Shown in pieces: positions 1 to 59,817 of a stretch of 59,817 nucleotides of DNA. This stretch comes from a virus. Taxonomy: Duplodnaviria; Caudoviricetes. The notes beneath the pieces are model-generated. The model made no database searches. It had not been told where the DNA came from and was given only the letters and a program-made list of their open reading frames with translations. The translations under genes were made by a program, and so were the position numbers. How positions within the stretch are numbered: the stretch's first letter is position 1; each line of letters opens with the position of its first letter. Location of the stretch: positions 1-59,817 of the IMG/VR virus record IMGVR_UViG_3300012663_000543; one strand, given 5' to 3'.

Positions 1-551
1 AGCCCACCACAGCCTATATGAAGCAGTTGGGCGCGACAGGCCCTATCGGTAGCCCAGTTTCGGCAACCGATTCGCTCCGCATGAATCAGGTTATCGCGAA
101 CAGCGGGACAAACACCAACGTAACGGTGTCCACCCCCTCTGGTCCAAAGACCGCCGACGTGCTCAAGGCCGGAACAGGTATCGTTGCCAAGCCCCCCTCT
201 GCTCAGGACAAAACACAACGGGCCACTGGCACTCTCACAGCGGATGAAATCCAAAGGGGCATCGCCGCTCCTATGGGCGGCACTGTCACGGGAACCACCG
301 CTCGTCCGGCAAGGGCTTCTGGCGAAACAGAGATCGTCTTCTCTCCTGCAAAAACTCCCACCGCTAACGTCAGCTTGATGACGCAAGCCCAGTTCGACCA
401 GATGTACCCGGGCAACACCCCTGCAAGGCCCTCCCTTGGAATAACCAGCGTTGCTTCCGGCGGTCCCGGAACTTTTGCCCCCGGAAGGCTTCCCGCAGGT
501 GGCGCATCTACTGCTCCAACAAGCCCTGCCGGAACGAAAGCTGCCGGAAAC
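1..551 (+). repeat. Imperfect terminal direct repeat, copy 1
   Basis: Aligns by eye to 59279..59817 with scattered substitutions and a 12-bp indel. Confidence 0.95.
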
Positions 552-905
552 GCTTCGGCTGCTGGCGGCGGATCTGGAGCGGGTGGCGGTGGCGGCGGCG
601 GTGGAACTGGCTCGTCTGTTGGCATGGGCGGCGGTGGCGGCGGAACGGGCACGGGCGGAGATGGCACAGGAACAGGCACGGCCCCTGCCGAAGAAGCCAC
701 CATTGGACCCAAAGTCTGCCCGCCCGGACAAAAGCTCTTTACTTTCCCAGACGGTTCAACCACTTGTGTACCAGTACCGCTAGACCCACAAGCGTCGTCT
801 CCTGCTCCGATGCTCCGCCCCGTTATTGCGCCGTATCACAAAGCCGCCGGAGTTGAGTCTTTAGCCAACTATGTCCCCTATATCCCGGGACGGACCAGAG
901 CCTAA
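1..905 (+). CDS. C-terminal part of a Gly/Pro/Thr-rich virion (ejection/pilot-like) protein; its N-terminus is at 59119
   Basis: ORF 18..905 matches in frame the ORF starting MCGGG at 59119; poly-Gly tract; lies just upstream of TerL. Confidence 0.6.
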   Translation, partial: PTTAYMKQLGATGPIGSPVSATDSLRMNQVIANSGTNTNVTVSTPSGPKTADVLKAGTGIVAKPPSAQDKTQRATGTLTADEIQRGIAAPMGGTVTGTTARPARASGETEIVFSPAKTPTANVSLMTQAQFDQMYPGNTPARPSLGITSVASGGPGTFAPGRLPAGGASTAPTSPAGTKAAGNASAAGGGSGAGGGGGGGGTGSSVGMGGGGGGTGTGGDGTGTGTAPAEEATIGPKVCPPGQKLFTFPDGSTTCVPVPLDPQASSPAPMLRPVIAPYHKAAGVESLANYVPYIPGRTRA

Positions 906-916
906 CAGGGGACTGA

Positions 917-2389
917 ATGAGCTTAGAGTCACTACCAGAAGAAGCCCTAAAAGAACTGCTTATGCTCACAGAGGCCAAGAAGAGGCTGGACACCCGCGAA
1001 AAGGCGGAGAACAGCTTCATGTCTTTTGCCCACCACGTGTACGACAATTTCATCGAGGGTCGGCATCACCGGATCATCGCCGAAAAGCTTGAGAAGGTGG
1101 CAAGGGGCGAGCTCAAACGGCTGATCATCAACATGCCGCCTCGACACTCAAAGTCCGAGTTTGCCTCATACCTGATGCCAGCGTGGTTCCTTGGTCGGAA
1201 TCCCAAGCTGAAAATCATTCAGGCGACTCACAATACCGAACTTGCGGTCCGCTTTGGTCGAAAAGTCCGCGATCTGATTGACGACCCAAAGTACCGCGAA
1301 ATCTTCCCTAAGACACAGCTTAAGGAAGACTCGAAGTCCGCTGGCCGTTGGCAGACGGACCAGTTGGGCGAGTACTTCGCCGCTGGCGTTGGCGCTGCAG
1401 TCACGGGCCGTGGTGCAGACTTGTTCATCATCGACGATCCGCACTCGGAACAAGACGCCCTATCCGAGACGGCCTTTGACCATGCCTACGAGTGGTACAC
1501 CTCTGGTCCTCGCCAGCGTCTTCAGCCCGGCGGCGCAATTATTGTCGTTATGACGCGATGGGGCAAGAAGGACCTGACAGGCCGACTTCTGCAAGCGCAG
1601 AGCTCTGACATCATGTCGGACAAGTGGGAGGTCGTGGAGTTCCCGGCGATCATGCCTTCGGGCGACCCGCTCTGGCCGGAGTTTTGGGACAAGAATGCGC
1701 TGCTGTCCATCAAGGCGTCGCTCCCGTTGTCCAAGTGGGCGGCGCAGTGGCAGCAACAGCCAACCAGCGCCGACTCAACCATCATCCGTAGGGATTGGTG
1801 GAACCTGTGGGAGAAGGAAGAGGTTCCCCGCCTGAAGTACGTCCTTCAAGCATACGATACGGCCTTCTCGAAGAAGGAGAGCGCCGACTATTCGGCCATC
1901 ACGACGTGGGGTATTTTTACGCCTGAGATAGATGGACCGGATCACATTGTCTTGCTTGACGCGCAACGGGGTCGGTGGAGCTTTCCGGAGCTTAAGCAGG
2001 TCGCCTTTGACGAATACGAATACTGGGACCCCGACATGGTTCTCGTCGAAGCCAAGGCCACAGGCCAGCCGCTCATCGACGAACTTCGCTTGAAAAACAT
2101 CCCCGCTGTCGGCTATTCGCCCGGCGGTCGCGGGGGCGGCAGGGACAAAGTTAGCCGGATGCACCTCGTCGCACCCCTCTTTGAGGCTGGAATGGTGTGG
2201 GCTCCGTCTGATAAAGGGTTCTCTGATGACGTTATTGAGGAGGTTTCCTCTTTTCCCAATGGCGATCATGACGACTATTGTGATAGCATGACGCTAGCCC
2301 TGATGCGATTTCGCCAAGGCGGCTTTATTGCACTAGCAGGTGAAGATGACGGGGTCGAAGAAATCCCACGTATACGGGAGTACTACTGA
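917..2389 (+). CDS. terL: Terminase large subunit
   Basis: Walker A-like PPRHSKS, Walker B IIDDP, TRW motif, C-terminal RNase H-like nuclease (DTA...HDDYCD). Confidence 0.95.
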   Translation: MSLESLPEEALKELLMLTEAKKRLDTREKAENSFMSFAHHVYDNFIEGRHHRIIAEKLEKVARGELKRLIINMPPRHSKSEFASYLMPAWFLGRNPKLKIIQATHNTELAVRFGRKVRDLIDDPKYREIFPKTQLKEDSKSAGRWQTDQLGEYFAAGVGAAVTGRGADLFIIDDPHSEQDALSETAFDHAYEWYTSGPRQRLQPGGAIIVVMTRWGKKDLTGRLLQAQSSDIMSDKWEVVEFPAIMPSGDPLWPEFWDKNALLSIKASLPLSKWAAQWQQQPTSADSTIIRRDWWNLWEKEEVPRLKYVLQAYDTAFSKKESADYSAITTWGIFTPEIDGPDHIVLLDAQRGRWSFPELKQVAFDEYEYWDPDMVLVEAKATGQPLIDELRLKNIPAVGYSPGGRGGGRDKVSRMHLVAPLFEAGMVWAPSDKGFSDDVIEEVSSFPNGDHDDYCDSMTLALMRFRQGGFIALAGEDDGVEEIPRIREYY

Positions 2390-4875
2390 TGGCTATGCCT
2401 CCTAACGCACGAGGACCGATGGTCGATGCCGGAATGATGCAGGGCGGTCCCGACGAGGGCCTTCCGAGCGTTGACGTGTCCATCCCATCACCTGAAGACT
2501 TTGCTGGTGGCGCTGTTGTCACTGAGAACGAGGACGGCGGCGCGACTGTCGAGGCCCTCTCGGAAGCTCTGGCTATGCTAGAAGCCGAGGTAGAGATCCC
2601 GCACAACGCAAACTTGGCCGAGTATCTCGAGGAATCCCAGCTTGGTGAGATCTCGAACTCCCTTCAAGCAGCCTACGAAGACGATCTCCAATCGCGGCAG
2701 GAGTGGGAAGAAGCCTACACAAAGGGCTTGGACCTGCTGGGCATTAAGACCATCGAGCGCACCGAGCCTTTCCAAGGCGCGTCTGGCGTTACGCACCCCC
2801 TGATTGCCGAGTCCGTGACGCAGTTCCAAGCGCAAGCGTACAAGGAACTTCTGCCCGCCAGCGGCCCGGTCAAGACCCAGATTATTGGCCTTGTCGATGC
2901 GGAGCGCGAAGCACAAGCCGCTCGGGTCAAGGATTTCATGAACTATGAGATCACCGAGACGATGGAAGAGTACGATCCGGACATGGATCAGTTGCTATTC
3001 TATCTGCCCCTGTCAGGTTCTTGCTTCAAGAAAGTCTATTGGGACATGACCATGCAGCGGGCCGTGGCCCAGTTTGTCCCTGCCCAAGACCTTGTCATTC
3101 CGTACACCGCCACCAACTTGAACACGGCGTCCCGTGTCACGCACGTTCTTCGGATGGACGAAAACGACATCCGCAAGATGCAGATTGCTGGTCTGTATCG
3201 GGACATTGAGCTCAGTGCCACAGACGAAGCCAACGATATCGTCCGCGAAAAGGTTGACGATCTGCAGGGCACAACGAAGTCCTACCTCGATGAGACGTAC
3301 ACTCTTTTGGAGATGCACGTTAACCTCGACATCGAGGGATTTGAGGATATGTCCCCCGACGGGGAGCCCACAGGCATCCAGCTTCCCTATATCGTGACGC
3401 TCGACAAGGGCTCGGGGAAGATCCTGTCCATTCTGCGGAACTTCGATGAAGACACTGACCTTGCCAAAAAGCGTCAGTACTTTGTCCACTATAAGTTCAT
3501 GCCCGGTCTAGGCTTCTATGGCTTTGGCTTGGTGCACATGATTGGCGGTCTGGGTCGGGCGGCAACGTCTATCCTGCGCCAACTCATCGACGCCGGAACG
3601 CTGTCCAATCTGCCCGGTGGCTTTAAGGCCAAGGGCATCCGCGTCCGCAACAGCGACGAGCCCATCCAGCCCGGAGAGTGGCGCGACATGGACGCCCCCG
3701 GCGGCGACCTGCGCAACTCCCTGATGCCCCTGCCCTACAAGGAGCCCAGCGCTACACTGGGTCAACTCTTGGGAAGCCTGATCGAGGGAGGTCGTCGGTT
3801 TATCTCGTTGGCCGACGAACAGGTCGGCAACATGAACCAAGAGGCTCCTGTCGGCACAACCGTGGCGCTTTTGGAGCGCGGCATGAAGGTCATGTCGGCT
3901 ATCCACAAGCGCTTGCACTATGCGCAGAAGACCGAGTTCCGCATTCTGGCTCGGATTTTCGGGGACAACCTGCCGCAGGAATACCCTTACGAAGTCTCTG
4001 GCGCACCCCGCACTGTCTTTGCGGCGGACTTTGACAACCGCGTAGACGTCATCCCCGTCAGCGATCCGAATATCTTCTCGATGGCCCAGCGCGTCACTCT
4101 GGCCCAGACGCAGCTTCAGTTGGCGCAGTCTGCTCCGCAGATGCACAACCTACACGCCGCCTTCCGCCGGATGTATCAGGCGTTGGAGGTGCAAAATATC
4201 GAAGAACTCCTGCCGCCGCCACCAAAGCCGCAGCCAATGGATCCTGTCACAGAGAATGCCCGCATCTTGATGGGCGAACTGGCACAGGCTTTCCCCGACC
4301 AGTTGCATGACATCCATATCGAAATCCACCTAGCGTTCATGAAAGCGCCTTTGGTCATGACGTCTCCTTCTGTCATGGGCGTCTTCTATGCGCACATCAT
4401 GGAGCACATTGCCCTCAAGGCACGGAACGATGTGGACAAAGAGATCAAGGATCTGATCGAGGTGGCCCAGAAGAAAGCCGCTAGCGAGGGTAATCCAATG
4501 GCTATCCAAAGCGCCATCATGCAAGCCCAGCAGCAAATGCAAGACCCAGCCCAGATCGAGCCTTTGGTTGCTATGCGCCAAAAGCAGATCATGGATGACG
4601 TCTTGGCGAAGATGCTGCCGCAGGGCAACGATCCGATGGCCGACCCTCTGGTTCAAATCCGGATGCAAGAGCTCATGCTTAAGAAGCAGGGCGAAGAGCG
4701 CAAAGCTCAGACGGAATCCGAAAAGCTTTCTGTCGAGACAGCAGCCCTTCGTCAACGCGCCGTCACGGACGCCGCCCGCATGGACCTGCAAGAGCAGATT
4801 GCCAGCGACCGCACGGACGTTAACCGCGAACGTATCGAAGTTCAGCGCGAAGCAATGCAGCGACGGGGAGTGTAA
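2389..4875 (+). CDS. Portal protein (P22-like)
   Basis: 828 aa directly after TerL; portal-like motifs ([27 protein letters not shown]); C-terminal coiled coil. Confidence 0.9.
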
Positions 4876-4877
4876 AC

Positions 4878-5078
4878 ATGCCGCTCAAGAAGGGTAAATC
4901 TCAAAAGGTGGTGAGTTCCAATATCCGCCTCATGATGAAGGAAGGCCGTCCCCAAAAACAGGCCATTGCCATCGCCTTATCCAGCGCGGGAAAGTCAAAG
5001 GTCAAGAAGGCCAGCGGCGGAATGATCAGCCGTTTTAGCTCGATATCCCGGCCCCAGAGGTTCTCAGGGACCTACTAA
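4878..5078 (+). CDS. Small basic virion-associated protein
   Basis: [10 protein letters not shown]...KQAIAIALS; carries KASGGMI motif; SD GGAG. Confidence 0.75.
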
Positions 5079-5120
5079 CGTGCTAGATGTGGCGGGGTAA
5101 CAAGAAACTTACGGGGAAGT

Positions 5121-5339
5121 TTGGTAATGTCTGTTGTTAGCTTGTCTAAAGCTTTGTATAAGAACTTGCGTGAGCGTGAGGCTGAGATAACCGAAGCACT
5201 TGCGTCCGGTGCTCCTAAGAACTGGGAAGCCTATCACGCTATGGTTGGAGAGATCCGGGGCCTCTCCTTTGCCATAGAAGAACTCAAAGCCCTGCTGGAG
5301 AGAACAACTGACGATGTCGAAGAAACTTTATCTTCCTGA
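5121..5339 (+). CDS. Hypothetical protein (head module)
   Basis: Short helical ORF between portal and GroES; start uncertain (ATG at 5127 possible). Confidence 0.7.
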   Translation: MVMSVVSLSKALYKNLREREAEITEALASGAPKNWEAYHAMVGEIRGLSFAIEELKALLERTTDDVEETLSS

Positions 5340-5805
5340 CCATGTCGTTAAGCGCATTGAGGCCCAGAAGTCCAACGCGCCACCCTCAAACGCCGCTAGC
5401 CTCGGTTCGGCCTATGTTGAGCCAGAGACCCGCGTCCTAGATCCCAGCCTTGTTGAAAAGAACCTCCTTGATCGTTTACCCCAGCCAACGGGGTGGCGCG
5501 TTTTGGTTATGCCCTACAAAGGCAAAGCCAAGACAGATGGTGGTTTGATCGTCCCAGATCAAATTCGAGACCGGGAAGCTTTAGCAACCGTTGTGGCCTA
5601 TGTCATGCGACTTGGGCCTTTGGCTTATTCCGATCCAAACAAGTTTGGGGACGACCCTGAACCTTGGTGTCGTGAAGGCCAATGGGTTTGCATTGGGCGC
5701 TACGCTGGTTCGCGGTTTAAGATCGACGGCGGAGAAGTTCGCATTATCAATGATGACGAAGTTATCGCCACGATACTTGATCCCGATGACATTCAACACG
5801 TGTGA
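5314..5805 (+). CDS. groES: Co-chaperonin GroES/Cpn10-like protein
   Basis: PTGWRVLV, KTDGGLIVP, G-x-WV, RYAG, RIINDDEVIA. Confidence 0.9.
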   Translation: MSKKLYLPDHVVKRIEAQKSNAPPSNAASLGSAYVEPETRVLDPSLVEKNLLDRLPQPTGWRVLVMPYKGKAKTDGGLIVPDQIRDREALATVVAYVMRLGPLAYSDPNKFGDDPEPWCREGQWVCIGRYAGSRFKIDGGEVRIINDDEVIATILDPDDIQHV

Positions 5806-5813
5806 GGCAGACC

Positions 5814-6695
5814 ATGTCAGATGAAAACGAAGACGGCACGGAAGATCTCGGCCAAGACATCATCGTCGAGACGGAGGAGGACTCGTCAGAGGACTCTAAT
5901 GCATCTCGAGTAAAAGCAGCCCCAGAAGCTGGTGATGACGAAGAGCTATCTTCCTACAGCAAGGGCGTTCAGCAGCGGATTAGCAAGCTGACGGAACGCT
6001 ATCGCAAGGAACAACGCGACCGCGAAGAGGCAACTCGTTTGTCTCAGACCCTGCTGACAGAAAACCAGCAGCTTAAAGCGCGTGTTCAAGCTCTGGATAC
6101 AGGCTACATTTCAGAGTATGGTGCACGTCTGCAGACGCAAGAAGCTGCAGTTAAGAACGCCTATCGAGCAGCACACGAGGCTGGCGACACTGAAGCCATG
6201 CTAACTGCGCAAGAAGATCTAGCAAAGATCGTCGTGGAGCGGCAGCGTTATGCCACTGCAAAGTCTCGTTCCGAGGCCCAAGCAGAGCAAGCCGCCGCCC
6301 CACGGCAACAAGCCGCTCCCCAGCAAGCGCCTCAAGCGCCGACCCCCGACCCGCGAGCACAGTCGTGGGCCGAAAAGAACAAATGGTTCGGCGAAGACCG
6401 CGTAATGACTACGGCTGCTTTTGCCATCCATCAGGAACTTATTGACGAACAGGGGTTTGACCCAGCGAGCAATGAGTATTATACTGAGATTGATCGTCGA
6501 ATTCGTTCGGAGTTTCCGCACAAGTTCGCGGCCAAGAAACCGGGTGGGGGAAGTCAGGTCGCTTCCGCTGATTCCTCTGCTTCCCGGAATACGAAACAGG
6601 AGCGCAGAACTGTTCGGTTAACGCCATCGCAAGTTGCCATGGCAAAGCGGCTTAACGTCCCGTTGGATCAATACGCCAAGTATGTGAAGGATTGA
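5814..6695 (+). CDS. Capsid scaffolding protein
   Basis: Acidic N-terminus, coiled coil, C-terminal LTPSQVAMAKRLNVPLDQYAK; upstream of capsid genes. Confidence 0.75.
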   Translation: MSDENEDGTEDLGQDIIVETEEDSSEDSNASRVKAAPEAGDDEELSSYSKGVQQRISKLTERYRKEQRDREEATRLSQTLLTENQQLKARVQALDTGYISEYGARLQTQEAAVKNAYRAAHEAGDTEAMLTAQEDLAKIVVERQRYATAKSRSEAQAEQAAAPRQQAAPQQAPQAPTPDPRAQSWAEKNKWFGEDRVMTTAAFAIHQELIDEQGFDPASNEYYTEIDRRIRSEFPHKFAAKKPGGGSQVASADSSASRNTKQERRTVRLTPSQVAMAKRLNVPLDQYAKYVKD

Positions 6696-6699
6696 GACT

Positions 6700-7152
6700 A
6701 TGGATCGTACACCGCGCACCGCTGATACCCGCGAAAAAGAAACGCGCCGCAAGCCTTGGGCTCCCCCAAGCACTCTAGAAGCTCCGCCCGCGCCTGAAGG
6801 ATTTCAGCACCGCTGGATCCGCGCCTCCATTCGTGGAGAAGAAGACAAGGGTAACGTGTTCAATCGTTTGCGTCAGGGCTATGAGCCTGTCCGCGCCGAT
6901 GAGCATCCGGGGTTTCAAGCACCCACCATTGAGGACGGCAAACACGCCGGAATCATTGGGAACGGCGGGCTAATCCTAGCCCGTGTACCTGTCGAAACTG
7001 CCAATGAAAGAACCGAGTATTACGGGGGCCGGACCCGCGAACAGATGGTAGCAGTAGATCAGGACCTGATGAAAGAGCAACATCCGTCGATGCCGATCAA
7101 TCAACAACGGCAAAGTCGGGTATCGTTTGGCGGACGAAAAACGTCCGTCTGA
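6700..7152 (+). CDS. Conserved head-module protein
   Basis: WAPPSTLEAPPAPEGFQHRWIR motif; operon position. Confidence 0.7.
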   Translation: MDRTPRTADTREKETRRKPWAPPSTLEAPPAPEGFQHRWIRASIRGEEDKGNVFNRLRQGYEPVRADEHPGFQAPTIEDGKHAGIIGNGGLILARVPVETANERTEYYGGRTREQMVAVDQDLMKEQHPSMPINQQRQSRVSFGGRKTSV

Positions 7153-7167
7153 TAAGGAGCAACGTCT

Positions 7168-7785
7168 ATGGCAAATACGTCTGGTGCGTTCGGGCTTCGC
7201 CCGATCAACCTTGCTGGTGGTGCACCCAACAGCCAAGGAACCAATGCGTACTACATCGCCTCTGATGCTTCGGCAATTTATCAAGGTTCTCCTGTTATCG
7301 CGACCAATGGCGGCACGATTGCCATCACTGGTTCGGCTTCGGGCGACACTTATAAGCATGTCGGCGCGTTCAACGGCTGTGAGTACGTCTCTTCTGTGAC
7401 CGGGAAAAAGACTTGGTCACGGTACTGGCCCGGTTCGGGCGCTGACACGAACTACGATATCGTAGGCTACGTGTACGACAACCCGACCCAACGCTTCACC
7501 ATCGCAACGGACGCGAGTTTCACGAACCGTGCGACGGCAAAAGCAGCCATCTGGGAAAACTCCCAGTTCAACACGGGGACTTCGGGTTCGACGACCACGG
7601 GCGTTTCGTCCGCTGGCCTCGATGTCGCCACTCTCGACGCCTCTAACGAGTCGTTGCCGCTGAAGATTCTGGGCATCTATGATGACCCGACGAATCAGGA
7701 CTATGCGGCTGCGGGTCTGCAGATGATCGTTATGTTCAACAACCATGCACTCCTTCAGGCGAATTCTGAAGGCACGGTAGCATAA
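7168..7785 (+). CDS. Capsid decoration/minor capsid protein
   Basis: Beta-rich, AFGLRP N-terminus, strong SD, directly upstream of MCP. Confidence 0.65.
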   Translation: MANTSGAFGLRPINLAGGAPNSQGTNAYYIASDASAIYQGSPVIATNGGTIAITGSASGDTYKHVGAFNGCEYVSSVTGKKTWSRYWPGSGADTNYDIVGYVYDNPTQRFTIATDASFTNRATAKAAIWENSQFNTGTSGSTTTGVSSAGLDVATLDASNESLPLKILGIYDDPTNQDYAAAGLQMIVMFNNHALLQANSEGTVA

Positions 7786-7798
7786 GGAGACCTGACCC

Positions 7799-8710
7799 AT
7801 GGCAATTTCGCGCGCCCAACTGGCGAAAGAGCTTGAGCCCGGTCTCAACGCTCTGTTCGGCATGGAGTATGCTCGTTACGAAAACCAGCATACTGAAATC
7901 TTCACCACCGAGTCTTCGGATCGTGCATTCGAGGAAGAGGTTATGCTGTCCGGCTTCGGCGCAGCACCGACCAAATCGGAAGGTTCGGGCATCTCGTATG
8001 ACGATGCTCAAGAATCGTACACCGCTCGGTACAACCACGAAACCATCGCGCTGGCCTTCTCGATCACCGAGGAAGCTGTCGAGGACAACCTGTACGACCG
8101 CCTCGGCAGTCGCTACACGAAAGCCCTCGCTCGCTCGATGGCTCACACCAAGCAGGTGAAAGCCGCTGCCATTCTGAACAACGCCTTCACGGCGGGTGCT
8201 TCGGCTGGCGGTGACGGTGTTGCTCTGTGCGCCACCAACCACCCGCTGACCAACGGCTCCACTTTCGCCAACACCCCCACCACCGCTGCTGACCTGAACG
8301 AAACCTCGCTCGAGGACGCTCTGATCAACATCGCTGGCTTTGTTGACGAACGTGGTCTGAAGGTTGCCCTCCGTGGCATGAAGCTCGTCATTTCGCGTCA
8401 GCAGCAGTTTGTTGCTGAACGTCTGATGGTTTCGAACCTGCGCGTCGGCACGTCGGACAACGACATCAACGCAATTCGCTCGATGAGCCTGTTGCCTGAT
8501 GGTTACGTGGTCAACGACTTCTTGACCGACCCCGATGCATTCTTCATCAAGACGGATGCTCCTCGTGGTTTCATCAACTTCGAGCGCACTCCGCTCTCGA
8601 CGGGGATGGAAGCAGACTTCGACACGGGCAACATGCGCTTCAAGGCACGTGAGCGCTACTCGTTCGGCTTCTCCGATCCGCGCTGCGTGTACGGTTCGAC
8701 CGGAGCTTAA
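7799..8710 (+). CDS. Major capsid protein
   Basis: MAISRAQLAKELEPGLNALFG...FKARERYSFG; strong SD; terminator follows. Confidence 0.9.
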   Translation: MAISRAQLAKELEPGLNALFGMEYARYENQHTEIFTTESSDRAFEEEVMLSGFGAAPTKSEGSGISYDDAQESYTARYNHETIALAFSITEEAVEDNLYDRLGSRYTKALARSMAHTKQVKAAAILNNAFTAGASAGGDGVALCATNHPLTNGSTFANTPTTAADLNETSLEDALINIAGFVDERGLKVALRGMKLVISRQQQFVAERLMVSNLRVGTSDNDINAIRSMSLLPDGYVVNDFLTDPDAFFIKTDAPRGFINFERTPLSTGMEADFDTGNMRFKARERYSFGFSDPRCVYGSTGA

Positions 8711-8733
8711 TGATCCGAAAGGTTCATGGATTT

Positions 8734-8766
8734 AAGGGCGGGGGAAACCTCGCCCTTTTCTTTTTT
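8734..8766 (+). terminator. Rho-independent terminator
   Basis: GGGCGGGG-GAAA-CCTCGCCC stem-loop followed by T tract. Confidence 0.9.
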
Positions 8767-8861
8767 CCACGATACGTGCTACTATACCTGAGTTGGACGC
8801 TCTGACCGCATAGCGGACGTTGCACAGACAGTTCGTCCATTAACCGTGCAAGGAGACAGAC

Positions 8862-9320
8862 ATGGGTAAGACTACTTTTTCGGGCCCGATTCGGGCAGGT
8901 AACATCTACAACACTACCGGGACCACCCTTGGCGACAACGTCAAGAACGTCGGTTCTGCTGTGCTGGTGCAGCATTTCCCAATTACGCAAGCAGGGACTG
9001 CCACGGCCCTTGGGACGGACATCGTCCTGCCCGCCAACAGCCACATCCTGAACATGCAGATGGTGGTTACGGCGGCGTGGAGCGGTGCTGCAACGACGTT
9101 TAGCGTGGGCAACAGCGCCACGTCCACCGAATACGTCTCTGGCGCTGCTGGCGGCACAATTGGTGTGATTGGCCTTACCCCCGGCAGTGACGCAACTCGC
9201 ACAGGCAACTGGGATGACACGGGCACTGCGGATAAGCGCGTCTTTGTCCTGTCCGCCAACACAGGCACAGGCACAGGCACTTTGACCGTTCGCTACATTC
9301 AGGCACACGATCTGCCGTAA
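8862..9320 (+). CDS. Virion structural protein (decoration/spike-like)
   Basis: MGKTTFSGPIRAG start; Thr/Gly-rich beta protein; SD AGGAG. Confidence 0.65.
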   Translation: MGKTTFSGPIRAGNIYNTTGTTLGDNVKNVGSAVLVQHFPITQAGTATALGTDIVLPANSHILNMQMVVTAAWSGAATTFSVGNSATSTEYVSGAAGGTIGVIGLTPGSDATRTGNWDDTGTADKRVFVLSANTGTGTGTLTVRYIQAHDLP

Positions 9321-9330
9321 GGGGTAAAAG

Positions 9331-9606
9331 ATGTCCGGTTCTGATGTAAAATCAAAACGGGTCACGGCAACGGGGGCGTTCACTGTTGGACGCTCTCGTC
9401 TTCGTATGCTCGTCGTTACGACAACTGCTACGGCAGGGCGCTTGACCATGACTGACGGCAACGGGGGCGCAACCCTCTTGGACGTCGATCTCGTTCCGAG
9501 CGTTACGCACAACTTTTACATCCCCGATGAGGGGATCGTGTTTACGTCGGACCTATATATCTCGACGTTGACAAACATTACCTCGGTCACAGCCTTCTAC
9601 TCATAA
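9331..9606 (+). CDS. Small beta-rich structural protein
   Basis: Operon position; IPDEGIVF motif. Confidence 0.65.
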   Translation: MSGSDVKSKRVTATGAFTVGRSRLRMLVVTTTATAGRLTMTDGNGGATLLDVDLVPSVTHNFYIPDEGIVFTSDLYISTLTNITSVTAFYS

Positions 9607-9618
9607 GGGTGGACGCCA

Positions 9619-9870
9619 ATGGCAAAGTCTCCGGCATGGCAGAGGAAAGAGGGCAAAGATCCAAAGGGCGGGTTGAACGCCAAGGGCAGAGCTTCGGCAA
9701 AGGCCCAAGGCATGAACTTGAAGCCTCCGGCCCCGAATCCAAAGACCGAGAAAGATGCCAAACGGCGCAAAAGCTTCTGCGCACGTATGGGTGGGATGCC
9801 CGGGCCGATGAAGGACGAAAAGGGCCGTCCAACCCGGAAGGCCTTGTCTCTTAAAGCATGGAATTGCTGA
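9619..9870 (+). CDS. Small basic conserved phage protein
   Basis: KGGLNAKGRAS...RRKSFCARMGG...LKAWNC. Confidence 0.75.
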   Translation: MAKSPAWQRKEGKDPKGGLNAKGRASAKAQGMNLKPPAPNPKTEKDAKRRKSFCARMGGMPGPMKDEKGRPTRKALSLKAWNC

Positions 9871-9871
9871 T

Positions 9872-10075
9872 ATGAATCGCGGCGATATCTCGAAACAGAT
9901 CATGGAACCCGGAGGTAAGAGGGTGGCAAAGTCTGGCTTGTATGCTAACATCAACGCCAAGCGGAAGCGCATCGCCGCTGGGTCTGATGAGAAGATGCGT
10001 AAACCGGGGACCAAGGGCGCACCTACCGCTAAAGCTTTCCGACAGTCCGCCAAAACAGCGAAAAGGACAAAGTGA
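9872..10075 (+). CDS. Small basic protein
   Basis: GLYANINAKRKRI...KGAPTAKAF; true start may be the internal GTG after GGAGG. Confidence 0.65.
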   Translation: MNRGDISKQIMEPGGKRVAKSGLYANINAKRKRIAAGSDEKMRKPGTKGAPTAKAFRQSAKTAKRTK

Positions 10076-10212
10076 TGAAGGGTTGTGCGCCGAAAGGCAT
10101 GAAGAAGGGCGGAAAAGTTTCTGCCAATATGATTGCTCCCCGCAAGGCTATGGCTATGGGCATGAAGTCTGGCATGAAGAAGGGCGGAAAAGTTTCCGCT
10201 AAAGGCCGCTAA
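10075..10212 (+). CDS. 45-aa Lys/Met/Gly-rich peptide (absent from ORF track)
   Basis: TGATG coupling; MKGCAPKGMKKGGKVSANMIAPRKAMAMGMKSGMKKGGKVSAKGR; ends 6 nt before next ATG. Confidence 0.7.
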   Translation: MKGCAPKGMKKGGKVSANMIAPRKAMAMGMKSGMKKGGKVSAKGR

Positions 10213-10218
10213 CCAGCC

Positions 10219-10884
10219 ATGACAACTTCAGGGACCAGAACCTTTGAGTTAGACGTTGGCGAGCTCATTGAGGAAGCGTATGAGCGGTGTGGACTTGAGG
10301 TCCGCACTGGTTACGACGCACGTACAGCACGTCGGTCCCTGAACCTCATGCTCGCCGAGTGGGCGAACAGGGGCCTGAACCTGTGGACCGTGGCCCAAGC
10401 CACGATCACTGTGACGCAAGGGACGGCGCAATACACTGTCTCTGCCGACCATGCCGACATCTTGGAGATGGTGCTGCGTCGTAGTGGTACGGATTACGAA
10501 GTCGAGCGGATCAGCCGTGGCGACTTCTTCCTCCTGCCAAACAAGACCACGCAGGGTCGCCCCTCTCAGTTCTATTACAACCGCCAGATCAGCCCTGTCA
10601 TCAACCTTTGGCAGGTTCCTGAAAACTCTACCGACCAGATCATCTATTACTACGTGCGCCGTCTGGAAGATGCAGGGTCTCTGACGAACACCACGCAAAT
10701 GCCTTGGCGCTTCTATCCTTGCATGGTGGCGGGCTTGGCCTACTATCTCGCGATGAAACGCGCCCCTGACCGCATGGGAATGCTTAAGGCAATCTACGAG
10801 GAAGAATTCACTCGGGCGGCAGAGGAAGACGAGGACCGCGTTCCTCTAAAACTGCAACCTGACGTCGCCTATTTGAGGTTCTGA
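10219..10884 (+). CDS. Head-tail adaptor protein
   Basis: IEEAYERCG...ARRSLNL...WANRGLNLW; position after head genes. Confidence 0.7.
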   Translation: MTTSGTRTFELDVGELIEEAYERCGLEVRTGYDARTARRSLNLMLAEWANRGLNLWTVAQATITVTQGTAQYTVSADHADILEMVLRRSGTDYEVERISRGDFFLLPNKTTQGRPSQFYYNRQISPVINLWQVPENSTDQIIYYYVRRLEDAGSLTNTTQMPWRFYPCMVAGLAYYLAMKRAPDRMGMLKAIYEEEFTRAAEEDEDRVPLKLQPDVAYLRF

Positions 10885-11186
10885 TGCCATACGCCAGTGG
10901 TAAAAAGGCTTGGGGAATTTCGGACAGATCCGGAGTACGTTACCGCTTGCGCGATATGCGCAAGGAGTGGACGGGACTTTTGGTTGGCGCTGACGAGTAC
11001 GACCCGAAGCACCCGCAACTGTTTCCCCCGAAGGCCTACCCCGACCCACAGGCTCTGCGTAATCCCCGCCCCGACCCAGAAGAGGGCCACGTTTACGTCT
11101 CCGTTGGAAACAACGTCTTCCCGCCCGTTGCCATTATCTACCCGATGGTAGGCAGCGTTGGCTTTGTTACCGTGGTGATATCATGA
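10884..11186 (+). CDS. Conserved hypothetical protein
   Basis: SDRSG...EWTGLLVG...KHPQL; translationally coupled. Confidence 0.7.
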   Translation: MPYASGKKAWGISDRSGVRYRLRDMRKEWTGLLVGADEYDPKHPQLFPPKAYPDPQALRNPRPDPEEGHVYVSVGNNVFPPVAIIYPMVGSVGFVTVVIS

Positions 11187-11833
11187 GCTTTACTTACGCG
11201 CAGCTAAAGCAAGCCATTCAGGACTATACGGAAAACACGGAAACGACCTTCGTGAACAACCTTCCGCTCTTCATCCGCTTGTCGGAGGAGAGGATCTTGA
11301 AGAACGTGCAACTGACGCTGTTCCGTAAAAACGCAACTGCAGGTGCGTCTATCGGAAACCAGTACCTAGCCAGCCCGCCGGATTTTTTGGCTCCGTTTTC
11401 CCTGTCCTACACCGGAGCGGATGGAGATAAAGTCTTTGCTGAGTTCAAGGACGTAACCTTTCTGCAAGAATACACGCCCGACCCAACGACCACGGGCGGT
11501 CCAAAATATTACGCCCAGTTCGACAACTCGAACTTCGTTCTGAGCCCCACACCCAACTATGCCTACAGCATGGAACTGCACTACTTCTACCGCCCGGCGA
11601 GCTTGACCGCTGGTAGCGACAGCGGGACGACGTGGTTGAGCACCAACGCCGAACTGACCTTGCTGTACGGCTCATTGATTGAGGCCTATGTCTTCATGAA
11701 GGGAGACCCCGACCTGATGGCTAAGTACGACCAGCGGTTCCAAGAGTCCTTGATGGGCCTGAAGCAGTTGGGCGAAGCACGTCAGGTCACTGACGAGTAC
11801 CGCACTGGCGTGGTTGTGAGGACGAAGCAGTAA
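11183..11833 (+). CDS. Tail adaptor/tubular protein
   Basis: YAQLKQAIQDYTEN, PKYYA, PTP, TWLS, LLYGSL. Confidence 0.7.
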   Translation: MSFTYAQLKQAIQDYTENTETTFVNNLPLFIRLSEERILKNVQLTLFRKNATAGASIGNQYLASPPDFLAPFSLSYTGADGDKVFAEFKDVTFLQEYTPDPTTTGGPKYYAQFDNSNFVLSPTPNYAYSMELHYFYRPASLTAGSDSGTTWLSTNAELTLLYGSLIEAYVFMKGDPDLMAKYDQRFQESLMGLKQLGEARQVTDEYRTGVVVRTKQ

Positions 11834-12123
11834 TGTTCGAAGCTTCCATAGCCCTGCCCACAGAACTGGTGTCGGTCAGGACGACGAGCAATCGCGGCCT
11901 GTCGGTAGAGGAGCTTGCTGACCGCTGCGCTGAACGGATCGTAAGCGTGTCCAAGGACGCGCATCCGGCCATTCGTGACCAAGCGCTTGCCTTCAGGGCG
12001 CAGATCGTTGTCCTGCTGTCAAAGTACCTCAAAGAAGCGGTTACAAATGACCGCGTTACCGTGTACAATGCGCTGGTAGACGCGGGCCATCCCCAATTGG
12101 CTGACGCCATTCGCAAACTATAG
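11833..12123 (+). CDS. Hypothetical protein
   Basis: Translationally coupled ORF in tail module. Confidence 0.7.
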   Translation: MFEASIALPTELVSVRTTSNRGLSVEELADRCAERIVSVSKDAHPAIRDQALAFRAQIVVLLSKYLKEAVTNDRVTVYNALVDAGHPQLADAIRKL

Positions 12124-12132
12124 GAGGCTCTT

Positions 12133-12576
12133 TTGGCAATCACACAAGCAATGTGCACTTCGTTCAAGGACCAGATCCTTGAAGCGGTCCACGACTTTCG
12201 CACCTCTGGCGGGGATGTCTTCAAACTTGCGCTCTACTCTAGCGCCGCGACGCTAGACGCAACCACCACGGCCTATACCTCGAGCAACGAAGTTGCAAAC
12301 TCGGGCACGTATGCTGCGGGCGGCGGGTCGCTGACCAACATCAGCCCGACCACTACAGGCACGACAGCGTTCACCGACTTTGACGACATCTCCTTCACGT
12401 CGGCCACAATCAACGCCCGAGGCGCTCTGATCTATAACTCGACCCCGACCCACACCTACACCAACCCCTCGGTTGTGGTGCTGGACTTTGGCGGCGATAA
12501 GATTTCGACGTCAGGCACGTTCACCATTCAGTTTCCAACGGCTGACGCCTCCAACGCCATCATCCGCATTTCTTAA
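12133..12576 (+). CDS. Tail structural protein (TTG start)
   Basis: SD GGAGG; AMCTSFK, FKLALY, LDFGGDK. Confidence 0.7.
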   Translation: MAITQAMCTSFKDQILEAVHDFRTSGGDVFKLALYSSAATLDATTTAYTSSNEVANSGTYAAGGGSLTNISPTTTGTTAFTDFDDISFTSATINARGALIYNSTPTHTYTNPSVVVLDFGGDKISTSGTFTIQFPTADASNAIIRIS

Positions 12577-12585
12577 GGAACGACC

Positions 12586-14853
12586 ATGGCTCTTGTAGTA
12601 GCTGATCGTGTCCAAGAAACCACGAGCACCACGAGTACGTCTTCTTACGTGCTTCTGGGCGCTGCGGCGGGCTATCAGTCTTTTGGGGCTGTCTTAGCCA
12701 ACGGCGACACGACCTATTACGCCATCACCAACGATACCGATTGGGAAGTTGGTCTCGGAACCTATTCGACCACGGGCCCCACGCTGGCCCGCACGACCAT
12801 CCTTGCTTCAAGCAACGGCGGCTCCGCCGTAAGCTGGGGCGCGGGCGTCAAGAACATCTTCATCTCCTATGCCGCCTCGAAGTCGGTTTATCTGGACGCC
12901 TCTGGCAACCTGTCCGTTGCCGACAAGATCATCCACACGGGCGACACCGACACCTCCATCCGCTTCCCTGCGGCGGACACTGTGTCTATCGAGACGAACG
13001 GCACTCAGCGCTTCAAGGTCGAGAACGCAGCTATCACGACAACTGTTCCGGTTGTGCTCCCCGCTGATCCGACAACATCCCTGCAAGCAGCGACCAAAAG
13101 CTACGTCGATACCATCGCTTCTGCCAGCATTCACTACCACACCCCTGTTCGTGTAGAATCCCCTATTGCGCTGACGGTGACGTACAACAACGGCACTTCC
13201 GGCGTTGGGGCTACCCTGACCAATGCGGGCGCTCAAGCGGCGCTGGTTCTTGACGGGGTTACGCTAAGTGTGGCCGACCGGGTACTGATCTATACGCAAG
13301 CCGACCAGACCCAGAACGGCGTCTATACCGTAACCAATGTTGGTTCCGTAAGCACAAACTGGGTTATGACCCGCTCTACCGACACGAATACCTATGCCCC
13401 TAGCAGCCCCACCGCGCTAGGCGCGGGCGATGCCTTCTTTGTTTCGCAGGGCGTTACGGGCGCGGGCGAACTCTACGTCTGCAACACCACAGGTACGATC
13501 ACCTTTGGCACGACCAACATCACCTTCGTTCAGGTCGCAGCCACGGCTGTCTACACCGCTGGTACGGGCATCTCCGTAACCAACAACGTCATCACCAACA
13601 CTGCGCCGGACCAGACCGTTGCCCTTACCCAAGGCGGGGCGACGACGATCACGGGAACGTACCCGAACTTCACGATCAGTTCTACCGATACGACCTACAC
13701 CGCTGGCGGTGGTATTGGCCTTGCCGGAACGACCTTCTCCGTGGCCGCAGGAACAGGGCTGACGCAGGATGTGGACGGCCTATCCCATGCCGACACCTCA
13801 TCTCAGGCCAGCGTCGATAACACCGGGGCCACGTTCGTTCAGGACATCAACCTAGATGGGTTTGGGCACGTCACGGGGGCTGCTTCCGTCACGGTAACGC
13901 CGTCGTTGATTGGCGCTCCACAGAACGACGGCACGGGCGCTACGGGCACTTGGGGCATATCCATATCTGGGAACGCCACCAACGTCACGGGAACTGTTGC
14001 TATCGCCAATGGTGGCACTGGGGCGACCACCGCTCCGCAAGCGCTTACGAACTTGGCCGCAGCACCGCTGGCATCACCCGCCTTTACGGGCAACATGTCC
14101 GTCGATACAGACACGCTCTACGTCGATGGAACCAATGACCGCGTTGGTGTTGGTACTAGCTCACCCGCAACCCAGCTTCATGTGTCAGGAAGCGTCAGCC
14201 ATACCGCCCTGTTCACTGCGTCCATTTCTGGCACCACGATGGATGTCACCACTGTGTTTTCAGGCACTTTGGCTGTTGGTGACTTTGTTTTTGGATTGAG
14301 CGTTTCCCCAATCACCAAGATCACCGCGCTGGGGACGGGCACGGGTAATACTGGAACTTATACGGTCAGTGTATCTCAGACTGCGACATCTTCCTCTATG
14401 TTTACGAGTCCCAGCACGGCGGCGAGGATCAGGCTTTCCGATACGGATACCGCGACAACTACCGGTCAACCATCTGGGACAATTGAGTTTTTTGGCTCTG
14501 ATAGCTCCTCCCCCGGAGCGGGTGTCGGTGCTTATGTGGCCGCATTTTCAGAGGGGTTATCTCCAGATACCGCACTAAGCCTCGGCACTCGGAACAACCT
14601 TGGCGGTGGTGTAGATGCCAACGAACGTATGCGTATCGACTCCAATGGCAACGTGGGCATTGGCACGACAACCCCAGCCACCAAGCTTCAAGTTGCGGGT
14701 GTAGCCAACGCAGTATTTTTTGAGAACCCCAAGACGATCACGGCTAACTACACCATCACCACCGATAGCAACGCCATGGCCGCAGGGCCTATAACCATCG
14801 CCTCCGGCGTAACCGTAACCATCCCCAGCGGATCAGTATGGACTGTAGTGTAG
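12586..14853 (+). CDS. Long tail fibre protein
   Basis: Thr/Gly-rich; ADRVQET, AATKSYVD, QNGVY, IANGGTGAT, ERMRIDSNGNVGIGT. Confidence 0.85.
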   Translation: MALVVADRVQETTSTTSTSSYVLLGAAAGYQSFGAVLANGDTTYYAITNDTDWEVGLGTYSTTGPTLARTTILASSNGGSAVSWGAGVKNIFISYAASKSVYLDASGNLSVADKIIHTGDTDTSIRFPAADTVSIETNGTQRFKVENAAITTTVPVVLPADPTTSLQAATKSYVDTIASASIHYHTPVRVESPIALTVTYNNGTSGVGATLTNAGAQAALVLDGVTLSVADRVLIYTQADQTQNGVYTVTNVGSVSTNWVMTRSTDTNTYAPSSPTALGAGDAFFVSQGVTGAGELYVCNTTGTITFGTTNITFVQVAATAVYTAGTGISVTNNVITNTAPDQTVALTQGGATTITGTYPNFTISSTDTTYTAGGGIGLAGTTFSVAAGTGLTQDVDGLSHADTSSQASVDNTGATFVQDINLDGFGHVTGAASVTVTPSLIGAPQNDGTGATGTWGISISGNATNVTGTVAIANGGTGATTAPQALTNLAAAPLASPAFTGNMSVDTDTLYVDGTNDRVGVGTSSPATQLHVSGSVSHTALFTASISGTTMDVTTVFSGTLAVGDFVFGLSVSPITKITALGTGTGNTGTYTVSVSQTATSSSMFTSPSTAARIRLSDTDTATTTGQPSGTIEFFGSDSSSPGAGVGAYVAAFSEGLSPDTALSLGTRNNLGGGVDANERMRIDSNGNVGIGTTTPATKLQVAGVANAVFFENPKTITANYTITTDSNAMAAGPITIASGVTVTIPSGSVWTVV

Positions 14854-14854
14854 T

Positions 14855-15418
14855 ATGTCACGCATCACCCTCGCCCCCAACGCATCCGGCACTGGAACGC
14901 TCACCATAGCGGCTCCTAACACCAACACGGACCGCACGATCACGCTGCCCGATGTGACCACCACGCTGGTTGGCACTGACGCCACGCAGACGCTGACTAA
15001 TAAGACGATTGCATCAAGCCAGCTTACGGGTGCGCTTCCTGCTATTGATGGGTCGGCTTTGACTGGCTTGCCTGTCCCAGCCCAACTTTCAACAGCTTCT
15101 GGGTCTGCTCCATCTTACTCAGCCCGTGCTTGGGTGAACTTCAACGGCACTGGCACTGTGGCCATCCGCGCCTCTGGAAACGTCACAAGCATCACGGACA
15201 ATGGGACGGGCGATTACACTGTTAACTTTACGACAGCAATGTCTGACGCAAACTATGCTGTAACTTGCTCAGCCACAGGTGTTGCAGGAGTTTCAGGAAC
15301 AAACTTGACTGCTGGCCCCGTCCAATCAACACAGGCAGTTGGATCAATAAAAGTTACGGTTAGGAACCCTAGTTCGACAACTGACGCAGATATCGTCTGC
15401 GTAGCCATTTTCCGCTGA
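14855..15418 (+). CDS. Tail fibre/receptor-binding subunit
   Basis: TLVGTDATQTLTNKTI; RAWVNFNG...NVTSITDNGTGDYTVNF. Confidence 0.75.
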   Translation: MSRITLAPNASGTGTLTIAAPNTNTDRTITLPDVTTTLVGTDATQTLTNKTIASSQLTGALPAIDGSALTGLPVPAQLSTASGSAPSYSARAWVNFNGTGTVAIRASGNVTSITDNGTGDYTVNFTTAMSDANYAVTCSATGVAGVSGTNLTAGPVQSTQAVGSIKVTVRNPSSTTDADIVCVAIFR

Positions 15419-15427
15419 GAGGAACCC

Positions 15428-15649
15428 ATGCAAGTCATCATCTTTCCCAACGACAATGGCGGCGTAGCGGTTATCATCCCAGCCCCTGAGTTTGCCGACC
15501 AGATCGAAGCTGTAGCCAACAAAGACGTGCCTGCGGGTAAGTTTTGGCGCATCATGGACGATAGCACTTTGCCCTCGCGTGACAGTCGGGACCGCTGGCT
15601 TTGGACCGAAGAAGGCCCGCTTGACATAGCTCCAAAGGAGGCCAACTAA
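15428..15649 (+). CDS. Putative tail fibre assembly chaperone
   Basis: Small ORF after a fibre gene; KDVPAG...LPSRDSRDRW. Confidence 0.55.
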   Translation: MQVIIFPNDNGGVAVIIPAPEFADQIEAVANKDVPAGKFWRIMDDSTLPSRDSRDRWLWTEEGPLDIAPKEAN

Positions 15650-16464
15650 TGTCCATTACCCTTGACGGCACGAACGGGATTACCGCATCTAATCCTGCAA
15701 CAGTGAAAGCTAATGCTTTTTTAGATGCGGCTGGTGGGAATACTGCTACGATCAATGGGGCTGTTCCCGCACCCCTTGCATCTCCTGCGCTGACAGGTGT
15801 GCCTACTGCGCCAACAGCGACTGTTGGCACGAACACGACCCAGATCGCAACCACTGCTTTTGCATTGGCTAACTCTGGCATTTCTAACGTCAACATCCAA
15901 GTCTTTACCGCAACTGGAACCTACACTCCGACTTCTGGTTACAAATGGGGGATTGCTTTTGTTACTGGTGGTGGCGGTGGAACACGCGGCATTGGCACGA
16001 CTGACGATGCGCGCGGTGGAGCTGGTGGGGGCGGAACAGCAATCGGGCTTTTAAACTTAACAACGCTTGGGTCAGTAACTGCGACTGTGGGTGCTGGTGG
16101 AACGGCAGGGGCGGGCAGTGGCACAACTGGGGCCAACGGCACAAGCGCGGGAGCATCTACGTTATCAACCTTAACAGGCGGCGCGGGGTTTAGCGTGCAA
16201 AGTGCATCTTCTAGTGGAGAACCAGGCGGAACCGCAACTGGAGGGATTTTAAACATTTCTGGCGGCGCGGGTGGATGGAGCGTTATTAATGCAAGCACTC
16301 CTATGTATAGTTATGGCAGCGGCGGTGCATCTTTTTACGGAAGCACTGGAGGCAACAATAGCGCAACTGTTTATGGCGCAGGCGGCGGGGGCCAAGCAAC
16401 CACAGGCACAACTGCTGGAACGTCTGGAATGCAAGGCGTCATTATGATCTTGGAGTTCAAATAA
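15649..16464 (+). CDS. Glycine-rich tail fibre subunit
   Basis: APLASPALTGVPTAPT...TTQIATTAF; VFTATGTYTP; GGGGG domain. Confidence 0.75.
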   Translation: MSITLDGTNGITASNPATVKANAFLDAAGGNTATINGAVPAPLASPALTGVPTAPTATVGTNTTQIATTAFALANSGISNVNIQVFTATGTYTPTSGYKWGIAFVTGGGGGTRGIGTTDDARGGAGGGGTAIGLLNLTTLGSVTATVGAGGTAGAGSGTTGANGTSAGASTLSTLTGGAGFSVQSASSSGEPGGTATGGILNISGGAGGWSVINASTPMYSYGSGGASFYGSTGGNNSATVYGAGGGGQATTGTTAGTSGMQGVIMILEFK

Positions 16465-16790
16465 TGAACATCGTTGAAATCAAAGACGGCATCGTCGCAA
16501 ATATCATTGTTGTCGATCCCAACAACATCCCAGACTTCTGCGCTGATTGGCCTGAAGCCGCCGAAGGTTGCTATATCGGCGGCAGCTATGTGGATGGCGT
16601 GTTCATCCCGTTGCCTGAGCCTGAACCTGAGCCACCAACCCGCGAAGAGCAAGAAGCTAAACGTGCAAAAGCTTATCGCACTGAAGCTGATCCTCTCTTC
16701 TTCATGGCCCAGCGAGGCAAGGCTACACAACAACAATGGCTCGACAAGATCGCTGAAATCGAAGCCCGCTTCCCGTATCCAGAGGTATAA
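16464..16790 (+). CDS. Putative tail fibre assembly chaperone
   Basis: C-terminal AYRTEADPLFF...IEARFPYP. Confidence 0.6.
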   Translation: MNIVEIKDGIVANIIVVDPNNIPDFCADWPEAAEGCYIGGSYVDGVFIPLPEPEPEPPTREEQEAKRAKAYRTEADPLFFMAQRGKATQQQWLDKIAEIEARFPYPEV

Positions 16791-16792
16791 CC

Positions 16793-17698
16793 ATGTCCAC
16801 GATCAAAGCAGACTACCTCGTAAACGCCGCTGGCACAGGTGCGCCTACGCTGACCAATGGGGCCGTGCTTCCTGCGGGTAGCGCCGCCGCACCAGCCATC
16901 TCGCCTACAGGCGACACCAACACGGGTATCTTCTTTCCTGCCGCTGACACCATTGCCTTCTCTGAAGGCGGCGCAGAAGCCATGCGTATCGACGCCTCTG
17001 GCAACGTGGGGATTGGTGGAACATCTGGGGGTGCGAAGCTTGACGTTGTAGCCACTGGAAGCGGCACTGCCGCACAGTTTTCCGGCGGCGGCACATACCA
17101 AGGATTTGCCGTAAAAAACAACCAATCAAGCGCCTCTGTCTATGGAGGAACTTACTTTGATGCCCGCAATGAACTTGACGCTGCTGTTGCTAATTTTTTA
17201 GCGGACATCAACACTGATGGTTCTTCTGCTTGGTCATGGTCAACGCAAGTTGCAGGAACAAGAACTGACCGCCGTGTTGAACGTATGCGTATCGGTTCAT
17301 CGGGCCAAATCGGCATCGGCGGCGCAAACTACGGCACATCTGGTCAAGTTCTCACCTCTGGCGGCTCAGGTGCAGCGCCTTCTTGGGCTGCTGCCGCTGG
17401 TGTGCCAACAACTGTAGGCTCGGTTGGCTCTCTTGCATTTCTGTCATCTCTTTCAAACGTCACCCAAAATACTGACTATGCGGGTTCTGGGCTTTATTGG
17501 GCATCTGCTATTGCTTATTTTTTCGGAAGTCATCGGTGGGAAGATGCCACGACTTTTTCAACAGTAAGCACAGGCCCCTCAAGTCTTGGGTCCCCTTCTG
17601 GAACATGGCGGGCGCTTGGCTCTAGCAGCAGTTATGGCACTGGTGGACCAACGTCAAAAACCATATATGGCGCAACACTCTTTTTGAGGATTTCGTGA
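16793..17698 (+). CDS. Tail fibre subunit
   Basis: GDTNTGIFFPAADTIAF, EAMRIDASGNVGIG, YGTSGQVLTSGG, SGTWRALG. Confidence 0.75.
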   Translation: MSTIKADYLVNAAGTGAPTLTNGAVLPAGSAAAPAISPTGDTNTGIFFPAADTIAFSEGGAEAMRIDASGNVGIGGTSGGAKLDVVATGSGTAAQFSGGGTYQGFAVKNNQSSASVYGGTYFDARNELDAAVANFLADINTDGSSAWSWSTQVAGTRTDRRVERMRIGSSGQIGIGGANYGTSGQVLTSGGSGAAPSWAAAAGVPTTVGSVGSLAFLSSLSNVTQNTDYAGSGLYWASAIAYFFGSHRWEDATTFSTVSTGPSSLGSPSGTWRALGSSSSYGTGGPTSKTIYGATLFLRIS

Positions 17699-18051
17699 TG
17701 GAATATCGCAACGCAAAATACCTCGACGCCATTCGCATTGACTGCGAGATTAATCATCCGACTTATGGCTGGATACCATTTACCTGTGATCCTGCCGATA
17801 TTGGGGCGGCTTTTGATATTGTTGCGCTGTATGATGCAATGAGTGCTGACCCCAGCACAGCACCATATGTTTATGTGCCGCCCGCACCACCCGCACCGCC
17901 CACGTTTGAGCAGCAATCAGACCTTCGTGCCGCAGCCTATGCCAAGGAAGCCGACCCACTGTTCTTCAAGGCACAGCGCGGAGAAGCAACGATGGACGAG
18001 TGGCTTGCCCTAGTCGCAGAGATAAAAATGCGGTATCCTTACCCAACCTGA
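17698..18051 (+). CDS. Putative tail fibre assembly chaperone
   Basis: IDCEINHPTYGWIPFT; C-terminus paralogous to 16464..16790. Confidence 0.6.
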   Translation: MEYRNAKYLDAIRIDCEINHPTYGWIPFTCDPADIGAAFDIVALYDAMSADPSTAPYVYVPPAPPAPPTFEQQSDLRAAAYAKEADPLFFKAQRGEATMDEWLALVAEIKMRYPYPT

Positions 18052-18071
18052 CCCAGTAAAGGAGGGGCGAA

Positions 18072-18896
18072 ATGTTTGGTTTTAGTCCCTTCTCAGCCTC
18101 CCCGTTCTCGGCGGTAGGAAAGGCAAACGACGTTGTCGTAGGTGTTGTTGGCGTATCTGCATCAGGCAGCGTTGGCTCCGTCGTTGCGCCCGCCGCCGCT
18201 ATCCTTACAGGCGTATCAGCCACCGCAGATGTCGGCTCCGTTACCGTTACGGCCTCGGCCCTTGTGCTTGTGTCCGGCCTATCGGCTTCAGCAAGTGTCG
18301 GCTCTGTCACCGTTCAAGCAAACGCTGACGTCGCTGTTTCCGGCCTATCGGCCACTGCTAGTGTCGGCTCTGTCACCACCACGGCCTCGGCCCTCGTCCA
18401 ACCTACGGGTGTTTCCGCCACGGGCGCTGTTGGTTCTGTCACTGTTACGGCCTCGGCCCTTGTGCAGCCCACGGGTGTTTCCGCCACAGGCGCTGTTGGC
18501 ACTGTCGCCGTTGTTGGCTCGGCCCTTGTCCTTCCGACAGGTGTTTCCGCCACAGGCGCAGTTGGCACGGTCACAGTACAGGCCAATGCCGTCGTTGCCG
18601 TATCCGGCGTCTCCGCTTCTGGCTCTGTTGGTTCCGTAACTGTTACTGGCTCCGCTGTCGTCATACCGCTGGGCGTTTCCGCCACGGGCCGCGTGGGCTC
18701 GGTCATCGTTTGGGGCCAGATTGTACCACAGCCCGGAACCGCTTGGGATGCCATCAGCCCCGTGCCACCCACTTCTTGGAGCGCAATCTCCCCCGCTGCA
18801 GGTTCATCGTGGACTGAGGTCGATCCAGATGCTATAAATACGTGGACAGAGGTGGGGCCAACCCCGGCCACCATCTGGACAAACATCGCGGCGTGA
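18072..18896 (+). CDS. Repeat-rich structural protein (~19-aa beta repeats)
   Basis: MFGFSPFSASPFS start; repeated VxPTGVSATGAVGSVTVTA. Confidence 0.75.
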   Translation: MFGFSPFSASPFSAVGKANDVVVGVVGVSASGSVGSVVAPAAAILTGVSATADVGSVTVTASALVLVSGLSASASVGSVTVQANADVAVSGLSATASVGSVTTTASALVQPTGVSATGAVGSVTVTASALVQPTGVSATGAVGTVAVVGSALVLPTGVSATGAVGTVTVQANAVVAVSGVSASGSVGSVTVTGSAVVIPLGVSATGRVGSVIVWGQIVPQPGTAWDAISPVPPTSWSAISPAAGSSWTEVDPDAINTWTEVGPTPATIWTNIAA

Positions 18897-18905
18897 GGAT
18901 GACCA

Positions 18906-19766
18906 ATGCCAAGTACGTACACAAATAACGGTGGCCTAGAACTCCCCGGTGATGGTGAACAGTCGGGCGATTGGGGCGACACCGTCAACACCAACATGCA
19001 GATCCTCGATGCCATAACAAATGGGCAGGTCACTCTGTCCTTGTCCGGCACGTCCTCGACCCTGACTACCTCCAACGCTCCGACCTTATCTGACGGGCAA
19101 AATGCCCTGATCGTCCTTGGCGGAAGCCCAAGCGGGACGCACACGATCACGGTTGCCCCCAACGACGCGGAGAAGATCTACTTTGTGTACAACACCACGG
19201 CCCAGAGCGTGATCTTTACACAAGGTTCTGGTGGCAACGTAACCGTAGCCACAGGCGACAGTGCAATTATCTACGCCAATGGCGGTGGGGCATCTGCGGC
19301 AGTCGCCAACCTGACCGACCACTTTGCTATGAGCAGTGTAAAGATCACGGGCGGCAGCATCTCCGGCGCTTCCGTATCCACATCCTCGGCAACCATAACT
19401 GGCGGCAGCATCACGGGCATTACCGACCTAGCTGTTGCTGATGGCGGAACTGGGGCATCCACTGCCGCACAAGCCCTTATAAACTTTGGCCTTACAGCAA
19501 CCGCGACGGAGCTAAACTACGTAGACGGCGTCACGTCTGCCATCCAAACGCAGATGGATTTGAAGGCTCCTTTGGCGAGCCCGACCCTTACCACTCCAAC
19601 CACGACAGGAACTGTCACCATCAATGGTGGCACACAAAGTTGGACCGTGGTTCCAAGCGGTACAAACCTGACCTTTGCATACAACGGCGTCAACAAGATG
19701 CGGCTTGATAGCAGCGGCAACATTACGGTCACAGGCAACGTCACAGCTTACGGGACGATCACCTAA
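18906..19766 (+). CDS. Tail fibre/baseplate-associated protein
   Basis: GEQSGDWGDTVNTN; GGSITGITDLAVADGGTGAS; GNVTAYG C-terminus. Confidence 0.75.
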   Translation: MPSTYTNNGGLELPGDGEQSGDWGDTVNTNMQILDAITNGQVTLSLSGTSSTLTTSNAPTLSDGQNALIVLGGSPSGTHTITVAPNDAEKIYFVYNTTAQSVIFTQGSGGNVTVATGDSAIIYANGGGASAAVANLTDHFAMSSVKITGGSISGASVSTSSATITGGSITGITDLAVADGGTGASTAAQALINFGLTATATELNYVDGVTSAIQTQMDLKAPLASPTLTTPTTTGTVTINGGTQSWTVVPSGTNLTFAYNGVNKMRLDSSGNITVTGNVTAYGTIT

Positions 19767-20491
19767 TGGCTATCCCAGCGTCAGGACAAGTAACACTTTC
19801 TGACCTGCAAATTGAGTATGGTGGCACAGACCCCATCTCGATAAACGAGTACTATCGCGGTGGTGCATATGTTCCTGTTGGCGCTGGCACAGCCACTATC
19901 CCGGCGAGTGGGGCTATTACCCTTGAGAACTTCAGGGGGACGTCGAAGACAGCAACAGTGACGTATACGCTTCTTGGAGGCGGCGGCGGCGGCGGCTATG
20001 GCGCTGATAATAAAGAACCCGGTCGTGGGTCTTACGCCCCTTCTGGTGGCTCTTCTACCATATCAGCGGCGGGTATTCAGACAATCACCGCCGCTGGCGG
20101 CGCTGGCGGTGAGAACTGTGGCGGTGGTCGCGGTACTAGTGGTACGGCTGGCGCATCGTCCGCATTTGGCACTGGTGGCTACGGCGGGTCATTGAACAGT
20201 TCTGGCGGCTCCGCAAGTGGCTATGGCGCTGCTGGCGGCGGCGGCGGCGGGGATGCTGGTTCCACATATGACGAAGGCGGCGCTTCGGGCTTTGGTGGCT
20301 CCGCCGGAACGTACCTCACTGGAACGGTCCAGATTGTCTACGGCACTACGGTTACCATCGGCCTTGGTGCGGGTGGTACGGGTTCGCCCAGTGGATATAG
20401 TGGCGGAAACGGCTCTCCGGGTCGTTGCCAGATTTCATGGGATGGGAACTCAACCACGTTCACGTCTAACGGCACTGTAGTGATAACCTAA
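19766..20491 (+). CDS. Glycine-rich fibre tip protein
   Basis: IPASGQVTLSDLQIEYGG...ISINEYYRGG; Gly-rich body. Confidence 0.7.
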   Translation: MAIPASGQVTLSDLQIEYGGTDPISINEYYRGGAYVPVGAGTATIPASGAITLENFRGTSKTATVTYTLLGGGGGGGYGADNKEPGRGSYAPSGGSSTISAAGIQTITAAGGAGGENCGGGRGTSGTAGASSAFGTGGYGGSLNSSGGSASGYGAAGGGGGGDAGSTYDEGGASGFGGSAGTYLTGTVQIVYGTTVTIGLGAGGTGSPSGYSGGNGSPGRCQISWDGNSTTFTSNGTVVIT

Positions 20492-20503
20492 GAGGCTTAA
20501 GTC

Positions 20504-21058
20504 GTGTCAGTAGGAACCACTCTATCCCACCTCCACAAGTCCACAGCGGAACTGTCTGCGGATATTCTGGAGGACATTGGTGAGATCATCTACAGTGTGC
20601 GTGACGGGGAATTCTCCGTGTGCGTGGTGGCATCAAGACTCAAAACACTGAAAAAGATTATTGGAAAAGTGCCGGATCTCGTTCAATCGGCGGTTACGAA
20701 AAGATATGCCGTTGACCTGCAAAGCATCGGAACTGACATCCTTCGTCTGTACACAGACGGATCCGATCCGGGAGTAGTTATCAATGGGTATTACTTCGAC
20801 CCATCCCTCAAGATGCTTCAGAAAAAAACCTACAAAAAGGTGAAGCCGGGGGAACTGGCGGTGGACAGGTACAACAGTGACGGCGTCCTTGTTTCCCCTG
20901 ACGAGCCAGAAAAGCAGGGAGACTTCTCCTGTTGGCTTGGGGACAAAGACTTTGCTGCCCGTGTTGAGCAGGAAGCAAGTGCCCACGGACATGCAGTGCG
21001 GTACACTTACAAACAGGAGAAGCCGCAGAGCTATCTTCGAGTGATGAGGATGCTATGA
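20504..21058 (+). CDS. Hypothetical protein
   Basis: GTG-start ORF following fibre tip gene. Confidence 0.55.
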   Translation: MSVGTTLSHLHKSTAELSADILEDIGEIIYSVRDGEFSVCVVASRLKTLKKIIGKVPDLVQSAVTKRYAVDLQSIGTDILRLYTDGSDPGVVINGYYFDPSLKMLQKKTYKKVKPGELAVDRYNSDGVLVSPDEPEKQGDFSCWLGDKDFAARVEQEASAHGHAVRYTYKQEKPQSYLRVMRML

Positions 21059-21297
21059 CCCCTGAGATGATCTGGAACTTGATTCTCACTGGTGGCCTTG
21101 GCCTTGTTGGCGCTGTTGTGCGTTATGCATTTGCTGAGATCCAACGCCTTCAAATCCTATTGAACCGCACCCGTGAAGAGCTTGCTAAGGAATATGTCAC
21201 CAAGGCAGAGGTTCATGCCGACATCAACCGTGTCATCACTCGCATCGACAACCTTGATGCTAAGATTGAGAGACTCCTAGACAAACTGGTGAAGTGA
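21055..21297 (+). CDS. Small membrane protein (TM plus coiled coil)
   Basis: N-terminal TM; LLNRTREELAKEYVTK. Confidence 0.7.
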   Translation: MTPEMIWNLILTGGLGLVGAVVRYAFAEIQRLQILLNRTREELAKEYVTKAEVHADINRVITRIDNLDAKIERLLDKLVK

Positions 21298-21890
21298 AAA
21301 TGAAGATAGACAGAGACAAAGTCATAGTCATTCTGATCCTTGTTTCTGGCTTTCTCCTAGCCGCTGCTATGGCGCATTCTCAATCAGTTCCAGATGTGCA
21401 ATGCCCAGAGGGCTATATTTGCACATGGTCTGGTTCAGACGGGTCAGTCACTACAAATGGCGAGATGACCACAACAGTGATCTCTCCACCGCCCACGGCT
21501 GTGTCGCCGCAATTTAGTGCTGGAAACGGCAACGATCTCTGCACTGTGGGTGTGTCAGGGGCCGTGCAGACCCAGATTTTGGGCCTAAGCGCGGGCAAGA
21601 CAGTCCGCGATATGAACTGTGAAAGGCTCAAGAACGCCAAGGCCTTGTACGATATGGGGATGAAGGTCGCCGCCGTCTCCACGATGTGCCAAGATGAGCG
21701 CGTCTTTCAGTCCATGCTCGATGCTGGCACACCCTGCCCATACGATGGTATGATAGGGGAAGAAGCCAAGGCTGCGTGGGAAGCTGACCCTGATCGCGCC
21801 GGAGGCACATCTAAGGGGCGCATCGATGAGAAAACAAAATTTGGCATTGGCGCTCTGCTTGGCGTCTTGGGCCTCCTTATCGCACTCTGA
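21294..21890 (+). CDS. Exported Cys-rich protein with C-terminal membrane anchor
   Basis: Signal-peptide-like N-terminus, six Cys, hydrophobic C-terminus FGIGALLGVLGLLIAL. Confidence 0.75.
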   Translation: MKMKIDRDKVIVILILVSGFLLAAAMAHSQSVPDVQCPEGYICTWSGSDGSVTTNGEMTTTVISPPPTAVSPQFSAGNGNDLCTVGVSGAVQTQILGLSAGKTVRDMNCERLKNAKALYDMGMKVAAVSTMCQDERVFQSMLDAGTPCPYDGMIGEEAKAAWEADPDRAGGTSKGRIDEKTKFGIGALLGVLGLLIAL

Positions 21891-22695
21891 ACCCTTTACT
21901 TACGGCGCAACAGATAACGCAGCTTCTGGCGGGCTTTCGTGGGACATGAGCAATGTCGTGCCCACGGTCCCCGGTCTTGATATCACTGGCGTCTTTTATA
22001 GGTACAGCATAGACAAGGACCCCGCTTCAAGCGCCTTGGTCCATGTGCAAAATGAAAACGCCCTAAGCAGCGGGTACATCTTTCGCGAGACGGACAACTG
22101 GTCGGGGCTTGCTGGGAACACCATCACAAAGGGCATCCCTGTGCAGAGTGTTCCGCTTAGGTACTGGGGCCTTGGGTCTATTGAAGTTGAAGGCGACGGA
22201 ACTATCTCGGACGCATCTGTTGTATACTCCTATCGTGTCAACCAATGCGCAGACCCGCAGTCAAATCCGTCCTGCGATGGCTATGAACCCCTAGTTCCGT
22301 CTATAACCTTCGAAGAGACGGAAACATACGACGCCTTGGAAGATGACGCCTATAGGATTGCCAGCCAGAAAACTGATCAAGAGTATCAAGAGGATACAGG
22401 ATCGACCGAAGAGCAGAGCGACGACAAGGAGCGGAAGGCAAGGCTTGAGCGCGGGTTGGCCGCATCAAAAAACGCCCTAGCGCTAGCCAACGGCATTTCT
22501 CAGGATGCTATTATCTCCTCAATGGGGTATACTTCTGACATGTCCGTTTACTATGCTGCGCAAATAGACGGGGGAGCCTATGCGGACGTGCCAATGCTGG
22601 TTGACGGGAAGCTTCCTGAGAACAGGCGTGGGTTGAGGAACGGCCTAGCGCAGCAGGTGCTGCACGAAAAGATGATAGACCTGCAATACCAGTAG
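21826..22695 (+). CDS. Exported protein
   Basis: Signal peptide (SHS/EP); beta-rich N-half, CADPQSNPSC motif, acidic linker. Confidence 0.75.
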   Translation: MRKQNLALALCLASWASLSHSEPFTYGATDNAASGGLSWDMSNVVPTVPGLDITGVFYRYSIDKDPASSALVHVQNENALSSGYIFRETDNWSGLAGNTITKGIPVQSVPLRYWGLGSIEVEGDGTISDASVVYSYRVNQCADPQSNPSCDGYEPLVPSITFEETETYDALEDDAYRIASQKTDQEYQEDTGSTEEQSDDKERKARLERGLAASKNALALANGISQDAIISSMGYTSDMSVYYAAQIDGGAYADVPMLVDGKLPENRRGLRNGLAQQVLHEKMIDLQYQ

Positions 22696-22706
22696 AGGGT
22701 GTTCAA

Positions 22707-23201
22707 ATGAAATATCTCGTAGTTGCTGCCCTGATCGCACTGCCCCACATGGCACTGGCAGAAGGTGTCCAGATCGAAGGCACTGTTCAGGCTAAGTGCG
22801 TCATCCGCACAGATCGCACTGGCGTCTATGGCAACCCAACAGCCAGTAAGCTTAGTGCGCTCCCCGCCGATGGTGGGGTGACCCCAATTGTCCGGTATGA
22901 CGTTGCCCTTGCTGGTTACTATGTCGCCCGCATCACGCACCCAACTTCGTTTTCTACAAGCCCCACCCTGACAGACACTGTCACGTGGACGGGCGGGGCA
23001 TCCGTGTCGAGCGTTTCTGCGGCGGGGATGTCTGCCTATGACGCAGCAAAAGTTGAGTATGATGCCACCACGGAGTTCGATCTGAGCGTCTCTGGCACAA
23101 CGTGGTTCAAGGTCGATAGCACTGCTGAGTATGGCTATGACAAGGCTTTCCCTGCAGGGACGTACCGCTCCGTAATCCAAGCGGACTGCATTGCAAAATG
23201 A
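22707..23201 (+). CDS. Exported pilin/fimbrial-subunit-like protein
   Basis: Signal peptide ALA/E; IEGTVQAKC N-terminal strand; PAGTYRSVIQADC C-terminal strand. Confidence 0.55.
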   Translation: MKYLVVAALIALPHMALAEGVQIEGTVQAKCVIRTDRTGVYGNPTASKLSALPADGGVTPIVRYDVALAGYYVARITHPTSFSTSPTLTDTVTWTGGASVSSVSAAGMSAYDAAKVEYDATTEFDLSVSGTTWFKVDSTAEYGYDKAFPAGTYRSVIQADCIAK

Positions 23202-23578
23202 AGTTGGCTATAACACTGACCCTGCTTGGAACGGCTGCTGGGGCGCATGAGATGACGCCAGCGTACCCAGAACTGCATCCATCTTCTGTGCCGCAGATCA
23301 TGCAAGCCGACCTATCCATCTTCAACGCCCGCGATGATGTCGAGTACTACTCCGTCAGCGTCTTGGATGGGAAAATGAACCCCGTTGCCTTTGCTTCGAC
23401 GCAGCGCGTCATGCATGTTTTGCCGGGAAGCAGGAAAGACTTTGAGATCTATGTAAGGGAAGCAGACGTAGAACGTGTTGTCTACGTCTGCACAACCTCG
23501 ATGCTTCGTGCGGGGCAAGAGGATAACGCCATCATTTCGTCGCGCATCTGTTCGAGGTTGGACGGGGAAAAAGCATGA
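23198..23578 (+). CDS. Exported Ig-fold protein, possibly pilus-chaperone-like
   Basis: Signal peptide AGA/H; MTP start, LSIFN, VLPGSRKDFEIYV; two C-terminal Cys. Confidence 0.5.
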   Translation: MKLAITLTLLGTAAGAHEMTPAYPELHPSSVPQIMQADLSIFNARDDVEYYSVSVLDGKMNPVAFASTQRVMHVLPGSRKDFEIYVREADVERVVYVCTTSMLRAGQEDNAIISSRICSRLDGEKA

Positions 23579-23979
23579 AGCGGCTGGCTACCATCTTGGT
23601 TCTGGTGGGCGGAACAGCGCAAGCCGACAGCACATCTTTGGCGCTGCAGCTTCCAACTGCGCCAATGACATACCAGAGCGACAGCTTCAGGGCTGGTGAA
23701 CTTGACTGCAGCATGGCGATAGGGGGCAGTACCAACCTTGAGCTTGGAGTTCTTGGCGGTATCAACAACGTAGGCGGAACCGACCTTCTGCCACAGACAA
23801 AGGATATCGGTCTGTTTGCACGGATTGTGATCCCGCTCAACGCACCAAAGTCTAGGATCGACTGCACCCAGCTATACCTTTTGGAACTGCAGCAACGCAG
23901 GTTGGAAATAGAGCAGCTAAACGCGGAACTTGAAGCCATGAAGCGGCTTCAAGACGAACAGTTGAACTTTGAGCCATGA
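23575..23979 (+). CDS. Exported protein with C-terminal coiled coil
   Basis: Signal peptide AQA/D; two Cys; ARIVIPL; heptad-repeat tail. Confidence 0.7.
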   Translation: MKRLATILVLVGGTAQADSTSLALQLPTAPMTYQSDSFRAGELDCSMAIGGSTNLELGVLGGINNVGGTDLLPQTKDIGLFARIVIPLNAPKSRIDCTQLYLLELQQRRLEIEQLNAELEAMKRLQDEQLNFEP

Positions 23980-24476
23980 CAGAAAGCCGGGACCTTGGGG
24001 AAGTGCTTGAAGAGGTTGAGGGCCTAAAGGACAAGGCCTTCACGATCTTTGGCCTTCGGATGACGCCAGCGACCATCGCTGCCACTGTCGCGTTTTTGTC
24101 CACTATCTGCGGTACGTTATACGGCGGGTTCGTCATGTACCAAAAGGTCGAAGAGGTCGCATCCATGGACCTTGGGGCCTACCAACAGCAGATGGAGGTC
24201 ATGGACGCCAAGGTCCAAGAAGCGCTGGACTACGCCCGTGATATCAAGAATGGCCTCAAGGACGACATCATGAGGCTTGAAAAACAGGTGGATAGAGCAG
24301 AAGATGCGGTTCGAAATAACGAAGAAAAAGTCAGGACCTTGATCGATGATGCTGAAAAGCGCTTCGAGACAAGACGGGACCAACTTCGCATGTCGCAAGA
24401 TCAGGACATGAAGGAACTAGAAGACCGGATAAATGGCCGACTGCAGCGGGCGCTTGATAACCCGCTTGCCCAATAG
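23976..24476 (+). CDS. Membrane-anchored coiled-coil protein
   Basis: One TM, long coiled coil, ALDNPLA C-terminus. Confidence 0.7.
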   Translation: MTESRDLGEVLEEVEGLKDKAFTIFGLRMTPATIAATVAFLSTICGTLYGGFVMYQKVEEVASMDLGAYQQQMEVMDAKVQEALDYARDIKNGLKDDIMRLEKQVDRAEDAVRNNEEKVRTLIDDAEKRFETRRDQLRMSQDQDMKELEDRINGRLQRALDNPLAQ

Positions 24477-24487
24477 AGGACGATGGT

Positions 24488-24676
24488 ATGAAAGAGAAAC
24501 TGCTCTGGCTGGTCCTCCTCGCCGCTCTGGCTGCGGTCTTCTATATATCGGGCGATGGACGCTATCGCTATCCGTGCCAAGACCCAGCCAACTGGGCTAA
24601 CCCAGAATGCCAGCCGCCAATCTGTACGGCAACAAAGCAATGCCCCGAAGACCTGCTAGGAGGACCAAATGGGTAA
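24488..24676 (+). CDS. Small Cys-rich membrane/exported peptide
   Basis: Hydrophobic N-terminus; YRYPCQDPANW..PECQPPICTATKQCP. Confidence 0.7.
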   Translation: MKEKLLWLVLLAALAAVFYISGDGRYRYPCQDPANWANPECQPPICTATKQCPEDLLGGPNG

Positions 24677-24935
24677 GAATGATCCTGACGTACTGGAAGG
24701 CCGTCTGCGGTACTTTGTCGGCGTTGTGCTGACCTGTGTGCTAGCTGCGACAATCCTTGTCGTGCTGTACTCGTTGGTCTTTGTGACCCAGCCAATGGGG
24801 GACAGCAGCGAGAACGACAAGCAGTTCTTTGCTCTGCTGACAAGCATCAGCACCTTTATCCTTGGCGCTCTTGGCGGCGTCATGGCTGCAGGAAACAATC
24901 GTAACAAGTCTCAAAATGAGAAGGATCCAGAATGA
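24669..24935 (+). CDS. Two-TM protein, holin candidate
   Basis: Two TM helices, charged C-terminus, upstream of endolysin. Confidence 0.55.
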   Translation: MGKNDPDVLEGRLRYFVGVVLTCVLAATILVVLYSLVFVTQPMGDSSENDKQFFALLTSISTFILGALGGVMAAGNNRNKSQNEKDPE

Positions 24936-25156
24936 TTGGTCGTTTGGTAGGCGCTCTGATTGGGCGCAAGGTCAAGGAAAAGATCGCTGACGCAGTGCTG
25001 GACAAGGTCGACCTGCCGCCCGCAGTTGAAGGCCTGATCAAGACCGCTGTAACGGGTAACGCAGGGGATCTGCTTTCCAACCTCGCTGGCACGGCAGGGG
25101 CGGATAAGGACTCTGTCCTTGGTGCTGTCGTCAAGAAGGCAGGGAAGAAGACATGA
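24932..25156 (+). CDS. Small lysis-module protein
   Basis: Coupled ORF with amphipathic N-terminus. Confidence 0.6.
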   Translation: MIGRLVGALIGRKVKEKIADAVLDKVDLPPAVEGLIKTAVTGNAGDLLSNLAGTAGADKDSVLGAVVKKAGKKT

Positions 25157-25989
25157 CACTGACCAAAGAGAAGATCATCCACATCCTACACGGCAACGCT
25201 GACGCCGCTGCGTGGGCCGACGCCGCGCTGGAAATCCTGCCGAAGTACGAGATCAACACACCAAACCGCATTGCTGGCTTCTTTGCTCAGTGCGGTCATG
25301 AGTCGATGAACTTCACGGCCTTGTCGGAGAACCTGAACTACCGCGCTGAAACCTTGGAGAAGTTGTTCTCCAAGTATTTCTCGAAGGCGGGGCGCAACGC
25401 TGCCGATTATGCCAAGCAACCGGAGAAGATTGCCAACGTGATCTATGCTAACCGCATGGGCAATGGTGACACTGCGTCTGGGGAGGGCTATCTGTTCCGT
25501 GGACGTGGCGTCATCCAATTGACGGGCAAGGACAATTACAGTGCCTTTGCGTTGTCTATCAAGATGACGCTGCCGGATGTCATTGACTACGTTCAGACCA
25601 AGAAGGGCGCACTTGAGTCCGCTTGCTGGTACTGGAACAGCCGTAAACTCAACAGTGCCTGTGACGAAAACGACATCGTCAAGATGACCAAGCTGGTCAA
25701 TGGTGGGACAATCGGCCTTGAAGATCGCCGCAAGCATTACGAGCAAGCACTCGCTGTCCTCGGTGGCGCTGTCCCTGCGCCTATTACCAACGCCGCAGCC
25801 ATTCCCGGTGTCCTGAAAAAAGGTTCTACGGGCGAAGCGGTCAAGCGGATGCAAGCTGAGTTAGGCCTTGAGGACGATGGTGTGTTTGGTCCGGGGACCG
25901 AGGCCGCAGTCAAGAAGTGGCAAGCAGCCAATGGTCTTGCCGTTGATGGCATCGTTGGACCAAAGACATTGGCGAAGCTACTCAACTGA
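25153..25989 (+). CDS. Endolysin (GH19 chitinase-like plus C-terminal peptidoglycan-binding domain)
   Basis: AQCGHES, FRGRGVIQLTGKDNY, VNGG; LKKGSTGEAVKRMQ...DGIVGPKT. Confidence 0.92.
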   Translation: MTLTKEKIIHILHGNADAAAWADAALEILPKYEINTPNRIAGFFAQCGHESMNFTALSENLNYRAETLEKLFSKYFSKAGRNAADYAKQPEKIANVIYANRMGNGDTASGEGYLFRGRGVIQLTGKDNYSAFALSIKMTLPDVIDYVQTKKGALESACWYWNSRKLNSACDENDIVKMTKLVNGGTIGLEDRRKHYEQALAVLGGAVPAPITNAAAIPGVLKKGSTGEAVKRMQAELGLEDDGVFGPGTEAAVKKWQAANGLAVDGIVGPKTLAKLLN

Positions 25990-26018
25990 TGTAGTATCTC
26001 CGGAAGTAGGAGACAGTC

Positions 26019-27878
26019 ATGGCGCTTATCAAACTCCAGTTCCGCCCCGGGATCAACCGGGAAACTACCGCGTATGCCAATGAGGGCGGCTGGTACGATT
26101 GTAACCTAGTCCGGTTTCGCTTTGGAAAGCCCGAAACAATAGGAGGGTGGACACCGTACTCTGCCCTCTCGTTCCTCGGAACGACGCGCTCCATCATGCC
26201 TTGGACGGCCCTAGACGGGACCACGTACATGGGCATGGGGACAAACCTCAAATACTACGTTGTTCGAGGTAACACGTTCTACGACATCACCCCGCTACGG
26301 CTTCCTAACGCAACGCTCACGAACCCCTTCCAAACCCAAGCCGCTGGGTCCGGAGTCCTGATTGTTACGGATGTTGCCCATGGCTGTTACGCCGGAGACT
26401 TTGTTACGTTCTCTGGGGCAACTGCCGTAAGCGGTATTACGACAGGGCAAATAAACAAAGAGCATCAGGTTCTCGCAATCCTGACCACGGATACTTATAC
26501 GGTAAACACGGGCGGTTCTGCTGCAGCCGGAGGTGTAACTGGTGGTGGCACAGTCACGGCGTCTTACCAAATCAACACGGGTCTGGATACGTCTGTGTAC
26601 GGCACGGGCTGGGGAGCAGGTGTTTGGGGTGGATCTGGATGGGGATCGCCTTCGACAACCACTATCCCCGGCACACAGTTGCGCGTCTGGAGCCAAGACA
26701 ACTTCGGCGAAGACCTGTTGATGGCTGTGCATGACGGCGGTCTGTACTATTGGGACACCTCGGCAGGGCTTTCTACCCGTGCGGTGACGCTAGCCTCCTT
26801 GGCTGGGGCAAACAGTACACCGACTGTTGTCAAACAGGTCATCGTGTCTGAACGCGATAGGCACACAATCGTCTTTGGTTGCGACCCAGAGTCCACTCCG
26901 GGAGTCCAAGACCCGCTGGTCATACGGTTCTCGAGCCAAGAAAGCCTGACCGATTGGGAGACCCGCGCAGACAACACCGCAGGGGAATTGCGCCTTGGTT
27001 CGGGGTCCGAGATCATTGGCGCTGTGCAAACCAAACAGCAAGTCGTGGTCTTCACCGACGTGTCTATCCACGCGATGCAGTACATCGGCCCGCCCTACAC
27101 CTTTGGCGTTCAAGAGATTTCTTCTGGCGTCTCGATCATGGGGCCTAATGCCATGGTGGCGGTGGGCGACGTGGTCTTCTGGATGGGCAAGGGCGAGTTC
27201 TACGTCTACAGCGGTAGCGTTGCTCAGATCCCCTGCAACGTAAAAGAGTACATCTTCGGCACTCTGAACATCAATCAAGCCTTGAAGATCAACGCTGGAC
27301 ACAACAGCTCTTACTCGGAGGTGTGGTGGTTCTACCCGTCGACAGGTAGCGCTGAGAACGACAGCTATGTGGTCTATAACTACGACCAGCAGATCTGGTA
27401 CTACGGCTCAATGCCTCGAACTGCTTGGGTTGACCGAGGTGTGTTGGGGTACCCCCTAGCAGCGAGCGCGGATAGTTATTTGTATTATCAAGAGTCTGGC
27501 TTCAACGACGGATCGAACAACCCACCAACGGCTCTGAGTCCGTACATCGAGTCGAGCGTCATAGACATTGGCGAGGGCGACCAGTTTATGTTTGCCACTC
27601 GGGTCATTCCCGACCTGACGTTCAGGAACTCCACGGCGGCAAATCCGTCAGCCACCTTCACGATCAAGGCCCGCAACTTCCCCGGAGACAATTTCATCTC
27701 CTCGGATGCAAATGCAGTGACAAAGACGGCCAGCGTTCCTGTTGAGCAATTTACGGATCAGGTCTTCATCCGTATGCGCGGGCGGTCCATGTCCATTCGG
27801 GTTGAGTCCAACCAAACAAATACGTCGTGGCGTCTGGGCGATCCAAGGCTCGATGTCCGAACTGACGGGAGACGCTGA
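26019..27878 (+). CDS. Tail nozzle/DNA stabilization protein (P22 gp10-like)
   Basis: 619-aa beta-propeller-like protein; GINRETT, VWWFYPS, YVVYNY, DGRR C-terminus. Confidence 0.75.
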   Translation: MALIKLQFRPGINRETTAYANEGGWYDCNLVRFRFGKPETIGGWTPYSALSFLGTTRSIMPWTALDGTTYMGMGTNLKYYVVRGNTFYDITPLRLPNATLTNPFQTQAAGSGVLIVTDVAHGCYAGDFVTFSGATAVSGITTGQINKEHQVLAILTTDTYTVNTGGSAAAGGVTGGGTVTASYQINTGLDTSVYGTGWGAGVWGGSGWGSPSTTTIPGTQLRVWSQDNFGEDLLMAVHDGGLYYWDTSAGLSTRAVTLASLAGANSTPTVVKQVIVSERDRHTIVFGCDPESTPGVQDPLVIRFSSQESLTDWETRADNTAGELRLGSGSEIIGAVQTKQQVVVFTDVSIHAMQYIGPPYTFGVQEISSGVSIMGPNAMVAVGDVVFWMGKGEFYVYSGSVAQIPCNVKEYIFGTLNINQALKINAGHNSSYSEVWWFYPSTGSAENDSYVVYNYDQQIWYYGSMPRTAWVDRGVLGYPLAASADSYLYYQESGFNDGSNNPPTALSPYIESSVIDIGEGDQFMFATRVIPDLTFRNSTAANPSATFTIKARNFPGDNFISSDANAVTKTASVPVEQFTDQVFIRMRGRSMSIRVESNQTNTSWRLGDPRLDVRTDGRR

Positions 27879-28129
27879 TGGGAACTAACAGCCCAGTACC
27901 ATACTTTCCGACGCCCCCAAATGCGTACAGCCAAGACTACCTGAACCAAGTTGTTCGGGCTTTCTCGACGTTCATCCAACAGACGAACAACCCCGGAGAG
28001 GCCGTATTCTCAACTCTTCGGATGCTGCGTCTGCAAACCTACGCCAACAACGCCGCTGCCCTTGCGGGCGGTCTGGCTGTGAACGACATCTATAAGACCT
28101 CCACCGGGGAAATAAGGATCGTGGTCTAA
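27878..28129 (+). CDS. Small tail (needle/plug-like) protein
   Basis: Directly follows nozzle gene; YANNAAALAGGL. Confidence 0.55.
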   Translation: MGTNSPVPYFPTPPNAYSQDYLNQVVRAFSTFIQQTNNPGEAVFSTLRMLRLQTYANNAAALAGGLAVNDIYKTSTGEIRIVV

Positions 28130-28192
28130 TGATCCCTTGTTCCATTGACGTGGTTTTGTTAAGATGCCCCCAGAAAACACGGTGGTGACCAC

Positions 28193-28960
28193 ATGAGCCT
28201 TTTCTCAACCCTCGGAAGCATTGTAGGTTTTGTGGCTGGGGGCCCCGGCGGGGCGGCTCTTGGGTCTGGCCTTGGGACCCTTCTTGGTGGCGGCACTGTA
28301 AAAGAAGCCGTGTCAAGCGGCATCGGAACTTTGATGACGGGCGGACTTGGTGGTCGGGCGGGGATTATCGGTGACGTACTGGGCGGTGGGCAAACGTCCA
28401 TGGCCGCTGGCAACGCCGTATCCAATATGTTCTCTGGCGGTGGTGGTGGTCAGGGCGGGCAAGGATTTAACCCCTTGGCGTCTCTGATGGGTGGCGCTGG
28501 CGGTCAGGGGCAAAGCCCGACTGCAGTGCAGGGTCAAGGCGGTATGCCGGGGCAAGGAAATCAAGGCGGTCTTGGGGGCTTGCTCAAGGCATTTGACAAC
28601 CCGCTCATGATGTCGATCCTCCTAAAGGCTACGGAGCCCAAGGAAGTGAAGCTGACGTCTCCTGAAGAGCAGCGTCGTCTGGACACAGGGGAGCGTAACC
28701 CTGATTACGCCGGAACTCCGGCCTTTGACTACCGCTACGGCTATGCCCGTGGTGGCGAGATCCAAGGTCCGGGGACCGGGACCAGCGATTCGGTACGCGC
28801 CCGTATCTTCCAAAACGGTCAGCCTGTACGTGAAGCCCGTCTTTCGGATGGTGAGTTTGTGATGACCAACCGCGCCGTGCGCGGGGCAGGAAATGGCGAC
28901 CGCAGCAAGGGTGCTGCAGAGATGTATCGTATGATGCATCAGTTCGAGCGGAGAGCATAA
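28193..28960 (+). CDS. Ejection/DNA-transfer protein
   Basis: Gly-zipper N-terminus; YARGGEIQGPGTGTSDS...LSDGEFV. Confidence 0.7.
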   Translation: MSLFSTLGSIVGFVAGGPGGAALGSGLGTLLGGGTVKEAVSSGIGTLMTGGLGGRAGIIGDVLGGGQTSMAAGNAVSNMFSGGGGGQGGQGFNPLASLMGGAGGQGQSPTAVQGQGGMPGQGNQGGLGGLLKAFDNPLMMSILLKATEPKEVKLTSPEEQRRLDTGERNPDYAGTPAFDYRYGYARGGEIQGPGTGTSDSVRARIFQNGQPVREARLSDGEFVMTNRAVRGAGNGDRSKGAAEMYRMMHQFERRA

Positions 28961-30036
28961 TGGCCGATCAAACAGTTCGCCAAGAGTCCGTATCTCTTCT
29001 TCCCGACTATCAGGAAAACTACCTAAAGGACCTCCTGTCCAACATATATCGGGTCGACCCAAAAACTGGTAAGCCAGCGGGCATTGCCGCCGTATCGCCA
29101 CTGTATGGTCAGCCTGTCCTCGATGCGAGCGGGAAGCCTGTCTATGAGACGGATGCCCAAGGCAATCCGCGCCTAGACGTCCGTGGTCAGCCCATTCCGA
29201 AAGTCACTGGCGGCGTTCCAAAAGCCGACATCATGCCTTTCACGGAGGCCCAGAACAAGGCCATCCAGATGGGCATTCAAGGCATTGGTGCATATGCTCC
29301 TATGCTCGAGACGGGGAAAAACACAATAGCTCAAGGGGTTGCCACGCTTGGCGGCACGTCGGGGGCTTATGACCCGAACTCCTACAAGTCTTTCTACGAC
29401 CCCTTCGTCGAGGACGTGATCAACACCACTCAGGCCGACATCGCACGTCAGGGTGAGATCAATCGCAACCAGATCAATGCCAATGCCGTAGGGGCCGGGG
29501 CCTTTGGTGGTTCGCGCCAAGCCGTTGCCGAGCAAGAGAATGCTCGTAACGTCGGCTCTGAGATGGCCCGCACTGGGGCACAGTTGCGCTCCGCCGCCTA
29601 CACGGGTGCACAGCAGCAAGCCCAGAACGTCTTCGAGAACCAGATGAACCGTGGTCAGTCCGCAGCCCAACTGTTCCAAGGCCTTGGCACGGCGCAAGCC
29701 GCTCTTGGCGAGTCGGCACAGGCGGCGGCTGGTCGCGACGTCAACGCCCTGTTCAACTTGGGCTCCTTGGAGCAAGGCCAGCAACAGTCCGAGTACGACG
29801 TGCAGCGGGCCAACGCCATCGAGTCGGCATACGAACCCTTCCAGCGGTTCTCCTACATGTCCGATATCCTGCGCGGCGTTCCATCCACACAGCAAACTCT
29901 GGGCATCTCGAGCGTCCCGACGCCCAGCCCTGTGTCCTCGATCCTTGGTACTGCTCAAGGCCTTGGCGCGTATCAAAGCCAGTATGGAAATGGTCAGGGG
30001 ATGCTTGGCTCTCTCTTGAATCCCAGTGGGAGGTAA
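28960..30036 (+). CDS. Ejection/DNA-transfer protein
   Basis: Gln/Ala-rich; FYDPFVEDVI, AGAFGGSRQAV. Confidence 0.7.
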   Translation: MADQTVRQESVSLLPDYQENYLKDLLSNIYRVDPKTGKPAGIAAVSPLYGQPVLDASGKPVYETDAQGNPRLDVRGQPIPKVTGGVPKADIMPFTEAQNKAIQMGIQGIGAYAPMLETGKNTIAQGVATLGGTSGAYDPNSYKSFYDPFVEDVINTTQADIARQGEINRNQINANAVGAGAFGGSRQAVAEQENARNVGSEMARTGAQLRSAAYTGAQQQAQNVFENQMNRGQSAAQLFQGLGTAQAALGESAQAAAGRDVNALFNLGSLEQGQQQSEYDVQRANAIESAYEPFQRFSYMSDILRGVPSTQQTLGISSVPTPSPVSSILGTAQGLGAYQSQYGNGQGMLGSLLNPSGR

Positions 30037-30037
30037 T

Positions 30038-31132
30038 ATGTCGGGCGTTTACAACCGTAAGCTTTTTCAGACCCCCTCCGCACGGGATCAACTGCGTCAA
30101 GCCGGAGGCATCATGTCCAGTTCGCCGGACCTGATGATGTCTGTCATGTCAAAGAAGCAGCCCCAGAAGCCAATGGCCCCCATTGGTTACGAGGAGGGCG
30201 GATCTGTCCTCAATACCGGGCTTAGTATGCTCAACATGCCAGCCTCGCTTCCAAGCCTTGTCCTCGAAAAGTTTTCAAAGGCCCCCAAAGCTGTTGACGT
30301 CACGGCTCCGGCGGGGACTGTTCGTGATCCGTCCGGCCCGGCCAACTCGAGCCCTGCCGAAGCAATTGCGGCGGACATTGTGGCTAAGGCCGAGGACCTA
30401 GCGAGCAAGGTCGACACCGCCGCTCCTGAAGACATCGGCAAAGAGATCGTCAGCACGGCGGCTTCGAAGGGCGTCGAGTCCTCTGGCGATCTCAAGTTTG
30501 ATCTTGCCAGCATCTATGAACGGATGACGGGCGATGCCAGCGGCTATGAGAAGAACATCGACTCCTTGAACCGTGGGATTATCGGCGCAGCCATTGGCGC
30601 TGGGACCTCGGCCCGTGCGACCGAGAACATTTCTCAAGGCCTTCTTGTTGGAATGCAAGCCGCGAAGGCGACGGAAGAGCGCCGTGCGGCGGACGAGCAA
30701 GCCATCAACGCTGCGCTGCTTGAGGCTTCTCTTAAACCCAAGGATGGCAGCGGAACTCAGCCTCGCGACTACCGCAGCCCAACGGATGCCTATCAGGATG
30801 CCTATCAGTCTGTGATGGGCATGAGCGAATACGACCTACCTACCGACGCAAACGGCGCTCCTGTGGACAGGAAAGCCTACGCCACAGAGCAAGCCCAACG
30901 GATTGTGCTCGAGAGCTATACGCCAGAGCAGCTTAAAGGCACTCCGTTCGAGGGTCTTTCTGCTTCTCCAGAAGCTGCCCCTAATGCAGGTACTACCGCC
31001 GCACCCGCAAATAGTGCTATAGATGAGACAGCCGTCTTAGAGGCTGCTCGTAGTGCTGTCGCGTCAGGGGCTCCTGTCGATACTGTCAAGGAGCGGCTTA
31101 AGACGATGGGGATCGATCCGGGGAAACTGTAA
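30038..31132 (+). CDS. Internal virion/ejection protein
   Basis: SD GGAGG; RKLF; GYEEGGSV motif. Confidence 0.65.
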   Translation: MSGVYNRKLFQTPSARDQLRQAGGIMSSSPDLMMSVMSKKQPQKPMAPIGYEEGGSVLNTGLSMLNMPASLPSLVLEKFSKAPKAVDVTAPAGTVRDPSGPANSSPAEAIAADIVAKAEDLASKVDTAAPEDIGKEIVSTAASKGVESSGDLKFDLASIYERMTGDASGYEKNIDSLNRGIIGAAIGAGTSARATENISQGLLVGMQAAKATEERRAADEQAINAALLEASLKPKDGSGTQPRDYRSPTDAYQDAYQSVMGMSEYDLPTDANGAPVDRKAYATEQAQRIVLESYTPEQLKGTPFEGLSASPEAAPNAGTTAAPANSAIDETAVLEAARSAVASGAPVDTVKERLKTMGIDPGKL

Positions 31133-34100
31133 ATGGGCGCTTTTGACGATCTGATTCCAAAGGCTACTACACAAGCTCCGGAGACTTCTGACCCATTCGC
31201 GGACCTAGTCCCAGAAAAAGGGTTCATTGAAAGCAAACTGGACTTTGCCAAGTCCGTCGGCAGTGGTGTTGTAACTGCGCCCATAAGTCTTGTTCAGGGT
31301 CTCGCGGAACTTGGTGCTGCGGCCTTGGACTTCACCACGAACTCTAACACCTCCCGCCCGACCACGGAATTCTTCAACTACGCAAAGAACGTCGTTGGTC
31401 CGCAGGACAGCACGGCCCGAGCCACTGACGAGATCGTTGGGTTCGGCCTAGGGTTTATCCCGTTTGTTGGGTGGCTTGGCCGTGGAGCAAAGGTTGCCAA
31501 GGGTGCTAAGTTCATTCCCTCCACCAGCACCTTCCTAAAGTCGGCAGAGAAGTTTGGCGCGACCGAAACGGGCAAGGCTCTGCTAAAAACAAGACCTCGT
31601 CTAGTTGCGACAACTGCCGCTGCGGCAGGGGGATACGAGACTTTGTTCTCGCCCGATGGTCGCACGACTCTTTCGGATGCCTTTGATCTGGACACGCCTC
31701 TTCGAACCGAAGAGGACACGGGATTGACAGGGCGGGAAGAAGCCCTTCGCCGAATTAAGAACAAGCTTCGCTCCGGCGTAGAGGGCGCTGCCCTGAGCGC
31801 TGGCTTTGATACGGCGCTTGCAGGGTTGGGCATGGGCATTGGCGCTGCGGCAAAGACCAAGGCTGGCGCAGCTACAGCCAAGGCCGTCCGCACAGGTTTC
31901 GACACACTGGGCACAGCCGTAAGCAAGGTCCCCGGAGCGAAGACCGTTGGCCGGATTGCAACGAAGTATCTGACCCCAACGGGTGGCGCTGATCCGCGTG
32001 TCTTCGAAGAGATGATGGACACGATTACGCGCATTGATGCTACCGAGGCTGGCGGCATCAAAGCCTATACGGAATACGAGAAAGCCCTGAAGGGCGTCAT
32101 TGGCAAGTTCCGTCTCCCCGGAAAAGGGGCTGATGCTGCGAAGGCGGCTGAGAGGGACCTGTTTGATTACCTCACAGGCATGACCCCAGACATGGCAAAG
32201 TACGGGCCGGAGGTCCAAAAGGCCGCAAAGCGACTGCTTGGTGTGGCGGACAACGTGCGTGGAAACTTTATCAAATCCCTAGAGAACGAGATTGCGACAG
32301 CTATCCCCGGCACAGAGCGGGCAGTGAAGCTTCAGAACGCCTTGAAGACCATCACCGAGCGGCAGGACTCCGAGCGCGGGTTCTTGCGTCGTGCCTTTCT
32401 TGTCCACAAGGATCCGATCACCTTTTACAAAGGCCTCGATCTGGTCGGCAAGGACAAGGAACTGTACGAACAGGCTGTAAGAGAGGTGTCTTCCCACCTC
32501 CACACAGGGCAGGGAGATGCTTGGGCGACCCCGGAGGCAATGGCCTTGGCTCGTTACAAGGTCAACGAATACATCGGATTATCCTCTATAAACAGTGGGT
32601 TAAGTCCAAGAGCCGCATCTGAAAAGATGTTGGAGAGCCTGAAGGCCGAGCGCCTAGCGCCCCAAGGCGGCTTGTTTGCTCGGGATGCACCACGTCTGAA
32701 AATGACACCCACCCTGCTTACGCCCCGCGAGATTATCCTAGACAGCTCGCCCAAGCTTCGGCAGTTGCTGGGCGAGGTCACGGACCCCAAGGAGTTGTAC
32801 TACCGCACCATCGGGGACACCGCCAAGACAACCGAAGCTCTGAACTTCTACCAGAACATGAGCAAGTCTGGCCTTGTGTCCTCGTTGTCCGAGGCCATCC
32901 CGGCCATTAACGCTGGACGTAGGCCGCTGTTTGTTCAGGTTCCTAACGAAATGGCCCCCGCTGCCGACTTTGATTTTGGTCCCTTCATCAACAAGGCTCG
33001 AGAGCTAAACACTCGGACCGTGGCCCCCGGTGCTGCTGGCGCTGACCTTCCGGCCTATTTTGCTGGGAACATACAGGCAAGCGACGTCATCAAGAGCTAC
33101 GCTGACGAACTGGCCCAGAGCGGATACGTCAAGCTTGGGGAAGACAACGGCCTGACCGACGTTTTTAAAGGGCAGTTTGGCGCGTTGTCTGGGATGTATG
33201 TGGACCAGACACTGTATCGGGCGATCACCGCTCCGTTGCGCATTGGCGTCACAGGTCTCGATGAGGTCTTATCCATCCTGACGCAGATGCGCGGCCTGTC
33301 GCAGAAGATGACCATTGTTCCAAACCCCGAAAGCCAAGTACGCAACTTCCTTGGCAACACGGCGATGCTGGCAGCAACGGGCAACCTCGGTCGGTCCACC
33401 GACGTCTTTGACGTATTCAAGCTGTTTACCACCAGCCTAGATGGTCTCAGCGATCCGGGCATGGAGCGCCTAGCCAAGGTCATATCCTTGAGCGGGGTGA
33501 CTGAGAGCAACCTCGTCGTGAAGGCCTTGCAAGAATACCGCGAAGCGGGGGCCGACCTCGCTGTGTCAGGGAAGCTGCGCAATGTGATTGCAAAGGCTGA
33601 AGGCTGGCTCCCGTTCCTTAAGGTTTTCGAGCGGCTCTATGCCGACTCGGACTCGTTCTTTAAGGGCGTGGCTGTGGTCTCTGAGCAGAACAAGCTTATG
33701 CGAGCCTTCTCAGATGCCGGGTTAAACCCAAACGGTGAGATAGGTCTTCTGCAAGATCTTCAATCCACGGGGATCGTTAAGCGTTTGAGCAGCAAGGCCA
33801 ATCCAGAACTTACCTCTGTCGAGGTCATGGCTGCAGACGCCGTCAAGGATATGTTCCCGATCTACAGTCGTGTGGGTTTGGCGGTTCGTGAGTTGGACAA
33901 GTTCCCGCTCTTTGGTAACTTCATGTCCTTTGCTTCCGAAAACATCCGCAACTCCGTGAACATCGTGGATCGTGGCTTGAAGGAGATGTCCTTCACCGTA
34001 TCTGACGCCGTTCGCGGTCGGATTGGGGATGCGGCAGCGAAGACCTTTGAGGGTCGCATTAGGGAGATGGGGGCGCAACGTCTCGCATCCTTTATCTCCG

Positions 34101-35458
34101 TGGCTACTGTCCTTCCGAAGTCCGCTGTTCGCGCATCGATGGCCGCTACTGGAACCACGCCTGAGCAGATGGAGGCCATCTACGCAGAGCTTCCAGAGTT
34201 CTTTGCTGGCAACGACATTGTTATAACGAACAACGACCAGAAGGGCCGTATTGAATACGTCAACCTAAGCTACGCCCTGCCTTACTCCTTTGCTGTAGAC
34301 CCAGCCGTGGCAGGGATCCGGGCGTATAACGAGAAGGGGCGCTTGGGCGCTAACGAAGCGCAGCAGATTGCTTCGGGCATCTGGGCCTCTGTCGTTGGCT
34401 ACGCCGATCCGTTTGGTTCTGAATCGATGGTGTTCGAGCGGCTGCGCGACGTGCTGCCTAACAACATGCTTGGGCGTCAGGGCAAAACATCTTCTGGTTC
34501 CTCCGTCTACAGCGAGACTGATAGCCTGTCCGATCAGGTTCTGAGCAGCATTAACCACGTCATGGCTACCTATGTTCCGGGGTATGCTCGAGAGATCATC
34601 GAAGTCCGTGGCGGCGACATCCGTCCGGGCCGCATCACTCGCGCCATGACATCGACCCCGGGTCCGCAGGGAGAGCAGTTCAACCTGCCGACTGAGTTTG
34701 CCCGCATCGTCACGGGCTTCACGCCCATGGAACTCAACCTTACTCGAGACTTCCAGTTTGCGGGCAAGGAGTACTCACCCCTTCGTCAGGACGCCAAGAC
34801 GTCGGCAACTCGCATCATCCGCGCCCCCGACCGGACGCCGGATGAAATGCGTCAGGCATGGAGCACCTATCTGGACAACCTGTATCGGGAGCAGGGGAAG
34901 CTCTATGGGGATATCCAAGCTGCTCGGGCCTTGGGCCTTTCGGACTCCAATATCCGCCGTCAGTTAGTTAAGGAAGCCAAGCTTGGTTCTGACGAGGTGA
35001 GCAGCATCATGCGTGGTCAGTTCTATCCGGGCAAAGCTTCGGAGGAACTGTACGCCGACATTCGTCTGCAAGAACGCAACGACAAGATCAATCGTAAGAC
35101 CCCGACGGCAGAGATTCCATTTCAAGACTTCATGGCTATGTCTCGCTCCCGCTTCCGTGAGCAGCTTGTTGCGCCGGATAAGCCCGCTGCGCCCGCTCCG
35201 GCAGCGCCCAAGGCGGCAGATCCGTTTGCAGACCTTACCCCAACGGCAGCGCCCTCAAGCCCTGCTCCTGCCCCCGCTATGGCGGACCCGTTTGCAGACC
35301 TTATCCAGCCTGTGGCTCCTGCAATCCCCGCAGCGCCCAAGCTTCCCTCTGCCCCGCTGTCCCCGCAGAACAGGGCAGCGCTTTCTCCGAGCCTACTTGG
35401 CGGCGATCCTATCTCGCAGCAACTAAACTCGGAAATCGCCCAGCGGACGCAGCCGTAA
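31133..35458 (+). CDS. Large internal virion (ejection) protein
   Basis: 1441 aa, helical, last late gene; DPFADL motifs at both ends; FGNFMSFASE. Confidence 0.75.
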   Translation: MGAFDDLIPKATTQAPETSDPFADLVPEKGFIESKLDFAKSVGSGVVTAPISLVQGLAELGAAALDFTTNSNTSRPTTEFFNYAKNVVGPQDSTARATDEIVGFGLGFIPFVGWLGRGAKVAKGAKFIPSTSTFLKSAEKFGATETGKALLKTRPRLVATTAAAAGGYETLFSPDGRTTLSDAFDLDTPLRTEEDTGLTGREEALRRIKNKLRSGVEGAALSAGFDTALAGLGMGIGAAAKTKAGAATAKAVRTGFDTLGTAVSKVPGAKTVGRIATKYLTPTGGADPRVFEEMMDTITRIDATEAGGIKAYTEYEKALKGVIGKFRLPGKGADAAKAAERDLFDYLTGMTPDMAKYGPEVQKAAKRLLGVADNVRGNFIKSLENEIATAIPGTERAVKLQNALKTITERQDSERGFLRRAFLVHKDPITFYKGLDLVGKDKELYEQAVREVSSHLHTGQGDAWATPEAMALARYKVNEYIGLSSINSGLSPRAASEKMLESLKAERLAPQGGLFARDAPRLKMTPTLLTPREIILDSSPKLRQLLGEVTDPKELYYRTIGDTAKTTEALNFYQNMSKSGLVSSLSEAIPAINAGRRPLFVQVPNEMAPAADFDFGPFINKARELNTRTVAPGAAGADLPAYFAGNIQASDVIKSYADELAQSGYVKLGEDNGLTDVFKGQFGALSGMYVDQTLYRAITAPLRIGVTGLDEVLSILTQMRGLSQKMTIVPNPESQVRNFLGNTAMLAATGNLGRSTDVFDVFKLFTTSLDGLSDPGMERLAKVISLSGVTESNLVVKALQEYREAGADLAVSGKLRNVIAKAEGWLPFLKVFERLYADSDSFFKGVAVVSEQNKLMRAFSDAGLNPNGEIGLLQDLQSTGIVKRLSSKANPELTSVEVMAADAVKDMFPIYSRVGLAVRELDKFPLFGNFMSFASENIRNSVNIVDRGLKEMSFTVSDAVRGRIGDAAAKTFEGRIREMGAQRLASFISVATVLPKSAVRASMAATGTTPEQMEAIYAELPEFFAGNDIVITNNDQKGRIEYVNLSYALPYSFAVDPAVAGIRAYNEKGRLGANEAQQIASGIWASVVGYADPFGSESMVFERLRDVLPNNMLGRQGKTSSGSSVYSETDSLSDQVLSSINHVMATYVPGYAREIIEVRGGDIRPGRITRAMTSTPGPQGEQFNLPTEFARIVTGFTPMELNLTRDFQFAGKEYSPLRQDAKTSATRIIRAPDRTPDEMRQAWSTYLDNLYREQGKLYGDIQAARALGLSDSNIRRQLVKEAKLGSDEVSSIMRGQFYPGKASEELYADIRLQERNDKINRKTPTAEIPFQDFMAMSRSRFREQLVAPDKPAAPAPAAPKAADPFADLTPTAAPSSPAPAPAMADPFADLIQPVAPAIPAAPKLPSAPLSPQNRAALSPSLLGGDPISQQLNSEIAQRTQP

Positions 35459-35461
35459 GGG

Positions 35462-37372
35462 TCAGTCGATCTCGCCCCAGTTGTCTCCCATGGCTTGGTC
35501 AACCTTGCTTGGGACTTTCAACTTCAGCCCTGTCTCCATGATCTCTTTGATCTTGGCGGACTGCTCGTCGGTCTCGATGTTGAAGCAGAGTTCGTCGTGC
35601 ACAGTGAGCAGCGGAACGAGGCCCTGCTCATAGCATTCGGCCATGGCAAGCTTGTTCTGGTCGGCGGCGGAGCCCTGAACCACTCTGTTGAGCGCCTTAT
35701 AGGTGAACGCCCTACGCAGTCTGCCCATTCCTCCGTACTCGCGCTGGGCATCCTCGTACTTCATGGGCTTGTTATAGCCGAAGGTAGCGGGCTCCCACAT
35801 GTCAAAGCGACAAAGGCGACCAAGTATAGTACGAATGCGACCTTCCCTGTCGGCGCGAGTGGACGCCAGAGAGGCCAGCTTCTTCACGAAGGGGACCTTG
35901 TCTTGGTAGTCGGCCATGAGTGCCTTGGCTTGGACCTCTGTGAGGCCTAGCTGGTTGGCAAGCTTGCCCACCCCCATGCCGTACATGATGCCTAGGTTGA
36001 TGGTCTTGGCAGACTTGCGGCTGATGCCCGCCATGTCGGCCACCATCTGGTGCAGGTCGGCATCGCCCCGCTGGTACTCATCCACGATGGTCTTGACCAA
36101 AGCATCCTCTGACGTGTCGGGGTGGCTGGCGGCGAAGTGCACCAAGAGCCGAGGTTCTTGGGACGAGTAGTCAAAAGACCCCCACTTGCAGCCATCCTCT
36201 GGGACAAAAAGACCCCGGATCATCTTCTTGATGTAGGGGTCACGCGCCGGAATCTGCTGCAGGTTGGGGTTGGATGACGAGAAGCGCCCTGTAACCGTAC
36301 CGCCATCGTCGGAGCGAAGCTGGTGCATCTCGCAGTGGATGCGCCCGTCTTTCTGATAACGCAGGATCGAGTCGATGAAGGTGCTGTCAGCCTTGTCCAT
36401 CTCCCGCAGGGTCACAACGGCGCGGGCCACGGGATGCTCACAGGCTTGCAAGAACTGCTTGGTAAAGGACGGAGTTCCCTGAGCCGTTCTCGGATACTGG
36501 ATGCCAAGGGCATCGAACAGCTTTTGAACGGAGGCCCCTGCCCACGGGTCGATCTTGATCTGGGACTCGGTGAAGATGTAGGACTTGAGTTCGGTCACCC
36601 TTTTGCGGAGTTCCTTCTTGGCAATCTCCGCTTTGTCCAGATCGACGCGCACACCGCGCATCCTCATGTCGATGACGGCGGGCAGGACGCGATGCTCCAA
36701 CTCACAGACGGACAGAAGGCTCTGCTCCTCAAGCATGGGCTTAAGACGCTCCCATAGCTTCAGGGTTAGGACGGCGTCCTGCTCTGCGTATACCCCCACG
36801 TAGCGGGCGGGCAGCTTCCACATCTCGCTCTTAGGATCGATGCCCCATTCCGCTGCCGCCTGACGTAGCAACTTCTCGTCTTTGCGCATCCCCAGATAGT
36901 CCTTGCCCAGCAGGTCTAGGCGGTAGGACAGGCGGTTCTCGTCGATCAGAGGAGAGGCCAGCATGGTGTCGATTATCGGACCTTGGACCTTGACGCCCTC
37001 GGCCATCAGCCAGCCCACGTCGTAGCTGGCGTTGTGGAAGACCTTGGTCATGTGCGAGGTGGCTAGCTGCGCCTGTAGCCAACGCAGCACCATCTTGCGG
37101 TCCATGTTGGGTCCGTTGGCGTGGGCAATGGGGAAGTAGCCGGAGAAGTCCCCTGCCGCCACGGACACGCCTATGATCTCCCCACTCTTGGTAGCCCAGC
37201 CGGGACCCATGGTGGTCAGGTTTGGATCGCGAGTCTCCAAGTCGATTGCCATCGTGTAGAACTTCGTCAGGTCGGGGAACTCTGATGGCATGAACCATTC
37301 AACCTCTGGGTTGGACAGGTCCATCTTCAGGAGGAAGTCATCCGTGCTCGCGTCAAACCTGTCCTTGCTCAT
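35462..37372 (-). CDS. polA: Family A DNA polymerase (3'-5' exonuclease plus polymerase)
   Basis: DLET, HNASYD, TGRFSSSNPNLQQIP, DYSSQEPR, KTINLGIMYG, VHDEL. Confidence 0.95.
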   Translation of the reverse strand: MSKDRFDASTDDFLLKMDLSNPEVEWFMPSEFPDLTKFYTMAIDLETRDPNLTTMGPGWATKSGEIIGVSVAAGDFSGYFPIAHANGPNMDRKMVLRWLQAQLATSHMTKVFHNASYDVGWLMAEGVKVQGPIIDTMLASPLIDENRLSYRLDLLGKDYLGMRKDEKLLRQAAAEWGIDPKSEMWKLPARYVGVYAEQDAVLTLKLWERLKPMLEEQSLLSVCELEHRVLPAVIDMRMRGVRVDLDKAEIAKKELRKRVTELKSYIFTESQIKIDPWAGASVQKLFDALGIQYPRTAQGTPSFTKQFLQACEHPVARAVVTLREMDKADSTFIDSILRYQKDGRIHCEMHQLRSDDGGTVTGRFSSSNPNLQQIPARDPYIKKMIRGLFVPEDGCKWGSFDYSSQEPRLLVHFAASHPDTSEDALVKTIVDEYQRGDADLHQMVADMAGISRKSAKTINLGIMYGMGVGKLANQLGLTEVQAKALMADYQDKVPFVKKLASLASTRADREGRIRTILGRLCRFDMWEPATFGYNKPMKYEDAQREYGGMGRLRRAFTYKALNRVVQGSAADQNKLAMAECYEQGLVPLLTVHDELCFNIETDEQSAKIKEIMETGLKLKVPSKVDQAMGDNWGEID

Positions 37373-37704
37373 CGGCTATCCTTCCGGTTGTCATTCAGCT
37401 TTCCGTTCTTCTCGGCATCCAGAAGGATGTTGCAGCAAGCCATGACATGGGCGAGGTGGGGCAGACCACTCTCTGGATCAATTGTCTCCCCGTCAAACCA
37501 CGCCATCAGATGGCGCTGGGCCGCATCGTAATAGACAGTGGAGGACACCTGATGTTCGCGCCAGTTAAACCGCCCGTACTTAACAGCCCCGTTGCTGTGC
37601 ACCTGACCCATGAGTTGGATGCCAATGGTTGGGGTGTCGCTAAGTTTGGTCTTTGCCTCGCCAAAGGCCGTCTTTGGGTTATCGTCAGGGTAGTCAGAGG
37701 ACAT
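37369..37704 (-). CDS. dATP/dGTP diphosphohydrolase domain protein (DUF5664-like)
   Basis: GAVKYGRFNWR, AAQRHL, DPESGLPHLAH. Confidence 0.85.
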   Translation of the reverse strand: MSSDYPDDNPKTAFGEAKTKLSDTPTIGIQLMGQVHSNGAVKYGRFNWREHQVSSTVYYDAAQRHLMAWFDGETIDPESGLPHLAHVMACCNILLDAEKNGKLNDNRKDSR

Positions 37705-39244
37705 ATCGGTAAGCCTTATCTGTATGAACTAAGTGGAGATTGTAACGGGCTCTTGATGCCCCGACATAGAAGTTGCGGTGCTCATCGTCAGGGAAGTCGG
37801 AGTAGCAACAAGCCTTTGTCGAAGACAGATCCAAGGCCACGTTGTCTTCCTCGCCGCCCTTAGATTGATGGATCGTCGACAGCTTGAGGCGCGGCACGGA
37901 GTTGATGTCTTCCCCCCGTCTCTCGATTGCTCGGATGTAGGCTGTCTCATCCTCACCTAGGTTGAAGACCCGAAGGGCATCGGTATCCCTCGGAGCAATC
38001 AGCCCCGCCTGTGTGACCAACGAATCATAGTCGTACATCTGGTCTGCGGACAAGGCCTCGATCAGTTTGCCTGATGCTCTGCGCACCCCCGCAGCGTCGC
38101 CCATCTTCGGGATCAGTTCGTACATCTTCTTGATCTGTGCCACCGATAGGCCGTCGCCCGTCTGCAGGGTCCGCCATGATTGGATGGCCGCACCAAGTTC
38201 TGGAGCCACGCTGTTCCTGCCATATACTTGGAACATATACCCATCAGCGCGTAGCTTCTTCGCCCAATCCTGAACATAGGAGTTGGTCCTAGCCAAGACC
38301 ATCCACTTTCCTTCGCGCAAGTCCAAGTTCCAAGGACCAAGGACCCTAGACACAGAGCCCTCATGCTCCGCCGGAAAGAACTCCTTGGGAAGCCTGTCAC
38401 GAATACGACCGCTTATCCCGACTGACAGGGCATGAACGGGGGCCGAGAGCCTATAACTCTGGCTCAGGACCTCGGTGTTCTTGGAGCACTGCATGAAGAG
38501 CTTAACATCCACGCCCGCCCACCTGTGGATGCACTGATCGTCATCTCCGGCAATGAGAACGCGCTTGGCATTCTGAGCCAAGATGTCCACCATCCGCCAC
38601 TGCAAGGGGGTCAGGTCCTGCGCCTCATCGACAATCAGAAGCTCGGCCCTCGGACCTTGGTTCATGGTGCAGACGAACTGGTTGATCATGTCCACAAAGG
38701 AGATCTTGTTGTGGATGCTCTTGTACAGGGCCAGTTCTTCCTCGACCTTACGCAGCATAGGCCAAGACAGGGCCCAATCAGAAGCCTCTGAAAACTCCTG
38801 ATAGAGAGGGATGCAACGCATGATGGCCCGCTCGATCAGGTTGACGTACTTGTCCCCGCCAATAGATGGCGCAACGATCAGCCCGTCCTGCGACGATCTG
38901 TCACTGGTCCCCACGATATCGATCCCAAGGCCTTTGCCGAAGTCTTTCCACTCGGCCTGTGTCATAACGTCAGACCCGCGCATACCCAAGAGCGACATCC
39001 CAAGGGAGTGAAGCGTCCTGAAGTAGGGCAGTTCCTTGGCTGTCAGGGCAAAGGCGGCACAGGCACGGGTGACCATCTCTTCGATGGCCTTGCGTGTGAA
39101 GGATACGACGATGATCCGATCAGGACTCGTCCCCTTCTGCAGTTCCTTCCGAACCTCTTCGATCAGCCTGTGCGTCTTTCCGCATCCGGGTGGCCCTAAC
39201 AAGAGTTTTCGGGACTGAGATGAATTTTCCACGTGGTCGAGCAT
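37694..39244 (-). CDS. UvrD/Rep-like SF1 helicase
   Basis: GPPGCGKT, DEAQD, GDDDQ, QSYR, STIHQSKGGE, YVGASRA. Confidence 0.92.
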   Translation of the reverse strand: MLDHVENSSQSRKLLLGPPGCGKTHRLIEEVRKELQKGTSPDRIIVVSFTRKAIEEMVTRACAAFALTAKELPYFRTLHSLGMSLLGMRGSDVMTQAEWKDFGKGLGIDIVGTSDRSSQDGLIVAPSIGGDKYVNLIERAIMRCIPLYQEFSEASDWALSWPMLRKVEEELALYKSIHNKISFVDMINQFVCTMNQGPRAELLIVDEAQDLTPLQWRMVDILAQNAKRVLIAGDDDQCIHRWAGVDVKLFMQCSKNTEVLSQSYRLSAPVHALSVGISGRIRDRLPKEFFPAEHEGSVSRVLGPWNLDLREGKWMVLARTNSYVQDWAKKLRADGYMFQVYGRNSVAPELGAAIQSWRTLQTGDGLSVAQIKKMYELIPKMGDAAGVRRASGKLIEALSADQMYDYDSLVTQAGLIAPRDTDALRVFNLGEDETAYIRAIERRGEDINSVPRLKLSTIHQSKGGEEDNVALDLSSTKACCYSDFPDDEHRNFYVGASRARYNLHLVHTDKAYRYVL

Positions 39245-39443
39245 AGAGCCATTCCTCTACTTCGCTTTTAAAAAACCGACTTGCGGAATTGCTATCGGTC
39301 TCTTTTCCTAGGGTGACAGGCTGGGGGAAGTGCCCGTCCTTGATCCACTTGTAGATTGTGGACTCAGCCACAGCCAACCATCGGGCAACCTCATGCATCT
39401 TCAGCAGTCGGTCATCCGTGTCAGAAGGGAATATCTCGCGCAT
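39120..39443 (-). CDS. AlpA/excisionase-like winged-HTH protein
   Basis: LLKMHEVARWLAVAESTIYKWIKDGHFPQPV...SEVEEWL. Confidence 0.8.
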   Translation of the reverse strand: MREIFPSDTDDRLLKMHEVARWLAVAESTIYKWIKDGHFPQPVTLGKETDSNSASRFFKSEVEEWLYARPRGKFISVPKTLVRATRMRKDAQADRRGSEGTAEGDES

Positions 39444-40959
39444 TGTTCTTCTCCGATCTCATATCAACTTGCGCTTCCTTAAACGCCGGAACCCACCAGA
39501 CCCTTATGGTTGTGGATGTCCCATCTTCTTTGCGAATGGCCTGATGTCCGTCGCATCTTTCGCCAGCGTTGCTGTCCTTCAAGAAGCCTTGGATCATCAC
39601 ACGTGTGGCAATCGTAAAGCCTCGGAACTTCATGAACTCCATCAACCCAGCAAAGGTGAACTTGGTCAGGCCTCGGTCGGTCCAAGGTTTGCCCATGACC
39701 AGTTCTTCTGGGACCATGGCCTTGATGTTGCTGGTACAGTATTCCCGTATCAGCTCGTCAAACTGTCCACGTATGGTCAGTTCCGGCGGGGCTTCCACTA
39801 GGATAGCCGTCTGCAGCAGCCCGTTCACAATGCGGTTCCAATCAGGGCCCTTTACTGTGGGCGGCATCCGGTTGACCTGCTCGATGCAAGCCTTCTGGAA
39901 GGCTGGTTGGCTAGCCATCTGCTCTGCCGTCAACTCCAAGCGACAGCCCTCATAGTCCAAGAAGAACATCTTTGGCGACGAGTTGAGAACTGTCATGCCC
40001 GTCAGCTTCGGGAACTCCGTGAGCCCGCCGCCGCCAATCCCATACTTGCGGGATCGACAGATGTCCTTGTTGCAGAAGTTGCAGAGAGGCTGGGCGCTGC
40101 ACTGGAACCCGTACTGCTTCTTCTCGTGCTGTTTCTTGAGCGTGACAATTTCTTCGGCAGAGAGGGGTGTCGAGCAGTACTTGACGTTGCTCTCCTCAAG
40201 TAGCTTAGGCCATCCCTCCGGCGATTCCTTGCGGTGTGCGACCACCATGTTGAACAGGGTGATGTTCCTGAAATCGTTAACCACACCCTGCTCGATGATC
40301 TTCTCTAGGCAAGGCGGGTAATCCGCTAGGTCTGTCCTGCCGCCCGCATACTCGGCTTTCTCAAGGGTCGATAGGGGGACGGTCTTGGCATCGACTCGAT
40401 CAAGGAACTCCTCAAGCGACAGGGCTTCTCCGTTATCGTCGATGGCATAACGAACGGTCTGATCCGCGTTGAAGTACGGCATGTTAATGAAGTTACCAAC
40501 ATCCCCTCGATCTGTTAAAATTTTGTCCTGTTTTGGAAATATCTCCCTGCCCGCATAGCCCAACAGGGCTGCGGCTTCGGTCAGATACTCGCGGACAAGG
40601 GACGCCTCGTACCACTGGGTCAAGAACAGGTAGAGGTGAGCGCCGCCGGACTTTGACCGACAGTGCACCAGAGGGAGATCGTACTTCAGTATCTTTGCCG
40701 CCAGTGCTTTGTGGTCCAAGTCGTAATCGTCAACGTCGATGACGCCGAAGCGGCACTCGTTCTTTGAGTTGATTGGGATAGCGCCGATCCCCTGCGCTCC
40801 AGACAAGTGCCCAGAAACGTGGTCCTCGGTCATTACCTCGCGGATAACGAAGCTGTTTGCTTCGGCCTTTCCATTCCGAGCCTTGCGTCCGACCGTTGTG
40901 CGACCATGCGCAAGGTCAGAGCCTTCGAAGGCCCGCATAAATCGTAGTGCTGTTGACAT
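39421..40959 (-). CDS. AEP-type primase(-polymerase) with PriCT-like and Zn-binding regions
   Basis: GVIDVD, RSKSGGAHLY, FPKQ, INMPY; C-x4-LC-x2-C-x4-C. Confidence 0.8.
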   Translation of the reverse strand: MSTALRFMRAFEGSDLAHGRTTVGRKARNGKAEANSFVIREVMTEDHVSGHLSGAQGIGAIPINSKNECRFGVIDVDDYDLDHKALAAKILKYDLPLVHCRSKSGGAHLYLFLTQWYEASLVREYLTEAAALLGYAGREIFPKQDKILTDRGDVGNFINMPYFNADQTVRYAIDDNGEALSLEEFLDRVDAKTVPLSTLEKAEYAGGRTDLADYPPCLEKIIEQGVVNDFRNITLFNMVVAHRKESPEGWPKLLEESNVKYCSTPLSAEEIVTLKKQHEKKQYGFQCSAQPLCNFCNKDICRSRKYGIGGGGLTEFPKLTGMTVLNSSPKMFFLDYEGCRLELTAEQMASQPAFQKACIEQVNRMPPTVKGPDWNRIVNGLLQTAILVEAPPELTIRGQFDELIREYCTSNIKAMVPEELVMGKPWTDRGLTKFTFAGLMEFMKFRGFTIATRVMIQGFLKDSNAGERCDGHQAIRKEDGTSTTIRVWWVPAFKEAQVDMRSEKNNARDIPF

Positions 40960-41005
40960 TATCTACTCCGTGAAGGGGGTTGAGGGGGCCGGAGCCCCCT
41001 CGGTC

Positions 41006-41797
41006 TCAGAACGGAATGTCGTCCCCATCACGTGCGCTGGAGCCGTTGCTTGCGGTCTCGGCCTGAGCCTTGACCTCACCCTTCATAATGCTTTCGCGGA
41101 AGGACTTTGCTTCGAGCAACAGGTTGCGGTTCTCCACAAGGCCTACACGATCAACCGCCCAGTTGTAGAAGTCGCCCTTGTCGTTTGTTTCTTCTGACGT
41201 GGTCAGCTTCCACATGGTGGCATAGACGGGCGGCACGATGATCTCACCCGTCTTAGGGTTCTTCACCTTCTGCATGGCGATGTTCGTCTTCCACCGACGG
41301 CTGACCTTAAGCTGGGTGGACTTCATGTCGATAACGACAGGCTGGGTCATGCCCTCTTCGTCGACGATCAGGCAGAAGTGTTGGTCAGCCTTGACCAGTT
41401 CATTGCCGCTGGGCAGGATTTCCTTGCTGCCGTTGCGCGATGTGCGCTGCAGGACAGGATCACTGGCAGAGATTTCGCCACGGAAGCCGCCGCCGCTTTC
41501 GCGAGGAACGAACTCCAGATACTTGGTGGTCTGGAAGCACGGGATAACGACCAGACCCTTCTCTCCCGACCACATCTGGTTGGTCAGGTTGTTGTAGGCA
41601 TCCCCGTTGGACAAGCCCTCGATGTATTCGGGCTTCTTCTTGTTCAGTTGCGGCGACAAGGATTGTGCCACCCGAACAAACGGGATTTGCATCTCGGACG
41701 ATTCGAACGATGCGCCGTCTCCAGCGTTGTCGAAGATATCGTCCATGACGTCAGTGGACAGCGCGGTTTCTTTGGCTTTGGTGACTGCGTTAGACAT
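41006..41797 (-). CDS. Putative ssDNA-binding protein
   Basis: IPFVRVAQSLSPQ, MKSTQLKVSRRW; acidic DDIPF tail. Confidence 0.7.
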   Translation of the reverse strand: MSNAVTKAKETALSTDVMDDIFDNAGDGASFESSEMQIPFVRVAQSLSPQLNKKKPEYIEGLSNGDAYNNLTNQMWSGEKGLVVIPCFQTTKYLEFVPRESGGGFRGEISASDPVLQRTSRNGSKEILPSGNELVKADQHFCLIVDEEGMTQPVVIDMKSTQLKVSRRWKTNIAMQKVKNPKTGEIIVPPVYATMWKLTTSEETNDKGDFYNWAVDRVGLVENRNLLLEAKSFRESIMKGEVKAQAETASNGSSARDGDDIPF

Positions 41798-41799
41798 GA

Positions 41800-42357
41800 T
41801 TATTTCCTCCGAATTTCAGCAGCATTTACGATGAAGGCTCCGAACATATCGAGATCGATGGGCTTTGATTCCTCGACTCGTTCTTTGACGAAAGCTTTCA
41901 GCGTCATGGGGTGGATATGTGTCTTGATCTCAGGATCGAAGCCCTGCTCTTGCAGGATCCCGACAGCGTTCTTTGCTTGATTGTCTTGCCCCTTGCCGAA
42001 GCTGACAGTCACGTCGTTCTTGATGATGTCATCAAGGCCGTTCTCGCGCAGCCAACCAAAGGCCGCTTCCTTGTTCTTCTCAGAGATCGATGCGGACACG
42101 ATCATCTTGCGGGTCACGACCACCCCGTCAACATCGACACGGCTCATGCCCATCTCGTCCATCAGTAGGGGGATACGTTCCATGGTCAGCTTCTGACGCT
42201 GGTCTTTCAGAGTCTTCAGCGTACCCTCAAGATCCTCGATGCTGCGGTCAACGTCCCGCAGTTCTCGGACCAAGGTGCTCAGGTTCTTAGCCTCTGAGGT
42301 ATCGACGCTGGATAGCGCGTCCGCCTCGTCAAACAGGTCATCAAAGATATCCGGCAT
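41800..42357 (-). CDS. Conserved phage replication-module protein
   Basis: Coiled coil; AFGWLRENGLDDIIKNDV; IHPMTLKAFVKE. Confidence 0.75.
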   Translation of the reverse strand: MPDIFDDLFDEADALSSVDTSEAKNLSTLVRELRDVDRSIEDLEGTLKTLKDQRQKLTMERIPLLMDEMGMSRVDVDGVVVTRKMIVSASISEKNKEAAFGWLRENGLDDIIKNDVTVSFGKGQDNQAKNAVGILQEQGFDPEIKTHIHPMTLKAFVKERVEESKPIDLDMFGAFIVNAAEIRRK

Positions 42358-42433
42358 AAGTACATCCTCTTCAGGTTTGTGGTTGCACAACAAGTTCTCT
42401 TGCTGTAGGAGTGGGACTATCGGAGGATATGCT

Positions 42434-43906
42434 ATGACTGTCAAGCTAAAATTTAAGACTGAGCCGTATAAACATCAAGTCACGGCACTTGAGCGTTCTT
42501 TGGAGAGACGAGCCTATGGCTTCTTCATGGAGATGGGAACAGGAAAATCCAAGGTTCTGATCGACACGATCTCCAACCTATATCTGGCAGGGGAGATAGA
42601 CTTCGCCCTGATCATCGCCCCCAAGGGCGTGTACCAAAACTGGGTGAACAAGGAAATTCCAGACCACTTGCCCGAAGACGTGCCGCACCGAATCATCAAG
42701 TGGGTGACGTCAGCAAACAAGGAGCAAGAGGCGGAGATCAAGTCTGTCGGGAAGACTTTCGAGGGGCTGACAGTTTTTGTCATGAACGTCGAAACTTTTT
42801 CCTCTCTCAAGGGACAGAAGGCGGGGGAGTGGCTTGCCAAGAAGTTTGGTGGGCATGGTCTGATTGGTATCGACGAATCAACCACCATCAAGAACCACAA
42901 GGCCAAGAGAACGAAGACGCTGCTCAAGCTATCCGCCCTCTTCAAGTACCGCCGCCTTCTGACAGGGTCGCCTGTGACCAAGTCGCCCATGGATATCTAT
43001 GCTCAGTGCGAGTTCCTCGCACCTCGGCTCTTGGGCTTCGATAGCTACTACGCCTTCCAAGGGCGCTACGCCGTCATCCAGAAGCGCAAGATGGGGGCTC
43101 ACAGCTTCGATCAGATCGTGGGCTACCGCAACCTAGACGAGTTGGGCGCGAGGATCGATACGTTTGCCTATCGCGTCCTGAAAAAGGAATGCCTCGACCT
43201 TCCAGAGAAAACGTACACCACCCGCTATGTGTCGATGACCGACGAGCAAGCCACCATGTACGAGAATATCCGCCGTGACGCCTTCACGCTGGTCGATGGA
43301 ACCGAACTTGTCTCAACCCCTGTCGTGATCACGCAACTCTTGCGTTTGCAGCAGGTTCTGTCGGGGCATCTCAAGACAGACGATGGCGAGATAATTACCT
43401 TTAAATCCAATAGGATGGACGCTCTTCTTGAGATACTCGAAGAGCATTCAGGCAAGGCCATCATCTGGTCTAGGTTCAGGCACGACATCGAGACGATCAC
43501 GAGCACCTTGAAGCATACCTTCGGAGAGGACTGCGCTGCCTCGTACTACGGGGACACCAGCGACGATGAGCGCGGGGCCGTCGTCAAGAACTTCCAACTT
43601 CCAGACCATCCGCTTCGCTTCTTCGTGGGCAACCCCGCCACGGCGGGCTATGGCTTGACTCTGACAGAGGCAAACCTTGTGGTCTACTATGCCAATAGCT
43701 TCGACCTCGAACATCGTATTCAATCTGAAGACAGGGCCCACCGCTTGGGGCAGAAGAACCCCGTGCTGTATGTCGATCTGATCACAGAGAAGACAGTCGA
43801 TGAGCGGATCGTATCGGCCCTGACCAACAAGATTCAAATTGGCGCGGCGGTGCTGCGCGAGGAGGCTCGTAAATGGCTGCAACTCAAGCCGAACTCGACA
43901 CGATAA
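42434..43906 (+). CDS. SNF2-family helicase
   Basis: MEMGTGKS, DES, LTGSP, GYGLTL, QSEDRAHRLGQ; SD GGAGG. Confidence 0.92.
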   Translation: MTVKLKFKTEPYKHQVTALERSLERRAYGFFMEMGTGKSKVLIDTISNLYLAGEIDFALIIAPKGVYQNWVNKEIPDHLPEDVPHRIIKWVTSANKEQEAEIKSVGKTFEGLTVFVMNVETFSSLKGQKAGEWLAKKFGGHGLIGIDESTTIKNHKAKRTKTLLKLSALFKYRRLLTGSPVTKSPMDIYAQCEFLAPRLLGFDSYYAFQGRYAVIQKRKMGAHSFDQIVGYRNLDELGARIDTFAYRVLKKECLDLPEKTYTTRYVSMTDEQATMYENIRRDAFTLVDGTELVSTPVVITQLLRLQQVLSGHLKTDDGEIITFKSNRMDALLEILEEHSGKAIIWSRFRHDIETITSTLKHTFGEDCAASYYGDTSDDERGAVVKNFQLPDHPLRFFVGNPATAGYGLTLTEANLVVYYANSFDLEHRIQSEDRAHRLGQKNPVLYVDLITEKTVDERIVSALTNKIQIGAAVLREEARKWLQLKPNSTR

Positions 43907-44160
43907 CGACCGAAGACTTCATGTGCCACTGGCAGTTCATCAAGGCGGTGATCGAGTACCGCTTTGGCGATCTCCCTAGGGATAAGGCGCTGGAACGTAT
44001 GTCCTACTTCAGCGGGCTCGACACGTTCTTCTGCGAAATCATGCTGAAGGAGATGGCGAAGGAGAAGCTTCCTACGCTTTTGATTTCTTTCCCGAAATTG
44101 GGGCGGCTTTTTGGTCCGTGGGAAGATACGACAGACCAAGCTGATCAAACTTCTCCCTGA
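43873..44160 (+). CDS. Hypothetical protein
   Basis: SD GGAGG upstream; overlaps helicase end. Confidence 0.55.
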   Translation: MAATQAELDTITTEDFMCHWQFIKAVIEYRFGDLPRDKALERMSYFSGLDTFFCEIMLKEMAKEKLPTLLISFPKLGRLFGPWEDTTDQADQTSP

Positions 44161-44275
44161 TCATGACGGCAAGCTGCCGCGCCATGGAGCGATCTTCATG
44201 CTCGGCAATCTTTGCCAGCTTCCAGTGGTCGCCTTCAGGGACGGCCACGTTTTTGAAGGGGTGGTCCTTTTGCAT
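44072..44275 (-). CDS. Ribbon-helix-helix DNA-binding protein
   Basis: FKNVAV...KLAKIAEHEDRSMARQLAVMI. Confidence 0.7.
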   Translation of the reverse strand: MQKDHPFKNVAVPEGDHWKLAKIAEHEDRSMARQLAVMIREKFDQLGLSYLPTDQKAAPISGKKSKA

Positions 44276-44306
44276 TGTGCATGATCTCCAACAAACTTGC
44301 TTGTGG

Positions 44307-44335
44307 TTTATATACACAATGTTTTTTGTAAACAA
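44307..44335 (-). promoter_or_regulatory. sigma70-like promoter
   Basis: TTGTTT-N17-TATAAA upstream of RHH gene. Confidence 0.55.
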
Positions 44336-44355
44336 GGGCGGTTGCAGGGCCTATG

Positions 44356-44772
44356 TCAGTCTTCTACAGGGCGGCTGTTGAATTCGTCAAGCGTATCTGC
44401 AGCCTTGCGCATTAGGTCGGGGTTGTCCTTAAACGCGCCTAGTCCCCTATTGCAGTGTGTGCACAGAATAAATCGGGCTGTCTTGGTTTTGTGGCAGTGG
44501 TCAAGCTGCCAGCCCTTCTTATGGTGTGGGCTATCGGACCCGCATATGGCGCAGACGCGCCCTTGACTATCAAACATCTTTTCCCATTGCTTCTTGGTGA
44601 AACCTAGCCCCTTGGCGCGTTTCTTGAAATTGGTTTCCTCGCGCCAAGCAGGGTCTTCCGCAGCCTTCTTGCGTTTGGCTTCCCTGCCACGCGCCAAAAT
44701 AAGTTCGCGGTTCTTCATGGCGTACTTTAAGGACGCCGCCCGCCATATGGCTCTCTGCTTTTCGTCAGCCAT
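44356..44772 (-). CDS. HNH endonuclease (endonuclease VII family)
   Basis: CAICG...LDHCH...ILCTHCNRGLG. Confidence 0.88.
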   Translation of the reverse strand: MADEKQRAIWRAASLKYAMKNRELILARGREAKRKKAAEDPAWREETNFKKRAKGLGFTKKQWEKMFDSQGRVCAICGSDSPHHKKGWQLDHCHKTKTARFILCTHCNRGLGAFKDNPDLMRKAADTLDEFNSRPVED

Positions 44773-44788
44773 CGATGTTCGGGGAGAT

Positions 44789-44885
44789 TGGTGAGGGGCG
44801 ATTGGGGAAATAGGCCGTAGCGCAGTCTGATTTCGACCAAAACAAAAACACCCGTTGCCGTTTGTTAGATTGTTTCACGCCCCTC
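44789..44885 (-). ncRNA. Candidate small RNA with tRNA-like acceptor stem and ACCA end
   Basis: 5' GAGGGGCG pairs with CGCCCCTC-ACCA 3'; TTGAAC-N17-TAAAAG directly upstream. Confidence 0.35.
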
Positions 44886-44955
44886 ACAGCCCTTTTATCA
44901 ACGGGCTATGCTTGGTTCAAGGCCCTATGTCCTTAATAATACCATAAAAATCCGG

Positions 44956-45267
44956 CTAAGTCGTGCACTTATTCTTCTCCTTGTATGCCGCCAGTGCATC
45001 CGCGACCCTCTGTCGGGTGTAGTCCGTGCCGTGGTTAAGCACCTTCCATAGATAGGTCCGTCCAAGGCCAAGTTCCTTGCTTGCTGCCGCAATAGACCGA
45101 AAGGTCACCCCATCTAAAGTGATGGGCTTCTTGAAGTTCTTTCCCGTGCCAATGGCATCTGTGTCTCCACGCTGTAGCGCGGAGTAGACAGCCGCTATGG
45201 TCACGTTGTGCGCTTCCGCTGCAGCCTTGACTGTGGGGTATACTACCCCACGTATCCTAATCAGCAT
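44956..45267 (-). CDS. NUMOD1/HTH-like DNA-binding protein
   Basis: Two repeats: IRGVVYPTVKAAA and LDGVTFRSIAAASKELG. Confidence 0.7.
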   Translation of the reverse strand: MLIRIRGVVYPTVKAAAEAHNVTIAAVYSALQRGDTDAIGTGKNFKKPITLDGVTFRSIAAASKELGLGRTYLWKVLNHGTDYTRQRVADALAAYKEKNKCTT

Positions 45268-45449
45268 TTTTTCTCCGCATCTTCCAGTAACTCGGGGTCG
45301 TTGATGTGGTAAATCAGTTCCTCTGCGTCCACGCCTGTTGACAGCAAATAGCGAATGATGTCGCGGATGGTGTGGTCTTCGGTGAAGGTGATGACAGGGT
45401 TGCCATCTGTGTCTTCTGTTTCGATTGGTTTACGTCGGACCTCGGTCAT
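45261..45449 (-). CDS. Hypothetical protein
   Basis: Coupled small acidic ORF. Confidence 0.55.
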   Translation of the reverse strand: MTEVRRKPIETEDTDGNPVITFTEDHTIRDIIRYLLSTGVDAEELIYHINDPELLEDAEKKC

Positions 45450-45730
45450 TGGCCCTCCAGTTCAATTAGCACGGCGCGGGCGCGATTGCCGAAAGGGTCT
45501 TTATAGATGGAAGCGTAAAACCGCAGCGCTTCCACCGCCTTGGCGAGACGGGCTTCTGCGACCACAGCCCTGTCCAGCACATCTGCGGCCTGACCGCTCG
45601 TGGCAAGCAGTTGCAGCGTCAGTTCCTTGTTGAGTTCCAGTAATTCTTCGATGCGGTCGGCGGCTAACGGATCACCATAGAAACTATCAGACCTGTGGAG
45701 TTCGATACGGAACTTATCATCCTCAGTCAT
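45446..45730 (-). CDS. Hypothetical protein
   Basis: Likely start MTEDDK; AADRIEEL...AVEALRFYA. Confidence 0.55.
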   Translation of the reverse strand: MTEDDKFRIELHRSDSFYGDPLAADRIEELLELNKELTLQLLATSGQAADVLDRAVVAEARLAKAVEALRFYASIYKDPFGNRARAVLIELEGQ

Positions 45731-45915
45731 TTCTTCACCCACTTCACTCCAAAGCACAGCGACTGCATCCACCGATGGAACCAGTTTGGTTCGAGGCCCT
45801 TTGCTGGCGTGAAGGTGACGCTCCCCCCTATGTTCGGCCCACCAAACAGATAGCAGGACCACTCTGATTTTTCGGGGTGGGATAGAATCCTAAGTACTTC
45901 TCTTGGGTCAGTCAT
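45727..45915 (-). CDS. Hypothetical protein
   Basis: PNWFHRWMQSLCFGVKW; ATGA coupling to next gene. Confidence 0.55.
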   Translation of the reverse strand: MTDPREVLRILSHPEKSEWSCYLFGGPNIGGSVTFTPAKGLEPNWFHRWMQSLCFGVKWVKK

Positions 45916-46189
45916 TTCTGCCCATCCTTGCCCCAATCTGTATTTCCAAATGCTTTATGCGGTTTTCGTGGGCCAGCATGATTTGGTGCATCCGCAGCCA
46001 GTTTTGGTGGCTATCGCCATGATCAAAACCCAGAAGGGTTTGGATACGCTTCTGCTCTTTGAACATCTCTTCCTGTTCCGGCGTCCGCTTGTCGGTGATG
46101 TAGACCTTCATTGGTTCCACCTCTTTCAGGTGTTCTGCAACCATGTCGGCGCGGGTTTGTTTCCGCTTGAACGTATTCAGCCACTTCAT
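45908..46189 (-). CDS. Hypothetical protein
   Basis: Likely start MKWLNTF, coupled to upstream stop. Confidence 0.5.
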   Translation of the reverse strand: MKWLNTFKRKQTRADMVAEHLKEVEPMKVYITDKRTPEQEEMFKEQKRIQTLLGFDHGDSHQNWLRMHQIMLAHENRIKHLEIQIGARMGRND

Positions 46190-46416
46190 TTTGTCTTCCC
46201 CTTCTTCTTTGCGATGTACTCGAACCGCCCGCCACCAAGCTTGCGCTGGTAGAGGATGCACTTTCCTGCTTCGTGTGCCGCAGCGGCTTCCTTTTTGTGC
46301 GGCCCGCCAGCGTATTGCCCAACGTGGTATACGACCTCGTCGCCAGCTTCGGCTTCAGCCATAGCCACGCTGAACAGCCCTTCGGGCCGCTTGCTTACGT
46401 CATGTCGGGTGCTCAT
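46186..46416 (-). CDS. Hypothetical protein
   Basis: GDEVVYHVG...LYQRK...FEYIA. Confidence 0.65.
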   Translation of the reverse strand: MSTRHDVSKRPEGLFSVAMAEAEAGDEVVYHVGQYAGGPHKKEAAAAHEAGKCILYQRKLGGGRFEYIAKKKGKTK

Positions 46417-47084
46417 GGCTCTGCTCCAGTATACGTCCCGTCCAAGTCCCCCATGAGCGCCAGACCTAGGATGCGGGCGGTCTTGGCGTAGTAGACTGCG
46501 GCGGCGCTGTTGCCGCCAGCGGACCAGACCTTGGCACAGGCAATGAAGCCTACGTCATGCAGACCATGGAGACTACGAACGATAGCCTCGTACCGCCAGC
46601 GCTCCTCGTCCGATGCCTTGGCGTGGGTATAGGTCTCGTCGAAGATTTCATAGTACAACTCAGACGCATTCCAGACCTCGCCGTCTTCGATGAAGGCCCA
46701 AATCTGATCCTCGATAGTCCTGCGGCTGTTCGTTGTGCTCGTGGTACTTGGCACTTGGTCCTTGGACCTTGGCCTTTCGATCTTGCCGTAGATGGCAACG
46801 GCCCGCCACGGAACCCTACTGGCGTGTTCCTCGAAGTTCTCGACGTAGCCTAACTCGAAGGTGTCCCCGATGCGGATGTCGTTCAGTTGGGCCAGCTTCG
46901 GCGCGATGGCGACCGACTGCGGCGCTTCGCCTACGTCCACCACCAGAAAGCCGAAGGCAACGCCAGACGCCGCGATGGACGCGATGTATGCCCTGCCTGT
47001 TCGGACTTTCTCTGGGTCGTAGTTCAAGTTTGTCAGCATTTTATTCTTCGTCCTTTTCCGTGACCTTAACGCTCGTCGGGGCAT
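46413..47084 (-). CDS. Hypothetical protein (OB-like N-half, possible wHTH C-half)
   Basis: Long ORF in early/middle cluster; start uncertain. Confidence 0.6.
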   Translation of the reverse strand: MPRRALRSRKRTKNKMLTNLNYDPEKVRTGRAYIASIAASGVAFGFLVVDVGEAPQSVAIAPKLAQLNDIRIGDTFELGYVENFEEHASRVPWRAVAIYGKIERPRSKDQVPSTTSTTNSRRTIEDQIWAFIEDGEVWNASELYYEIFDETYTHAKASDEERWRYEAIVRSLHGLHDVGFIACAKVWSAGGNSAAAVYYAKTARILGLALMGDLDGTYTGAEP

Positions 47085-47376
47085 CGATCAGAACAGAGGC
47101 GGCTGCAGCAACCATGAACTCAAGCGCCTTGGTGCGGTCGTTGAGCGCATGGTTTACCGACTCAGCGATGAAGGCCGTCAGCGCCCACAAGGCTAGGCTG
47201 GGGGCGATGTCGGCTTGTTTCCACGTCTCGAAGCAGCGATTCATGTCGTCTTCGACCTTTTGAAAAGCTTGCTCCCCCGCCATCTGCGTGTGCGTTACTT
47301 CCTTCACGGGCTCGTCCTTTCTGAGGTATAGGCCGAAGTCACCATAGACTTCTGGGGTGAGTGTTGCATCAGTCAT
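47041..47376 (-). CDS. Hypothetical protein
   Basis: Likely start MTDATL after GAGG. Confidence 0.5.
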   Translation of the reverse strand: MTDATLTPEVYGDFGLYLRKDEPVKEVTHTQMAGEQAFQKVEDDMNRCFETWKQADIAPSLALWALTAFIAESVNHALNDRTKALEFMVAAAASVLIDAPTSVKVTEKDEE

Positions 47377-47554
47377 TTGTGTCATCCTCTTCGTCGTATT
47401 CGTCATCCTCGATCTCGCCAGACCCATGGCAGTTGTCGCACTCCGCCATGTAGCCTTCGATGTCGCCGTAGGGGTTCGAGGCAGAGGCGCGGCAATACCG
47501 CTCGAATTCCCTTTGACCTTGGCCCTCGCACTCTGGGCATGGTTTGATGGTCAT
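47369..47554 (-). CDS. DnaJ-type zinc-finger mini-protein
   Basis: CPECEGQG...CDNCHGSG; acidic tail. Confidence 0.75.
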   Translation of the reverse strand: MTIKPCPECEGQGQREFERYCRASASNPYGDIEGYMAECDNCHGSGEIEDDEYDEEDDTND

Positions 47555-47787
47555 GCTTCCGCTCCTCTCGATTGCTGATACAGCGCGTCTGTCAGGGTTT
47601 GATGCAGCTTGGCGCGGGCAAGGAAGCCCTCTAGCTGGTCGACGTCCTTAAGATCGATTTCGGCAAACTGGTCCATCTCGATGCTGGCCTCGATGATGCG
47701 GAGCATATCGTGCGCCTGATCCTTGCTGATTATGATCATTTCAGGTTTCCTTATTCTGAAAGGTTGGTGTGGTGACAGGCGATCCAT
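47551..47787 (-). CDS. Hypothetical protein
   Basis: Small ORF in cluster; start uncertain. Confidence 0.5.
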   Translation of the reverse strand: MDRLSPHQPFRIRKPEMIIISKDQAHDMLRIIEASIEMDQFAEIDLKDVDQLEGFLARAKLHQTLTDALYQQSRGAEA

Positions 47788-48026
47788 TCGCCGTCAACTT
47801 TTGCGGCAAGGCAGATCACTCCGCCCAACGCTGATGATGCGGCTTGCGCCGCCTTAAACAGTTCGTAAGCCTTGGCTTCCCCGTCTTCGTGCGACCAAGG
47901 AAGTTTGCAGACCATCGCACCTTGGTCCAAGGGGTCGCCGTAGTGGGTGTTGGGGTTGTTATCGACGGAGAAGACGCCCAGTTCATATACGTAGCGGGCA
48001 AAGGTGAGTTTGAGGCTGGTGGTCAT
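47751..48026 (-). CDS. Hypothetical protein
   Basis: Likely start MTTSLK. Confidence 0.5.
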   Translation of the reverse strand: MTTSLKLTFARYVYELGVFSVDNNPNTHYGDPLDQGAMVCKLPWSHEDGEAKAYELFKAAQAASSALGGVICLAAKVDGEWIACHHTNLSE

Positions 48027-48028
48027 GA

Positions 48029-48310
48029 TCAAACCCCATACTTGAGGTTTGCTTCGTCGACGGCGATCCACCTGTCGTTGATCAGCACCGCCAACCCAAT
48101 GCTTTTCTCGTCGTGCCCCAAGATGCGGGCGCAAGCTTTCACGGCATTGAGTTGGTCTATAGCGTTGGTGTAGCCGTCACCAGTGGTCCAATCCAAAATG
48201 GCACAGACTGTGCCGGATGGGATTTCGTCGTTGTAGCCAATCTCTGGATTGAGTGTGACAGAGTAGATGGCAAGCCTATCGACATAGGCAGGGTATAAGA
48301 GGTTAGCCAT
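48029..48310 (-). CDS. Hypothetical protein
   Basis: SD AGGA; coupled ORF. Confidence 0.55.
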   Translation of the reverse strand: MANLLYPAYVDRLAIYSVTLNPEIGYNDEIPSGTVCAILDWTTGDGYTNAIDQLNAVKACARILGHDEKSIGLAVLINDRWIAVDEANLKYGV

Positions 48311-48491
48311 TTGAGTTTTCCTTTGCGGGTTTCATGAGCATTTCCTTGCGCCAGCGGTAGACTGTGGACATCGCAAGGTTGTGCATTTTGGCGGCGGCGT
48401 AGATGCCGTGGTTTTCGGAGTCAGCCAGCACACGGCAGCGCGTGTCGTCAGGCAAGCCATAGGCAGGGTTGTAGACAAACTTGATGATCAT
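48303..48491 (-). CDS. Small HTH protein
   Basis: IYAAAKMHNLAMSTVYRWRK. Confidence 0.65.
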   Translation of the reverse strand: MIIKFVYNPAYGLPDDTRCRVLADSENHGIYAAAKMHNLAMSTVYRWRKEMLMKPAKENSNG

Positions 48492-48940
48492 GCCGCCACC
48501 TCTGGGGTCAGGGCTGCGGTAGAAAGCTTGCGGGCTTCGGCAAACTCGACAAGGCGGCGCGTGACGTCTTCGCGCCCATACTTTGCCTCACCCCAGCCGT
48601 CATGGATCACTTGAAGTTCGTCAAAGGTGTCGCGCAGATCGTCGGTCAGATCGTCGATCTTGATGCCCAAGGCATTCAAGCCACGCACGATAGCGATCTC
48701 AAGCGTGGCGCGTGTACCTACGGGGCGATAGCCAGTGTGGCTGCTTCTGATCGATAGGCCCTCGATCTTGGGGTTGTAGTCTTCGTCTTGGATCAACGCG
48801 CCAATGAAGCAGCGGTTGCCGTTGTCTGGGTCGCGGTAAAGGCATATGACCCCGTCTTCCGAAGCAGAAGCCTTCGGCATGGACAGGAAGTGCGTGGCAA
48901 CCCTGTCAAAGATGGGTTGCAGTATTTCTGGGGAAAGCAT
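48488..48940 (-). CDS. Conserved phage hypothetical protein
   Basis: CLYR...RCFIGALI...LQVIHD. Confidence 0.7.
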   Translation of the reverse strand: MLSPEILQPIFDRVATHFLSMPKASASEDGVICLYRDPDNGNRCFIGALIQDEDYNPKIEGLSIRSSHTGYRPVGTRATLEIAIVRGLNALGIKIDDLTDDLRDTFDELQVIHDGWGEAKYGREDVTRRLVEFAEARKLSTAALTPEVAA

Positions 48941-48984
48941 CTGGGTCTTCCTTTCAGATTGGTGTGGGGTTTGGTAACTTGTTC

Positions 48985-49012
48985 AATATACACAAGTTGG
49001 TGGGGGGTGCAA
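48985..49012 (-). promoter_or_regulatory. sigma70-like promoter for leftward cluster
   Basis: TTGCAC-N16-TATATT with TG upstream of -10. Confidence 0.55.
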
Positions 49013-49154
49013 GAATTATTTTGGGGGTGGGGGCTTGGAGCGCGGGCCTTGGACCTTGGTGCTTGAAGATTGGAGGGGTGATTCGCGGTCCTTGGTTCTC
49101 CCTATATAGGCAAAATCCCATTAACTTTTTTTGTTTTTTTTTTTCGAGATGGTC

Positions 49155-49411
49155 GTGTAAATCGTAAATAGTGTAAATCCAAGGTTTTTTCTCTCGTAAG
49201 TGTATGAAATCGCAAAACAAAGGTCATTTACACTTCCTTTACAAGTGGGTTTTTTAACCCCTGTTATTTACACAGCCTGCCCTAGAGGTGAAAAACTGCT
49301 CGACCAAAAGGTGTTTTCTGACGGAAAAAGTCCTATAGAGGGAACTCGGATTTACACTTTCTGTAAATAATTTACATGCGTTTTACACCCTCGAAAGGGT
49401 GTTTTGTAAAT
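49155..49411. repeat. AT-rich iteron cluster (ATTTACAC/GTGTAAAT), candidate origin
   Basis: About 11 full or partial copies in both orientations next to poly-T tracts. Confidence 0.7.
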
Positions 49412-49534
49412 CGCTGCGATGTCTGATGGTGGTCTTTTTCTTCCCGAACTCCCCATAACTACGTGAAATCGCTGGCCTTGTCAACGCTGTCTCCCTTCTC
49501 TATGGTTGTTCAAACACCACAAGAGAGGTGCTGT

Positions 49535-50191
49535 ATGACCGACGAACCGCCAAAACCCAAGAAAAAGTCGGGGCCCGCCCCTGTCGTGAAGCGGGATAAG
49601 ACTGTTGATCCCAAGCAGTTCCTTATGAATTCCACGGAAAGGGATTTGTTTGATGAGTTTGGCAGAACCCTGACCATCAGGCAGAAGAAGTTTGCCGAAC
49701 TGTACATAGATGGCACGATGTCTGCATCCGAATGCGCGAGACAGGCGGGCTATGCTGTGGCTACGGCGGGCAGCGCCGCCGCAAGCCTTCTTGGCGGCAA
49801 AGAGTTTCCGCACGTACCGAAGTACATCGCCCAGCTTCGCGAGGAGCGCGAACGCATCTACGGCGTGACCCTGACAGGCCAGCTTGAGCGCCTCTATAAA
49901 CTGTCGAGAGGGGCCGAAGAGGCAAAGCAGTTTTCCGCTGCCATCAACGCAGAGAAGATACGCTCCGCGCTTGGCGGTCTGACTGTCGATAGACGCGAGA
50001 GCATCAACACCATCGATCAGATGACGCGAGATCAGATCAGCGCCCGCTTGCTTGAACTTCAACAGAAGTACCCGCAAGCTTTCATTGTCGATGCGGAATA
50101 TGAGGACGTGACCAATGGCGGGACCCGAAGCAAGGGTGTGGGCAAATATGCGCAAATCGCTGCCCCCGAAGACGCACTCGACGAGGATTGA
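49535..50191 (+). CDS. terS: Terminase small subunit
   Basis: LTIRQKKFAELYI...SASECARQAGYA HTH; FSAAINAE. Confidence 0.8.
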   Translation: MTDEPPKPKKKSGPAPVVKRDKTVDPKQFLMNSTERDLFDEFGRTLTIRQKKFAELYIDGTMSASECARQAGYAVATAGSAAASLLGGKEFPHVPKYIAQLREERERIYGVTLTGQLERLYKLSRGAEEAKQFSAAINAEKIRSALGGLTVDRRESINTIDQMTRDQISARLLELQQKYPQAFIVDAEYEDVTNGGTRSKGVGKYAQIAAPEDALDED

Positions 50192-50552
50192 AAATAGGCA
50201 TGGCGGGGGCATTCCCGATGTCCACTTGCTATGGGATGGGGTGGCGATCTGGGTTGAACTTAAGGTGCACAATTCCCGCGCCGTTTTTCTGCGTCCGTCA
50301 CAGGCGGCGTGGCACTCCCGCCAAGCCCACTGCGGGGGCGTCTCATACGTGCTTTGCGGTTGCGCCACCTCCCCCAAGGTCAGAATTTTTAGGGGCTCTG
50401 AGGCGGCTCTGAGGGCCTCTGAGGGCCTACTCTGCGTCCCACCGCTAATCGCCGTCGATAGCATGACCGAAGCTTTGCGACTGCTTCGGCTCGATGCCCT
50501 GCGTCACATGAGTGAGGTTTGCTCTGCGGCCCCGCGCAGCCCTGCGACCTAG
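50115..50552 (+). CDS. PD-(D/E)XK nuclease (VRR-NUC/Holliday junction resolvase-like)
   Basis: RIEN, GIPDV, WVELK, LRPSQAAW. Confidence 0.82.
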   Translation: MAGPEARVWANMRKSLPPKTHSTRIENRHGGGIPDVHLLWDGVAIWVELKVHNSRAVFLRPSQAAWHSRQAHCGGVSYVLCGCATSPKVRIFRGSEAALRASEGLLCVPPLIAVDSMTEALRLLRLDALRHMSEVCSAAPRSPAT

Positions 50553-50650
50553 CGCTAGCCGCCGCCCGATGCAGAAAAGGCCCCTTGCTTTTTAGGGCAA
50601 GGGGCAAGGTGGCCCGCGCTAGGCGATAAGCGCGGGCTGGCAGACTGAAA

Positions 50651-51373
50651 CTAGTGCATGACAATGGCGACTGATTTAGGCGACTTGGTGGCAAGGCCAG
50701 AGCAAAGCTTGCAAGCTTCGCACGTGGTACGCTTTCCCGCTTCCTTGCTAGCAGGGCAAAGCACTTCCTTATCTGGCATGAATTCCGCCAAATCCTTAAG
50801 AATGCGGAAAGTTCTGCGGCCCGCCGCCCAATGGCTTAGCGCTTCGGCGGCGTTGTCAGCGCTTTGCATGACGATATCGGGGCGATATCCCGATGCATGG
50901 CTATAGCCCGTCCAACCTTCGGCTTGGCTCAATAGATCATCCCAAACCTGATCGGGCACGGCGGCGGGGTCTCCATATGTTCCAAGCCTAACCAAGCGCC
51001 CGCGCCCGATATCTGCAGCGCTTGCGGGCTTATAGTGTCCGCGCTTGTACGCTTTCCAAACGATAAGCGGCCCCTGCCCGATGTTAACGTAGCAGGTCCG
51101 GCCCTTGGCAAGCTTGCGGGCGGGATCATCAGTTGCGGCCCCGCGATGCGGGCAAGCCCCGCAGATGGACACGTCAGCGCCCGTCTTGCTTGCGTCACGG
51201 GGGTCAATATCCGCCCGCAGAATATAGGTTTGCATCATTGTGCCCGTCTTGCGGTTTTTGTCGCTATAGGTCGCGATAACGACAATCGGTTGCCCGTCTA
51301 TCAGGCTTGGCCCCTCGTAAAGAATGCCGCTCAAAACAGCTTCGCCCGTCCTGTTACCACGTAGCATTTTCAT
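50651..51373 (-). CDS. Cys-rich, possibly Fe-S/radical-SAM-like early protein
   Basis: NRKTG, ICGACPH...CYV, RLGTYGDP, CPAS...CEACKLC. Confidence 0.65.
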   Translation of the reverse strand: MKMLRGNRTGEAVLSGILYEGPSLIDGQPIVVIATYSDKNRKTGTMMQTYILRADIDPRDASKTGADVSICGACPHRGAATDDPARKLAKGRTCYVNIGQGPLIVWKAYKRGHYKPASAADIGRGRLVRLGTYGDPAAVPDQVWDDLLSQAEGWTGYSHASGYRPDIVMQSADNAAEALSHWAAGRRTFRILKDLAEFMPDKEVLCPASKEAGKRTTCEACKLCSGLATKSPKSVAIVMH

Positions 51374-51486
51374 TTGTCCGCCCTTTTTTGTGAAGCGCCC
51401 AAGGCCCAAGGCCCAAGGGTCGCGGTTTAATGTCTTAGTTTCAACACCTTATCATCTTGTTTAGAATATACAAGCACAAAAGTGCA

Positions 51487-51564
51487 CGGCTCTGCGGCCC
51501 CGCGCCGCTTTTTATTTGTTTTTTGTTTGGGGCCCTGCGGCTCTGCGGCCCCGCGCCGCTTTTT
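51487..51564. repeat. 27-bp direct repeat (2 copies; partial copy at 50521)
   Basis: CGGCTCTGCGGCCCCGCGCCGCTTTTT at 51487 and 51538. Confidence 0.9.
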
Positions 51565-51667
51565 CCTGTCCGAGGCCCGAGGAACGAGGGCCTCGGGCCG
51601 TGATCCTCGTGCGTAAGCAAGAGGATCAGAAAACCAGTCCGAGCTTTGCTCGGTCCGTTTCTATCAG

Positions 51668-51755
51668 ACAGCTTCCGAGCGACTAGCGAGGTCCTTTCCT
51701 TTCTTTCTTTCTTCTTCGTCAAACAGCTTCCGAGCGACTAGCGAGGTCCTTTCCT
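51668..51755. repeat. 33-bp direct repeat (2 copies)
   Basis: ACAGCTTCCGAGCGACTAGCGAGGTCCTTTCCT at 51668 and 51723. Confidence 0.9.
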
Positions 51756-51801
51756 CTGTCAAAGGGAATGGACGGCCCGATTGCTCGGACCGCCCTCTTT
51801 G

Positions 51802-52020
51802 TCAGTAGTTGTCGTCGTAGTTGTCCATCATCATCACGTGCCAGCGGTAGACCCGAGCGTCTGCCCTATCGAGTTGCGCTTGGCTCTCGAGTTGTATGCA
51901 GCGGAAGTCGGGGTAGAGCTTTTTGACGCGAGCCCAAGCTTTGGCCTTGCTGTGGGCCTTGAACTCTCGGACGAAGTCGCTGCCGTCTTCTCCCTTCAGT
52001 GTCGCGTGATACGTTGTCAT
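51802..52020 (-). CDS. Early hypothetical protein
   Basis: SD GGAGG; coupled to upstream gene. Confidence 0.6.
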   Translation of the reverse strand: MTTYHATLKGEDGSDFVREFKAHSKAKAWARVKKLYPDFRCIQLESQAQLDRADARVYRWHVMMMDNYDDNY

Positions 52021-52214
52021 TCTTCGTCCTCCGACAGTTCAAGTCTCGATGATCCGACATGGTTGCCATTGGCGTCGTACAGGGAGCCTGTGCCGCCGCC
52101 GAGGGCAAGCGACCAGATGATGTCCCGTAGGATCTTCTCAAGTTGGATCGCCTCGTTTCCGTCTTGGAAGGAGTCGTTACTGCTGTCGATGTTGATGGTG
52201 AGCTGAACTCGCAT
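52017..52214 (-). CDS. Early hypothetical protein
   Basis: SD GGAG; LYDANGNHVG. Confidence 0.65.
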   Translation of the reverse strand: MRVQLTINIDSSNDSFQDGNEAIQLEKILRDIIWSLALGGGTGSLYDANGNHVGSSRLELSEDEE

Positions 52215-52262
52215 TGTTGTCTCCGTGGGTTGGTGGGGTGACCGAAGCCACCCCGTTTGCTG

Positions 52263-52562
52263 TCAGTTGAGTATCGTGAGGTTGATCGTCAGGCCCTTCT
52301 TACCGTGGGCCTCGATCCATTCGGGAGTTGCTGCGACGAGCCGTCCGTAGGTCAGGATGTCGACGGCGTAGGTGTCTCCCATCTCGAACTCCCCGTAGGT
52401 GTGGGGCGACTTAGCTGCGACCATCCACCGAGCGTATTTATCCTTGGCCTCGTTGGCTGGGGTCTTGTACGTCTTCAGGATGCGCCACTCCCAGCCTTGC
52501 GGTGCTTGGTAGATGGCATACGGCATGTCAGTCTTGCGGGATTTGGCGAAGGGGTTGCTCAT
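52263..52562 (-). CDS. Early conserved hypothetical protein
   Basis: NPFAKSR...WEWRILKTY...YARW...SPHTYG..EMGDTY. Confidence 0.7.
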   Translation of the reverse strand: MSNPFAKSRKTDMPYAIYQAPQGWEWRILKTYKTPANEAKDKYARWMVAAKSPHTYGEFEMGDTYAVDILTYGRLVAATPEWIEAHGKKGLTINLTILN

Positions 52563-52774
52563 TGTGCGGTGTCCTTGATGAAGGTTACGAGGTCATTGAG
52601 TGCGAGTTGATACTGCCCGCGCTTGTACGGCTTGCCAGTTATGGCGGAAGCTTTCTTAAGGATGGCGAGGCCACTGTACTGGCTGTTCTTCATTCCTGCC
52701 GACAGCATCTTAAGGTGAGCCTTGATGAAGATAGCCCCGATCCGATTGTCGGGTCCGTCGATGTACGTTGTCAT
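52559..52774 (-). CDS. Early hypothetical protein
   Basis: SD AGGAG; ITGKPYKRGQY. Confidence 0.65.
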   Translation of the reverse strand: MTTYIDGPDNRIGAIFIKAHLKMLSAGMKNSQYSGLAILKKASAITGKPYKRGQYQLALNDLVTFIKDTAQ

Positions 52775-52824
52775 TGTTGTCTCCTGTGGGTTGGATCGAG
52801 GGCCTTTCAGCCCCCGAAGTTTTA

Positions 52825-53115
52825 TCAGAATAGTATCTCGTCGTCGATGAAGATGTCCACCTTGATACGTGTCAGAGATCGTATCCAGTGGTCGTAGTCC
52901 GAGTGCTTTTCAGCAATCGTGACAGGGCCGACGTGGTGCTCCCAGCATCGAATGAAGAGCGTCGCGTCGCAGTCCTCTTCAAGGTAGAGCTTCTCGCCCC
53001 GCATGAAGCTGAACTGGCTGAAGTCGGAGGTGTCAAGCAGTGCCTGTCGCGCCTCCTGTATCGAGACCTCCAGCCATGCGTGACCGGGGTCGCTGTGCAT
53101 CGTGAATGTTTTCAT
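52825..53115 (-). CDS. Early conserved hypothetical protein
   Basis: DPGHAWLEV...YLEEDCDA. Confidence 0.7.
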   Translation of the reverse strand: MKTFTMHSDPGHAWLEVSIQEARQALLDTSDFSQFSFMRGEKLYLEEDCDATLFIRCWEHHVGPVTIAEKHSDYDHWIRSLTRIKVDIFIDDEILF

Positions 53116-53168
53116 CGTGTGGTTCCTTTGTTGTGGGTGGGGAGACCTGTCGGCCTCCCCGGTTGCAG

Positions 53169-53573
53169 TTAGAGTTGCGACGTGATGGCGTTGCTTGCAA
53201 GCTTCTTCATCATCGCCGTCAGCGGGTTTATGAAGTCCTCGTCCATGCCGAGGTCCTTGGCCCGATCCATGACGCGACCAAGCATCAGCATGAACTCGTC
53301 ATGGTCAAGCTCCGAGCGGGACTTGAGGGCCTTTATGTACTCGCGGGCCTCGATGACCATGTTGTCTATGTCCCCGACGGTCTGCCCACGGAAGTACTTG
53401 TAGGTGTGGAGGCTGTCCTCGCGAACCTTGTACTGGAGGTCCAAGCTTACTGGGCTCCAATCGTTGGTGGAGATCCGCCACGTGACCTCCGGATCGAGCA
53501 GGTCCCGATCCTTGAGCTCCTGCTTGATCTCGACCATCGTGACGTCCAAGTCCCATTTGCTGTAGAGTGTCAT
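53169..53573 (-). CDS. Early hypothetical protein (first gene of leftward leading operon)
   Basis: SD AAGGA; 134 aa. Confidence 0.65.
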   Translation of the reverse strand: MTLYSKWDLDVTMVEIKQELKDRDLLDPEVTWRISTNDWSPVSLDLQYKVREDSLHTYKYFRGQTVGDIDNMVIEAREYIKALKSRSELDHDEFMLMLGRVMDRAKDLGMDEDFINPLTAMMKKLASNAITSQL

Positions 53574-53606
53574 GTCGTTCTTCCTTCTTACTGTTAGGCT
53601 CTTCAG

Positions 53607-54270
53607 TACTGAACAGCCATTCCCGCCTCGCGAGAACGCCCCCAGCGGGACATATTACTTTGAAAAGTCAAGATTTGGCTTTTTGCATGTCTGTTTTTTC
53701 CGATGATCTTGGTTCGCCCGTGATGCGCTCGCGTATCACGGTTAACAGCGAACCAGCACTCAGTAAAAACTGATATGCGGAAAGTTGAATCGACCCCTTC
53801 AGGGGTTGACTTTTTGATGTCGTATTGCCTCCGCGCTTTACGCGGCGGTAATACGACTAAGTAATATGGTACGATGGCTCGGGGCGGAGCAAGGTGGGAT
53901 GGTTGTTTAGTATAAAAACAGGCTTGCCCGCGCTTGCGCGGTTAACAGCAAGCCTTCCTCTTTGCCCGGGAGGGCAAGTCCCCCTGCTGCGCGGCTTGCC
54001 CGCGTCTGGCAGGGGGATACTTTCACCTTATTTTCACCTTATTTTCACTCTGTTTGCGATAGGGATCGTTACCCGAATGGGCCGAGACCTCTTGTCTCGG
54101 CTCGGCCCTCTTGGGGGCCGAGTAGAGCCCGGGCCCCCTTGGGCATCGCCATGCTACGCTAGGGGTAACTTGGACCAAAGTCCCACCGAGACGCTCAATG
54201 CGTCGAAGGGGGGACCCCCCTTTTTGGGGGCCGAGCGCTGCGGGTGCGGTATATTACTGGTTTACCAGAT
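53607..54270 (+). ncRNA. Candidate large structured ncRNA (or ssDNA structural element)
   Basis: Nested helices with many G-U pairs on the + strand only; CUUG and GNRA tetraloops; repeated UUAACA bulge module. Confidence 0.6.
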
Positions 54271-54368
54271 TTAATCGTTCCCAGTTCCATTGGCCGAGGC
54301 CCACCCACCCATCTCCCCAAAACAAAAACAAGAAATCCACAACCCAAAAAATACAGGTACAATTTCGT

Positions 54369-54397
54369 TTGACTTGTTTCATTTCAACAAGTATCAA
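54369..54397 (+). promoter_or_regulatory. sigma70-like promoter
   Basis: TTGACT-N17-TATCAA upstream of gapR-like gene. Confidence 0.6.
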
Positions 54398-54420
54398 GAG
54401 CAAATCAAACGGAGGACCAC

Positions 54421-54705
54421 ATGGCGTTGAAGTACAAGGAAGACCCGGATTTCGCTGACCACAACAAGCGGGCTAACGATACGGCTGCGAGAGAGTTGAA
54501 AGAGATGCTGGAGCGGATAGAGTCTGCACAGGCCGTAAAGGCTGACGCATCTAAGGATGAAACTGACATATATGTTGTGGCAAAGTCTAAGGGCTATAAC
54601 ATAAGGGCGTTGAAGCGTTTGGTCCGCGAGCGGCAGCGCGATGCTGACGAACTGCGGGAAGAGCGCGACGCTTTGGATCTGTACAAACTGCTTATAGGGA
54701 TGTGA
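54421..54705 (+). CDS. gapR: GapR-like (DUF2312) nucleoid-associated protein
   Basis: ELKEMLERIE...DIYVVAKSKGYNIRALKRLVRER...LDLYKLLIGM; SD GGAGG. Confidence 0.82.
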   Translation: MALKYKEDPDFADHNKRANDTAARELKEMLERIESAQAVKADASKDETDIYVVAKSKGYNIRALKRLVRERQRDADELREERDALDLYKLLIGM

Positions 54706-54708
54706 GCT

Positions 54709-55173
54709 ATGACCAAATTCTGCCCAAAGATAATCACCTACGAGGGTATCCAGTTCAAGGGTATCCATTTTGACGACAACGGCGAGTACGACGTCCAGTT
54801 CGAGCTTGACCCCGGCGAGCGGTTGCCGAGATGGCTTGTCAATGCCTTGATGGATGGCGAGTTGTACGCGGTCCCCGAGTTGTACGGGGCCCCCGAGTTG
54901 TACACGGCCCCCGAGTTGTACGCGGCCCCCGAGTCTACGTGCTTGCTCCTTGGCAAGGATGACGACGTTATGAACATCTATCCGGAGGATTGGCTGATGT
55001 ACAGAGAGGACGTCGGGATCTTTATGGTGTCGAACAACGAGCTTCTGGAAGACTTTGACATCGCTTACCCAGACCAAGAGCCACAGGTCATCCCGCAGGA
55101 CGCCGTCGTTTTGGTAACGGGGGTTTCTGCCAAGGGCGAGACCCGGCCCAACGTCGAGGGTGTTCCCGTCTAA
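54709..55173 (+). CDS. Acidic hypothetical protein with 4x ELYxxP repeat
   Basis: Tandem 18-bp repeats 54859..54930. Confidence 0.55.
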   Translation: MTKFCPKIITYEGIQFKGIHFDDNGEYDVQFELDPGERLPRWLVNALMDGELYAVPELYGAPELYTAPELYAAPESTCLLLGKDDDVMNIYPEDWLMYREDVGIFMVSNNELLEDFDIAYPDQEPQVIPQDAVVLVTGVSAKGETRPNVEGVPV

Positions 55174-55196
55174 GATTTCTGTGGTAGTATGTACAT

Positions 55197-55291
55197 ACAC
55201 GAGGCGTCTCCTCCCCGCTGTCGTGTCTGTAGGCCTCTGCCCCAAGGGCATGAGACCGCAAAGGCCTCTCGCATAAAAGCGGGGGGCCTTT
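55197..55291 (+). ncRNA. Candidate sRNA with anti-SD (UCUCCUCCC) loop
   Basis: Extended -10 TGgTAGTAT; hairpin with CTCCTCCC loop; terminal hairpin. Confidence 0.5.
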
Positions 55292-55348
55292 GTCATTGAG
55301 CGCTCCGTCCTTTTGCGTTATCCTGCCGCAAACGATGGAGCTTGTCTT

Positions 55349-57172
55349 ATGTGCAATGGCGGTGGGAATAGCGTAAAGAAGTTTGCCGACGGCGGCAGCA
55401 CGGGCACGAAGTCCAAGTCCGCCCCCAGCCGCCCCGACAGCGGCGGGTCCAATCCCAAGCCCGCGCCCTCTAGGGCCTCGGTCCCCGCACCTAAGACCAC
55501 TGTTGCAGCCGCCCCAAACCGGGCCGAGGCATACCGCCGCAACGCCCCCGACCGCGAGCTAGATGGGCTGGTTCAACAAAACCTGTCGGCCCCGCTTCCC
55601 AACGCCTCTCCCGTAATGCCTCGGATCACTTACGAAACCACCGGACAGGCCATCGAGCGCCTTCGTGGATCGTCTAAGGATTACGCGGCAAAGAATCTGG
55701 ATAAGACCACGCCCGCGTCGGGCTATGCAAACATGCCTTGGTCGCAGTACGGCGCAAAGCTTGCCCAAAACATCATCCCCAGCACCTTGGACATGGGGAT
55801 CGAAGCCGCCGACATGGCGAACAATCCGCTGCGCACCGCCTCAACCTTGGTAAAGGGCATAGGTCAGCTAGGCTACGGCGCGGGATCTAAGATTGCCCGC
55901 AACGTCTTTGGCTACGAGGGCGACAGGACTGCCGAAGCGCCGCTCGATGCCGCCATTGCCAGCACAAAGGGCCGATACGGGTTCGGGGAGCCGGGCGAGT
56001 TCTGGAAGAATCTTGCGGAGGACCCAGCATCCTACGCTGCAGAAATTGCGGGGCTTCGTCTTGGCGCTGGAAAAGTGGCTGGCAAAGTAGCGGGGGTCGT
56101 GGACGATGCGCAAAAGGCGCAGTACGCCCGGTTTATGGACGCCACAACACCCAAGACCGACGTCAGCCCAATGGCTGGCTTCCAGTATTACAGGCCGTCG
56201 CCTTGGGAAGCAGCCATGCTGGGCCCCGTTTCAGGGCCCAATCCTTGGGCAAACGTGGGTTTGCCTAACTCTGGTCCGAACAAGACCCAGCAGATGTACT
56301 TGGACAGCGTAAACGATGCGGAGTTCTTCCGCACTCAGGGCGCTCCCGAAAAGTTTATCCAAGAGCAGACAGGCATCATGACCATCCCCGTCAAGAACCC
56401 GGCGGGGTCCTCGCTTGGTGATCTGGACGTTGCAGCCGTGCTGCCCCAAGAGATGATCGATTTGCGGCCCAGCCGCGCCACTAACTACGGGGCCAACATC
56501 TTTGACGACCCAGATCTTGCCTCCGTCTGGTACGACCCAAGGACTTGGGGCCGAGGATCTGTGGGCGGGTATCACTATAAAGACCCTCAAACGGGCATCC
56601 ATCAGATTGGCCTCAATCCAAAAGCATCCCAAACCAAGAAAGACTCTGTCATAAGTCACGAGATGACCCACGCCGACCTAGAAGAGGCTGGTTTGGGCAC
56701 AGACATCGTTGGCGCAAACGACGAAAACATGCTTTGGAGCAAGAACAAGTGGCTCGACTCTCTTAAGACTTCGGGAAAAGCCGCCAAGGATCCTGCCGAT
56801 AAGGCCGCTATTGCAGAAGCCCGTAAAAATCTGGCGAAGATGACGTCCTTTGAGCTCTATAGCCTCAACCCGGGGGAGATGCTGGCCCGTCTTTCTCAAG
56901 GCGACCCAACCATGGCCCGCCGCCTGACGGCGCTAGAACTCCTGAACCCCTATATCACCACCAGAGGGGGCCCCCTTACTCGCGGTATTGCGGCCCTTCG
57001 CACTTCCGTGCAAACCGAAACAAACCCGTTCATGAGCAAACTCAAAGGCATTCTTGAGCCTTATGGGATCGACCCCACATTCGACGCTCATGGAACTGTT
57101 CCCATGGACATCGACAAGGCCATCGTTGCGGGCCTCGGCAGCACGTACATACCAAGGTACAACAAGCCCTAA
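55349..57172 (+). CDS. Virion/polyvalent-type protein with zincin metallopeptidase motif
   Basis: MCNGGG start, KFADGG motif; SHEMTHA and downstream Y...PGEMLAR. Confidence 0.7.
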   Translation: MCNGGGNSVKKFADGGSTGTKSKSAPSRPDSGGSNPKPAPSRASVPAPKTTVAAAPNRAEAYRRNAPDRELDGLVQQNLSAPLPNASPVMPRITYETTGQAIERLRGSSKDYAAKNLDKTTPASGYANMPWSQYGAKLAQNIIPSTLDMGIEAADMANNPLRTASTLVKGIGQLGYGAGSKIARNVFGYEGDRTAEAPLDAAIASTKGRYGFGEPGEFWKNLAEDPASYAAEIAGLRLGAGKVAGKVAGVVDDAQKAQYARFMDATTPKTDVSPMAGFQYYRPSPWEAAMLGPVSGPNPWANVGLPNSGPNKTQQMYLDSVNDAEFFRTQGAPEKFIQEQTGIMTIPVKNPAGSSLGDLDVAAVLPQEMIDLRPSRATNYGANIFDDPDLASVWYDPRTWGRGSVGGYHYKDPQTGIHQIGLNPKASQTKKDSVISHEMTHADLEEAGLGTDIVGANDENMLWSKNKWLDSLKTSGKAAKDPADKAAIAEARKNLAKMTSFELYSLNPGEMLARLSQGDPTMARRLTALELLNPYITTRGGPLTRGIAALRTSVQTETNPFMSKLKGILEPYGIDPTFDAHGTVPMDIDKAIVAGLGSTYIPRYNKP

Positions 57173-57180
57173 CAGACCTT

Positions 57181-57209
57181 TTGCCAAGGTCCAAAAACGG
57201 TGATAGAGT
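57181..57209 (+). promoter_or_regulatory. sigma70-like promoter
   Basis: TTGCCA-N17-TAGAGT with extended -10 TG. Confidence 0.55.
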
Positions 57210-57248
57210 GGGCCTCGAACCACGGCCCTTTGTCCTTTGGAGGATTCT

Positions 57249-57506
57249 ATGGCACTTATGACGAAGAAGCCCATGTCTCGTATTGCCATGTCAAAGATGG
57301 CCGAAGAGAAGGGCGAGAAGCACCCAGCTTCGAAGAAGGGCCGGATGGCCGAGGAGCGCGGTGAGATGTACGCCTCCGGCGGAATGATCAAGCCCGCACA
57401 GACCTATCCCGTCGGCAGCGCCCTGCCGCAGGTAACTACCCCCAAGAGCTCCGTGCGTGGTAACGGCGCGGCAATCAAGTCCAAAGCCCCAGCGGGCCTT
57501 TTTTGA
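57249..57506 (+). CDS. Small basic protein
   Basis: SD GGAGG; MYASGGMI; VRGNGAAIK. Confidence 0.7.
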   Translation: MALMTKKPMSRIAMSKMAEEKGEKHPASKKGRMAEERGEMYASGGMIKPAQTYPVGSALPQVTTPKSSVRGNGAAIKSKAPAGLF

Positions 57507-57516
57507 GGATTCAGAC

Positions 57517-57981
57517 ATGGCTAAAGATTCTGACGACAACTACAAGGAAGGCGTGGACTTCGAATGGGTCCAAGGCAACGACGACGAGAACTCCGGGTTC
57601 AAGACCCGCCGCTTCTTCACCCGCGCCGAGAAGGCCGCACGGAACGCCCCGGCAAAACCTGCTGCCCAGCCTAAAAAGGCAGCGGCAAAGCTGAAGGGTA
57701 TCACTACCCCGAAGGTCACAACGAAGAAAATTGACCAATTCGTCCGCCCTGAAGGTATGCCCGCAGGTATGCCACAGAATCGGGCCATTAAAAACTATAC
57801 GGAGAAACTGGCCTCTGGAAAGTTGAGCGCTTCCGAGGCCCGCAGCGCCCGTGCAGCCCTTAGCGGTCTGCAATCTGGCCTAGATAAGCTTAAGGCAGAT
57901 CGCAGCAAGAAATCTTCTGGCTACAAGAGCGGTGGCCTTGTCACCAAGGGCAAGGGCACACGTCCCTGCAAGATGTGCTAA
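57517..57981 (+). CDS. Basic protein
   Basis: SD GAGG; GYKSGGLV near C-terminus. Confidence 0.7.
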   Translation: MAKDSDDNYKEGVDFEWVQGNDDENSGFKTRRFFTRAEKAARNAPAKPAAQPKKAAAKLKGITTPKVTTKKIDQFVRPEGMPAGMPQNRAIKNYTEKLASGKLSASEARSARAALSGLQSGLDKLKADRSKKSSGYKSGGLVTKGKGTRPCKMC

Positions 57982-57992
57982 GGACATAGCTC

Positions 57993-58673
57993 ATGGACTA
58001 TATGGGGTTGGCGGCGATGTACGCCCGCCAGTACAACCTTGATCCGGAAATTTTCGTGCGCCAGATGGTGCAGGAAAGCGGACTCAATCCTGACGCCGTC
58101 AGCCCCAAAGGCGCTCAAGGCATTGCCCAAATTATGCCTGACACCGCCAAAGATCCCGGTTACGGGGTCGATCCCATAACCGACACAAGCGACCCAGAAG
58201 AGTCCTTGCGCTTCGGGGCCCAGTACATGCGGGCCATGCTGGACAAATACGACGAGGACTACGGCTTGGCGCTTGCGGCCTACAACGCAGGTCCGAGCAC
58301 AGTCGATAAGGCGGGCGGAATCCCAAATATTCCAGAGACACAGAACTACGTTCAGTCCATCTTGGGCTCCGGCGGCATCCCATCTGACGCCGGATTGTCC
58401 ATGGGCTACCCTGACGGCACCTTGCCAAGTGATGCTCTGTCCATGGGCGCACCTTTTGACCAAGAACGCCAAGATCTGACGGCCATGATCCCTGATGCAA
58501 TACGCTCTGCGCCCACCGACGAGCAGTATAAGGCGCTTTTGGAGCAAATTCGGGGCGACCAAGAGGCTCTAAACCGTGAATCGATGCCCGAATCCGCAAC
58601 GCAAGGCATTTTCTCTGCCCTGACACCCCGCTCGACACCCACAGTCGCGGAGCGCATGGGGCCACTCCAGTGA
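57993..58673 (+). CDS. Lytic transglycosylase (SLT), probably virion-associated
   Basis: QESG, SPKGAQGIAQIMPDTA, ALAAYNAG, ETQNYV. Confidence 0.92.
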   Translation: MDYMGLAAMYARQYNLDPEIFVRQMVQESGLNPDAVSPKGAQGIAQIMPDTAKDPGYGVDPITDTSDPEESLRFGAQYMRAMLDKYDEDYGLALAAYNAGPSTVDKAGGIPNIPETQNYVQSILGSGGIPSDAGLSMGYPDGTLPSDALSMGAPFDQERQDLTAMIPDAIRSAPTDEQYKALLEQIRGDQEALNRESMPESATQGIFSALTPRSTPTVAERMGPLQ

Positions 58674-59119
58674 TCCGAGAAGCAAGGGCCTCGGACAAAG
58701 GCGCTTTGCTCGAGCTAATGCGCAAAATGCACGAGGAAACCTCGTACAAGCAGTTTCCGCTGTCAGAAATCAAGCTTTTAGAGAAAATAGACCTCTGGCT
58801 GACGAACCTTTGGCATAGGGCTACCTATGTTTTGGAGCACGAGGGGGCTGTCGTGGGGGTTTTTGCCGGATATCTAGGCGATTTATGGTTTTCAGAGGCC
58901 TCTTGCGGGTTTGACGAGGTCATTTACATCGATCCAGACCATCGTGGGCGGCATGGATTGTCTCAAATGCTTGCCCGATTCGAGGATTGGTGCCGCGAGC
59001 GGGGCTGTTCAGCGGTCTTGGTTGGCGTTTCGAGCGGTGTTATGCTAGAACGGACAGGGAAGCTGCTTGGATTCCTTGGTTACGACAAGGTTGGCGGGCT
59101 TTACAGGAGGTCTATCTGA
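58670..59119 (+). CDS. GNAT acetyltransferase
   Basis: IREA...D, VVGVF, YIDPDHRG, WCRERG, LGY. Confidence 0.85.
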   Translation: MIREARASDKGALLELMRKMHEETSYKQFPLSEIKLLEKIDLWLTNLWHRATYVLEHEGAVVGVFAGYLGDLWFSEASCGFDEVIYIDPDHRGRHGLSQMLARFEDWCRERGCSAVLVGVSSGVMLERTGKLLGFLGYDKVGGLYRRSI

Positions 59120-59817
59120 TGTGCGGTGGCGGTTCGAGCAGCAAAGCTAGCGGCGGTGGCGACAAGACGTCTGTCGTCCAAACCCCTTCCGGCCCCAAGA
59201 CGGTTACCCCGTCGGCCCCAAGCAAAAGTGTAAGCTACACCCCGGGGAACGTAGGCCTCAAGAACCTGAACGCAGGTCAGCCCACCACAGCCTATATGAA
59301 GCAGTTGGGCGCGACAGGCCCTATCGGTAGCCCCGTTTCGGCAACCGACTCGCTCCGCATGAATCAGTTCATCGCGAACAGCGGGAGAAACACCAACGTA
59401 ACGGTGTCCACCCCCTCTGGTCCAAAGACCGCCGACCTGCTCAAGGCCGGAACAGGCATCGTTGCCAAGCCAGCCCCTGCTCAACGGGCCAGCGGTACGC
59501 TTACCCGAGATGAAATCCAACGGGGTATTGCAGCCCCTATGGGCGGCACTGTCACGGGAACCATCACCCGTCCAGTAAGGGCCTCTGGCGAGACAGAGAT
59601 CGTCTTCTCCCCTGCAAAAACTCCCACAGCTAACGTCAGCTTGATGACGCAAGCCCAGTTTGACCAGATGTATCCGGGGACCTCCTCTGCAAGGCCCGCG
59701 CTGGGGATAACCAGCGTTGCCCCCGGAGGACCGGGAACCTTTGCTCCGGGAAGCCTCCCCGCAGGTGGCGCATCTACTGCTCCGACAAGCCTTGCCGGAA
59801 CGAACGCTGCCGGAAAC
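59119..59817 (+). CDS. N-terminal part of MCGGG-start virion protein (continues as 1..905)
   Basis: SD AGGAGG, TGATG coupling, open to window end. Confidence 0.75.
   Translation, partial: MCGGGSSSKASGGGDKTSVVQTPSGPKTVTPSAPSKSVSYTPGNVGLKNLNAGQPTTAYMKQLGATGPIGSPVSATDSLRMNQFIANSGRNTNVTVSTPSGPKTADLLKAGTGIVAKPAPAQRASGTLTRDEIQRGIAAPMGGTVTGTITRPVRASGETEIVFSPAKTPTANVSLMTQAQFDQMYPGTSSARPALGITSVAPGGPGTFAPGSLPAGGASTAPTSLAGTNAAGN
59279..59817 (+). repeat. Imperfect terminal direct repeat, copy 2
   Basis: Aligns to 1..551. Confidence 0.95.

Follow-up and report, generated by a model that had tools for sequence, protein, structure and literature searches.

In the chaperone–usher pathway, chaperones made of two Ig domains (about 200–250 aa) hold pilin subunits by pairing edge strands with them (that is, donor-strand complementation), as in the FGL pairs (SafB–SafA, Caf1M–Caf1, DraB), and work with an usher of about 800 aa. 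MSP domains, related in fold, are eukaryotic and cytosolic, and MSP/VAP domains bind linear FFAT motifs. Two-component spanins (Rz/Rz1) combine an i-spanin, which has an N-terminal transmembrane (TM) segment and a periplasmic coiled coil, with an o-spanin that carries a lipobox. For phages, the type VIII (curli) modules of pelagiphages are described as multigene, exported and syntenic sets in marine podo- and myoviruses, consisting of CsgG, CsgF and CsgA/B together with FecR, a histidine kinase and an adenylate cyclase, traced to Alphaproteobacteria, abundant in ocean viromes and moved between phage families (Wittmers et al. 2022, PMC9599517).

The cassette that we compare with these systems occupies positions 21294–24476 of the window (that is, the whole 59,817-nt stretch of DNA that was analysed) and consists, in the ORF list, of six co-directional genes (gA–gF) that are packed or overlapping (Table 1). 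Stop and start overlap by 4 nt at g0/gA, gC/gD, gD/gE and gE/gF, gA and gB have 65 nt in common, and gB and gC are separated by 11 nt. A preliminary description had placed six genes for exported or anchored proteins between the tail fibres and the lysis genes, and the ORFs, coordinates and placement all match. On the upstream side, g0 (hydrophobic segment at residues 8–23) is a flanking gene: relatives without gB–gF keep it too, it is 68% identical in MW202675, and gp54 of Roseobacter phage CRP-810 contains a stretch homologous to it. Downstream, gG is kept in close relatives only (61% identical in MW202675; after gF in L002, L003, L006 and L012), gH is a holin-like candidate judging from topology and position, gI (65% identical in MW202675) has no family match in Pfam or PHROG, and the endolysin matches PG_binding_1 (E 5.1e-17) and, at 22.9 bits and under the 25.5-bit cut-off, Glyco_hydro_19. 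Virion genes restart at 26019 (phrog_3287), so the cassette block is embedded in the structural module. The cassette adjoins tail-fibre/receptor-binding genes as much as lysis genes, a position that fits receptor masking as well.

Table 1 Features of the cassette and its flanks in the window.
Feature	Position	Strand	Length	Description
tail-fibre-like genes	12586–20491			upstream of the cassette
g0	21055–21297	+	80 aa	N-terminal TM segment and coiled coil; phrog_462, E 1.1e-9
gA	21294–21890	+	198 aa	
gB	21826–22695	+	289 aa	largest cassette ORF
gC	22707–23201	+	164 aa	
gD	23198–23578	+	126 aa	
gE	23575–23979	+	134 aa	
gF	23976–24476	+	166 aa	
gG	24488–24676	+	62 aa	N-terminal hydrophobic segment, 4-Cys Pro-rich tail, no lipobox
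gH	24669–24935	+	88 aa	two hydrophobic segments (13–44, 53–74); phrog_25359, E 7.2e-12
gI	24932–25156	+	74 aa	between gH and endolysin
endolysin	25153–25989	+		phrog_181 endolysin, E 1.8e-73; GH19-like catalytic and peptidoglycan-binding domains

All 58 of the 58 IMG/VR loci (49 distinct contigs) carry the six genes in the same order, with gaps only at contig ends, at identities down to 30–60% and on podo-, sipho- and T4-like backbones. The pairwise distances of the six families correlate (r = 0.65–0.86; 0 of 999 permutations reach the observed value in any of the 15 pairs); the genes are co-conserved and co-diverging, and the co-conservation on which the idea of one cassette depended is strict. 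The flanks vary (for example, T4-type DNA polymerase, thymidylate synthase and 2OG-Fe(II) oxygenase genes, sipho-type terminase/portal genes or podovirus genes). Among 185,579 species (one genome each), the gC family was found at 10 loci, all of them MAG contigs with inconsistent taxon labels; these contigs are mis-binned, and the family otherwise occurs in phage contigs only. The cassette is restricted to phage DNA and is a phage-specific, horizontally mobile module. Like the viral curli modules, it is a multigene set of putatively exported proteins, but its six proteins match no Csg/curlin Pfam family at E ≤ 0.1, and no cellular genome was found to carry the gC family, in contrast to the alphaproteobacterial origin given there for the curli module. 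The gC family comprises 3602 clusters at 90% identity (E ≤ 0.001) and the gA family at least 8000 clusters (E ≤ 0.001); the listed members are all unnamed or 'hypothetical protein' and none has a Pfam domain (for gA, none of 120 listed). A tblastn search of 50,697 GenBank phage records with gC, gD and gE of the window and a diverged gC (L039) gave no match, and a literature search found no description of this cassette.

Signal peptides and paired cysteines had been proposed for gA–gE on the basis of the window, and both proposals stand when homologues are considered. Our own crude export rule (K/R, a 9-residue hydrophobic core and small residues at −3/−1) flags 8 of the 88 window ORFs, four of which are gA, gB, gC and gD. 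The gE of the window escapes it, and nearly all homologues are flagged (gA 23/23, gB 24/24, gC 23/24, gD 23/24 and gE 24/24), that is, signal-peptide-like N-termini by this crude measure are kept across them. The cysteines are invariant or nearly so across 24–25 homologues (C83/C109/C132/C148 in gA, C141/C150 in gB, C31/C161 in gC, C98/C118 in gD and C45/C97 in gE). From these sequence features we infer that the cassette products are exported and would be located in the periplasm. The possibility that the six families are paralogues was rejected (hhalign probabilities ≤31%, with matches only over the N-terminal signal-peptide regions).

The preliminary description likened gC to chaperone–usher pilins and gD to PapD-like Ig folds, and the motifs that it quoted are present ('EGTVQAKC' and 'FPAGTYRS' in gC; 'HEMTPAYPE', 'LSIFNAR' and 'LPGSRKDFEIY' in gD). 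The most conserved cassette member, gC, is predicted to form a beta-sandwich and has a short N-terminal extension before C31 with alternating hydrophobic V/I residues and an invariant Gly. Its resemblance to pilins is weak: its best Foldseek matches are chaperone–usher pilins, but with a best E of only 1.7e-3, and no chaperone–usher pilin appears in the top 50 when the structure search is ranked by VIA Z. BFVD yielded 0 matches to gC at E ≤ 0.001, the gC profile search of the PDB gave no pilin or chaperone match, and longer, fused forms of gC were not found in a search, which is weak evidence. In its model, gD, a putatively exported protein, is a single-domain PapD-like (MSP-type) Ig protein with the fold of chaperone domain 1, which upholds the earlier likeness to PapD-like Ig folds, although gD amounts to half a chaperone, one domain and not two; the 150 listed of 180 family representatives (E ≤ 0.001, drawn from 1.84 billion proteins) are all ≤181 aa. 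A profile of 25 gD sequences matched no PDB chaperone at E ≤ 10, and single-sequence PDB searches with gC and gD gave nothing significant. Unlike MSP/VAP domains, to which no sequence relation was found, gD has as its predicted partner the edge strands of a folded subunit. A copper 'histidine brace' at the invariant N-terminal His of gD was considered and rejected, since the Brizo homologue lacks this His and no second His is invariant.

When gC and gD were co-folded with our own alignments, using a model that may partly recall solved chaperone–subunit complexes, three runs gave ipSAE values of 0.84, 0.80 and 0.79, and the best of 3 controls 0.00 (116 of 157 solved complexes attain this ipSAE mark, as do 2 of 215 mismatched pairs); the runs share at least 96% of contacts, with partner pLDDT of at least 87. 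The predicted interface joins gC 28–35 and 152–164 to gD 17–23 and 107–120: gC 156–163 pairs in register and in parallel with gD 113–120, gD 17–23 lies against gC 28–35, the invariant gD R45 sits inside, and the N-terminal extension of gC lies outside. Binding of gC by gD is thus predicted to occur by edge-strand donation (donor-strand complementation), and the co-fold check suggested earlier came out in favour of this, with donor-strand-like geometry (ipSAE 0.80 against 0.00 for the best control). As in the chaperone–usher pathway, the first and last strands of gD would pair with the first and last strands of gC, the last pair in parallel, and the components carry putative export signals. Unlike that pathway, the cassette is found on phage-like DNA only, has no Pfam membership (PapD_N/PapD_C) or PDB chaperone/pilin profile match, includes four extra conserved partners without a chaperone–usher counterpart (gA, gB, gE and gF), has a disulfide that links the first and last strands of gC, and lacks an usher. 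This last absence, already pointed out from the window, agrees with the size of the cassette ORFs (≤289 aa), and no usher family is among the Pfam/PHROG matches, whether in the cassette and its flanks, elsewhere in the genome or in the flanks of diverged loci.

The remaining four proteins are conserved in layout. In gA, a signal peptide is followed by a Thr/Ser-rich stretch, 'SPPP..SP', a conserved 4-Cys domain (46 invariant columns in alignment A4, including the four cysteines) and a hydrophobic tail at 181–198, in agreement with the C-terminal membrane anchor described before; it matches phrog_20531 (E 2.6e-12), and its domain occurs in 13 GenBank phage records, mostly of Pelagibacter/Roseobacter phages. 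gB starts with a signal peptide and a conserved N-terminal domain of ~130 aa; a C-x8-C loop comes next, and an acidic linker that varies leads to a conserved C-terminus ('GLRNGLAQQ..H....QY' in alignment A3), with no Pfam or PHROG match. In the ESM Atlas, which has no structure for either protein, gA and gB match only unnamed viral clusters. PDB profile searches with gC, gD, gB, gA and gE were without significant match (best E-values 0.19–1.1, gB giving 0.19), and Pfam has no family for gA–gF at E ≤ 0.1. gE has a signal peptide, after which the mature protein would start with 'SSSLNLxLP'; a Cys pair and a variable loop follow, and the C-terminal part is a coiled coil (C45, C97 and P27 invariant in alignment A5; phrog_37374, E 1.7e-9). 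gF has a short cytoplasmic N-terminus, one TM segment (hydrophobic at 31–48, then heptad-rich), a periplasmic coiled coil that varies greatly in length and an invariant C-terminal 'LDNPL' (Q157, D161, N162, P163 and L164 invariant in alignment A6). Two other ideas found no support, namely that pelagiphage gp46 and gp25 are gB–gE fusions (hhalign probabilities ≤1.4%) and that gE has an Lpp-like attachment to the cell wall (a conserved C-terminal Lys is not seen in A5).

The cassette is probably expressed late, as the promoter-like words upstream of it suggest. In 12 of 23 loci, the T4 late-promoter word TATAAATA occurs in the 102 nt that precede gA; this stretch, about 2% of the DNA, contains 13 of the 25 plus-strand copies. 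The cassette of the window overlaps genes on its tail-fibre and lysis sides in one co-directional block, and a promoter/terminator scan of 12000–29000 found sites no commoner than in shuffled sequence. The order gF–gG–gH–gI–endolysin is shared by the window and close relatives. Elsewhere, an endolysin-family gene follows gF by 72 nt (L041) or two genes later (L018), or an endolysin lies within about 1.5 kb (L037, L039). In Pelagibacter phage HTVC023P, the gA-like gp45 is followed by gp46, gp47, gp48 (TM segment, coiled coil, end 'SDNPLAQ') and the peptidase M15 gp49; CRP-810 has a lysozyme two genes after its gA-like gene; and Vibrio phage Brizo has ORFs like gC, gD and gE together with a lipobox ORF, an annotated holin and a peptidase M15. 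About half of the diverged loci have no endolysin-family gene in the DNA examined (L020, L023, L025, L027, L028, L029, L030, L035, L036 and L057). Like the two-component spanins, gF has i-spanin architecture with a conserved C-terminus and lies just upstream of holin-like and endolysin genes; unlike them, it has no spanin PHROG match, the likeness being one of architecture only. In 24 loci, 0 convincing o-spanin lipobox ORFs were found within gF or ≤700 nt after it (a candidate in L028 is dubious), nor was a plausible candidate found in the window. L058 and L059 encode an Rz-like spanin (phrog_739, E 1e-13 and 6e-12) 2.2–2.5 kb downstream of the cassette, with an overlapping lipobox ORF in L058; as these loci own a separate spanin, the cassette is not simply a spanin substitute, an idea that is weakened accordingly.

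We suggest, at a probability of roughly 45%, that the cassette encodes a late, usher-less periplasmic assembly acting around lysis or release. In a Gram-negative host, its six products would be sent to the cell envelope or anchored there. The core would be gC–gD–gE, in which the one-domain gD holds the disulfide-stapled beta-sandwich subunit gC through edge-strand pairing of the same kind as in chaperone–usher chaperones, and gE (disulfide-bonded, with a strand-like N-terminus and a coiled-coil tail) is inferred to be the likely acceptor or anchor for gC. Around this core, gA, held in the inner membrane by its C-terminus, and gF, held by its N-terminus and reaching out with a long coiled coil and invariant C-terminal peptide, may form a frame, with gB as a further exported component. 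As neither an usher nor any other recognisable outer-membrane pore is encoded, the assembly would most likely lie in the periplasm and not form a surface pilus. Since the module or its sub-modules repeatedly lie directly upstream of holin and endolysin genes, it would most likely act when infection ends, in the breakdown of the envelope, the timing of this breakdown or the release of virions. This link to lysis is drawn from gene neighbourhood. A bolder form, which we regard as rather unlikely, is a periplasmic polymer built by usher-independent donor-strand exchange, an unknown class of phage egress or envelope-breaching machinery: gD would prime gC, the strand-like N-terminus of gE or gC's own extension would displace gD, gA and gF would tie the structure to the inner membrane, and a large proportion of the phages of sea and fresh water, those without a recognisable spanin among them, would use it.

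Other readings take the same proteins to different ends. By analogy with T5 Llp, the gene for which adjoins a receptor-binding protein gene, the exported proteins, at the surface or from the periplasmic side, might inactivate the phage's receptor or keep DNA from entering, giving superinfection exclusion, receptor masking or protection of progeny. The cassette directly follows tail-fibre genes in the window, in CRP-810 and in Brizo (there after an 854-aa protein), small lipobox ORFs occur after gE in Brizo and before the gA-like gene in MW202675 (71 aa), and late expression would suit the shielding of progeny from cell debris. We nevertheless hold this reading to be doubtful: gC keeps 52–91% identity between phages that have unrelated backbones and presumably use different receptors, which is unexpected for a receptor-specific mask, a lipobox is absent from all of gA–gE, and known exclusion proteins are single small proteins, not six-gene sets. 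Least credible of all, and in our opinion very improbable, is that these are ordinary virion or assembly proteins (for example, tail-fibre accessories or chaperones) with hydrophobic N-termini that are not functional export signals. The block does lie within the structural module, between tail fibres and the phrog_3287 virion and ejection proteins, but signal-peptide-like N-termini and invariant Cys pairs persist in five different families despite deep divergence, membrane anchors occur in gF and gA, and the same cassette stands among replication and metabolic genes in other phages.

The subunit- and chaperone-like folds of gC and gD, their predicted docking, and the free N-terminal extension of gC would also suit a fimbria-like surface fibre or adhesin that leaves the cell by a host usher or by an unrecognised pore (gE or gB might oligomerise to form one) and alters host aggregation or adhesion, as is proposed for the pelagiphage curli (T8SS) modules, themselves a precedent for multigene fibre-secretion modules that move between phage families (PMC9599517). 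Against this stand the lack of any usher, CsgG or secretin family match and the probable late making of the module, shortly before the cell is destroyed, and we consider a surface fibre quite unlikely.

The cassette families are very abundant and are carried by phages of key marine hosts (Pelagibacter, Roseobacter and Vibrio). If the predicted gC–gD docking is real, the donor-strand mechanism of chaperone–usher pili also exists in a stripped-down, usher-less form, either invented by phages or acquired long ago. Should the module act at lysis or release, it would help to explain how many aquatic phages without recognisable spanins handle the outer membrane. As culturable Vibrio phages carry the gC–gD–gE core beside holin and endolysin genes, the role of the cassette is directly testable. 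A diverged gE homologue (L039) matches 176 Vibrio phage records, and the gE-like ORF of Brizo aligns with A5 at 98.5% probability (hhalign, E 1.7e-15).

We conclude that the six-gene cassette gA–gF is a real, widespread and phage-specific envelope module that most likely acts in the periplasm, late in infection, and structural models predict an usher-less core that can be likened to a pilus subunit docked with one half of a chaperone. The cassette lies in a complete phage genome of 59,817 bp that encodes a large terminase, portal and major head protein, tail-fibre-like, ejection and internal virion proteins, and, for replication, a family-A DNA polymerase, helicases and a primase; its nearest match in GenBank, the uncultured phage MW202675, aligns at 73% identity over 24% of a query spanning 20500–26000. 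The six ORFs of a preliminary description hold at the coordinates in the table, and every motif quoted there was found in them. They belong to a single co-directional block that starts at 20504 and continues into the holin-like gene and endolysin, with 4-nt stop/start overlaps at the g0/gA (g0 being the upstream neighbour), gC/gD, gD/gE and gE/gF junctions, an 11-nt gap at gB/gC and a 65-nt overlap at gA/gB. Diverged loci such as L002, L020 and L025 show gA/gB overlaps of like length (L-numbers denote loci compared, mostly from IMG/VR). The gene directly after gF, gG, is similar to an o-spanin in its size and its composition, but is without a lipobox.

Coordinates of the cassette, its neighbours and other features in the window and in compared loci
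Sequence	Position	Feature	Remark
Window	5314–5805	GroES-like co-chaperonin gene	within head module; phrog_3188, E 4.7e-14
Window	18072–18896	tail-fibre-region ORF	mostly repeated VSATGAVGSVTVTASALV-like unit; no PHROG match
Window	21055–21297	g0	
Window	21294–21890	gA	+ strand
Window	21826–22695	gB	+ strand
Window	21826–21890	gA/gB overlap	end of gA (hydrophobic tail) and start of gB (signal peptide) share DNA in different frames
Window	22707–23201	gC	+ strand
Window	23198–23578	gD	+ strand
Window	23575–23979	gE	+ strand
Window	23976–24476	gF	+ strand
Window	24488–24676	gG	62 aa; hydrophobic N-terminus; Pro-rich tail with four Cys
Window	24669–24935	gH	holin-like
Window	24932–25156	gI	
Window	25153–25989	endolysin	
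Window	37369–37704	small MazG-like pyrophosphohydrolase	phrog_2252/phrog_801; adjoins DNA polymerase
Window	57993–58673	second lytic-domain protein	transglycosylase/internal virion protein with endolysin domain; phrog_669, E 1.2e-29
L001 (MW202675)	886–1101	lipobox ORF	71 aa
L001 (MW202675)	1654–2403	signal-peptide ORF	249 aa; occupies site of the window's gB–gE
L020	7762–8118	gene after gF	
L023	7784–8113	gene after gF	
L025	4777–5094	gene after gF	
L041	7285–7746	homing-endonuclease-like gene	inserted between gE and gF; phrog_452, E 4.8e-29
L057	6414–7129	two additional ORFs	separate gE and gF
L074 (Vibrio phage Brizo)	4133–4540	gD-like ORF	
L074 (Vibrio phage Brizo)	4456–4833	gE-like ORF	

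Scanning IMG/VR with gC and gE gave 58 loci on 49 distinct contigs, and tblastn with all window proteins recovered the order gA-gB-gC-gD-gE-gF identically in every locus, with cassette genes absent only at contig ends and identities down to 30–60%; gG, gH, gI and the endolysin were detected in closer relatives only. The six-gene set forms a unit. Pairwise distances of the six families, among which no relatedness was detectable, correlate at r = 0.65–0.86 (observed value reached in 0 of 999 permutations for each of the 15 pairs); this shows a shared history, and physical interaction does not follow from correlation alone. The surrounding backbones (on contigs as long as 219 kb) vary by locus and include a T4-type DNA polymerase (L028), thymidylate synthase, 2OG-Fe(II) oxygenase, radical-SAM genes, ribonucleotide reductase, sipho-type small and large terminase with portal, and tail fibres. 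In the sister phage MW202675, g0, a gA-like gene, gG, gH, gI and the endolysin occupy the same place but gB–gF are missing; a 249-aa signal-peptide ORF (unannotated in the record) and a 143-aa transmembrane and coiled-coil protein with the C-terminal end 'RNPMQ' stand there instead. Given these varied backbones and the absence of gB–gF from MW202675, the cassette is modular and mobile.

At E ≤ 0.001 the gC family comprises 3602 clusters and gA at least 8000 candidates; clustering at 50% identity leaves 180 representatives of gD, of which the 150 listed are all at most 181 aa long. The matches listed carry no Pfam domain and are named, if at all, 'hypothetical protein', and we found no published description of the cassette in the literature searched. 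Among prokaryotes (one genome per species, 185,579 species), gC occurs at 10 loci only, all of them metagenome-assembled contigs with unrelated taxon labels (Pseudomonadales, a Rhodobacteraceae bin, Aquiluna, Saprospiraceae, Melainabacteria and an archaeon), which we read as mis-binned phage contigs. The gA domain on its own is present in 13 GenBank phage records, including Pelagibacter phages (HTVC023P, HTVC202P, HTVC115P, HTVC033P, Mosig and Baldr), Roseobacter phages CRP-207 and CRP-810, and Ralstonia phage RSP15.

Export was assessed with a crude signal-peptide rule of our own (K/R, a 9-residue hydrophobic core, and small residues at −3 and −1), which flagged 8 of the 88 window ORFs, four of them gA–gD, and missed the window's own gE; among homologues it flagged gA in 23/23, gB in 24/24, gC in 23/24, gD in 23/24 and gE in 24/24. 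Across 24–25 aligned sequences the paired cysteines noted earlier proved invariant or almost invariant, a pattern that would be compatible with folding in an oxidising periplasm. gF has one hydrophobic segment (31–48), then a coiled coil that differs widely in length among homologues, and then an invariant C-terminal 'LDNPL'.

For the gD model (pLDDT 87.1), Foldseek against the PDB gave 20 matches at E ≤ 0.001, nearly all of them chaperone-usher chaperones (PapD at 9e-5, then FimC, SfaE, DraB and SafB, with FaeE, Caf1M and CsuC just above E 0.001), and its fold is therefore PapD-like/MSP; the suggested likeness stands, but it extends to domain 1 of a two-domain chaperone only. gC (pLDDT 88.4; signal peptide and first mature residues of low confidence) is modelled as a beta-sandwich of the adhesin or pilin kind, and chaperone-usher pilins head its matches (CfaB, the PapG pilin domain, FimG, FimF, CS17, Caf1 and CupE), although these are weak (E 1.7e-3 or worse, TM about 0.4); judged by fold alone, gC is a candidate pilin.

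Donor-strand complementation in chaperone-usher complexes is marked by the last strand of the chaperone running parallel to the C-terminal strand of the subunit, with help from the first strand in FGL chaperones. When mature gC and gD were co-folded, each with its alignment, ipSAE (the interface score) was 0.84, 0.80 and 0.79 in three runs versus 0.00 for the best of three controls; the runs shared at least 96% of contacts, with partner pLDDT of at least 87. Of 157 solved complexes, 116 pass the same mark, as do 2 of 215 mismatched pairs, counts that are only rough for gC and gD because our own alignments were used. Residues 156–163 of gC are placed in register with 113–120 of gD (strands therefore parallel), gC 32–33 contacts gD 17–18 and 115/117, and the invariant gD R45 sits within the predicted interface; a short N-terminal extension of gC (alternating V/I, with invariant G25 and V27) falls outside it. 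The pass may come partly from the model's memory of chaperone–subunit complexes, and the prediction shows likeness, not actual binding.

The chaperone-usher pathway is the closest mechanistic relative, but the cassette lacks three of the features that define it, namely a two-domain chaperone, an usher and sequence membership; in the cassette, its flanks and the rest of the genome no usher was found, as previously stated, and no other large outer-membrane protein. No curli genes were found among the six cassette proteins with Pfam. The curli/T8SS module of pelagiphages offers a precedent, being a multigene exported module common to marine podo- and myoviruses, and it consists of other, recognisable genes of cellular origin (PMC9599517).

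The module may serve in lysis or virion release, in exclusion, or as a fibre, and the choice among these candidate functions is testable. On timing, 12 of 23 loci have the T4 late-promoter word TATAAATA no more than 102 nt upstream of gA; these stretches, about 2% of the DNA, hold 13 of its 25 + strand copies. Lysis genes often adjoin the module (the window and close relatives, L041, L018, L037, L039, HTVC023P, CRP-810 and MW202481), and in HTVC023P a gA-like gene, a 461-aa exported protein and a transmembrane/coiled-coil protein ending 'SDNPLAQ' stand directly upstream of a peptidase M15 gene. Against a lysis role, tail-fibre or receptor-binding genes adjoin the module equally, no endolysin-family gene was found in the DNA retrieved around about half of the diverged loci, and an Rz-like spanin accompanies the cassette in L058 and L059. 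The likeness of gF to an i-spanin is confined to architecture; no lipobox o-spanin was found in or after gF in 23 of 24 loci (the sole candidate, in L028, is dubious), and spanin families had no match anywhere in the window. The genes after gF in L020, L023 and L025 encode proteins of 105–118 aa that have hydrophobic segments and, towards the N-terminus, an acidic 'DxDGDG'-like portion, which showed no family match and may be holins.

A diverged gE retrieved 176 Vibrio phage records, and the one examined among them, Brizo (Demerecviridae), has three consecutive ORFs that match the gC (probability 92%, E 6e-7), gD (95%, E 3e-8) and gE (98.5%, E 1.7e-15) profiles in hhalign, in the order 854-aa protein, gC-, gD- and gE-like ORFs, lipobox ORF, annotated holin and peptidase M15. 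On this basis gC-gD-gE forms a separable core, gA together with a gF-like protein forms a separable frame, and the window's cassette is the combination of the two. The gD- and gE-like ORFs of Brizo do not match the annotated gp139 and gp140, where the annotation is probably wrong.

What the first reader, a model, noticed from the sequence alone, without database searches (positions are those of the whole stretch)
53607..53912. ~300-nt nested multibranch fold with strand-specific G-U pairs: candidate undescribed large phage ncRNA
Seen, on the + strand: 53607-53628 pairs with 53892-53912 (3 G-U, one bulge); 53637-46 with 53877-86; CATATTACTT 53651-60 with 53859-68; 53662-71 with 53806-15; an uninterrupted 20-bp helix 53672-91/53772-91 containing 6 G-U pairs; plus internal hairpins 53710-55, 53794-805 and 53819-57. 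Almost every non-Watson-Crick position is G-U, and these become A-C mismatches on the other strand. Inference: selection for a single-stranded fold of the + strand, not a dsDNA palindrome. It lies in the largest gene-free gap, at the divergence between early and late arms. I do not recognise it as tRNA, tmRNA, RNase P or an intron. An alternative is an ssDNA element (single-strand origin or Frpo-like promoter) near the genome end.
Basis: partly seen in the sequence, partly recalled or inferred. Interest (0 to 1): 0.9.

Follow-up and report, generated by a model that had tools for sequence, protein, structure and literature searches.

The report
Swappable folded noncoding phage cassette
The 300-base fold is real and conserved; it is one version of an optional, non-coding DNA module that related lake phages swap among themselves, built around a small, previously uncatalogued bulged hairpin, and it is not yet known whether it acts as RNA or as single-stranded DNA.

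Summary
The fold at 53607-53912 exists as described: 122 pairs and the strongest 300-nt fold in the genome. The + strand has 16 G-U pairs against at most one A-C position. A second phage lineage, about 78% identical, keeps the architecture, with 14 of 122 pairs changed on both sides. Rfam has no match. Substitutions show no codon periodicity.

Three things change the picture.
- **The conserved unit is a ~40-nt hairpin, not the 300-nt fold.** Its form is stem A, then CCG-stem B-CGG, a TTAACA bulge, then stem A'. It occurs twice in the window. It also occurs in unrelated phages, including a 5.7-kb ssDNA phage, and in a phage-like contig of a Rhodobacteraceae isolate.
- **The ~500-bp block is an exchanged, optional cassette.** It is 96-99% identical in phages whose flanks are 70-85% identical. 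It is non-homologous in phages with 98-99% identical flanks, and absent from other relatives.
- **A sigma-70-like promoter appears only when the + strand is folded**.

No transcript evidence was obtainable. My odds are + strand RNA about 0.4 and a Frpo/sso-like ssDNA element about 0.3.

The parts
53607..53912 (+). Large nested multibranch fold: 122 bp, 16 G-U.
   Evidence: Homologues in L015/L020/L065/L088/L127 fold alike (-172.7 to -174.4 kcal/mol), as do L128/L130 (-161.5). 14 of 122 pairs are changed on both sides.
53709..53756 (+). TTAACA-bulged hairpin, copy 1, at the tip of the large fold. Stem A is TTGGTTCGC/GCGAACCAG; stem B is 10 bp; the bulge is TTAACA.
   Evidence: Model R1 hit at 53711-53755: 50.5 bits, E 4e-13. 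Alignment A4.
53920..53955 (+). TTAACA-bulged hairpin, copy 2, 200 nt after copy 1 and just outside the large fold.
   Evidence: Model R1 hit at 53921-53955: 49.8 bits, E 7e-13.
53806..53811 (+). TTGACT, a -35-like hexamer inside helix 53660-69/53808-17. It is invariant in both lineages.
53819..53857 (+). Branch hairpin of 16 bp. When it loops out, the -35-like and -10-like hexamers come to 16-18 nt spacing.
53867..53875 (+). TGgTACGAT, extended -10-like, lying in the conserved unpaired internal loop 53869-74. The second lineage has TGgTAAGAT.
53592..53600 (+). TGtTAGGCT, extended -10-like, 6-7 nt before the first base of the fold. It is not kept in the L015 lineage.
   Evidence: Read by eye; the scan did not flag it.
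53587..54055 (.). The exchanged cassette. It is replaced by unrelated sequence in L002-L004. In L128/L130 it is 96-99% identical over 53612-54011 (in L130 a further 100 of 100 over 54012-54111) while the flanks are 68-92% identical per 100-nt bin (most 70-85%).
   Evidence: A contig in run X2 joins 53586 to 54056.
53960..54017 (+). Two GC-rich hairpins inside the exchanged block, kept with changes in the L015 lineage.
54018..54050 (+). Three 11-bp direct repeats (TTTCACCTTAT-like).
54054..54088 (+). 35 nt identical to the 3' end of PA0719 in Pseudomonas filamentous phage Pf1. It is kept as an island in the L004 allele.
54209..54231 (+). G6-A-C6-T5-G5, near-invariant in all six aligned lineages. 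It looks like a terminator on the + strand.
   Evidence: The scan did not flag it.
53169..53573 (-). First gene of the leftward (early/replication) arm, 134 aa, no family match. Its start codon is 34 nt from the fold.
54421..54705 (+). First gene of the rightward arm, a GapR-like DNA-binding protein.
   Evidence: PF10073, E 1.7e-13.

Best explanation
The fold is one allele of an optional ~500-bp non-coding cassette. The cassette sits between the two divergent gene arms of a clade of freshwater HTVC023P-like podophages and is exchanged horizontally among them. It works through the folded + strand. Its conserved working part is a ~40-nt bulged hairpin with the invariant core GC/CCG...CGG/UUAACA/GC and freely covarying stems; this hairpin most likely serves as a handle for a host or phage factor.

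My preferred mechanism is that the + strand is transcribed as a structured non-coding RNA that carries one to three such hairpins. It would start near 53607 and stop at or before the conserved G6AC6U5 element at 54209-54231. The variable remainder of the fold would be scaffold, or would set specificity.

Shown: the fold, its conservation, the strand bias, the motif family, and the exchange and optional nature of the cassette.

Inferred: transcription, the ends of the RNA, and the existence of a binding partner.
For: - **Strand bias.** G-U against A-C is 16 to 0-1 in the window and 10-11 to 0-2 in the second lineage. This includes runs of three and two adjacent G-U pairs in the 20-bp helix, and eight G-U pairs that are the same in both lineages. 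Runs of G-U are nearly neutral in RNA but weaken a DNA helix (established nearest-neighbour knowledge, recalled).
- **Compensatory change.** 14 of 122 pairs are changed on both sides, against 0-2 when the partners are slid. In the hairpin alignment, 12 of 15 pairs are changed on both sides and 97.5% of cells are paired.
- **Orientation.** The motif strand matches the next downstream gene in the 8 contexts where that gene can be read: window type, L004/L083, L018/L110, L089/L102, L028, L064, L251 and the ssDNA phage L139. In L139 it is the coding strand. In L093 and L010 only the upstream gene is clear, and it diverges from the motif.
- **Possible ends of a transcript.** An extended -10-like word lies 6-7 nt before the first base of the fold. 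A near-invariant hairpin plus T-run lies on the + strand ahead of the rightward arm's promoter region. In L251 a TGgTAGAAT lies 57 nt upstream of the motif and a GC hairpin with TTTT about 55 nt downstream (by eye).
- **Not coding.** 71 substitutions fall 27/25/19 over the three codon phases.
Against: - **No transcript seen.** The only RNA run (contigs only) had pieces on the flanking genes and none on the element, and that sample may carry another allele.
- **Promoter and terminator readings are weak.** The upstream -10-like word is not kept in the L015 lineage. The simple scans flag no + promoter before the fold in the window, L004, L015 or L005, and nothing at all in L251.
- **Strand bias is not general.** It is weaker in L064 (18 against 8) and L083 (10 against 8) and absent in L004 (9 against 11).
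- **Thin covariation.** It rests on two lineages only (4 distinct rows). Arm-to-arm gene conversion in a DNA palindrome could mimic it. One measure, further pair types, was below the shuffled mean (23 against 26.6).
- **Position.** The cassette abuts the start of the leftward arm (10-40 nt) and lies 300-900 nt from the rightward genes. That fits a role tied to the leftward arm better.
- **Folded-strand promoter.** It points to the ssDNA reading.
Confidence: 0.4

Rival explanations
1. A single-strand DNA element of the Frpo/sso type. When the + strand is single-stranded or extruded, it folds into a mock duplex that host RNA polymerase recognises. The polymerase copies the 5' arm and runs leftwards. 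This either transcribes the early arm (5' UTR of about 68 nt before the ATG at 53573) or makes a primer for complementary-strand synthesis. The TTAACA hairpin would be a conserved recognition core, comparable to the conserved RSB sequence of plasmid single-strand origins.
For: - **Promoter only in the folded strand.** With branch hairpin 53819-57 looped out, TTGACT (53806-11, in a duplex, invariant) and TGgTACGAT (-10 hexamer 53870-75, in the conserved unpaired loop) come to 16-18 nt. This meets the same 9-of-12 rule as the scan tool. The second lineage keeps TTGACT...TGgTAAGAT at the same lengths.
- **Control.** 5 of 409 hairpins in the window give such a match when removed, and 1 of those 5 has the TG.
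- **No linear promoter.** No conventional promoter for the leftward arm is found in the gap of the window, L004, L015 or L005.
- **Links to ssDNA phages.** The motif lies twice on the viral (coding) strand in the non-coding region of a complete 5.7-kb ssDNA phage with a rolling-circle Rep. The next block holds 35 nt identical to Pf inoviruses in the same orientation.
- **Position.** The cassette abuts the first gene of the leftward arm.
- **Match to known sso properties.** Passages of PMC5703833 (read) describe sso elements as ~160 nt, strand- and orientation-specific, primed by RNA polymerase, needing Pol I, host-limiting, movable and sharing a short conserved sequence. The phage encodes PolA. 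Passages of PMC11541004 describe Frpo as a folded single strand presenting -35 and -10.
Against: - This is a dsDNA podophage with no known single-stranded stage. Extruding a 300-bp imperfect palindrome from a duplex would be costly.
- The folded promoter is found in the window type only, not in L004, L083, L018 or L028. Matches in L064, L089 and L251 point the other way or are weak.
- It was found after I had looked at several promoter-like patterns.
- Runs of adjacent G-T mispairs weaken a DNA helix.
- The simple promoter scan may just be blind to this host's promoters.
Confidence: 0.3
2. A DNA palindrome without a single-strand function of its own. In this reading only the small TTAACA hairpin, or a site within it, is functional, for example as a recombination, nicking or protein-binding site. 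The long arms would be inverted duplications made by template switching at that hairpin, kept alike by arm-to-arm gene conversion, and spread as a selfish or neutral cassette.
For: - In L064 the outer arms of a 450-nt fold centred on the motif are an inverted partial copy of the 5' end of the neighbouring gene.
- Three unrelated alleles (window, L004/L083, L064) all place the motif at the tip of a long imperfect palindrome.
- The cassette is optional and moves between phages.
- The motif is sporadic: 0 of 5 relatives of the ssDNA phage and 0 of 4 cultured relatives of the window phage have it.
- Strand bias is absent in L004.
Against: - Gene conversion does not explain 16 G-T against 0-1 A-C, nor the eight G-T pairs shared by both lineages.
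- Sequence-invariant unpaired loops and helices inside the fold (53806-15, 53862-91) point to function beyond pairing.
- No transposase or recombinase gene lies beside it.
- No target-site duplication is shared by the window and L015 ends.
Confidence: 0.15
3. A long structured 5' leader of the leftward early operon, read as the - strand RNA from a promoter to the right of the cassette.
For: The - strand also folds far better than shuffles (z -10.8). The first - gene starts 34 nt from the fold. The conserved right-hand part of the gap (54153-54303) could hold the promoter.
Against: The mismatch pattern favours the + strand: G-U on + become A-C on -. The invariant bulge reads UGUUAA on the - strand, and model R1 scores the - strand at only 10.8-11.5 bits. 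No - strand promoter was found.
Confidence: 0.07

Closest known systems
Single-strand origins (ssoA, ssoU, ssoT, ssoW) of rolling-circle plasmids
   Same: Both are large (~160 nt or more) imperfect folds that work in one strand and one orientation. Both have a short conserved sequence inside otherwise variable structure and a cassette-like, movable position, and both are dispensable but helpful. sso elements are primed by RNA polymerase and need Pol I (passages of PMC5703833). Here a promoter-like pair appears only in the fold, the phage has PolA, and the motif occurs in an ssDNA phage.
   Different: There is no sequence likeness to RSB or CS-6 (recalled consensus, not tested with a model). 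The host replicon here is a 60-kb dsDNA phage. No ssDNA stage and no priming have been shown.
Frpo/ssi single-stranded DNA promoters of conjugative plasmid leading regions
   Same: Both are folded single strands that present -35 and -10 as a mock duplex immediately upstream of the first-expressed genes (passages of PMC11541004). Here TTGACT, 16-18 nt, TGgTACGAT appear only after folding and point into the early arm.
   Different: Plasmid DNA enters as a single strand, whereas phage DNA of this kind enters as a duplex. [quoted passage not shown] The feature is seen in only one allele family.
Hairpin promoters of phage N4 virion RNA polymerase (recalled)
   Same: Both are strand-specific DNA hairpins in front of early genes, extruded from supercoiled DNA.
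   Different: N4 hairpins are 5-7 bp stems with 3-nt loops read by a virion RNA polymerase (recalled). No such polymerase is found here: the 1441-aa virion-type protein looks like an LPD38 polyvalent protein.
RNase III processing hairpins of the phage T7 early transcript, and the intergenic bulged-hairpin families noted earlier in this scan (e1-6024294, e1-5753667)
   Same: Both are two-turn hairpins with freely changing stems around an invariant unpaired core, repeated in a phage genome.
   Different: T7 sites lie between genes of one operon. These lie only in the divergent gap, one to three per genome, and the core is a one-sided 6-nt bulge.
Integron attC sites and integrase-less attC clusters
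   Same: Both are folded, strand-specific sites linked with the exchange of cassettes, and both contain a GTT...AAC-type word.
   Different: In attC the GTT of R' pairs with the AAC of R'' (recalled). Here GTTAACA is an unpaired bulge. The cassette carries no gene and no integrase is nearby.

Membership tests
Any Rfam 15 family (tRNA, tmRNA, RNase P, 6S, introns, ribozymes, GOLLD/ROOL/HEARO and others) | A covariance-model score at or above the family's gathering threshold. | tested here: not met
   0 matches in the whole window. At E up to 10 in 53400-54500 there were only five matches, all far below threshold and none on 53640-53954. 0 matches in 12 motif-bearing loci. ARAGORN found 0 genes.
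Frpo/ssi single-strand promoter | -35 and -10 hexamers brought into a duplex at 16-18 nt spacing by folding of one strand. | tested here: met
   TTGACT, 16-18 nt, TGgTACGAT after the branch 53819-57 loops out; the same in L015. Chance rate is 5 of 409 hairpins.
Frpo/ssi single-strand promoter | The DNA is single-stranded when the element acts, and RNA polymerase starts on it. | not testable with these tools
   No data on replication or entry intermediates. The phage is a dsDNA podovirus type.
Frpo/ssi single-strand promoter | Sequence homology to known Frpo/ssi elements. | not tested
   The reference sequences are in a supplementary table that I could not open. A blastn of the gap against phage records gave only the Pf match.
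sso of rolling-circle replicons | It lies on the displaced (viral) strand of a rolling-circle replicon, in one orientation only. | tested here: inconclusive
   Met for the two motif copies in the ssDNA phage L139. The window phage has no Rep among the 42 ORFs I scanned against Pfam or PHROGs; the ORFs I did not scan remain unexamined.
Structured non-coding RNA gene | A transcript of the folded strand. | tested here: inconclusive
   One RNA run, held as contigs only, had no piece on the element.
Structured non-coding RNA gene | Pairs kept through compensatory changes in homologues. | tested here: met
   14 of 122 pairs, with slid controls at 0-2. 12 of 15 pairs in the hairpin family. The caveat is that there are only two lineages for the large fold.
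MITE / IS-derived palindromic element | Terminal inverted repeats flanked by a target-site duplication, with many copies. | tested here: not met
   There is one copy in the genome. The TA at both ends of the window copy is not matched in the L015 lineage.
Integron attC | R''/R' boxes (RYYYAAC / GTTRRRY, recalled) paired with each other, and a gene cassette between sites. | tested here: not met
   GTTAACA is an unpaired bulge, and the block holds no gene.
Protein-coding gene | A third-position excess of substitutions. | tested here: not met
   71 substitutions fall 27/25/19, although a 68-codon + frame is open in both lineages.

The most novel reading that the evidence does not exclude
Double-stranded DNA phages carry swappable single-strand 'ignition' cassettes. 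These would be folds of one DNA strand that create a host-polymerase promoter or priming site only when extruded, in the manner of plasmid Frpo and sso elements. They would share a recognition hairpin (the TTAACA bulge) with ssDNA phages of the same hosts, so that early-arm expression or strand priming, and perhaps host range, is set by an exchangeable non-coding module.
Probability: 0.25. Interest if true: 0.85.

Novelty: new variant of a known kind. Interest (0 to 1): 0.62.

Why it matters
The work defines an uncatalogued structured motif. Its core is invariant and its stems covary. It is shared by at least three unrelated phage types: 60-kb podophages, a 48-kb phage and a 5.7-kb ssDNA phage.

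It also shows that a purely non-coding block at the junction of the early and late arms behaves as a mobile, polymorphic allele within natural phage populations. In one lake sample two alleles coexist at roughly 7x and 70x depth on a shared backbone of about 130-170x.

If it is an RNA, it is a new large phage ncRNA family with a modular handle. If it is a fold-dependent promoter or priming site, it carries the Frpo/sso principle from plasmids to dsDNA phages. Either way it is a concrete target for work on what controls early expression in the most abundant group of aquatic podophages. It has a culturable entry point: the motif-bearing contig of a Falsirhodobacter flavus isolate.

Tried and rejected
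**Transcription.** The look-up of sequencing runs gave 19 DNA runs and 1 RNA run, with shares of 0.07-0.50. I laid X20 (RNA) and X1-X3. X20 gave six small contigs on 51000-55417 and none on 53574-54318. These are contigs only and the sample may carry another allele, so this says nothing either way.

**Homologues by DNA search.**
- Phage records: only a 35-nt Pf match, and no near match for 40000-53000.
- A mis-set gap in a pattern wasted one viral scan.
- The 19-mer scan of metagenomes gave 2 true loci and 3 chance loci.
Only one (L251) had both stems.

**Candidate partner proteins.**
- The AEP primase (PF22548) does not track the motif. It is present in 4 of 4 motif-less cultured relatives and absent from the complete 48-kb motif-bearing phage.
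- A virion RNA polymerase: the 1441-aa protein resembles LPD38 polyvalent proteins.

**Other families considered and set aside.**
- CRISPR-repeat mimic, because the stems differ between copies.
- Retron, because no RT appeared among the ORFs I scanned.
- CtrA box, because there is no TTAA 7 nt upstream.
- TTAACA as a sigma-70 -35 in linear DNA, because no -10 lies at 16-18 nt in any instance.

**Extended -10 words upstream of the motif** are not consistent across loci.

**Literature.**
- Nothing on non-coding elements of HTVC023P-type phages turned up in term searches of PMC9599517 and PMC12753301.
- The 10-mer occurs only in unrelated primer lists (search listing).
- PMC12328805 (passages) gives PA0719 as of unknown function.
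- Supplementary tables were closed. This includes the Frpo reference sequences of PMC11541004, which could have allowed a homology test.

**Earlier scan notes.** No look-alike in other genomes.

**An error of mine.** My crude ORF caller mis-called - strand ORFs at 8724-10053. The real genes there are on the + strand.
Full report
**What the window is.** It is a 59,817-bp IMG/VR virus record rated complete, with no end repeats.
- It encodes TerL, portal, major capsid protein and an SU10-type adaptor on the + strand.
- On the - strand it encodes PolA, a UvrD-like helicase and an AEP primase.
- Its nearest named relatives are the HTVC023P-type podophages: Pelagibacter phages HTVC023P and HTVC027P, phage 023Pt_psg01 and lake phage DSL-LC04. 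TerL is 52-59% and PolA 47-52% identical at the protein level.
- Runs that hold the stretch are almost all freshwater or lake metagenomes.
- The finding lies in the 847-nt gap between a - gene starting at 53573 and a GapR-like + gene starting at 54421.

- The + strand of 53607-53912 folds at -162.4 kcal/mol (z -11.4). The - strand folds at -130.7 (z -10.8). With DNA parameters the values are -83.3 and -70.6.
- It is the best 300-nt fold in the genome on either strand.
- The fold has 122 pairs, 16 of them G-U. The five single mismatches are TT, TC, GG, CC and CA.
- The energy gap between strands is not unusual for this genome. The strand argument therefore rests on the 16 to 0-1 count of G-U against A-C.
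- Rfam and ARAGORN give nothing.

**Homologues.** Two groups carry the same element.
- L128 and L130 are 98% identical to the window over the element.
- L015, L020, L065, L088 and L127 are about 78% identical.
- All fold into the same architecture.
- On the alignment (8 rows, 4 distinct, two lineages), 95.1% of cells pair. 14 of 122 pairs are changed on both sides, against 0-2 when partners are slid by 1-3 columns. Eight G-U pairs are identical in both lineages.
- The second lineage has 10-11 G-U against 0-2 A-C.
- Against this, only two lineages exist. One measure (further pair types, 23 against a shuffled mean of 26.6) does not exceed shuffles. Gene conversion between the arms of a palindrome could imitate compensation.
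- The 71 substitutions fall 27/25/19 over the codon phases, so the stretch is not coding.

**The conserved core is smaller.** Both the window and a non-homologous allele (L004) contain GGTTAACAGC inside a hairpin within a hairpin.
- A pattern scan of IMG/VR gave 130 matches in the loci held. 24 of them had a closing stem of 6 pairs or more.
- The same pattern in prokaryote genomes gave 123 matches, of which one had both stems. This serves as a control for my selection.
- I aligned 18 instances, which I had chosen because they pair. 12 of 15 pairs are changed on both sides and 97.5% of cells pair. The core GC/CCG...CGG/TTAACA/GC is invariant.
- The covariance model R1 finds exactly two copies in the window, both on the + strand: 53711-55 and 53921-55. 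The next best hit scores 12.9 bits.
- R1 also found instances outside its training set, in L040 and as second copies in L018 and L110.
- Carriers include several groups. There are distant relatives of the window phage. There is a complete 48-kb phage whose TerL is only 21% identical. There is a complete 5.7-kb ssDNA phage with a rolling-circle Rep, where the motif lies twice on the coding strand. There is also a phage-like 12.8-kb contig of a Falsirhodobacter flavus isolate.
- The motif is sporadic. 0 of 4 cultured relatives have it. 0 of 5 relatives of the ssDNA phage have it. It is also absent from L005-L008.

**The block is an exchanged, optional cassette.**
- L002-L004 share flanks at 98.4% and 99.1% identity, yet have unrelated sequence across 53587-54055 apart from a 34-nt island. 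That unrelated sequence again forms a ~300-nt nested fold with the motif at its tip.
- Conversely, L128/L130 are 96-99% identical across 53612-54011, while their flanking genes are 68-92% identical per 100-nt bin, most bins at 70-85%.
- A distant phage, L083, shares only the L004-type element, at 74% identity.
- In DNA run X2 the flanks have depth 128-179. The window's allele has depth 7, and a contig of depth 70 joins 53586 to 54056.
- L005/L006 have only about 150 nt in place of the block.
- In L064 the arms of a 450-nt fold around the motif are an inverted partial copy of the neighbouring gene's 5' end.
- Strand bias differs by allele: L064 18 against 8, L083 10 against 8, L004 9 against 11.

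**RNA or DNA.** The evidence divides.
- For RNA:
  - The strong G-U over A-C bias, with runs of adjacent G-U pairs.
  - Co-orientation with the downstream genes in every context I could read.
  - An extended -10-like word just before the fold.
  - A near-invariant G6AC6T5G5 on the + strand.
  - None of the promoter or terminator readings is flagged by the simple scans, and the upstream word is not kept in the second lineage.
- For ssDNA:
  - When hairpin 53819-57 loops out of the folded + strand, TTGACT (in a duplex, invariant) and TGgTACGAT (in the conserved unpaired loop) stand 16-18 nt apart. The second lineage keeps TTGACT...TGgTAAGAT. In a control, 5 of 409 hairpins of the window give such a match.
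  - Such a promoter would copy the 5' arm and run into the early arm, with a leader of about 68 nt.
  - The feature is not general. It was found in none of L004, L083, L018 and L028, and the matches in L064, L089 and L251 are of another orientation or quality. I also found it only after trying several ideas.
  - The links to ssDNA phages (the motif in L139, and 35 nt shared with Pf inoviruses) fit this reading. They also fit RNA, because in those phages the viral strand is the coding strand.
  - The properties of plasmid sso and Frpo elements (passages) match many features of the cassette. Against that, this is a dsDNA phage with no known single-stranded stage.

**Verdict.** Its mode of action remains open. 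My odds are:
- + strand RNA: 0.40
- Frpo/sso-like ssDNA element: 0.30
- Palindromic by-product around a small functional site: 0.15
- - strand leader: 0.07
- Anything else: the remainder

Noticed in passing
window 54054-54088 (and 54122-54150): 35 nt are identical to the 3' end of the PA0719 ORF of Pseudomonas filamentous phage Pf1, and 97% identical in 11 other Pf-type records. A second patch (AGAGCCCGG..GGGCATCGCC) also resembles Pf1 sequence just downstream. The 34-nt island is kept in the otherwise unrelated L004 allele. PA0719 has no known function, and its C-terminal part is reported as divergent (PMC12328805, passages).
   Followed up: partly
window 54080-54298: Five copies of GGCCGAG (four +, one -) lie within 220 nt, out of 22 in the whole 59.8-kb window. 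This may be a set of regulator sites in the conserved right half of the gap.
   Followed up: no
window 54209-54231: G6-A-C6-T5-G5 is nearly invariant across six lineages that otherwise differ by 20-30%. It can form two mutually exclusive hairpins.
   Followed up: partly
window 54190-54208: The small hairpin GACGC-TCAAT-GCGTC is kept through stem changes in the L015 lineage (ATCCGC-TCAAT-GCGGAT) with the same loop.
   Followed up: no
L139 (= L112), whole 5707-bp contig: A complete small ssDNA phage with a REP_ORF2-G2P Rep, a 540-aa protein without a family match and an M15 peptidase. It carries two TTAACA hairpins in its 432-nt non-coding region. Five relatives (56-59% identical in the 540-aa protein) lack them.
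   Followed up: partly
L251 1039-1406: A phage-like 12.8-kb contig (assembler coverage 165) of a Falsirhodobacter flavus isolate carries one TTAACA hairpin in a divergent gap. This is a culturable system, and it hints that the hosts are Rhodobacteraceae-like alphaproteobacteria, which fits the GapR gene.
   Followed up: partly
L064 (reverse strand) 20-470: A 450-nt nested fold whose outer arms are an inverted partial duplicate of the 5' end of the adjacent gene, centred on the motif hairpin.
   Followed up: partly
window 37369-37704 (-): A small protein with the N-terminal domain of dATP/dGTP diphosphohydrolases (PF18909, E 3e-27), next to PolA. No PurZ-like protein appeared among the ORFs I scanned.
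   Followed up: no
window 9620-9871 (+): An 83-aa lysine- and glycine-rich basic protein in the head module. It is the only protein-level link (tblastx) between the window and several distant motif-bearing contigs: L018, L064, L083, L089 and L110.
   Followed up: no
window 31133-35458 (+): A 1441-aa protein without a Pfam or PHROG hit. By language-model features it resembles LPD38 'polyvalent' virion proteins.
   Followed up: partly
L028 (reverse strand) 4255-6080: An unrelated 48-kb phage has a ~1.3-kb gap. It holds two full motif copies and a third degenerate one (TGGAACA bulge), then a very AT-rich stretch full of TATAAT-like words, then a consensus TTGACA-17-TATAAT promoter before the rightward genes.
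   Followed up: no

Follow-up and report, generated by a model that had tools for sequence, protein, structure and literature searches.

A clamped bulged hairpin with a fixed AACA core recurs in non-coding regions of uncultured phages as a candidate RNA docking module

Several small bulged hairpins, among them boxB, put and the coat-protein operators, are recognised by a partner; they have been keys to phage gene control and are now laboratory tools. Several other systems share parts of this design. In T-box RNAs, Stem I is interrupted at the specifier loop, which presents an unpaired codon plus a purine on its 3' side, immediately on top of a helix. The NAD+-I (nadA) riboswitch and similar aptamers are built from two tandem bulged stem-loops with conserved nucleotides in the bulge and variable stems. 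The ssi sites, including RSF1010 ssiA/ssiB and the phage G4 origin, are hairpins flanked by conserved bases; recognition takes place on one strand of the DNA, and the sites go with a cognate primase. HK022 put is a 73-nt unit of two stems with a triplex that occurs once per operon and acts via RNA polymerase (PMC9378689), and the boxA positions bound by NusB/NusE are nucleotides 1-8 of the element (PMC3177189). The small bulged hairpin described here is unusual in that a 16-nt core is fixed across phages that have no common genes nearby, that it travels on swappable non-coding cassettes, and that it is embedded in large RNA-like domains absent from RNA databases; this combination points to a host-universal partner.

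The window, which is the whole stretch of DNA analysed, is a full 59,817-bp IMG/VR virus record, linear and rated 100% complete. Virion and lysis genes lie on the + strand, including those for the large terminase (917-2389), portal and major head protein, and a replication block with a family A DNA polymerase, a UvrD-type helicase and an AEP primase (39421-40959) lies on the - strand; no tRNA genes were found in the window. BLAST of the module region against 50,697 phage records revealed no close cultured relative and returned short unrelated matches only, as it did for three further lineages introduced below (C, D and E). Parts of 53000-55000 were present in 16 DNA runs, mostly from freshwater or lakes, and in 4 RNA runs. 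The assembled contigs of these 4 metatranscriptome runs, which are blind to strand and ends, cover 53000-53577 and 54614-55000 only, i.e. the flanking genes. Between these genes lies the largest non-coding gap of the genome (53574..54393, 820 nt), which contains no conserved open reading frames and houses both modules and all other elements mapped here. It is bordered by two - strand genes, encoding proteins of 134 aa (53169-53573) and 300 aa (54394-55296), neither of which had a family match. No family match was obtained for the + strand reading frame 53894-54274, and a coding role for this frame and for 53567-53773 was rejected because alignments of relatives contain frame-breaking indels that are not multiples of three. 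The gap also carries 11-nt tandem repeats.

Two copies of one bulged hairpin were identified on the + strand, as an earlier note on this DNA had described. Module 1 (53709..53756) has a 9-bp outer stem, a 10-bp inner stem with one G.U, a CUCG loop and a 3' bulge UUAACA. Its sequence at 53710-53755 is TGGTTCGC/CCGTGATGCG/ctcg/CGTATCACGG/TTAACA/GCGAACCA, one extra possible pair extends it to 53709-53756, and the single interior G.T pair of the inner stem is G53725.T53734. Module 2 (53920..53955) has an 8-bp outer stem, an inner stem of 5-6 bp, a CUUG loop and the same 3' bulge (AGGCTTGC/CCGCG/cttg/CGCGG/TTAACA/GCAAGCCT). Compensatory changes were observed in module 1 compared with L135/L148/L137 and in module 2 compared with L135/L148/L143. 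The 11-mer CGGTTAACAGC is present as two exact copies 200 nt apart, at 53739 and 53939; its count alone is unimpressive, with 16/100 shuffles reaching 2 matches at no more than one mismatch, and 14 matches in the window versus 14.2 expected at no more than two. TTAACA itself occurs 6 times on the + strand and 5 times on the - strand. When both strands were scanned with a descriptor of the architecture (outer stem of at least 4, inner stem of at least 4, TTAACA bulge), only modules 1 and 2 matched. A stricter version (outer at least 6, inner at least 5) gave a mean of 0.025 matches in 200 dinucleotide-preserving shuffles, 5 of which had one match and none two. A covariance model built from 22 modules also matched the window twice (module 1, E 4.7e-8; module 2, E 1e-7) and nowhere else. 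The significance of the pair derives from its architecture and above all from its recurrence in other genomes, not from the 11-mer count. The two modules are genuine, non-chance copies of one structural motif.

Two details of the earlier description narrowed on comparison. The 200-nt distance holds for the bulges in the window only: close relatives have theirs 211 and 210 nt apart, and in other lineages the distances are 229, 244+104, 209, 224 and 106. The CUYG loop is likewise particular to the window and not conserved, with loops elsewhere including aag, cac, gtaa, aaca and longer ones. An intrinsic terminator was rejected, the + strand having no T-run after either module; on the - strand GTTTTTAT comes next after module 2, but it is not conserved in L135.

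The core GCCCG...CGG-(TT)AACA-GC was found in IMG/VR contigs of about a dozen lineages, where the stems differ in sequence and are still complementary. In two contigs that share a 97% identical flanking protein the spacer is wholly different, yet one module is present, with new stems (AGCCGC ... GCGGCT) around the same GCCCG ... CGGTTAACAGC core. An initial search of IMG/VR for this core gave at least 117 stretches, and 15 of those listed had the full fold, judged by reading. The complete scan with the pattern GCCCG-N11-20-CGGTTAACAGC, which fixes only 2 outer and 3 inner pairs, gave 63 stretches. From these data we assembled 22 distinct good modules from ~12 lineages (labelled A to K, plus L237 and L339). 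In their alignment 98.3% of cells pair, compared with 27-41% in slid controls, and 60 cells are changed on both sides, which none of 500 shuffles equalled; this covariation count is partly circular, as the modules were chosen by a descriptor that requires pairing. A control outside this circularity is that the scan pattern fixes five pairs, yet both stems extend into the full two-stem fold in 26/63 matches. A second control, cleaner than the covariation count and confined to inner stems beginning CCGC, left the bulge triplet free (GCCCGC..GCGGTTNNNAGC): among the 121 matches listed, those with AAC folded in 5/7 cases and those with other triplets in 0/114. Among the matches listed, the two-stem fold therefore appears to be tied to the bulge triplet AAC only. 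Covariance model R1 recovered all training members as well as the untrained L339 (E 8e-7) and the AACA variants (E 4e-4), and on six whole phage records it found nothing besides the modules.

The invariant part comprises C/CC on the 5' strand and GG-(UU)AACA-G on the 3' strand. In two lineages, C and D, there are copies whose bulge is shortened to the 4 nt AACA, next to a full UUAACA copy in each, and in the consensus fold of lineage B the two U pair with two opposite A, leaving AACA facing CCG. Loops, stem lengths and spacing are free to vary: modules are 32-48 nt long with inner stems of 5-12 bp, and occur in 1-3 copies per locus, about 100-245 nt apart, in twos or threes in 5 lineages and singly in eight. 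No 7- or 8-mer near the modules, other than the module itself, was common to the 13 lineages beyond shuffled expectation. The combination of covarying stems with a fixed bulge and flanks extends from the window genome to many phage lineages; loss of the bulge at homologous loci had been named as evidence against the motif, and its conservation there favours it.

Among 119 stretches listed from bacterial genomes there was 1 clear module, in a divergent intergenic region of a 12.8-kb high-coverage contig of Falsirhodobacter flavus, and bulk metagenomes yielded 2-3 modules among 120 stretches listed. Compared with 26/63 viral stretches, these low numbers among the stretches listed indicate that the motif belongs to phages. 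Their hosts look proteobacterial. No Rfam 15 family matched at gathering threshold anywhere in the window; at E up to 10 the region 53400-54500 gave chance microRNA-type matches only (15-21 bits), and at E up to 1 nothing was found at the modules of 15 related loci. Judged by these searches, the motif is previously uncatalogued and in no Rfam 15 family. Among the literature matches listed for the 10-mer, most concern tRNA-Asn probes and none a phage motif; those listed for structured phage RNA associated with terS contained nothing relevant.

The modules are parts of much larger predicted structures. The 820-nt gap folds much more stably than its shuffles on the + strand (z -16.05) and less markedly so on the - strand (z -6.96). 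Consensus folds were calculated for lineage A from an alignment of four homologous sequences, the window being 73-76% identical to the other three; the consensus folds draw on 2-3 effectively independent sequences per lineage. Domain 1 (53651..53869, + strand) is multi-branched and closed by CAUAUUACU/AGUAAUAUG, with module 1 as the tip of a long central arm. In the RNAalifold consensus it has 105 pairs, 12 of them compensatory and 4 broken; 3 compensatory pairs are in the closing helix, within what had looked like repeated ATATTAC motifs, and further closing pairs are possible from 53622 out to 53900. Side branches include the hairpin at 53819..53857 and a terminator-like hairpin at 53790..53815 (+ strand, 8 bp with one G.U, followed by CUUUUUG), which is conserved in L135 and whose U-run pairs in the consensus fold with the upstream A-run GAAAAGUC at 53661-53669. 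Domain 2 (53882..54050, + strand) is closed by pairing of 53882-53898 with 54033-54050 and has module 2 as its first branch, followed by hairpins at 53961-53978 and 53980-54016; its 66 pairs include 9 compensatory ones, and many are broken in the distant L143. The closing strand 54033-54050 consists of the tandem 11-nt 'iterons', which are hence one strand of a covarying helix, and segment 53882-53899 has an alternative pairing with 53622-53643. The same design was found in lineage B, whose sequence is unrelated to that of the window: a ~200-nt domain with long-range closing helices and a module tipping the longest arm (96 pairs, 9 compensatory, 0 broken). Overall, the multi-branch structures of the window and two relative lineages span 170-280 nt, with the module capping a long arm. 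Helix-preserving compensatory changes and a strand-specific wobble pattern, as expected of a structured non-coding RNA, were both found.

The folded strand appears to be the one that carries TTAACA. For lineage A the consensus energy was -156 kcal/mol on the + strand compared with -138 kcal/mol on the - strand, and one-sided changes kept pairing in 8 cases and broke it in 4 on the + strand, whereas on the - strand pairing survived in 2 cases and was lost in 9, A.C mismatches accounting for 7 of these. Lineage B gave 96 pairs on the + strand versus 74 on the - strand. Among 24 candidate modules, two of which were judged false, there were 334 Watson-Crick stem pairs; true modules had 3 interior G.U wobbles on the TTAACA strand and no A.C, the sole interior A.C pair being in a candidate judged false. 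Because wobbles are kept on the + strand, modules included, and would be A.C on the other, these data point to the TTAACA strand as the folded one. G.T is tolerated in single-stranded DNA, so this strand bias alone cannot separate RNA from ssDNA. G.U pairs are usual for RNA and costly in DNA, and a 450-nt folded single strand is hard to fit into the life of a dsDNA phage. We prefer RNA because conserved G.U makes up roughly 10% of the long-range pairs, because the modules of lineages C, D, E and F and of L237, L339 and L326 are oriented like the downstream genes, and because a folded ssDNA of this size is hard to place.

Our main reading, to which we give a probability of roughly 0.55, is that the motif is a self-contained RNA module that docks with an external partner which many hosts have in common; transcription, the role of the bulge as ligand site and the external nature of the partner are what we infer from sequence comparison. 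Two helices on the + strand, their junction clamped by G-C pairs that do not vary (5'-GC|CCG ... CGG|-bulge-|GC-3'), would hold out the unpaired AACA, usually UUAACA, on the 3' side. The stems would serve as scaffold only, free to change, with bulge and clamp as the part that is read, so that the two coaxial helices and the G-C clamp would present AACA to the partner. In the window each copy would cap the long arm of its own domain, the two domains forming a predicted non-coding RNA region of ~450 nt between leftward replication and accessory genes and rightward virion genes. The partner would be a host macromolecule or another RNA copy rather than a contact inside the same RNA. An autonomous docking site is suggested because nothing else is conserved near the modules of 13 lineages and only one bulge sequence is tolerated among the matches listed. 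No protein common to all carriers was found (tblastn, E 1e-4): relatives of the 134-aa protein are present in lineages B and K only, and TerS is common only to C, E, F and some B-type contigs. The lack of both a common protein and another shared k-mer argues for an external partner; the lack of a common protein, with the primase absent from 4/5 other carriers, makes a cognate phage primase or other phage protein unlikely. Covarying stems around a fixed bulge make a structure-dependent single-stranded role well founded. The earlier note's proposal of a protein-binding or tertiary-contact module is still the right class of explanation, although no partner was found. Should the partner be a protein or RNA polymerase, the motif would be a new regulatory handle in uncultured freshwater phages. 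The pair of modules resembles NAD+-I in consisting of bulged stem-loops with a conserved bulge and variable stems; it differs in having no Rfam match, in the distance of about 100-245 nt between copies, each in its own domain, and in the downstream genes, which are terminase or unknown phage genes and not metabolic ones.

The most specific lead to a partner is suggested by the module itself. Other phage contigs carry tRNA-Asn genes whose anticodon arm matches the 11-mer CGGUUAACAGC exactly as its reverse complement, and 11/11 tested pattern matches were tRNA-Asn(GTT) genes on the opposite strand, a match that was noticed after the fact. The minimal bulge equals an Asn codon plus A. As a tRNA-Asn trap or sensor, the module would show AAC + A in its clamped bulge and pair with U33-G34-U35-U36 in the anticodon loop of tRNA-Asn(GUU). 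The dispensable UU would presumably face the modified A37/A38 side of the tRNA, which would fit both the variants that have AACA alone and the other fold seen for lineage B, where UU is paired. We consider this identity unlikely; a contact of 4-7 bp would be weak without further help. AAC+A is placed like a T-box specifier and would likewise meet a tRNA anticodon, but the module has no K-turn, S-turn, distal platform or antiterminator with a bulge that binds the tRNA 3' end, and its upper stem is short and variable in length (5-12 bp) with small variable loops. T-boxes span many codons, whereas the module has only AAC (5/7 versus 0/114 among the matches listed), no module family with other codons being found in the sample among those matches. 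Rfam T-box models did not match the window region or 15 related loci, and no conserved second element was found near the modules of 13 lineages. A T-box riboswitch was rejected, as neither Stem I with an antiterminator nor specifier variation is present. tRNA-Asn(GUU) is reported as a secondary target of the PARIS nuclease AriB (PMC12409363), and a phage RNA that binds tRNA-Asn, being early, accessory and present in several copies, could counteract or circumvent host immunity directed at tRNAs. With tRNA-Asn as partner, the module would be the first known case of a phage RNA that addresses a host tRNA via its anticodon and would tie to current work on tRNA-targeting defence systems.

An RNA-RNA contact, by A-minor docking or by bulge-bulge kissing through the self-complementary GUUAAC, would join two domains or oligomerise the RNA. 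G+UUAAC is a palindrome, modules cap long arms of multi-branch domains like peripheral contact elements, and modules occur in twos or threes in 5 lineages; C and D, the lineages with short AACA bulges, each have a full UUAACA copy as well, the GUU of which could base-pair with AAC. This pairing rule is backed by the two AACA lineages only, and the single module of eight other lineages speaks against a contact of this kind. A kissing helix of 4 A-U pairs would be weak and could be extended only by opening the closing G-C pair, no co-conserved receptor sequence was found in 13 lineages, and both the 3' A and the G-C clamp would be left unexplained. We regard such a contact as improbable.

The main non-coding control region is where the modules are located, and in many cases the small terminase gene lies downstream of them. 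In lineages C, E and F and some B-type contigs they lie in a divergent intergenic region and point at terS, which belongs to Terminase_2 and is 60-75% identical among these lineages; in lineage D they are about 820 nt upstream of the large-terminase operon, and in lineage G they come after an M15 endolysin gene. In the window and in C, E and L237, 136-190 nt separate the leftward gene's start codon from the beginning of the first module. Presence of the module is patchy. A covariance model found it at 5/37 terS-related loci, 6/37 having too little upstream DNA to judge, and it is optional among phages with 79-100% identical TerS. L326 and L325 have both flanks in common and differ in that the module-bearing arm is swapped for another arm, and the window and L004 have near-identical flanks with the centre replaced. 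The module is accessory and resides on swappable non-coding cassettes.

This arrangement bears on whether the module is a cis-acting leader of the rightward late or packaging operon, in which the nascent hairpin would bind RNA polymerase or an antiterminator and cause terminator read-through, as put or nut do. In C, D, E, F and B-type contigs the modules are upstream of and co-oriented with terS or the packaging operon, and terminator-like hairpins follow each module in lineage A and, by eye, in L237. These are 2 of about 12 lineages with same-strand terminators after modules; none were found after the module in C, E, F, J and K, and no general promoter or terminator grammar was found around the modules. 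A sigma-70 scan detected no promoter near the window modules. By eye, an extended -10-like motif, TGGTACGAT, is present at 53867..53875 (+ strand) within 36 nt that the window and L135 share without any change, and a second transcript start near 53882 is possible. An extended -10-like TGGTA..AT precedes module 2 in the window, L135 and L237 but is not general, occurring within 100 nt upstream of 4/23 modules versus about 2 expected. In lineage E a promoter-like TTGACA...TGTCGTAAT, also noted by eye, lies between the modules and terS, so that terS need not share the module transcript; in the window the reverse-strand 300-aa gene separates the modules from the rightward operon, and the optional presence of the module beside near-identical TerS is a further argument against a leader function. 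The sole overlap of boxA with UUAACA would presumably be the unrecognised 3' part of boxA.

RNA-only antitermination exists in phage HK022 (PMC9378689), and put resembles the motif as a protein-independent, phage-encoded structured RNA with bulged stems near an operon start and a host-universal partner. However, put is a 73-nt V-shaped stem pair with a triplex, unlike the module fold; our motif is a single bulged hairpin in 1-3 copies with another conserved core and no conserved terminator logic. A put-type antiterminator was rejected, as the two-stem layout of ~73 nt before terminators of the same operon was not found. Lambda-type nut sites (boxA + boxB) and rrn boxA (PMC3177189) are similar to the extent that phage leader RNA there combines a short hairpin with an adjacent short sequence that is recognised in single-stranded form, but the first 8 boxA nucleotides, which NusB/NusE read, have no counterpart in the module, and the enclosing outer stem of the module has no nut equivalent. 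A nut/boxA element was likewise rejected, the module having no single-stranded stretch 5' of UUAACA, since CGG is paired. Overall, a leader function seems decidedly unlikely to us.

We strongly doubt that the element acts as a + strand DNA hairpin for replication (origin or priming), packaging or recombination. Such a role would agree with the location in the largest non-coding gap beside 11-nt tandem repeats, with the position just upstream of terS in small phages, the usual place of cos or pac, with RNA contigs that cover the flanking genes only, and with G.T pairs, which are compatible with DNA hairpins. The repeats, however, form one side of a helix that covaries, roughly one long-range pair in ten is a conserved G.U, and the carriers do not all have any replication or packaging protein in common. 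Recognition by a primase had been suggested in the earlier note, and the module does resemble ssi sites as a hairpin with conserved flanks on one strand; it differs in that primase is not common to its carriers and that the surrounding long-range, G.U-bearing structure is RNA-like. A relative of the AEP primase was found in 1/5 other module-bearing records, the close relative G001, and it is missing from G002-G005, two of which (G003 and G004) are rated 100% complete. These results speak against a primase recognition site, which is also disfavoured by the optional presence of the module among phages with near-identical flanks. A cos/pac-type recognition site of the downstream Terminase_2 family was rejected as well, since a module found at 5/37 loci of that family is too patchy to be its recognition site.

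A processing or stability signal, cut by a host RNase (a single-strand nick of the RNase III type, or RNase E in the bulge) or protecting an RNA end, is very improbable. Stem, asymmetric unpaired region and stem together resemble the RNase III sites of phage T7, the modules lie between transcription units, and hairpins are directly 5'-adjacent in C, D, E and H. Host RNases of the RNase III or RNase E kind are not known to need an invariant 16-nt core, the short AACA variants have no U-rich part, and the strict link between AAC and the fold calls for a sequence-specific reader. Further candidates that were dropped for want of support were the K-turn, tetraloop receptor, SRP domain IV, CRISPR-repeat mimic, retron msr, integron attC, IS200/IS605 ends, CtrA/IHF/DnaA boxes and the preQ1-I tail.

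The edges of the gap hold two smaller elements. On the right, GGGGGG-A-CCCCCC-UUUUU (54208..54225, + strand) is ambiguous between a terminator and part of a CCCCC/GGGGG hairpin with a U5 loop, and is conserved in lineages A and B. On the left, a small covarying hairpin (53597..53618, + strand; alignment columns 25-46, 2 compensatory) is separated by 24 nt from the leftward gene's start codon. This first leftward gene differs between the window and L135, and their non-coding DNA is 75% identical and conserved up to the ribosome-binding site.

Comparison of the window with L004, a locus from lineage B of the module-bearing phages, revealed that the right part of the non-coding gap (window 54145-54410) is nearly identical between this lineage and lineage A, to which the window belongs. 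To the left of this match, 570-830 nt are unrelated between the two lineages. There is thus a sharp mosaic junction around the non-coding cassette. At L325, L319, L191 and L326, the cassettes begin with a common 5' signature, TCGCACC followed by a hairpin and GGGAATGGTCAAGG, whether or not they contain the bulged-hairpin module. This suggests that such cassettes belong to a broader RNA family whose module-bearing arm can be swapped.

In the window, three 11-nt units in tandem (TAYTTTCACCT-like; 54018-54055) resemble origin iterons. In the consensus fold of domain 2, the predicted folded region around the second module copy, these units form the 3' strand of the closing helix and pair with 53882-53898 through many G.U pairs. 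The segment 53882-53899 has two mutually exclusive pairing partners, one upstream (53622-53643) and one downstream (54033-54050), and lies within a stretch of 36 nt in which the window does not differ from L135, another lineage A locus. An exact 12-nt repeat, GGCTTGCCCGCG, was found at 53921-53932, overlapping module 2, and at 53993-54004, where it occupies the loop of the following hairpin. For the 3' half of module 2, this latter copy would be a potential competing partner, making a switch possible; the repeat is not conserved in L135.

The sole phage-database match of the region was a 35-nt segment (54054-54088) with 97-100% identity to Pf1-like filamentous Pseudomonas phages (13 records), where it falls within PA0719-like or hypothetical genes. 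In two lineages, sequence lying downstream of the modules gave weak matches to the alphaproteobacterial sRNA ar14 (Rfam), at L135 2749-2856 (30 bits) and L180 2458-2556 (27.5 bits), both below the gathering threshold of 58.8.

Contigs from four metatranscriptome libraries matched both flanking genes, 53169-53573 and 54394-55296 (function not assigned), with 95-99% identity; these contigs may stem from DNA carry-over. At the tblastn level, the only protein common to the window phage and G004, a 35-kb module-bearing phage, was an 83-aa DUF6321 protein (window 9619-9870, G004 20645-20869; 63% identical). Finally, an identical 23-nt purine tract, GGGGGGAGAGAGGGAGAGGGGGG, is located about 40-90 nt before the small terminase gene terS in six loci from otherwise diverged phages (L159, L195, L182, L186, L189 and L153), immediately preceded by a promoter-like TTGACA ... 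TGTCGTAAT.
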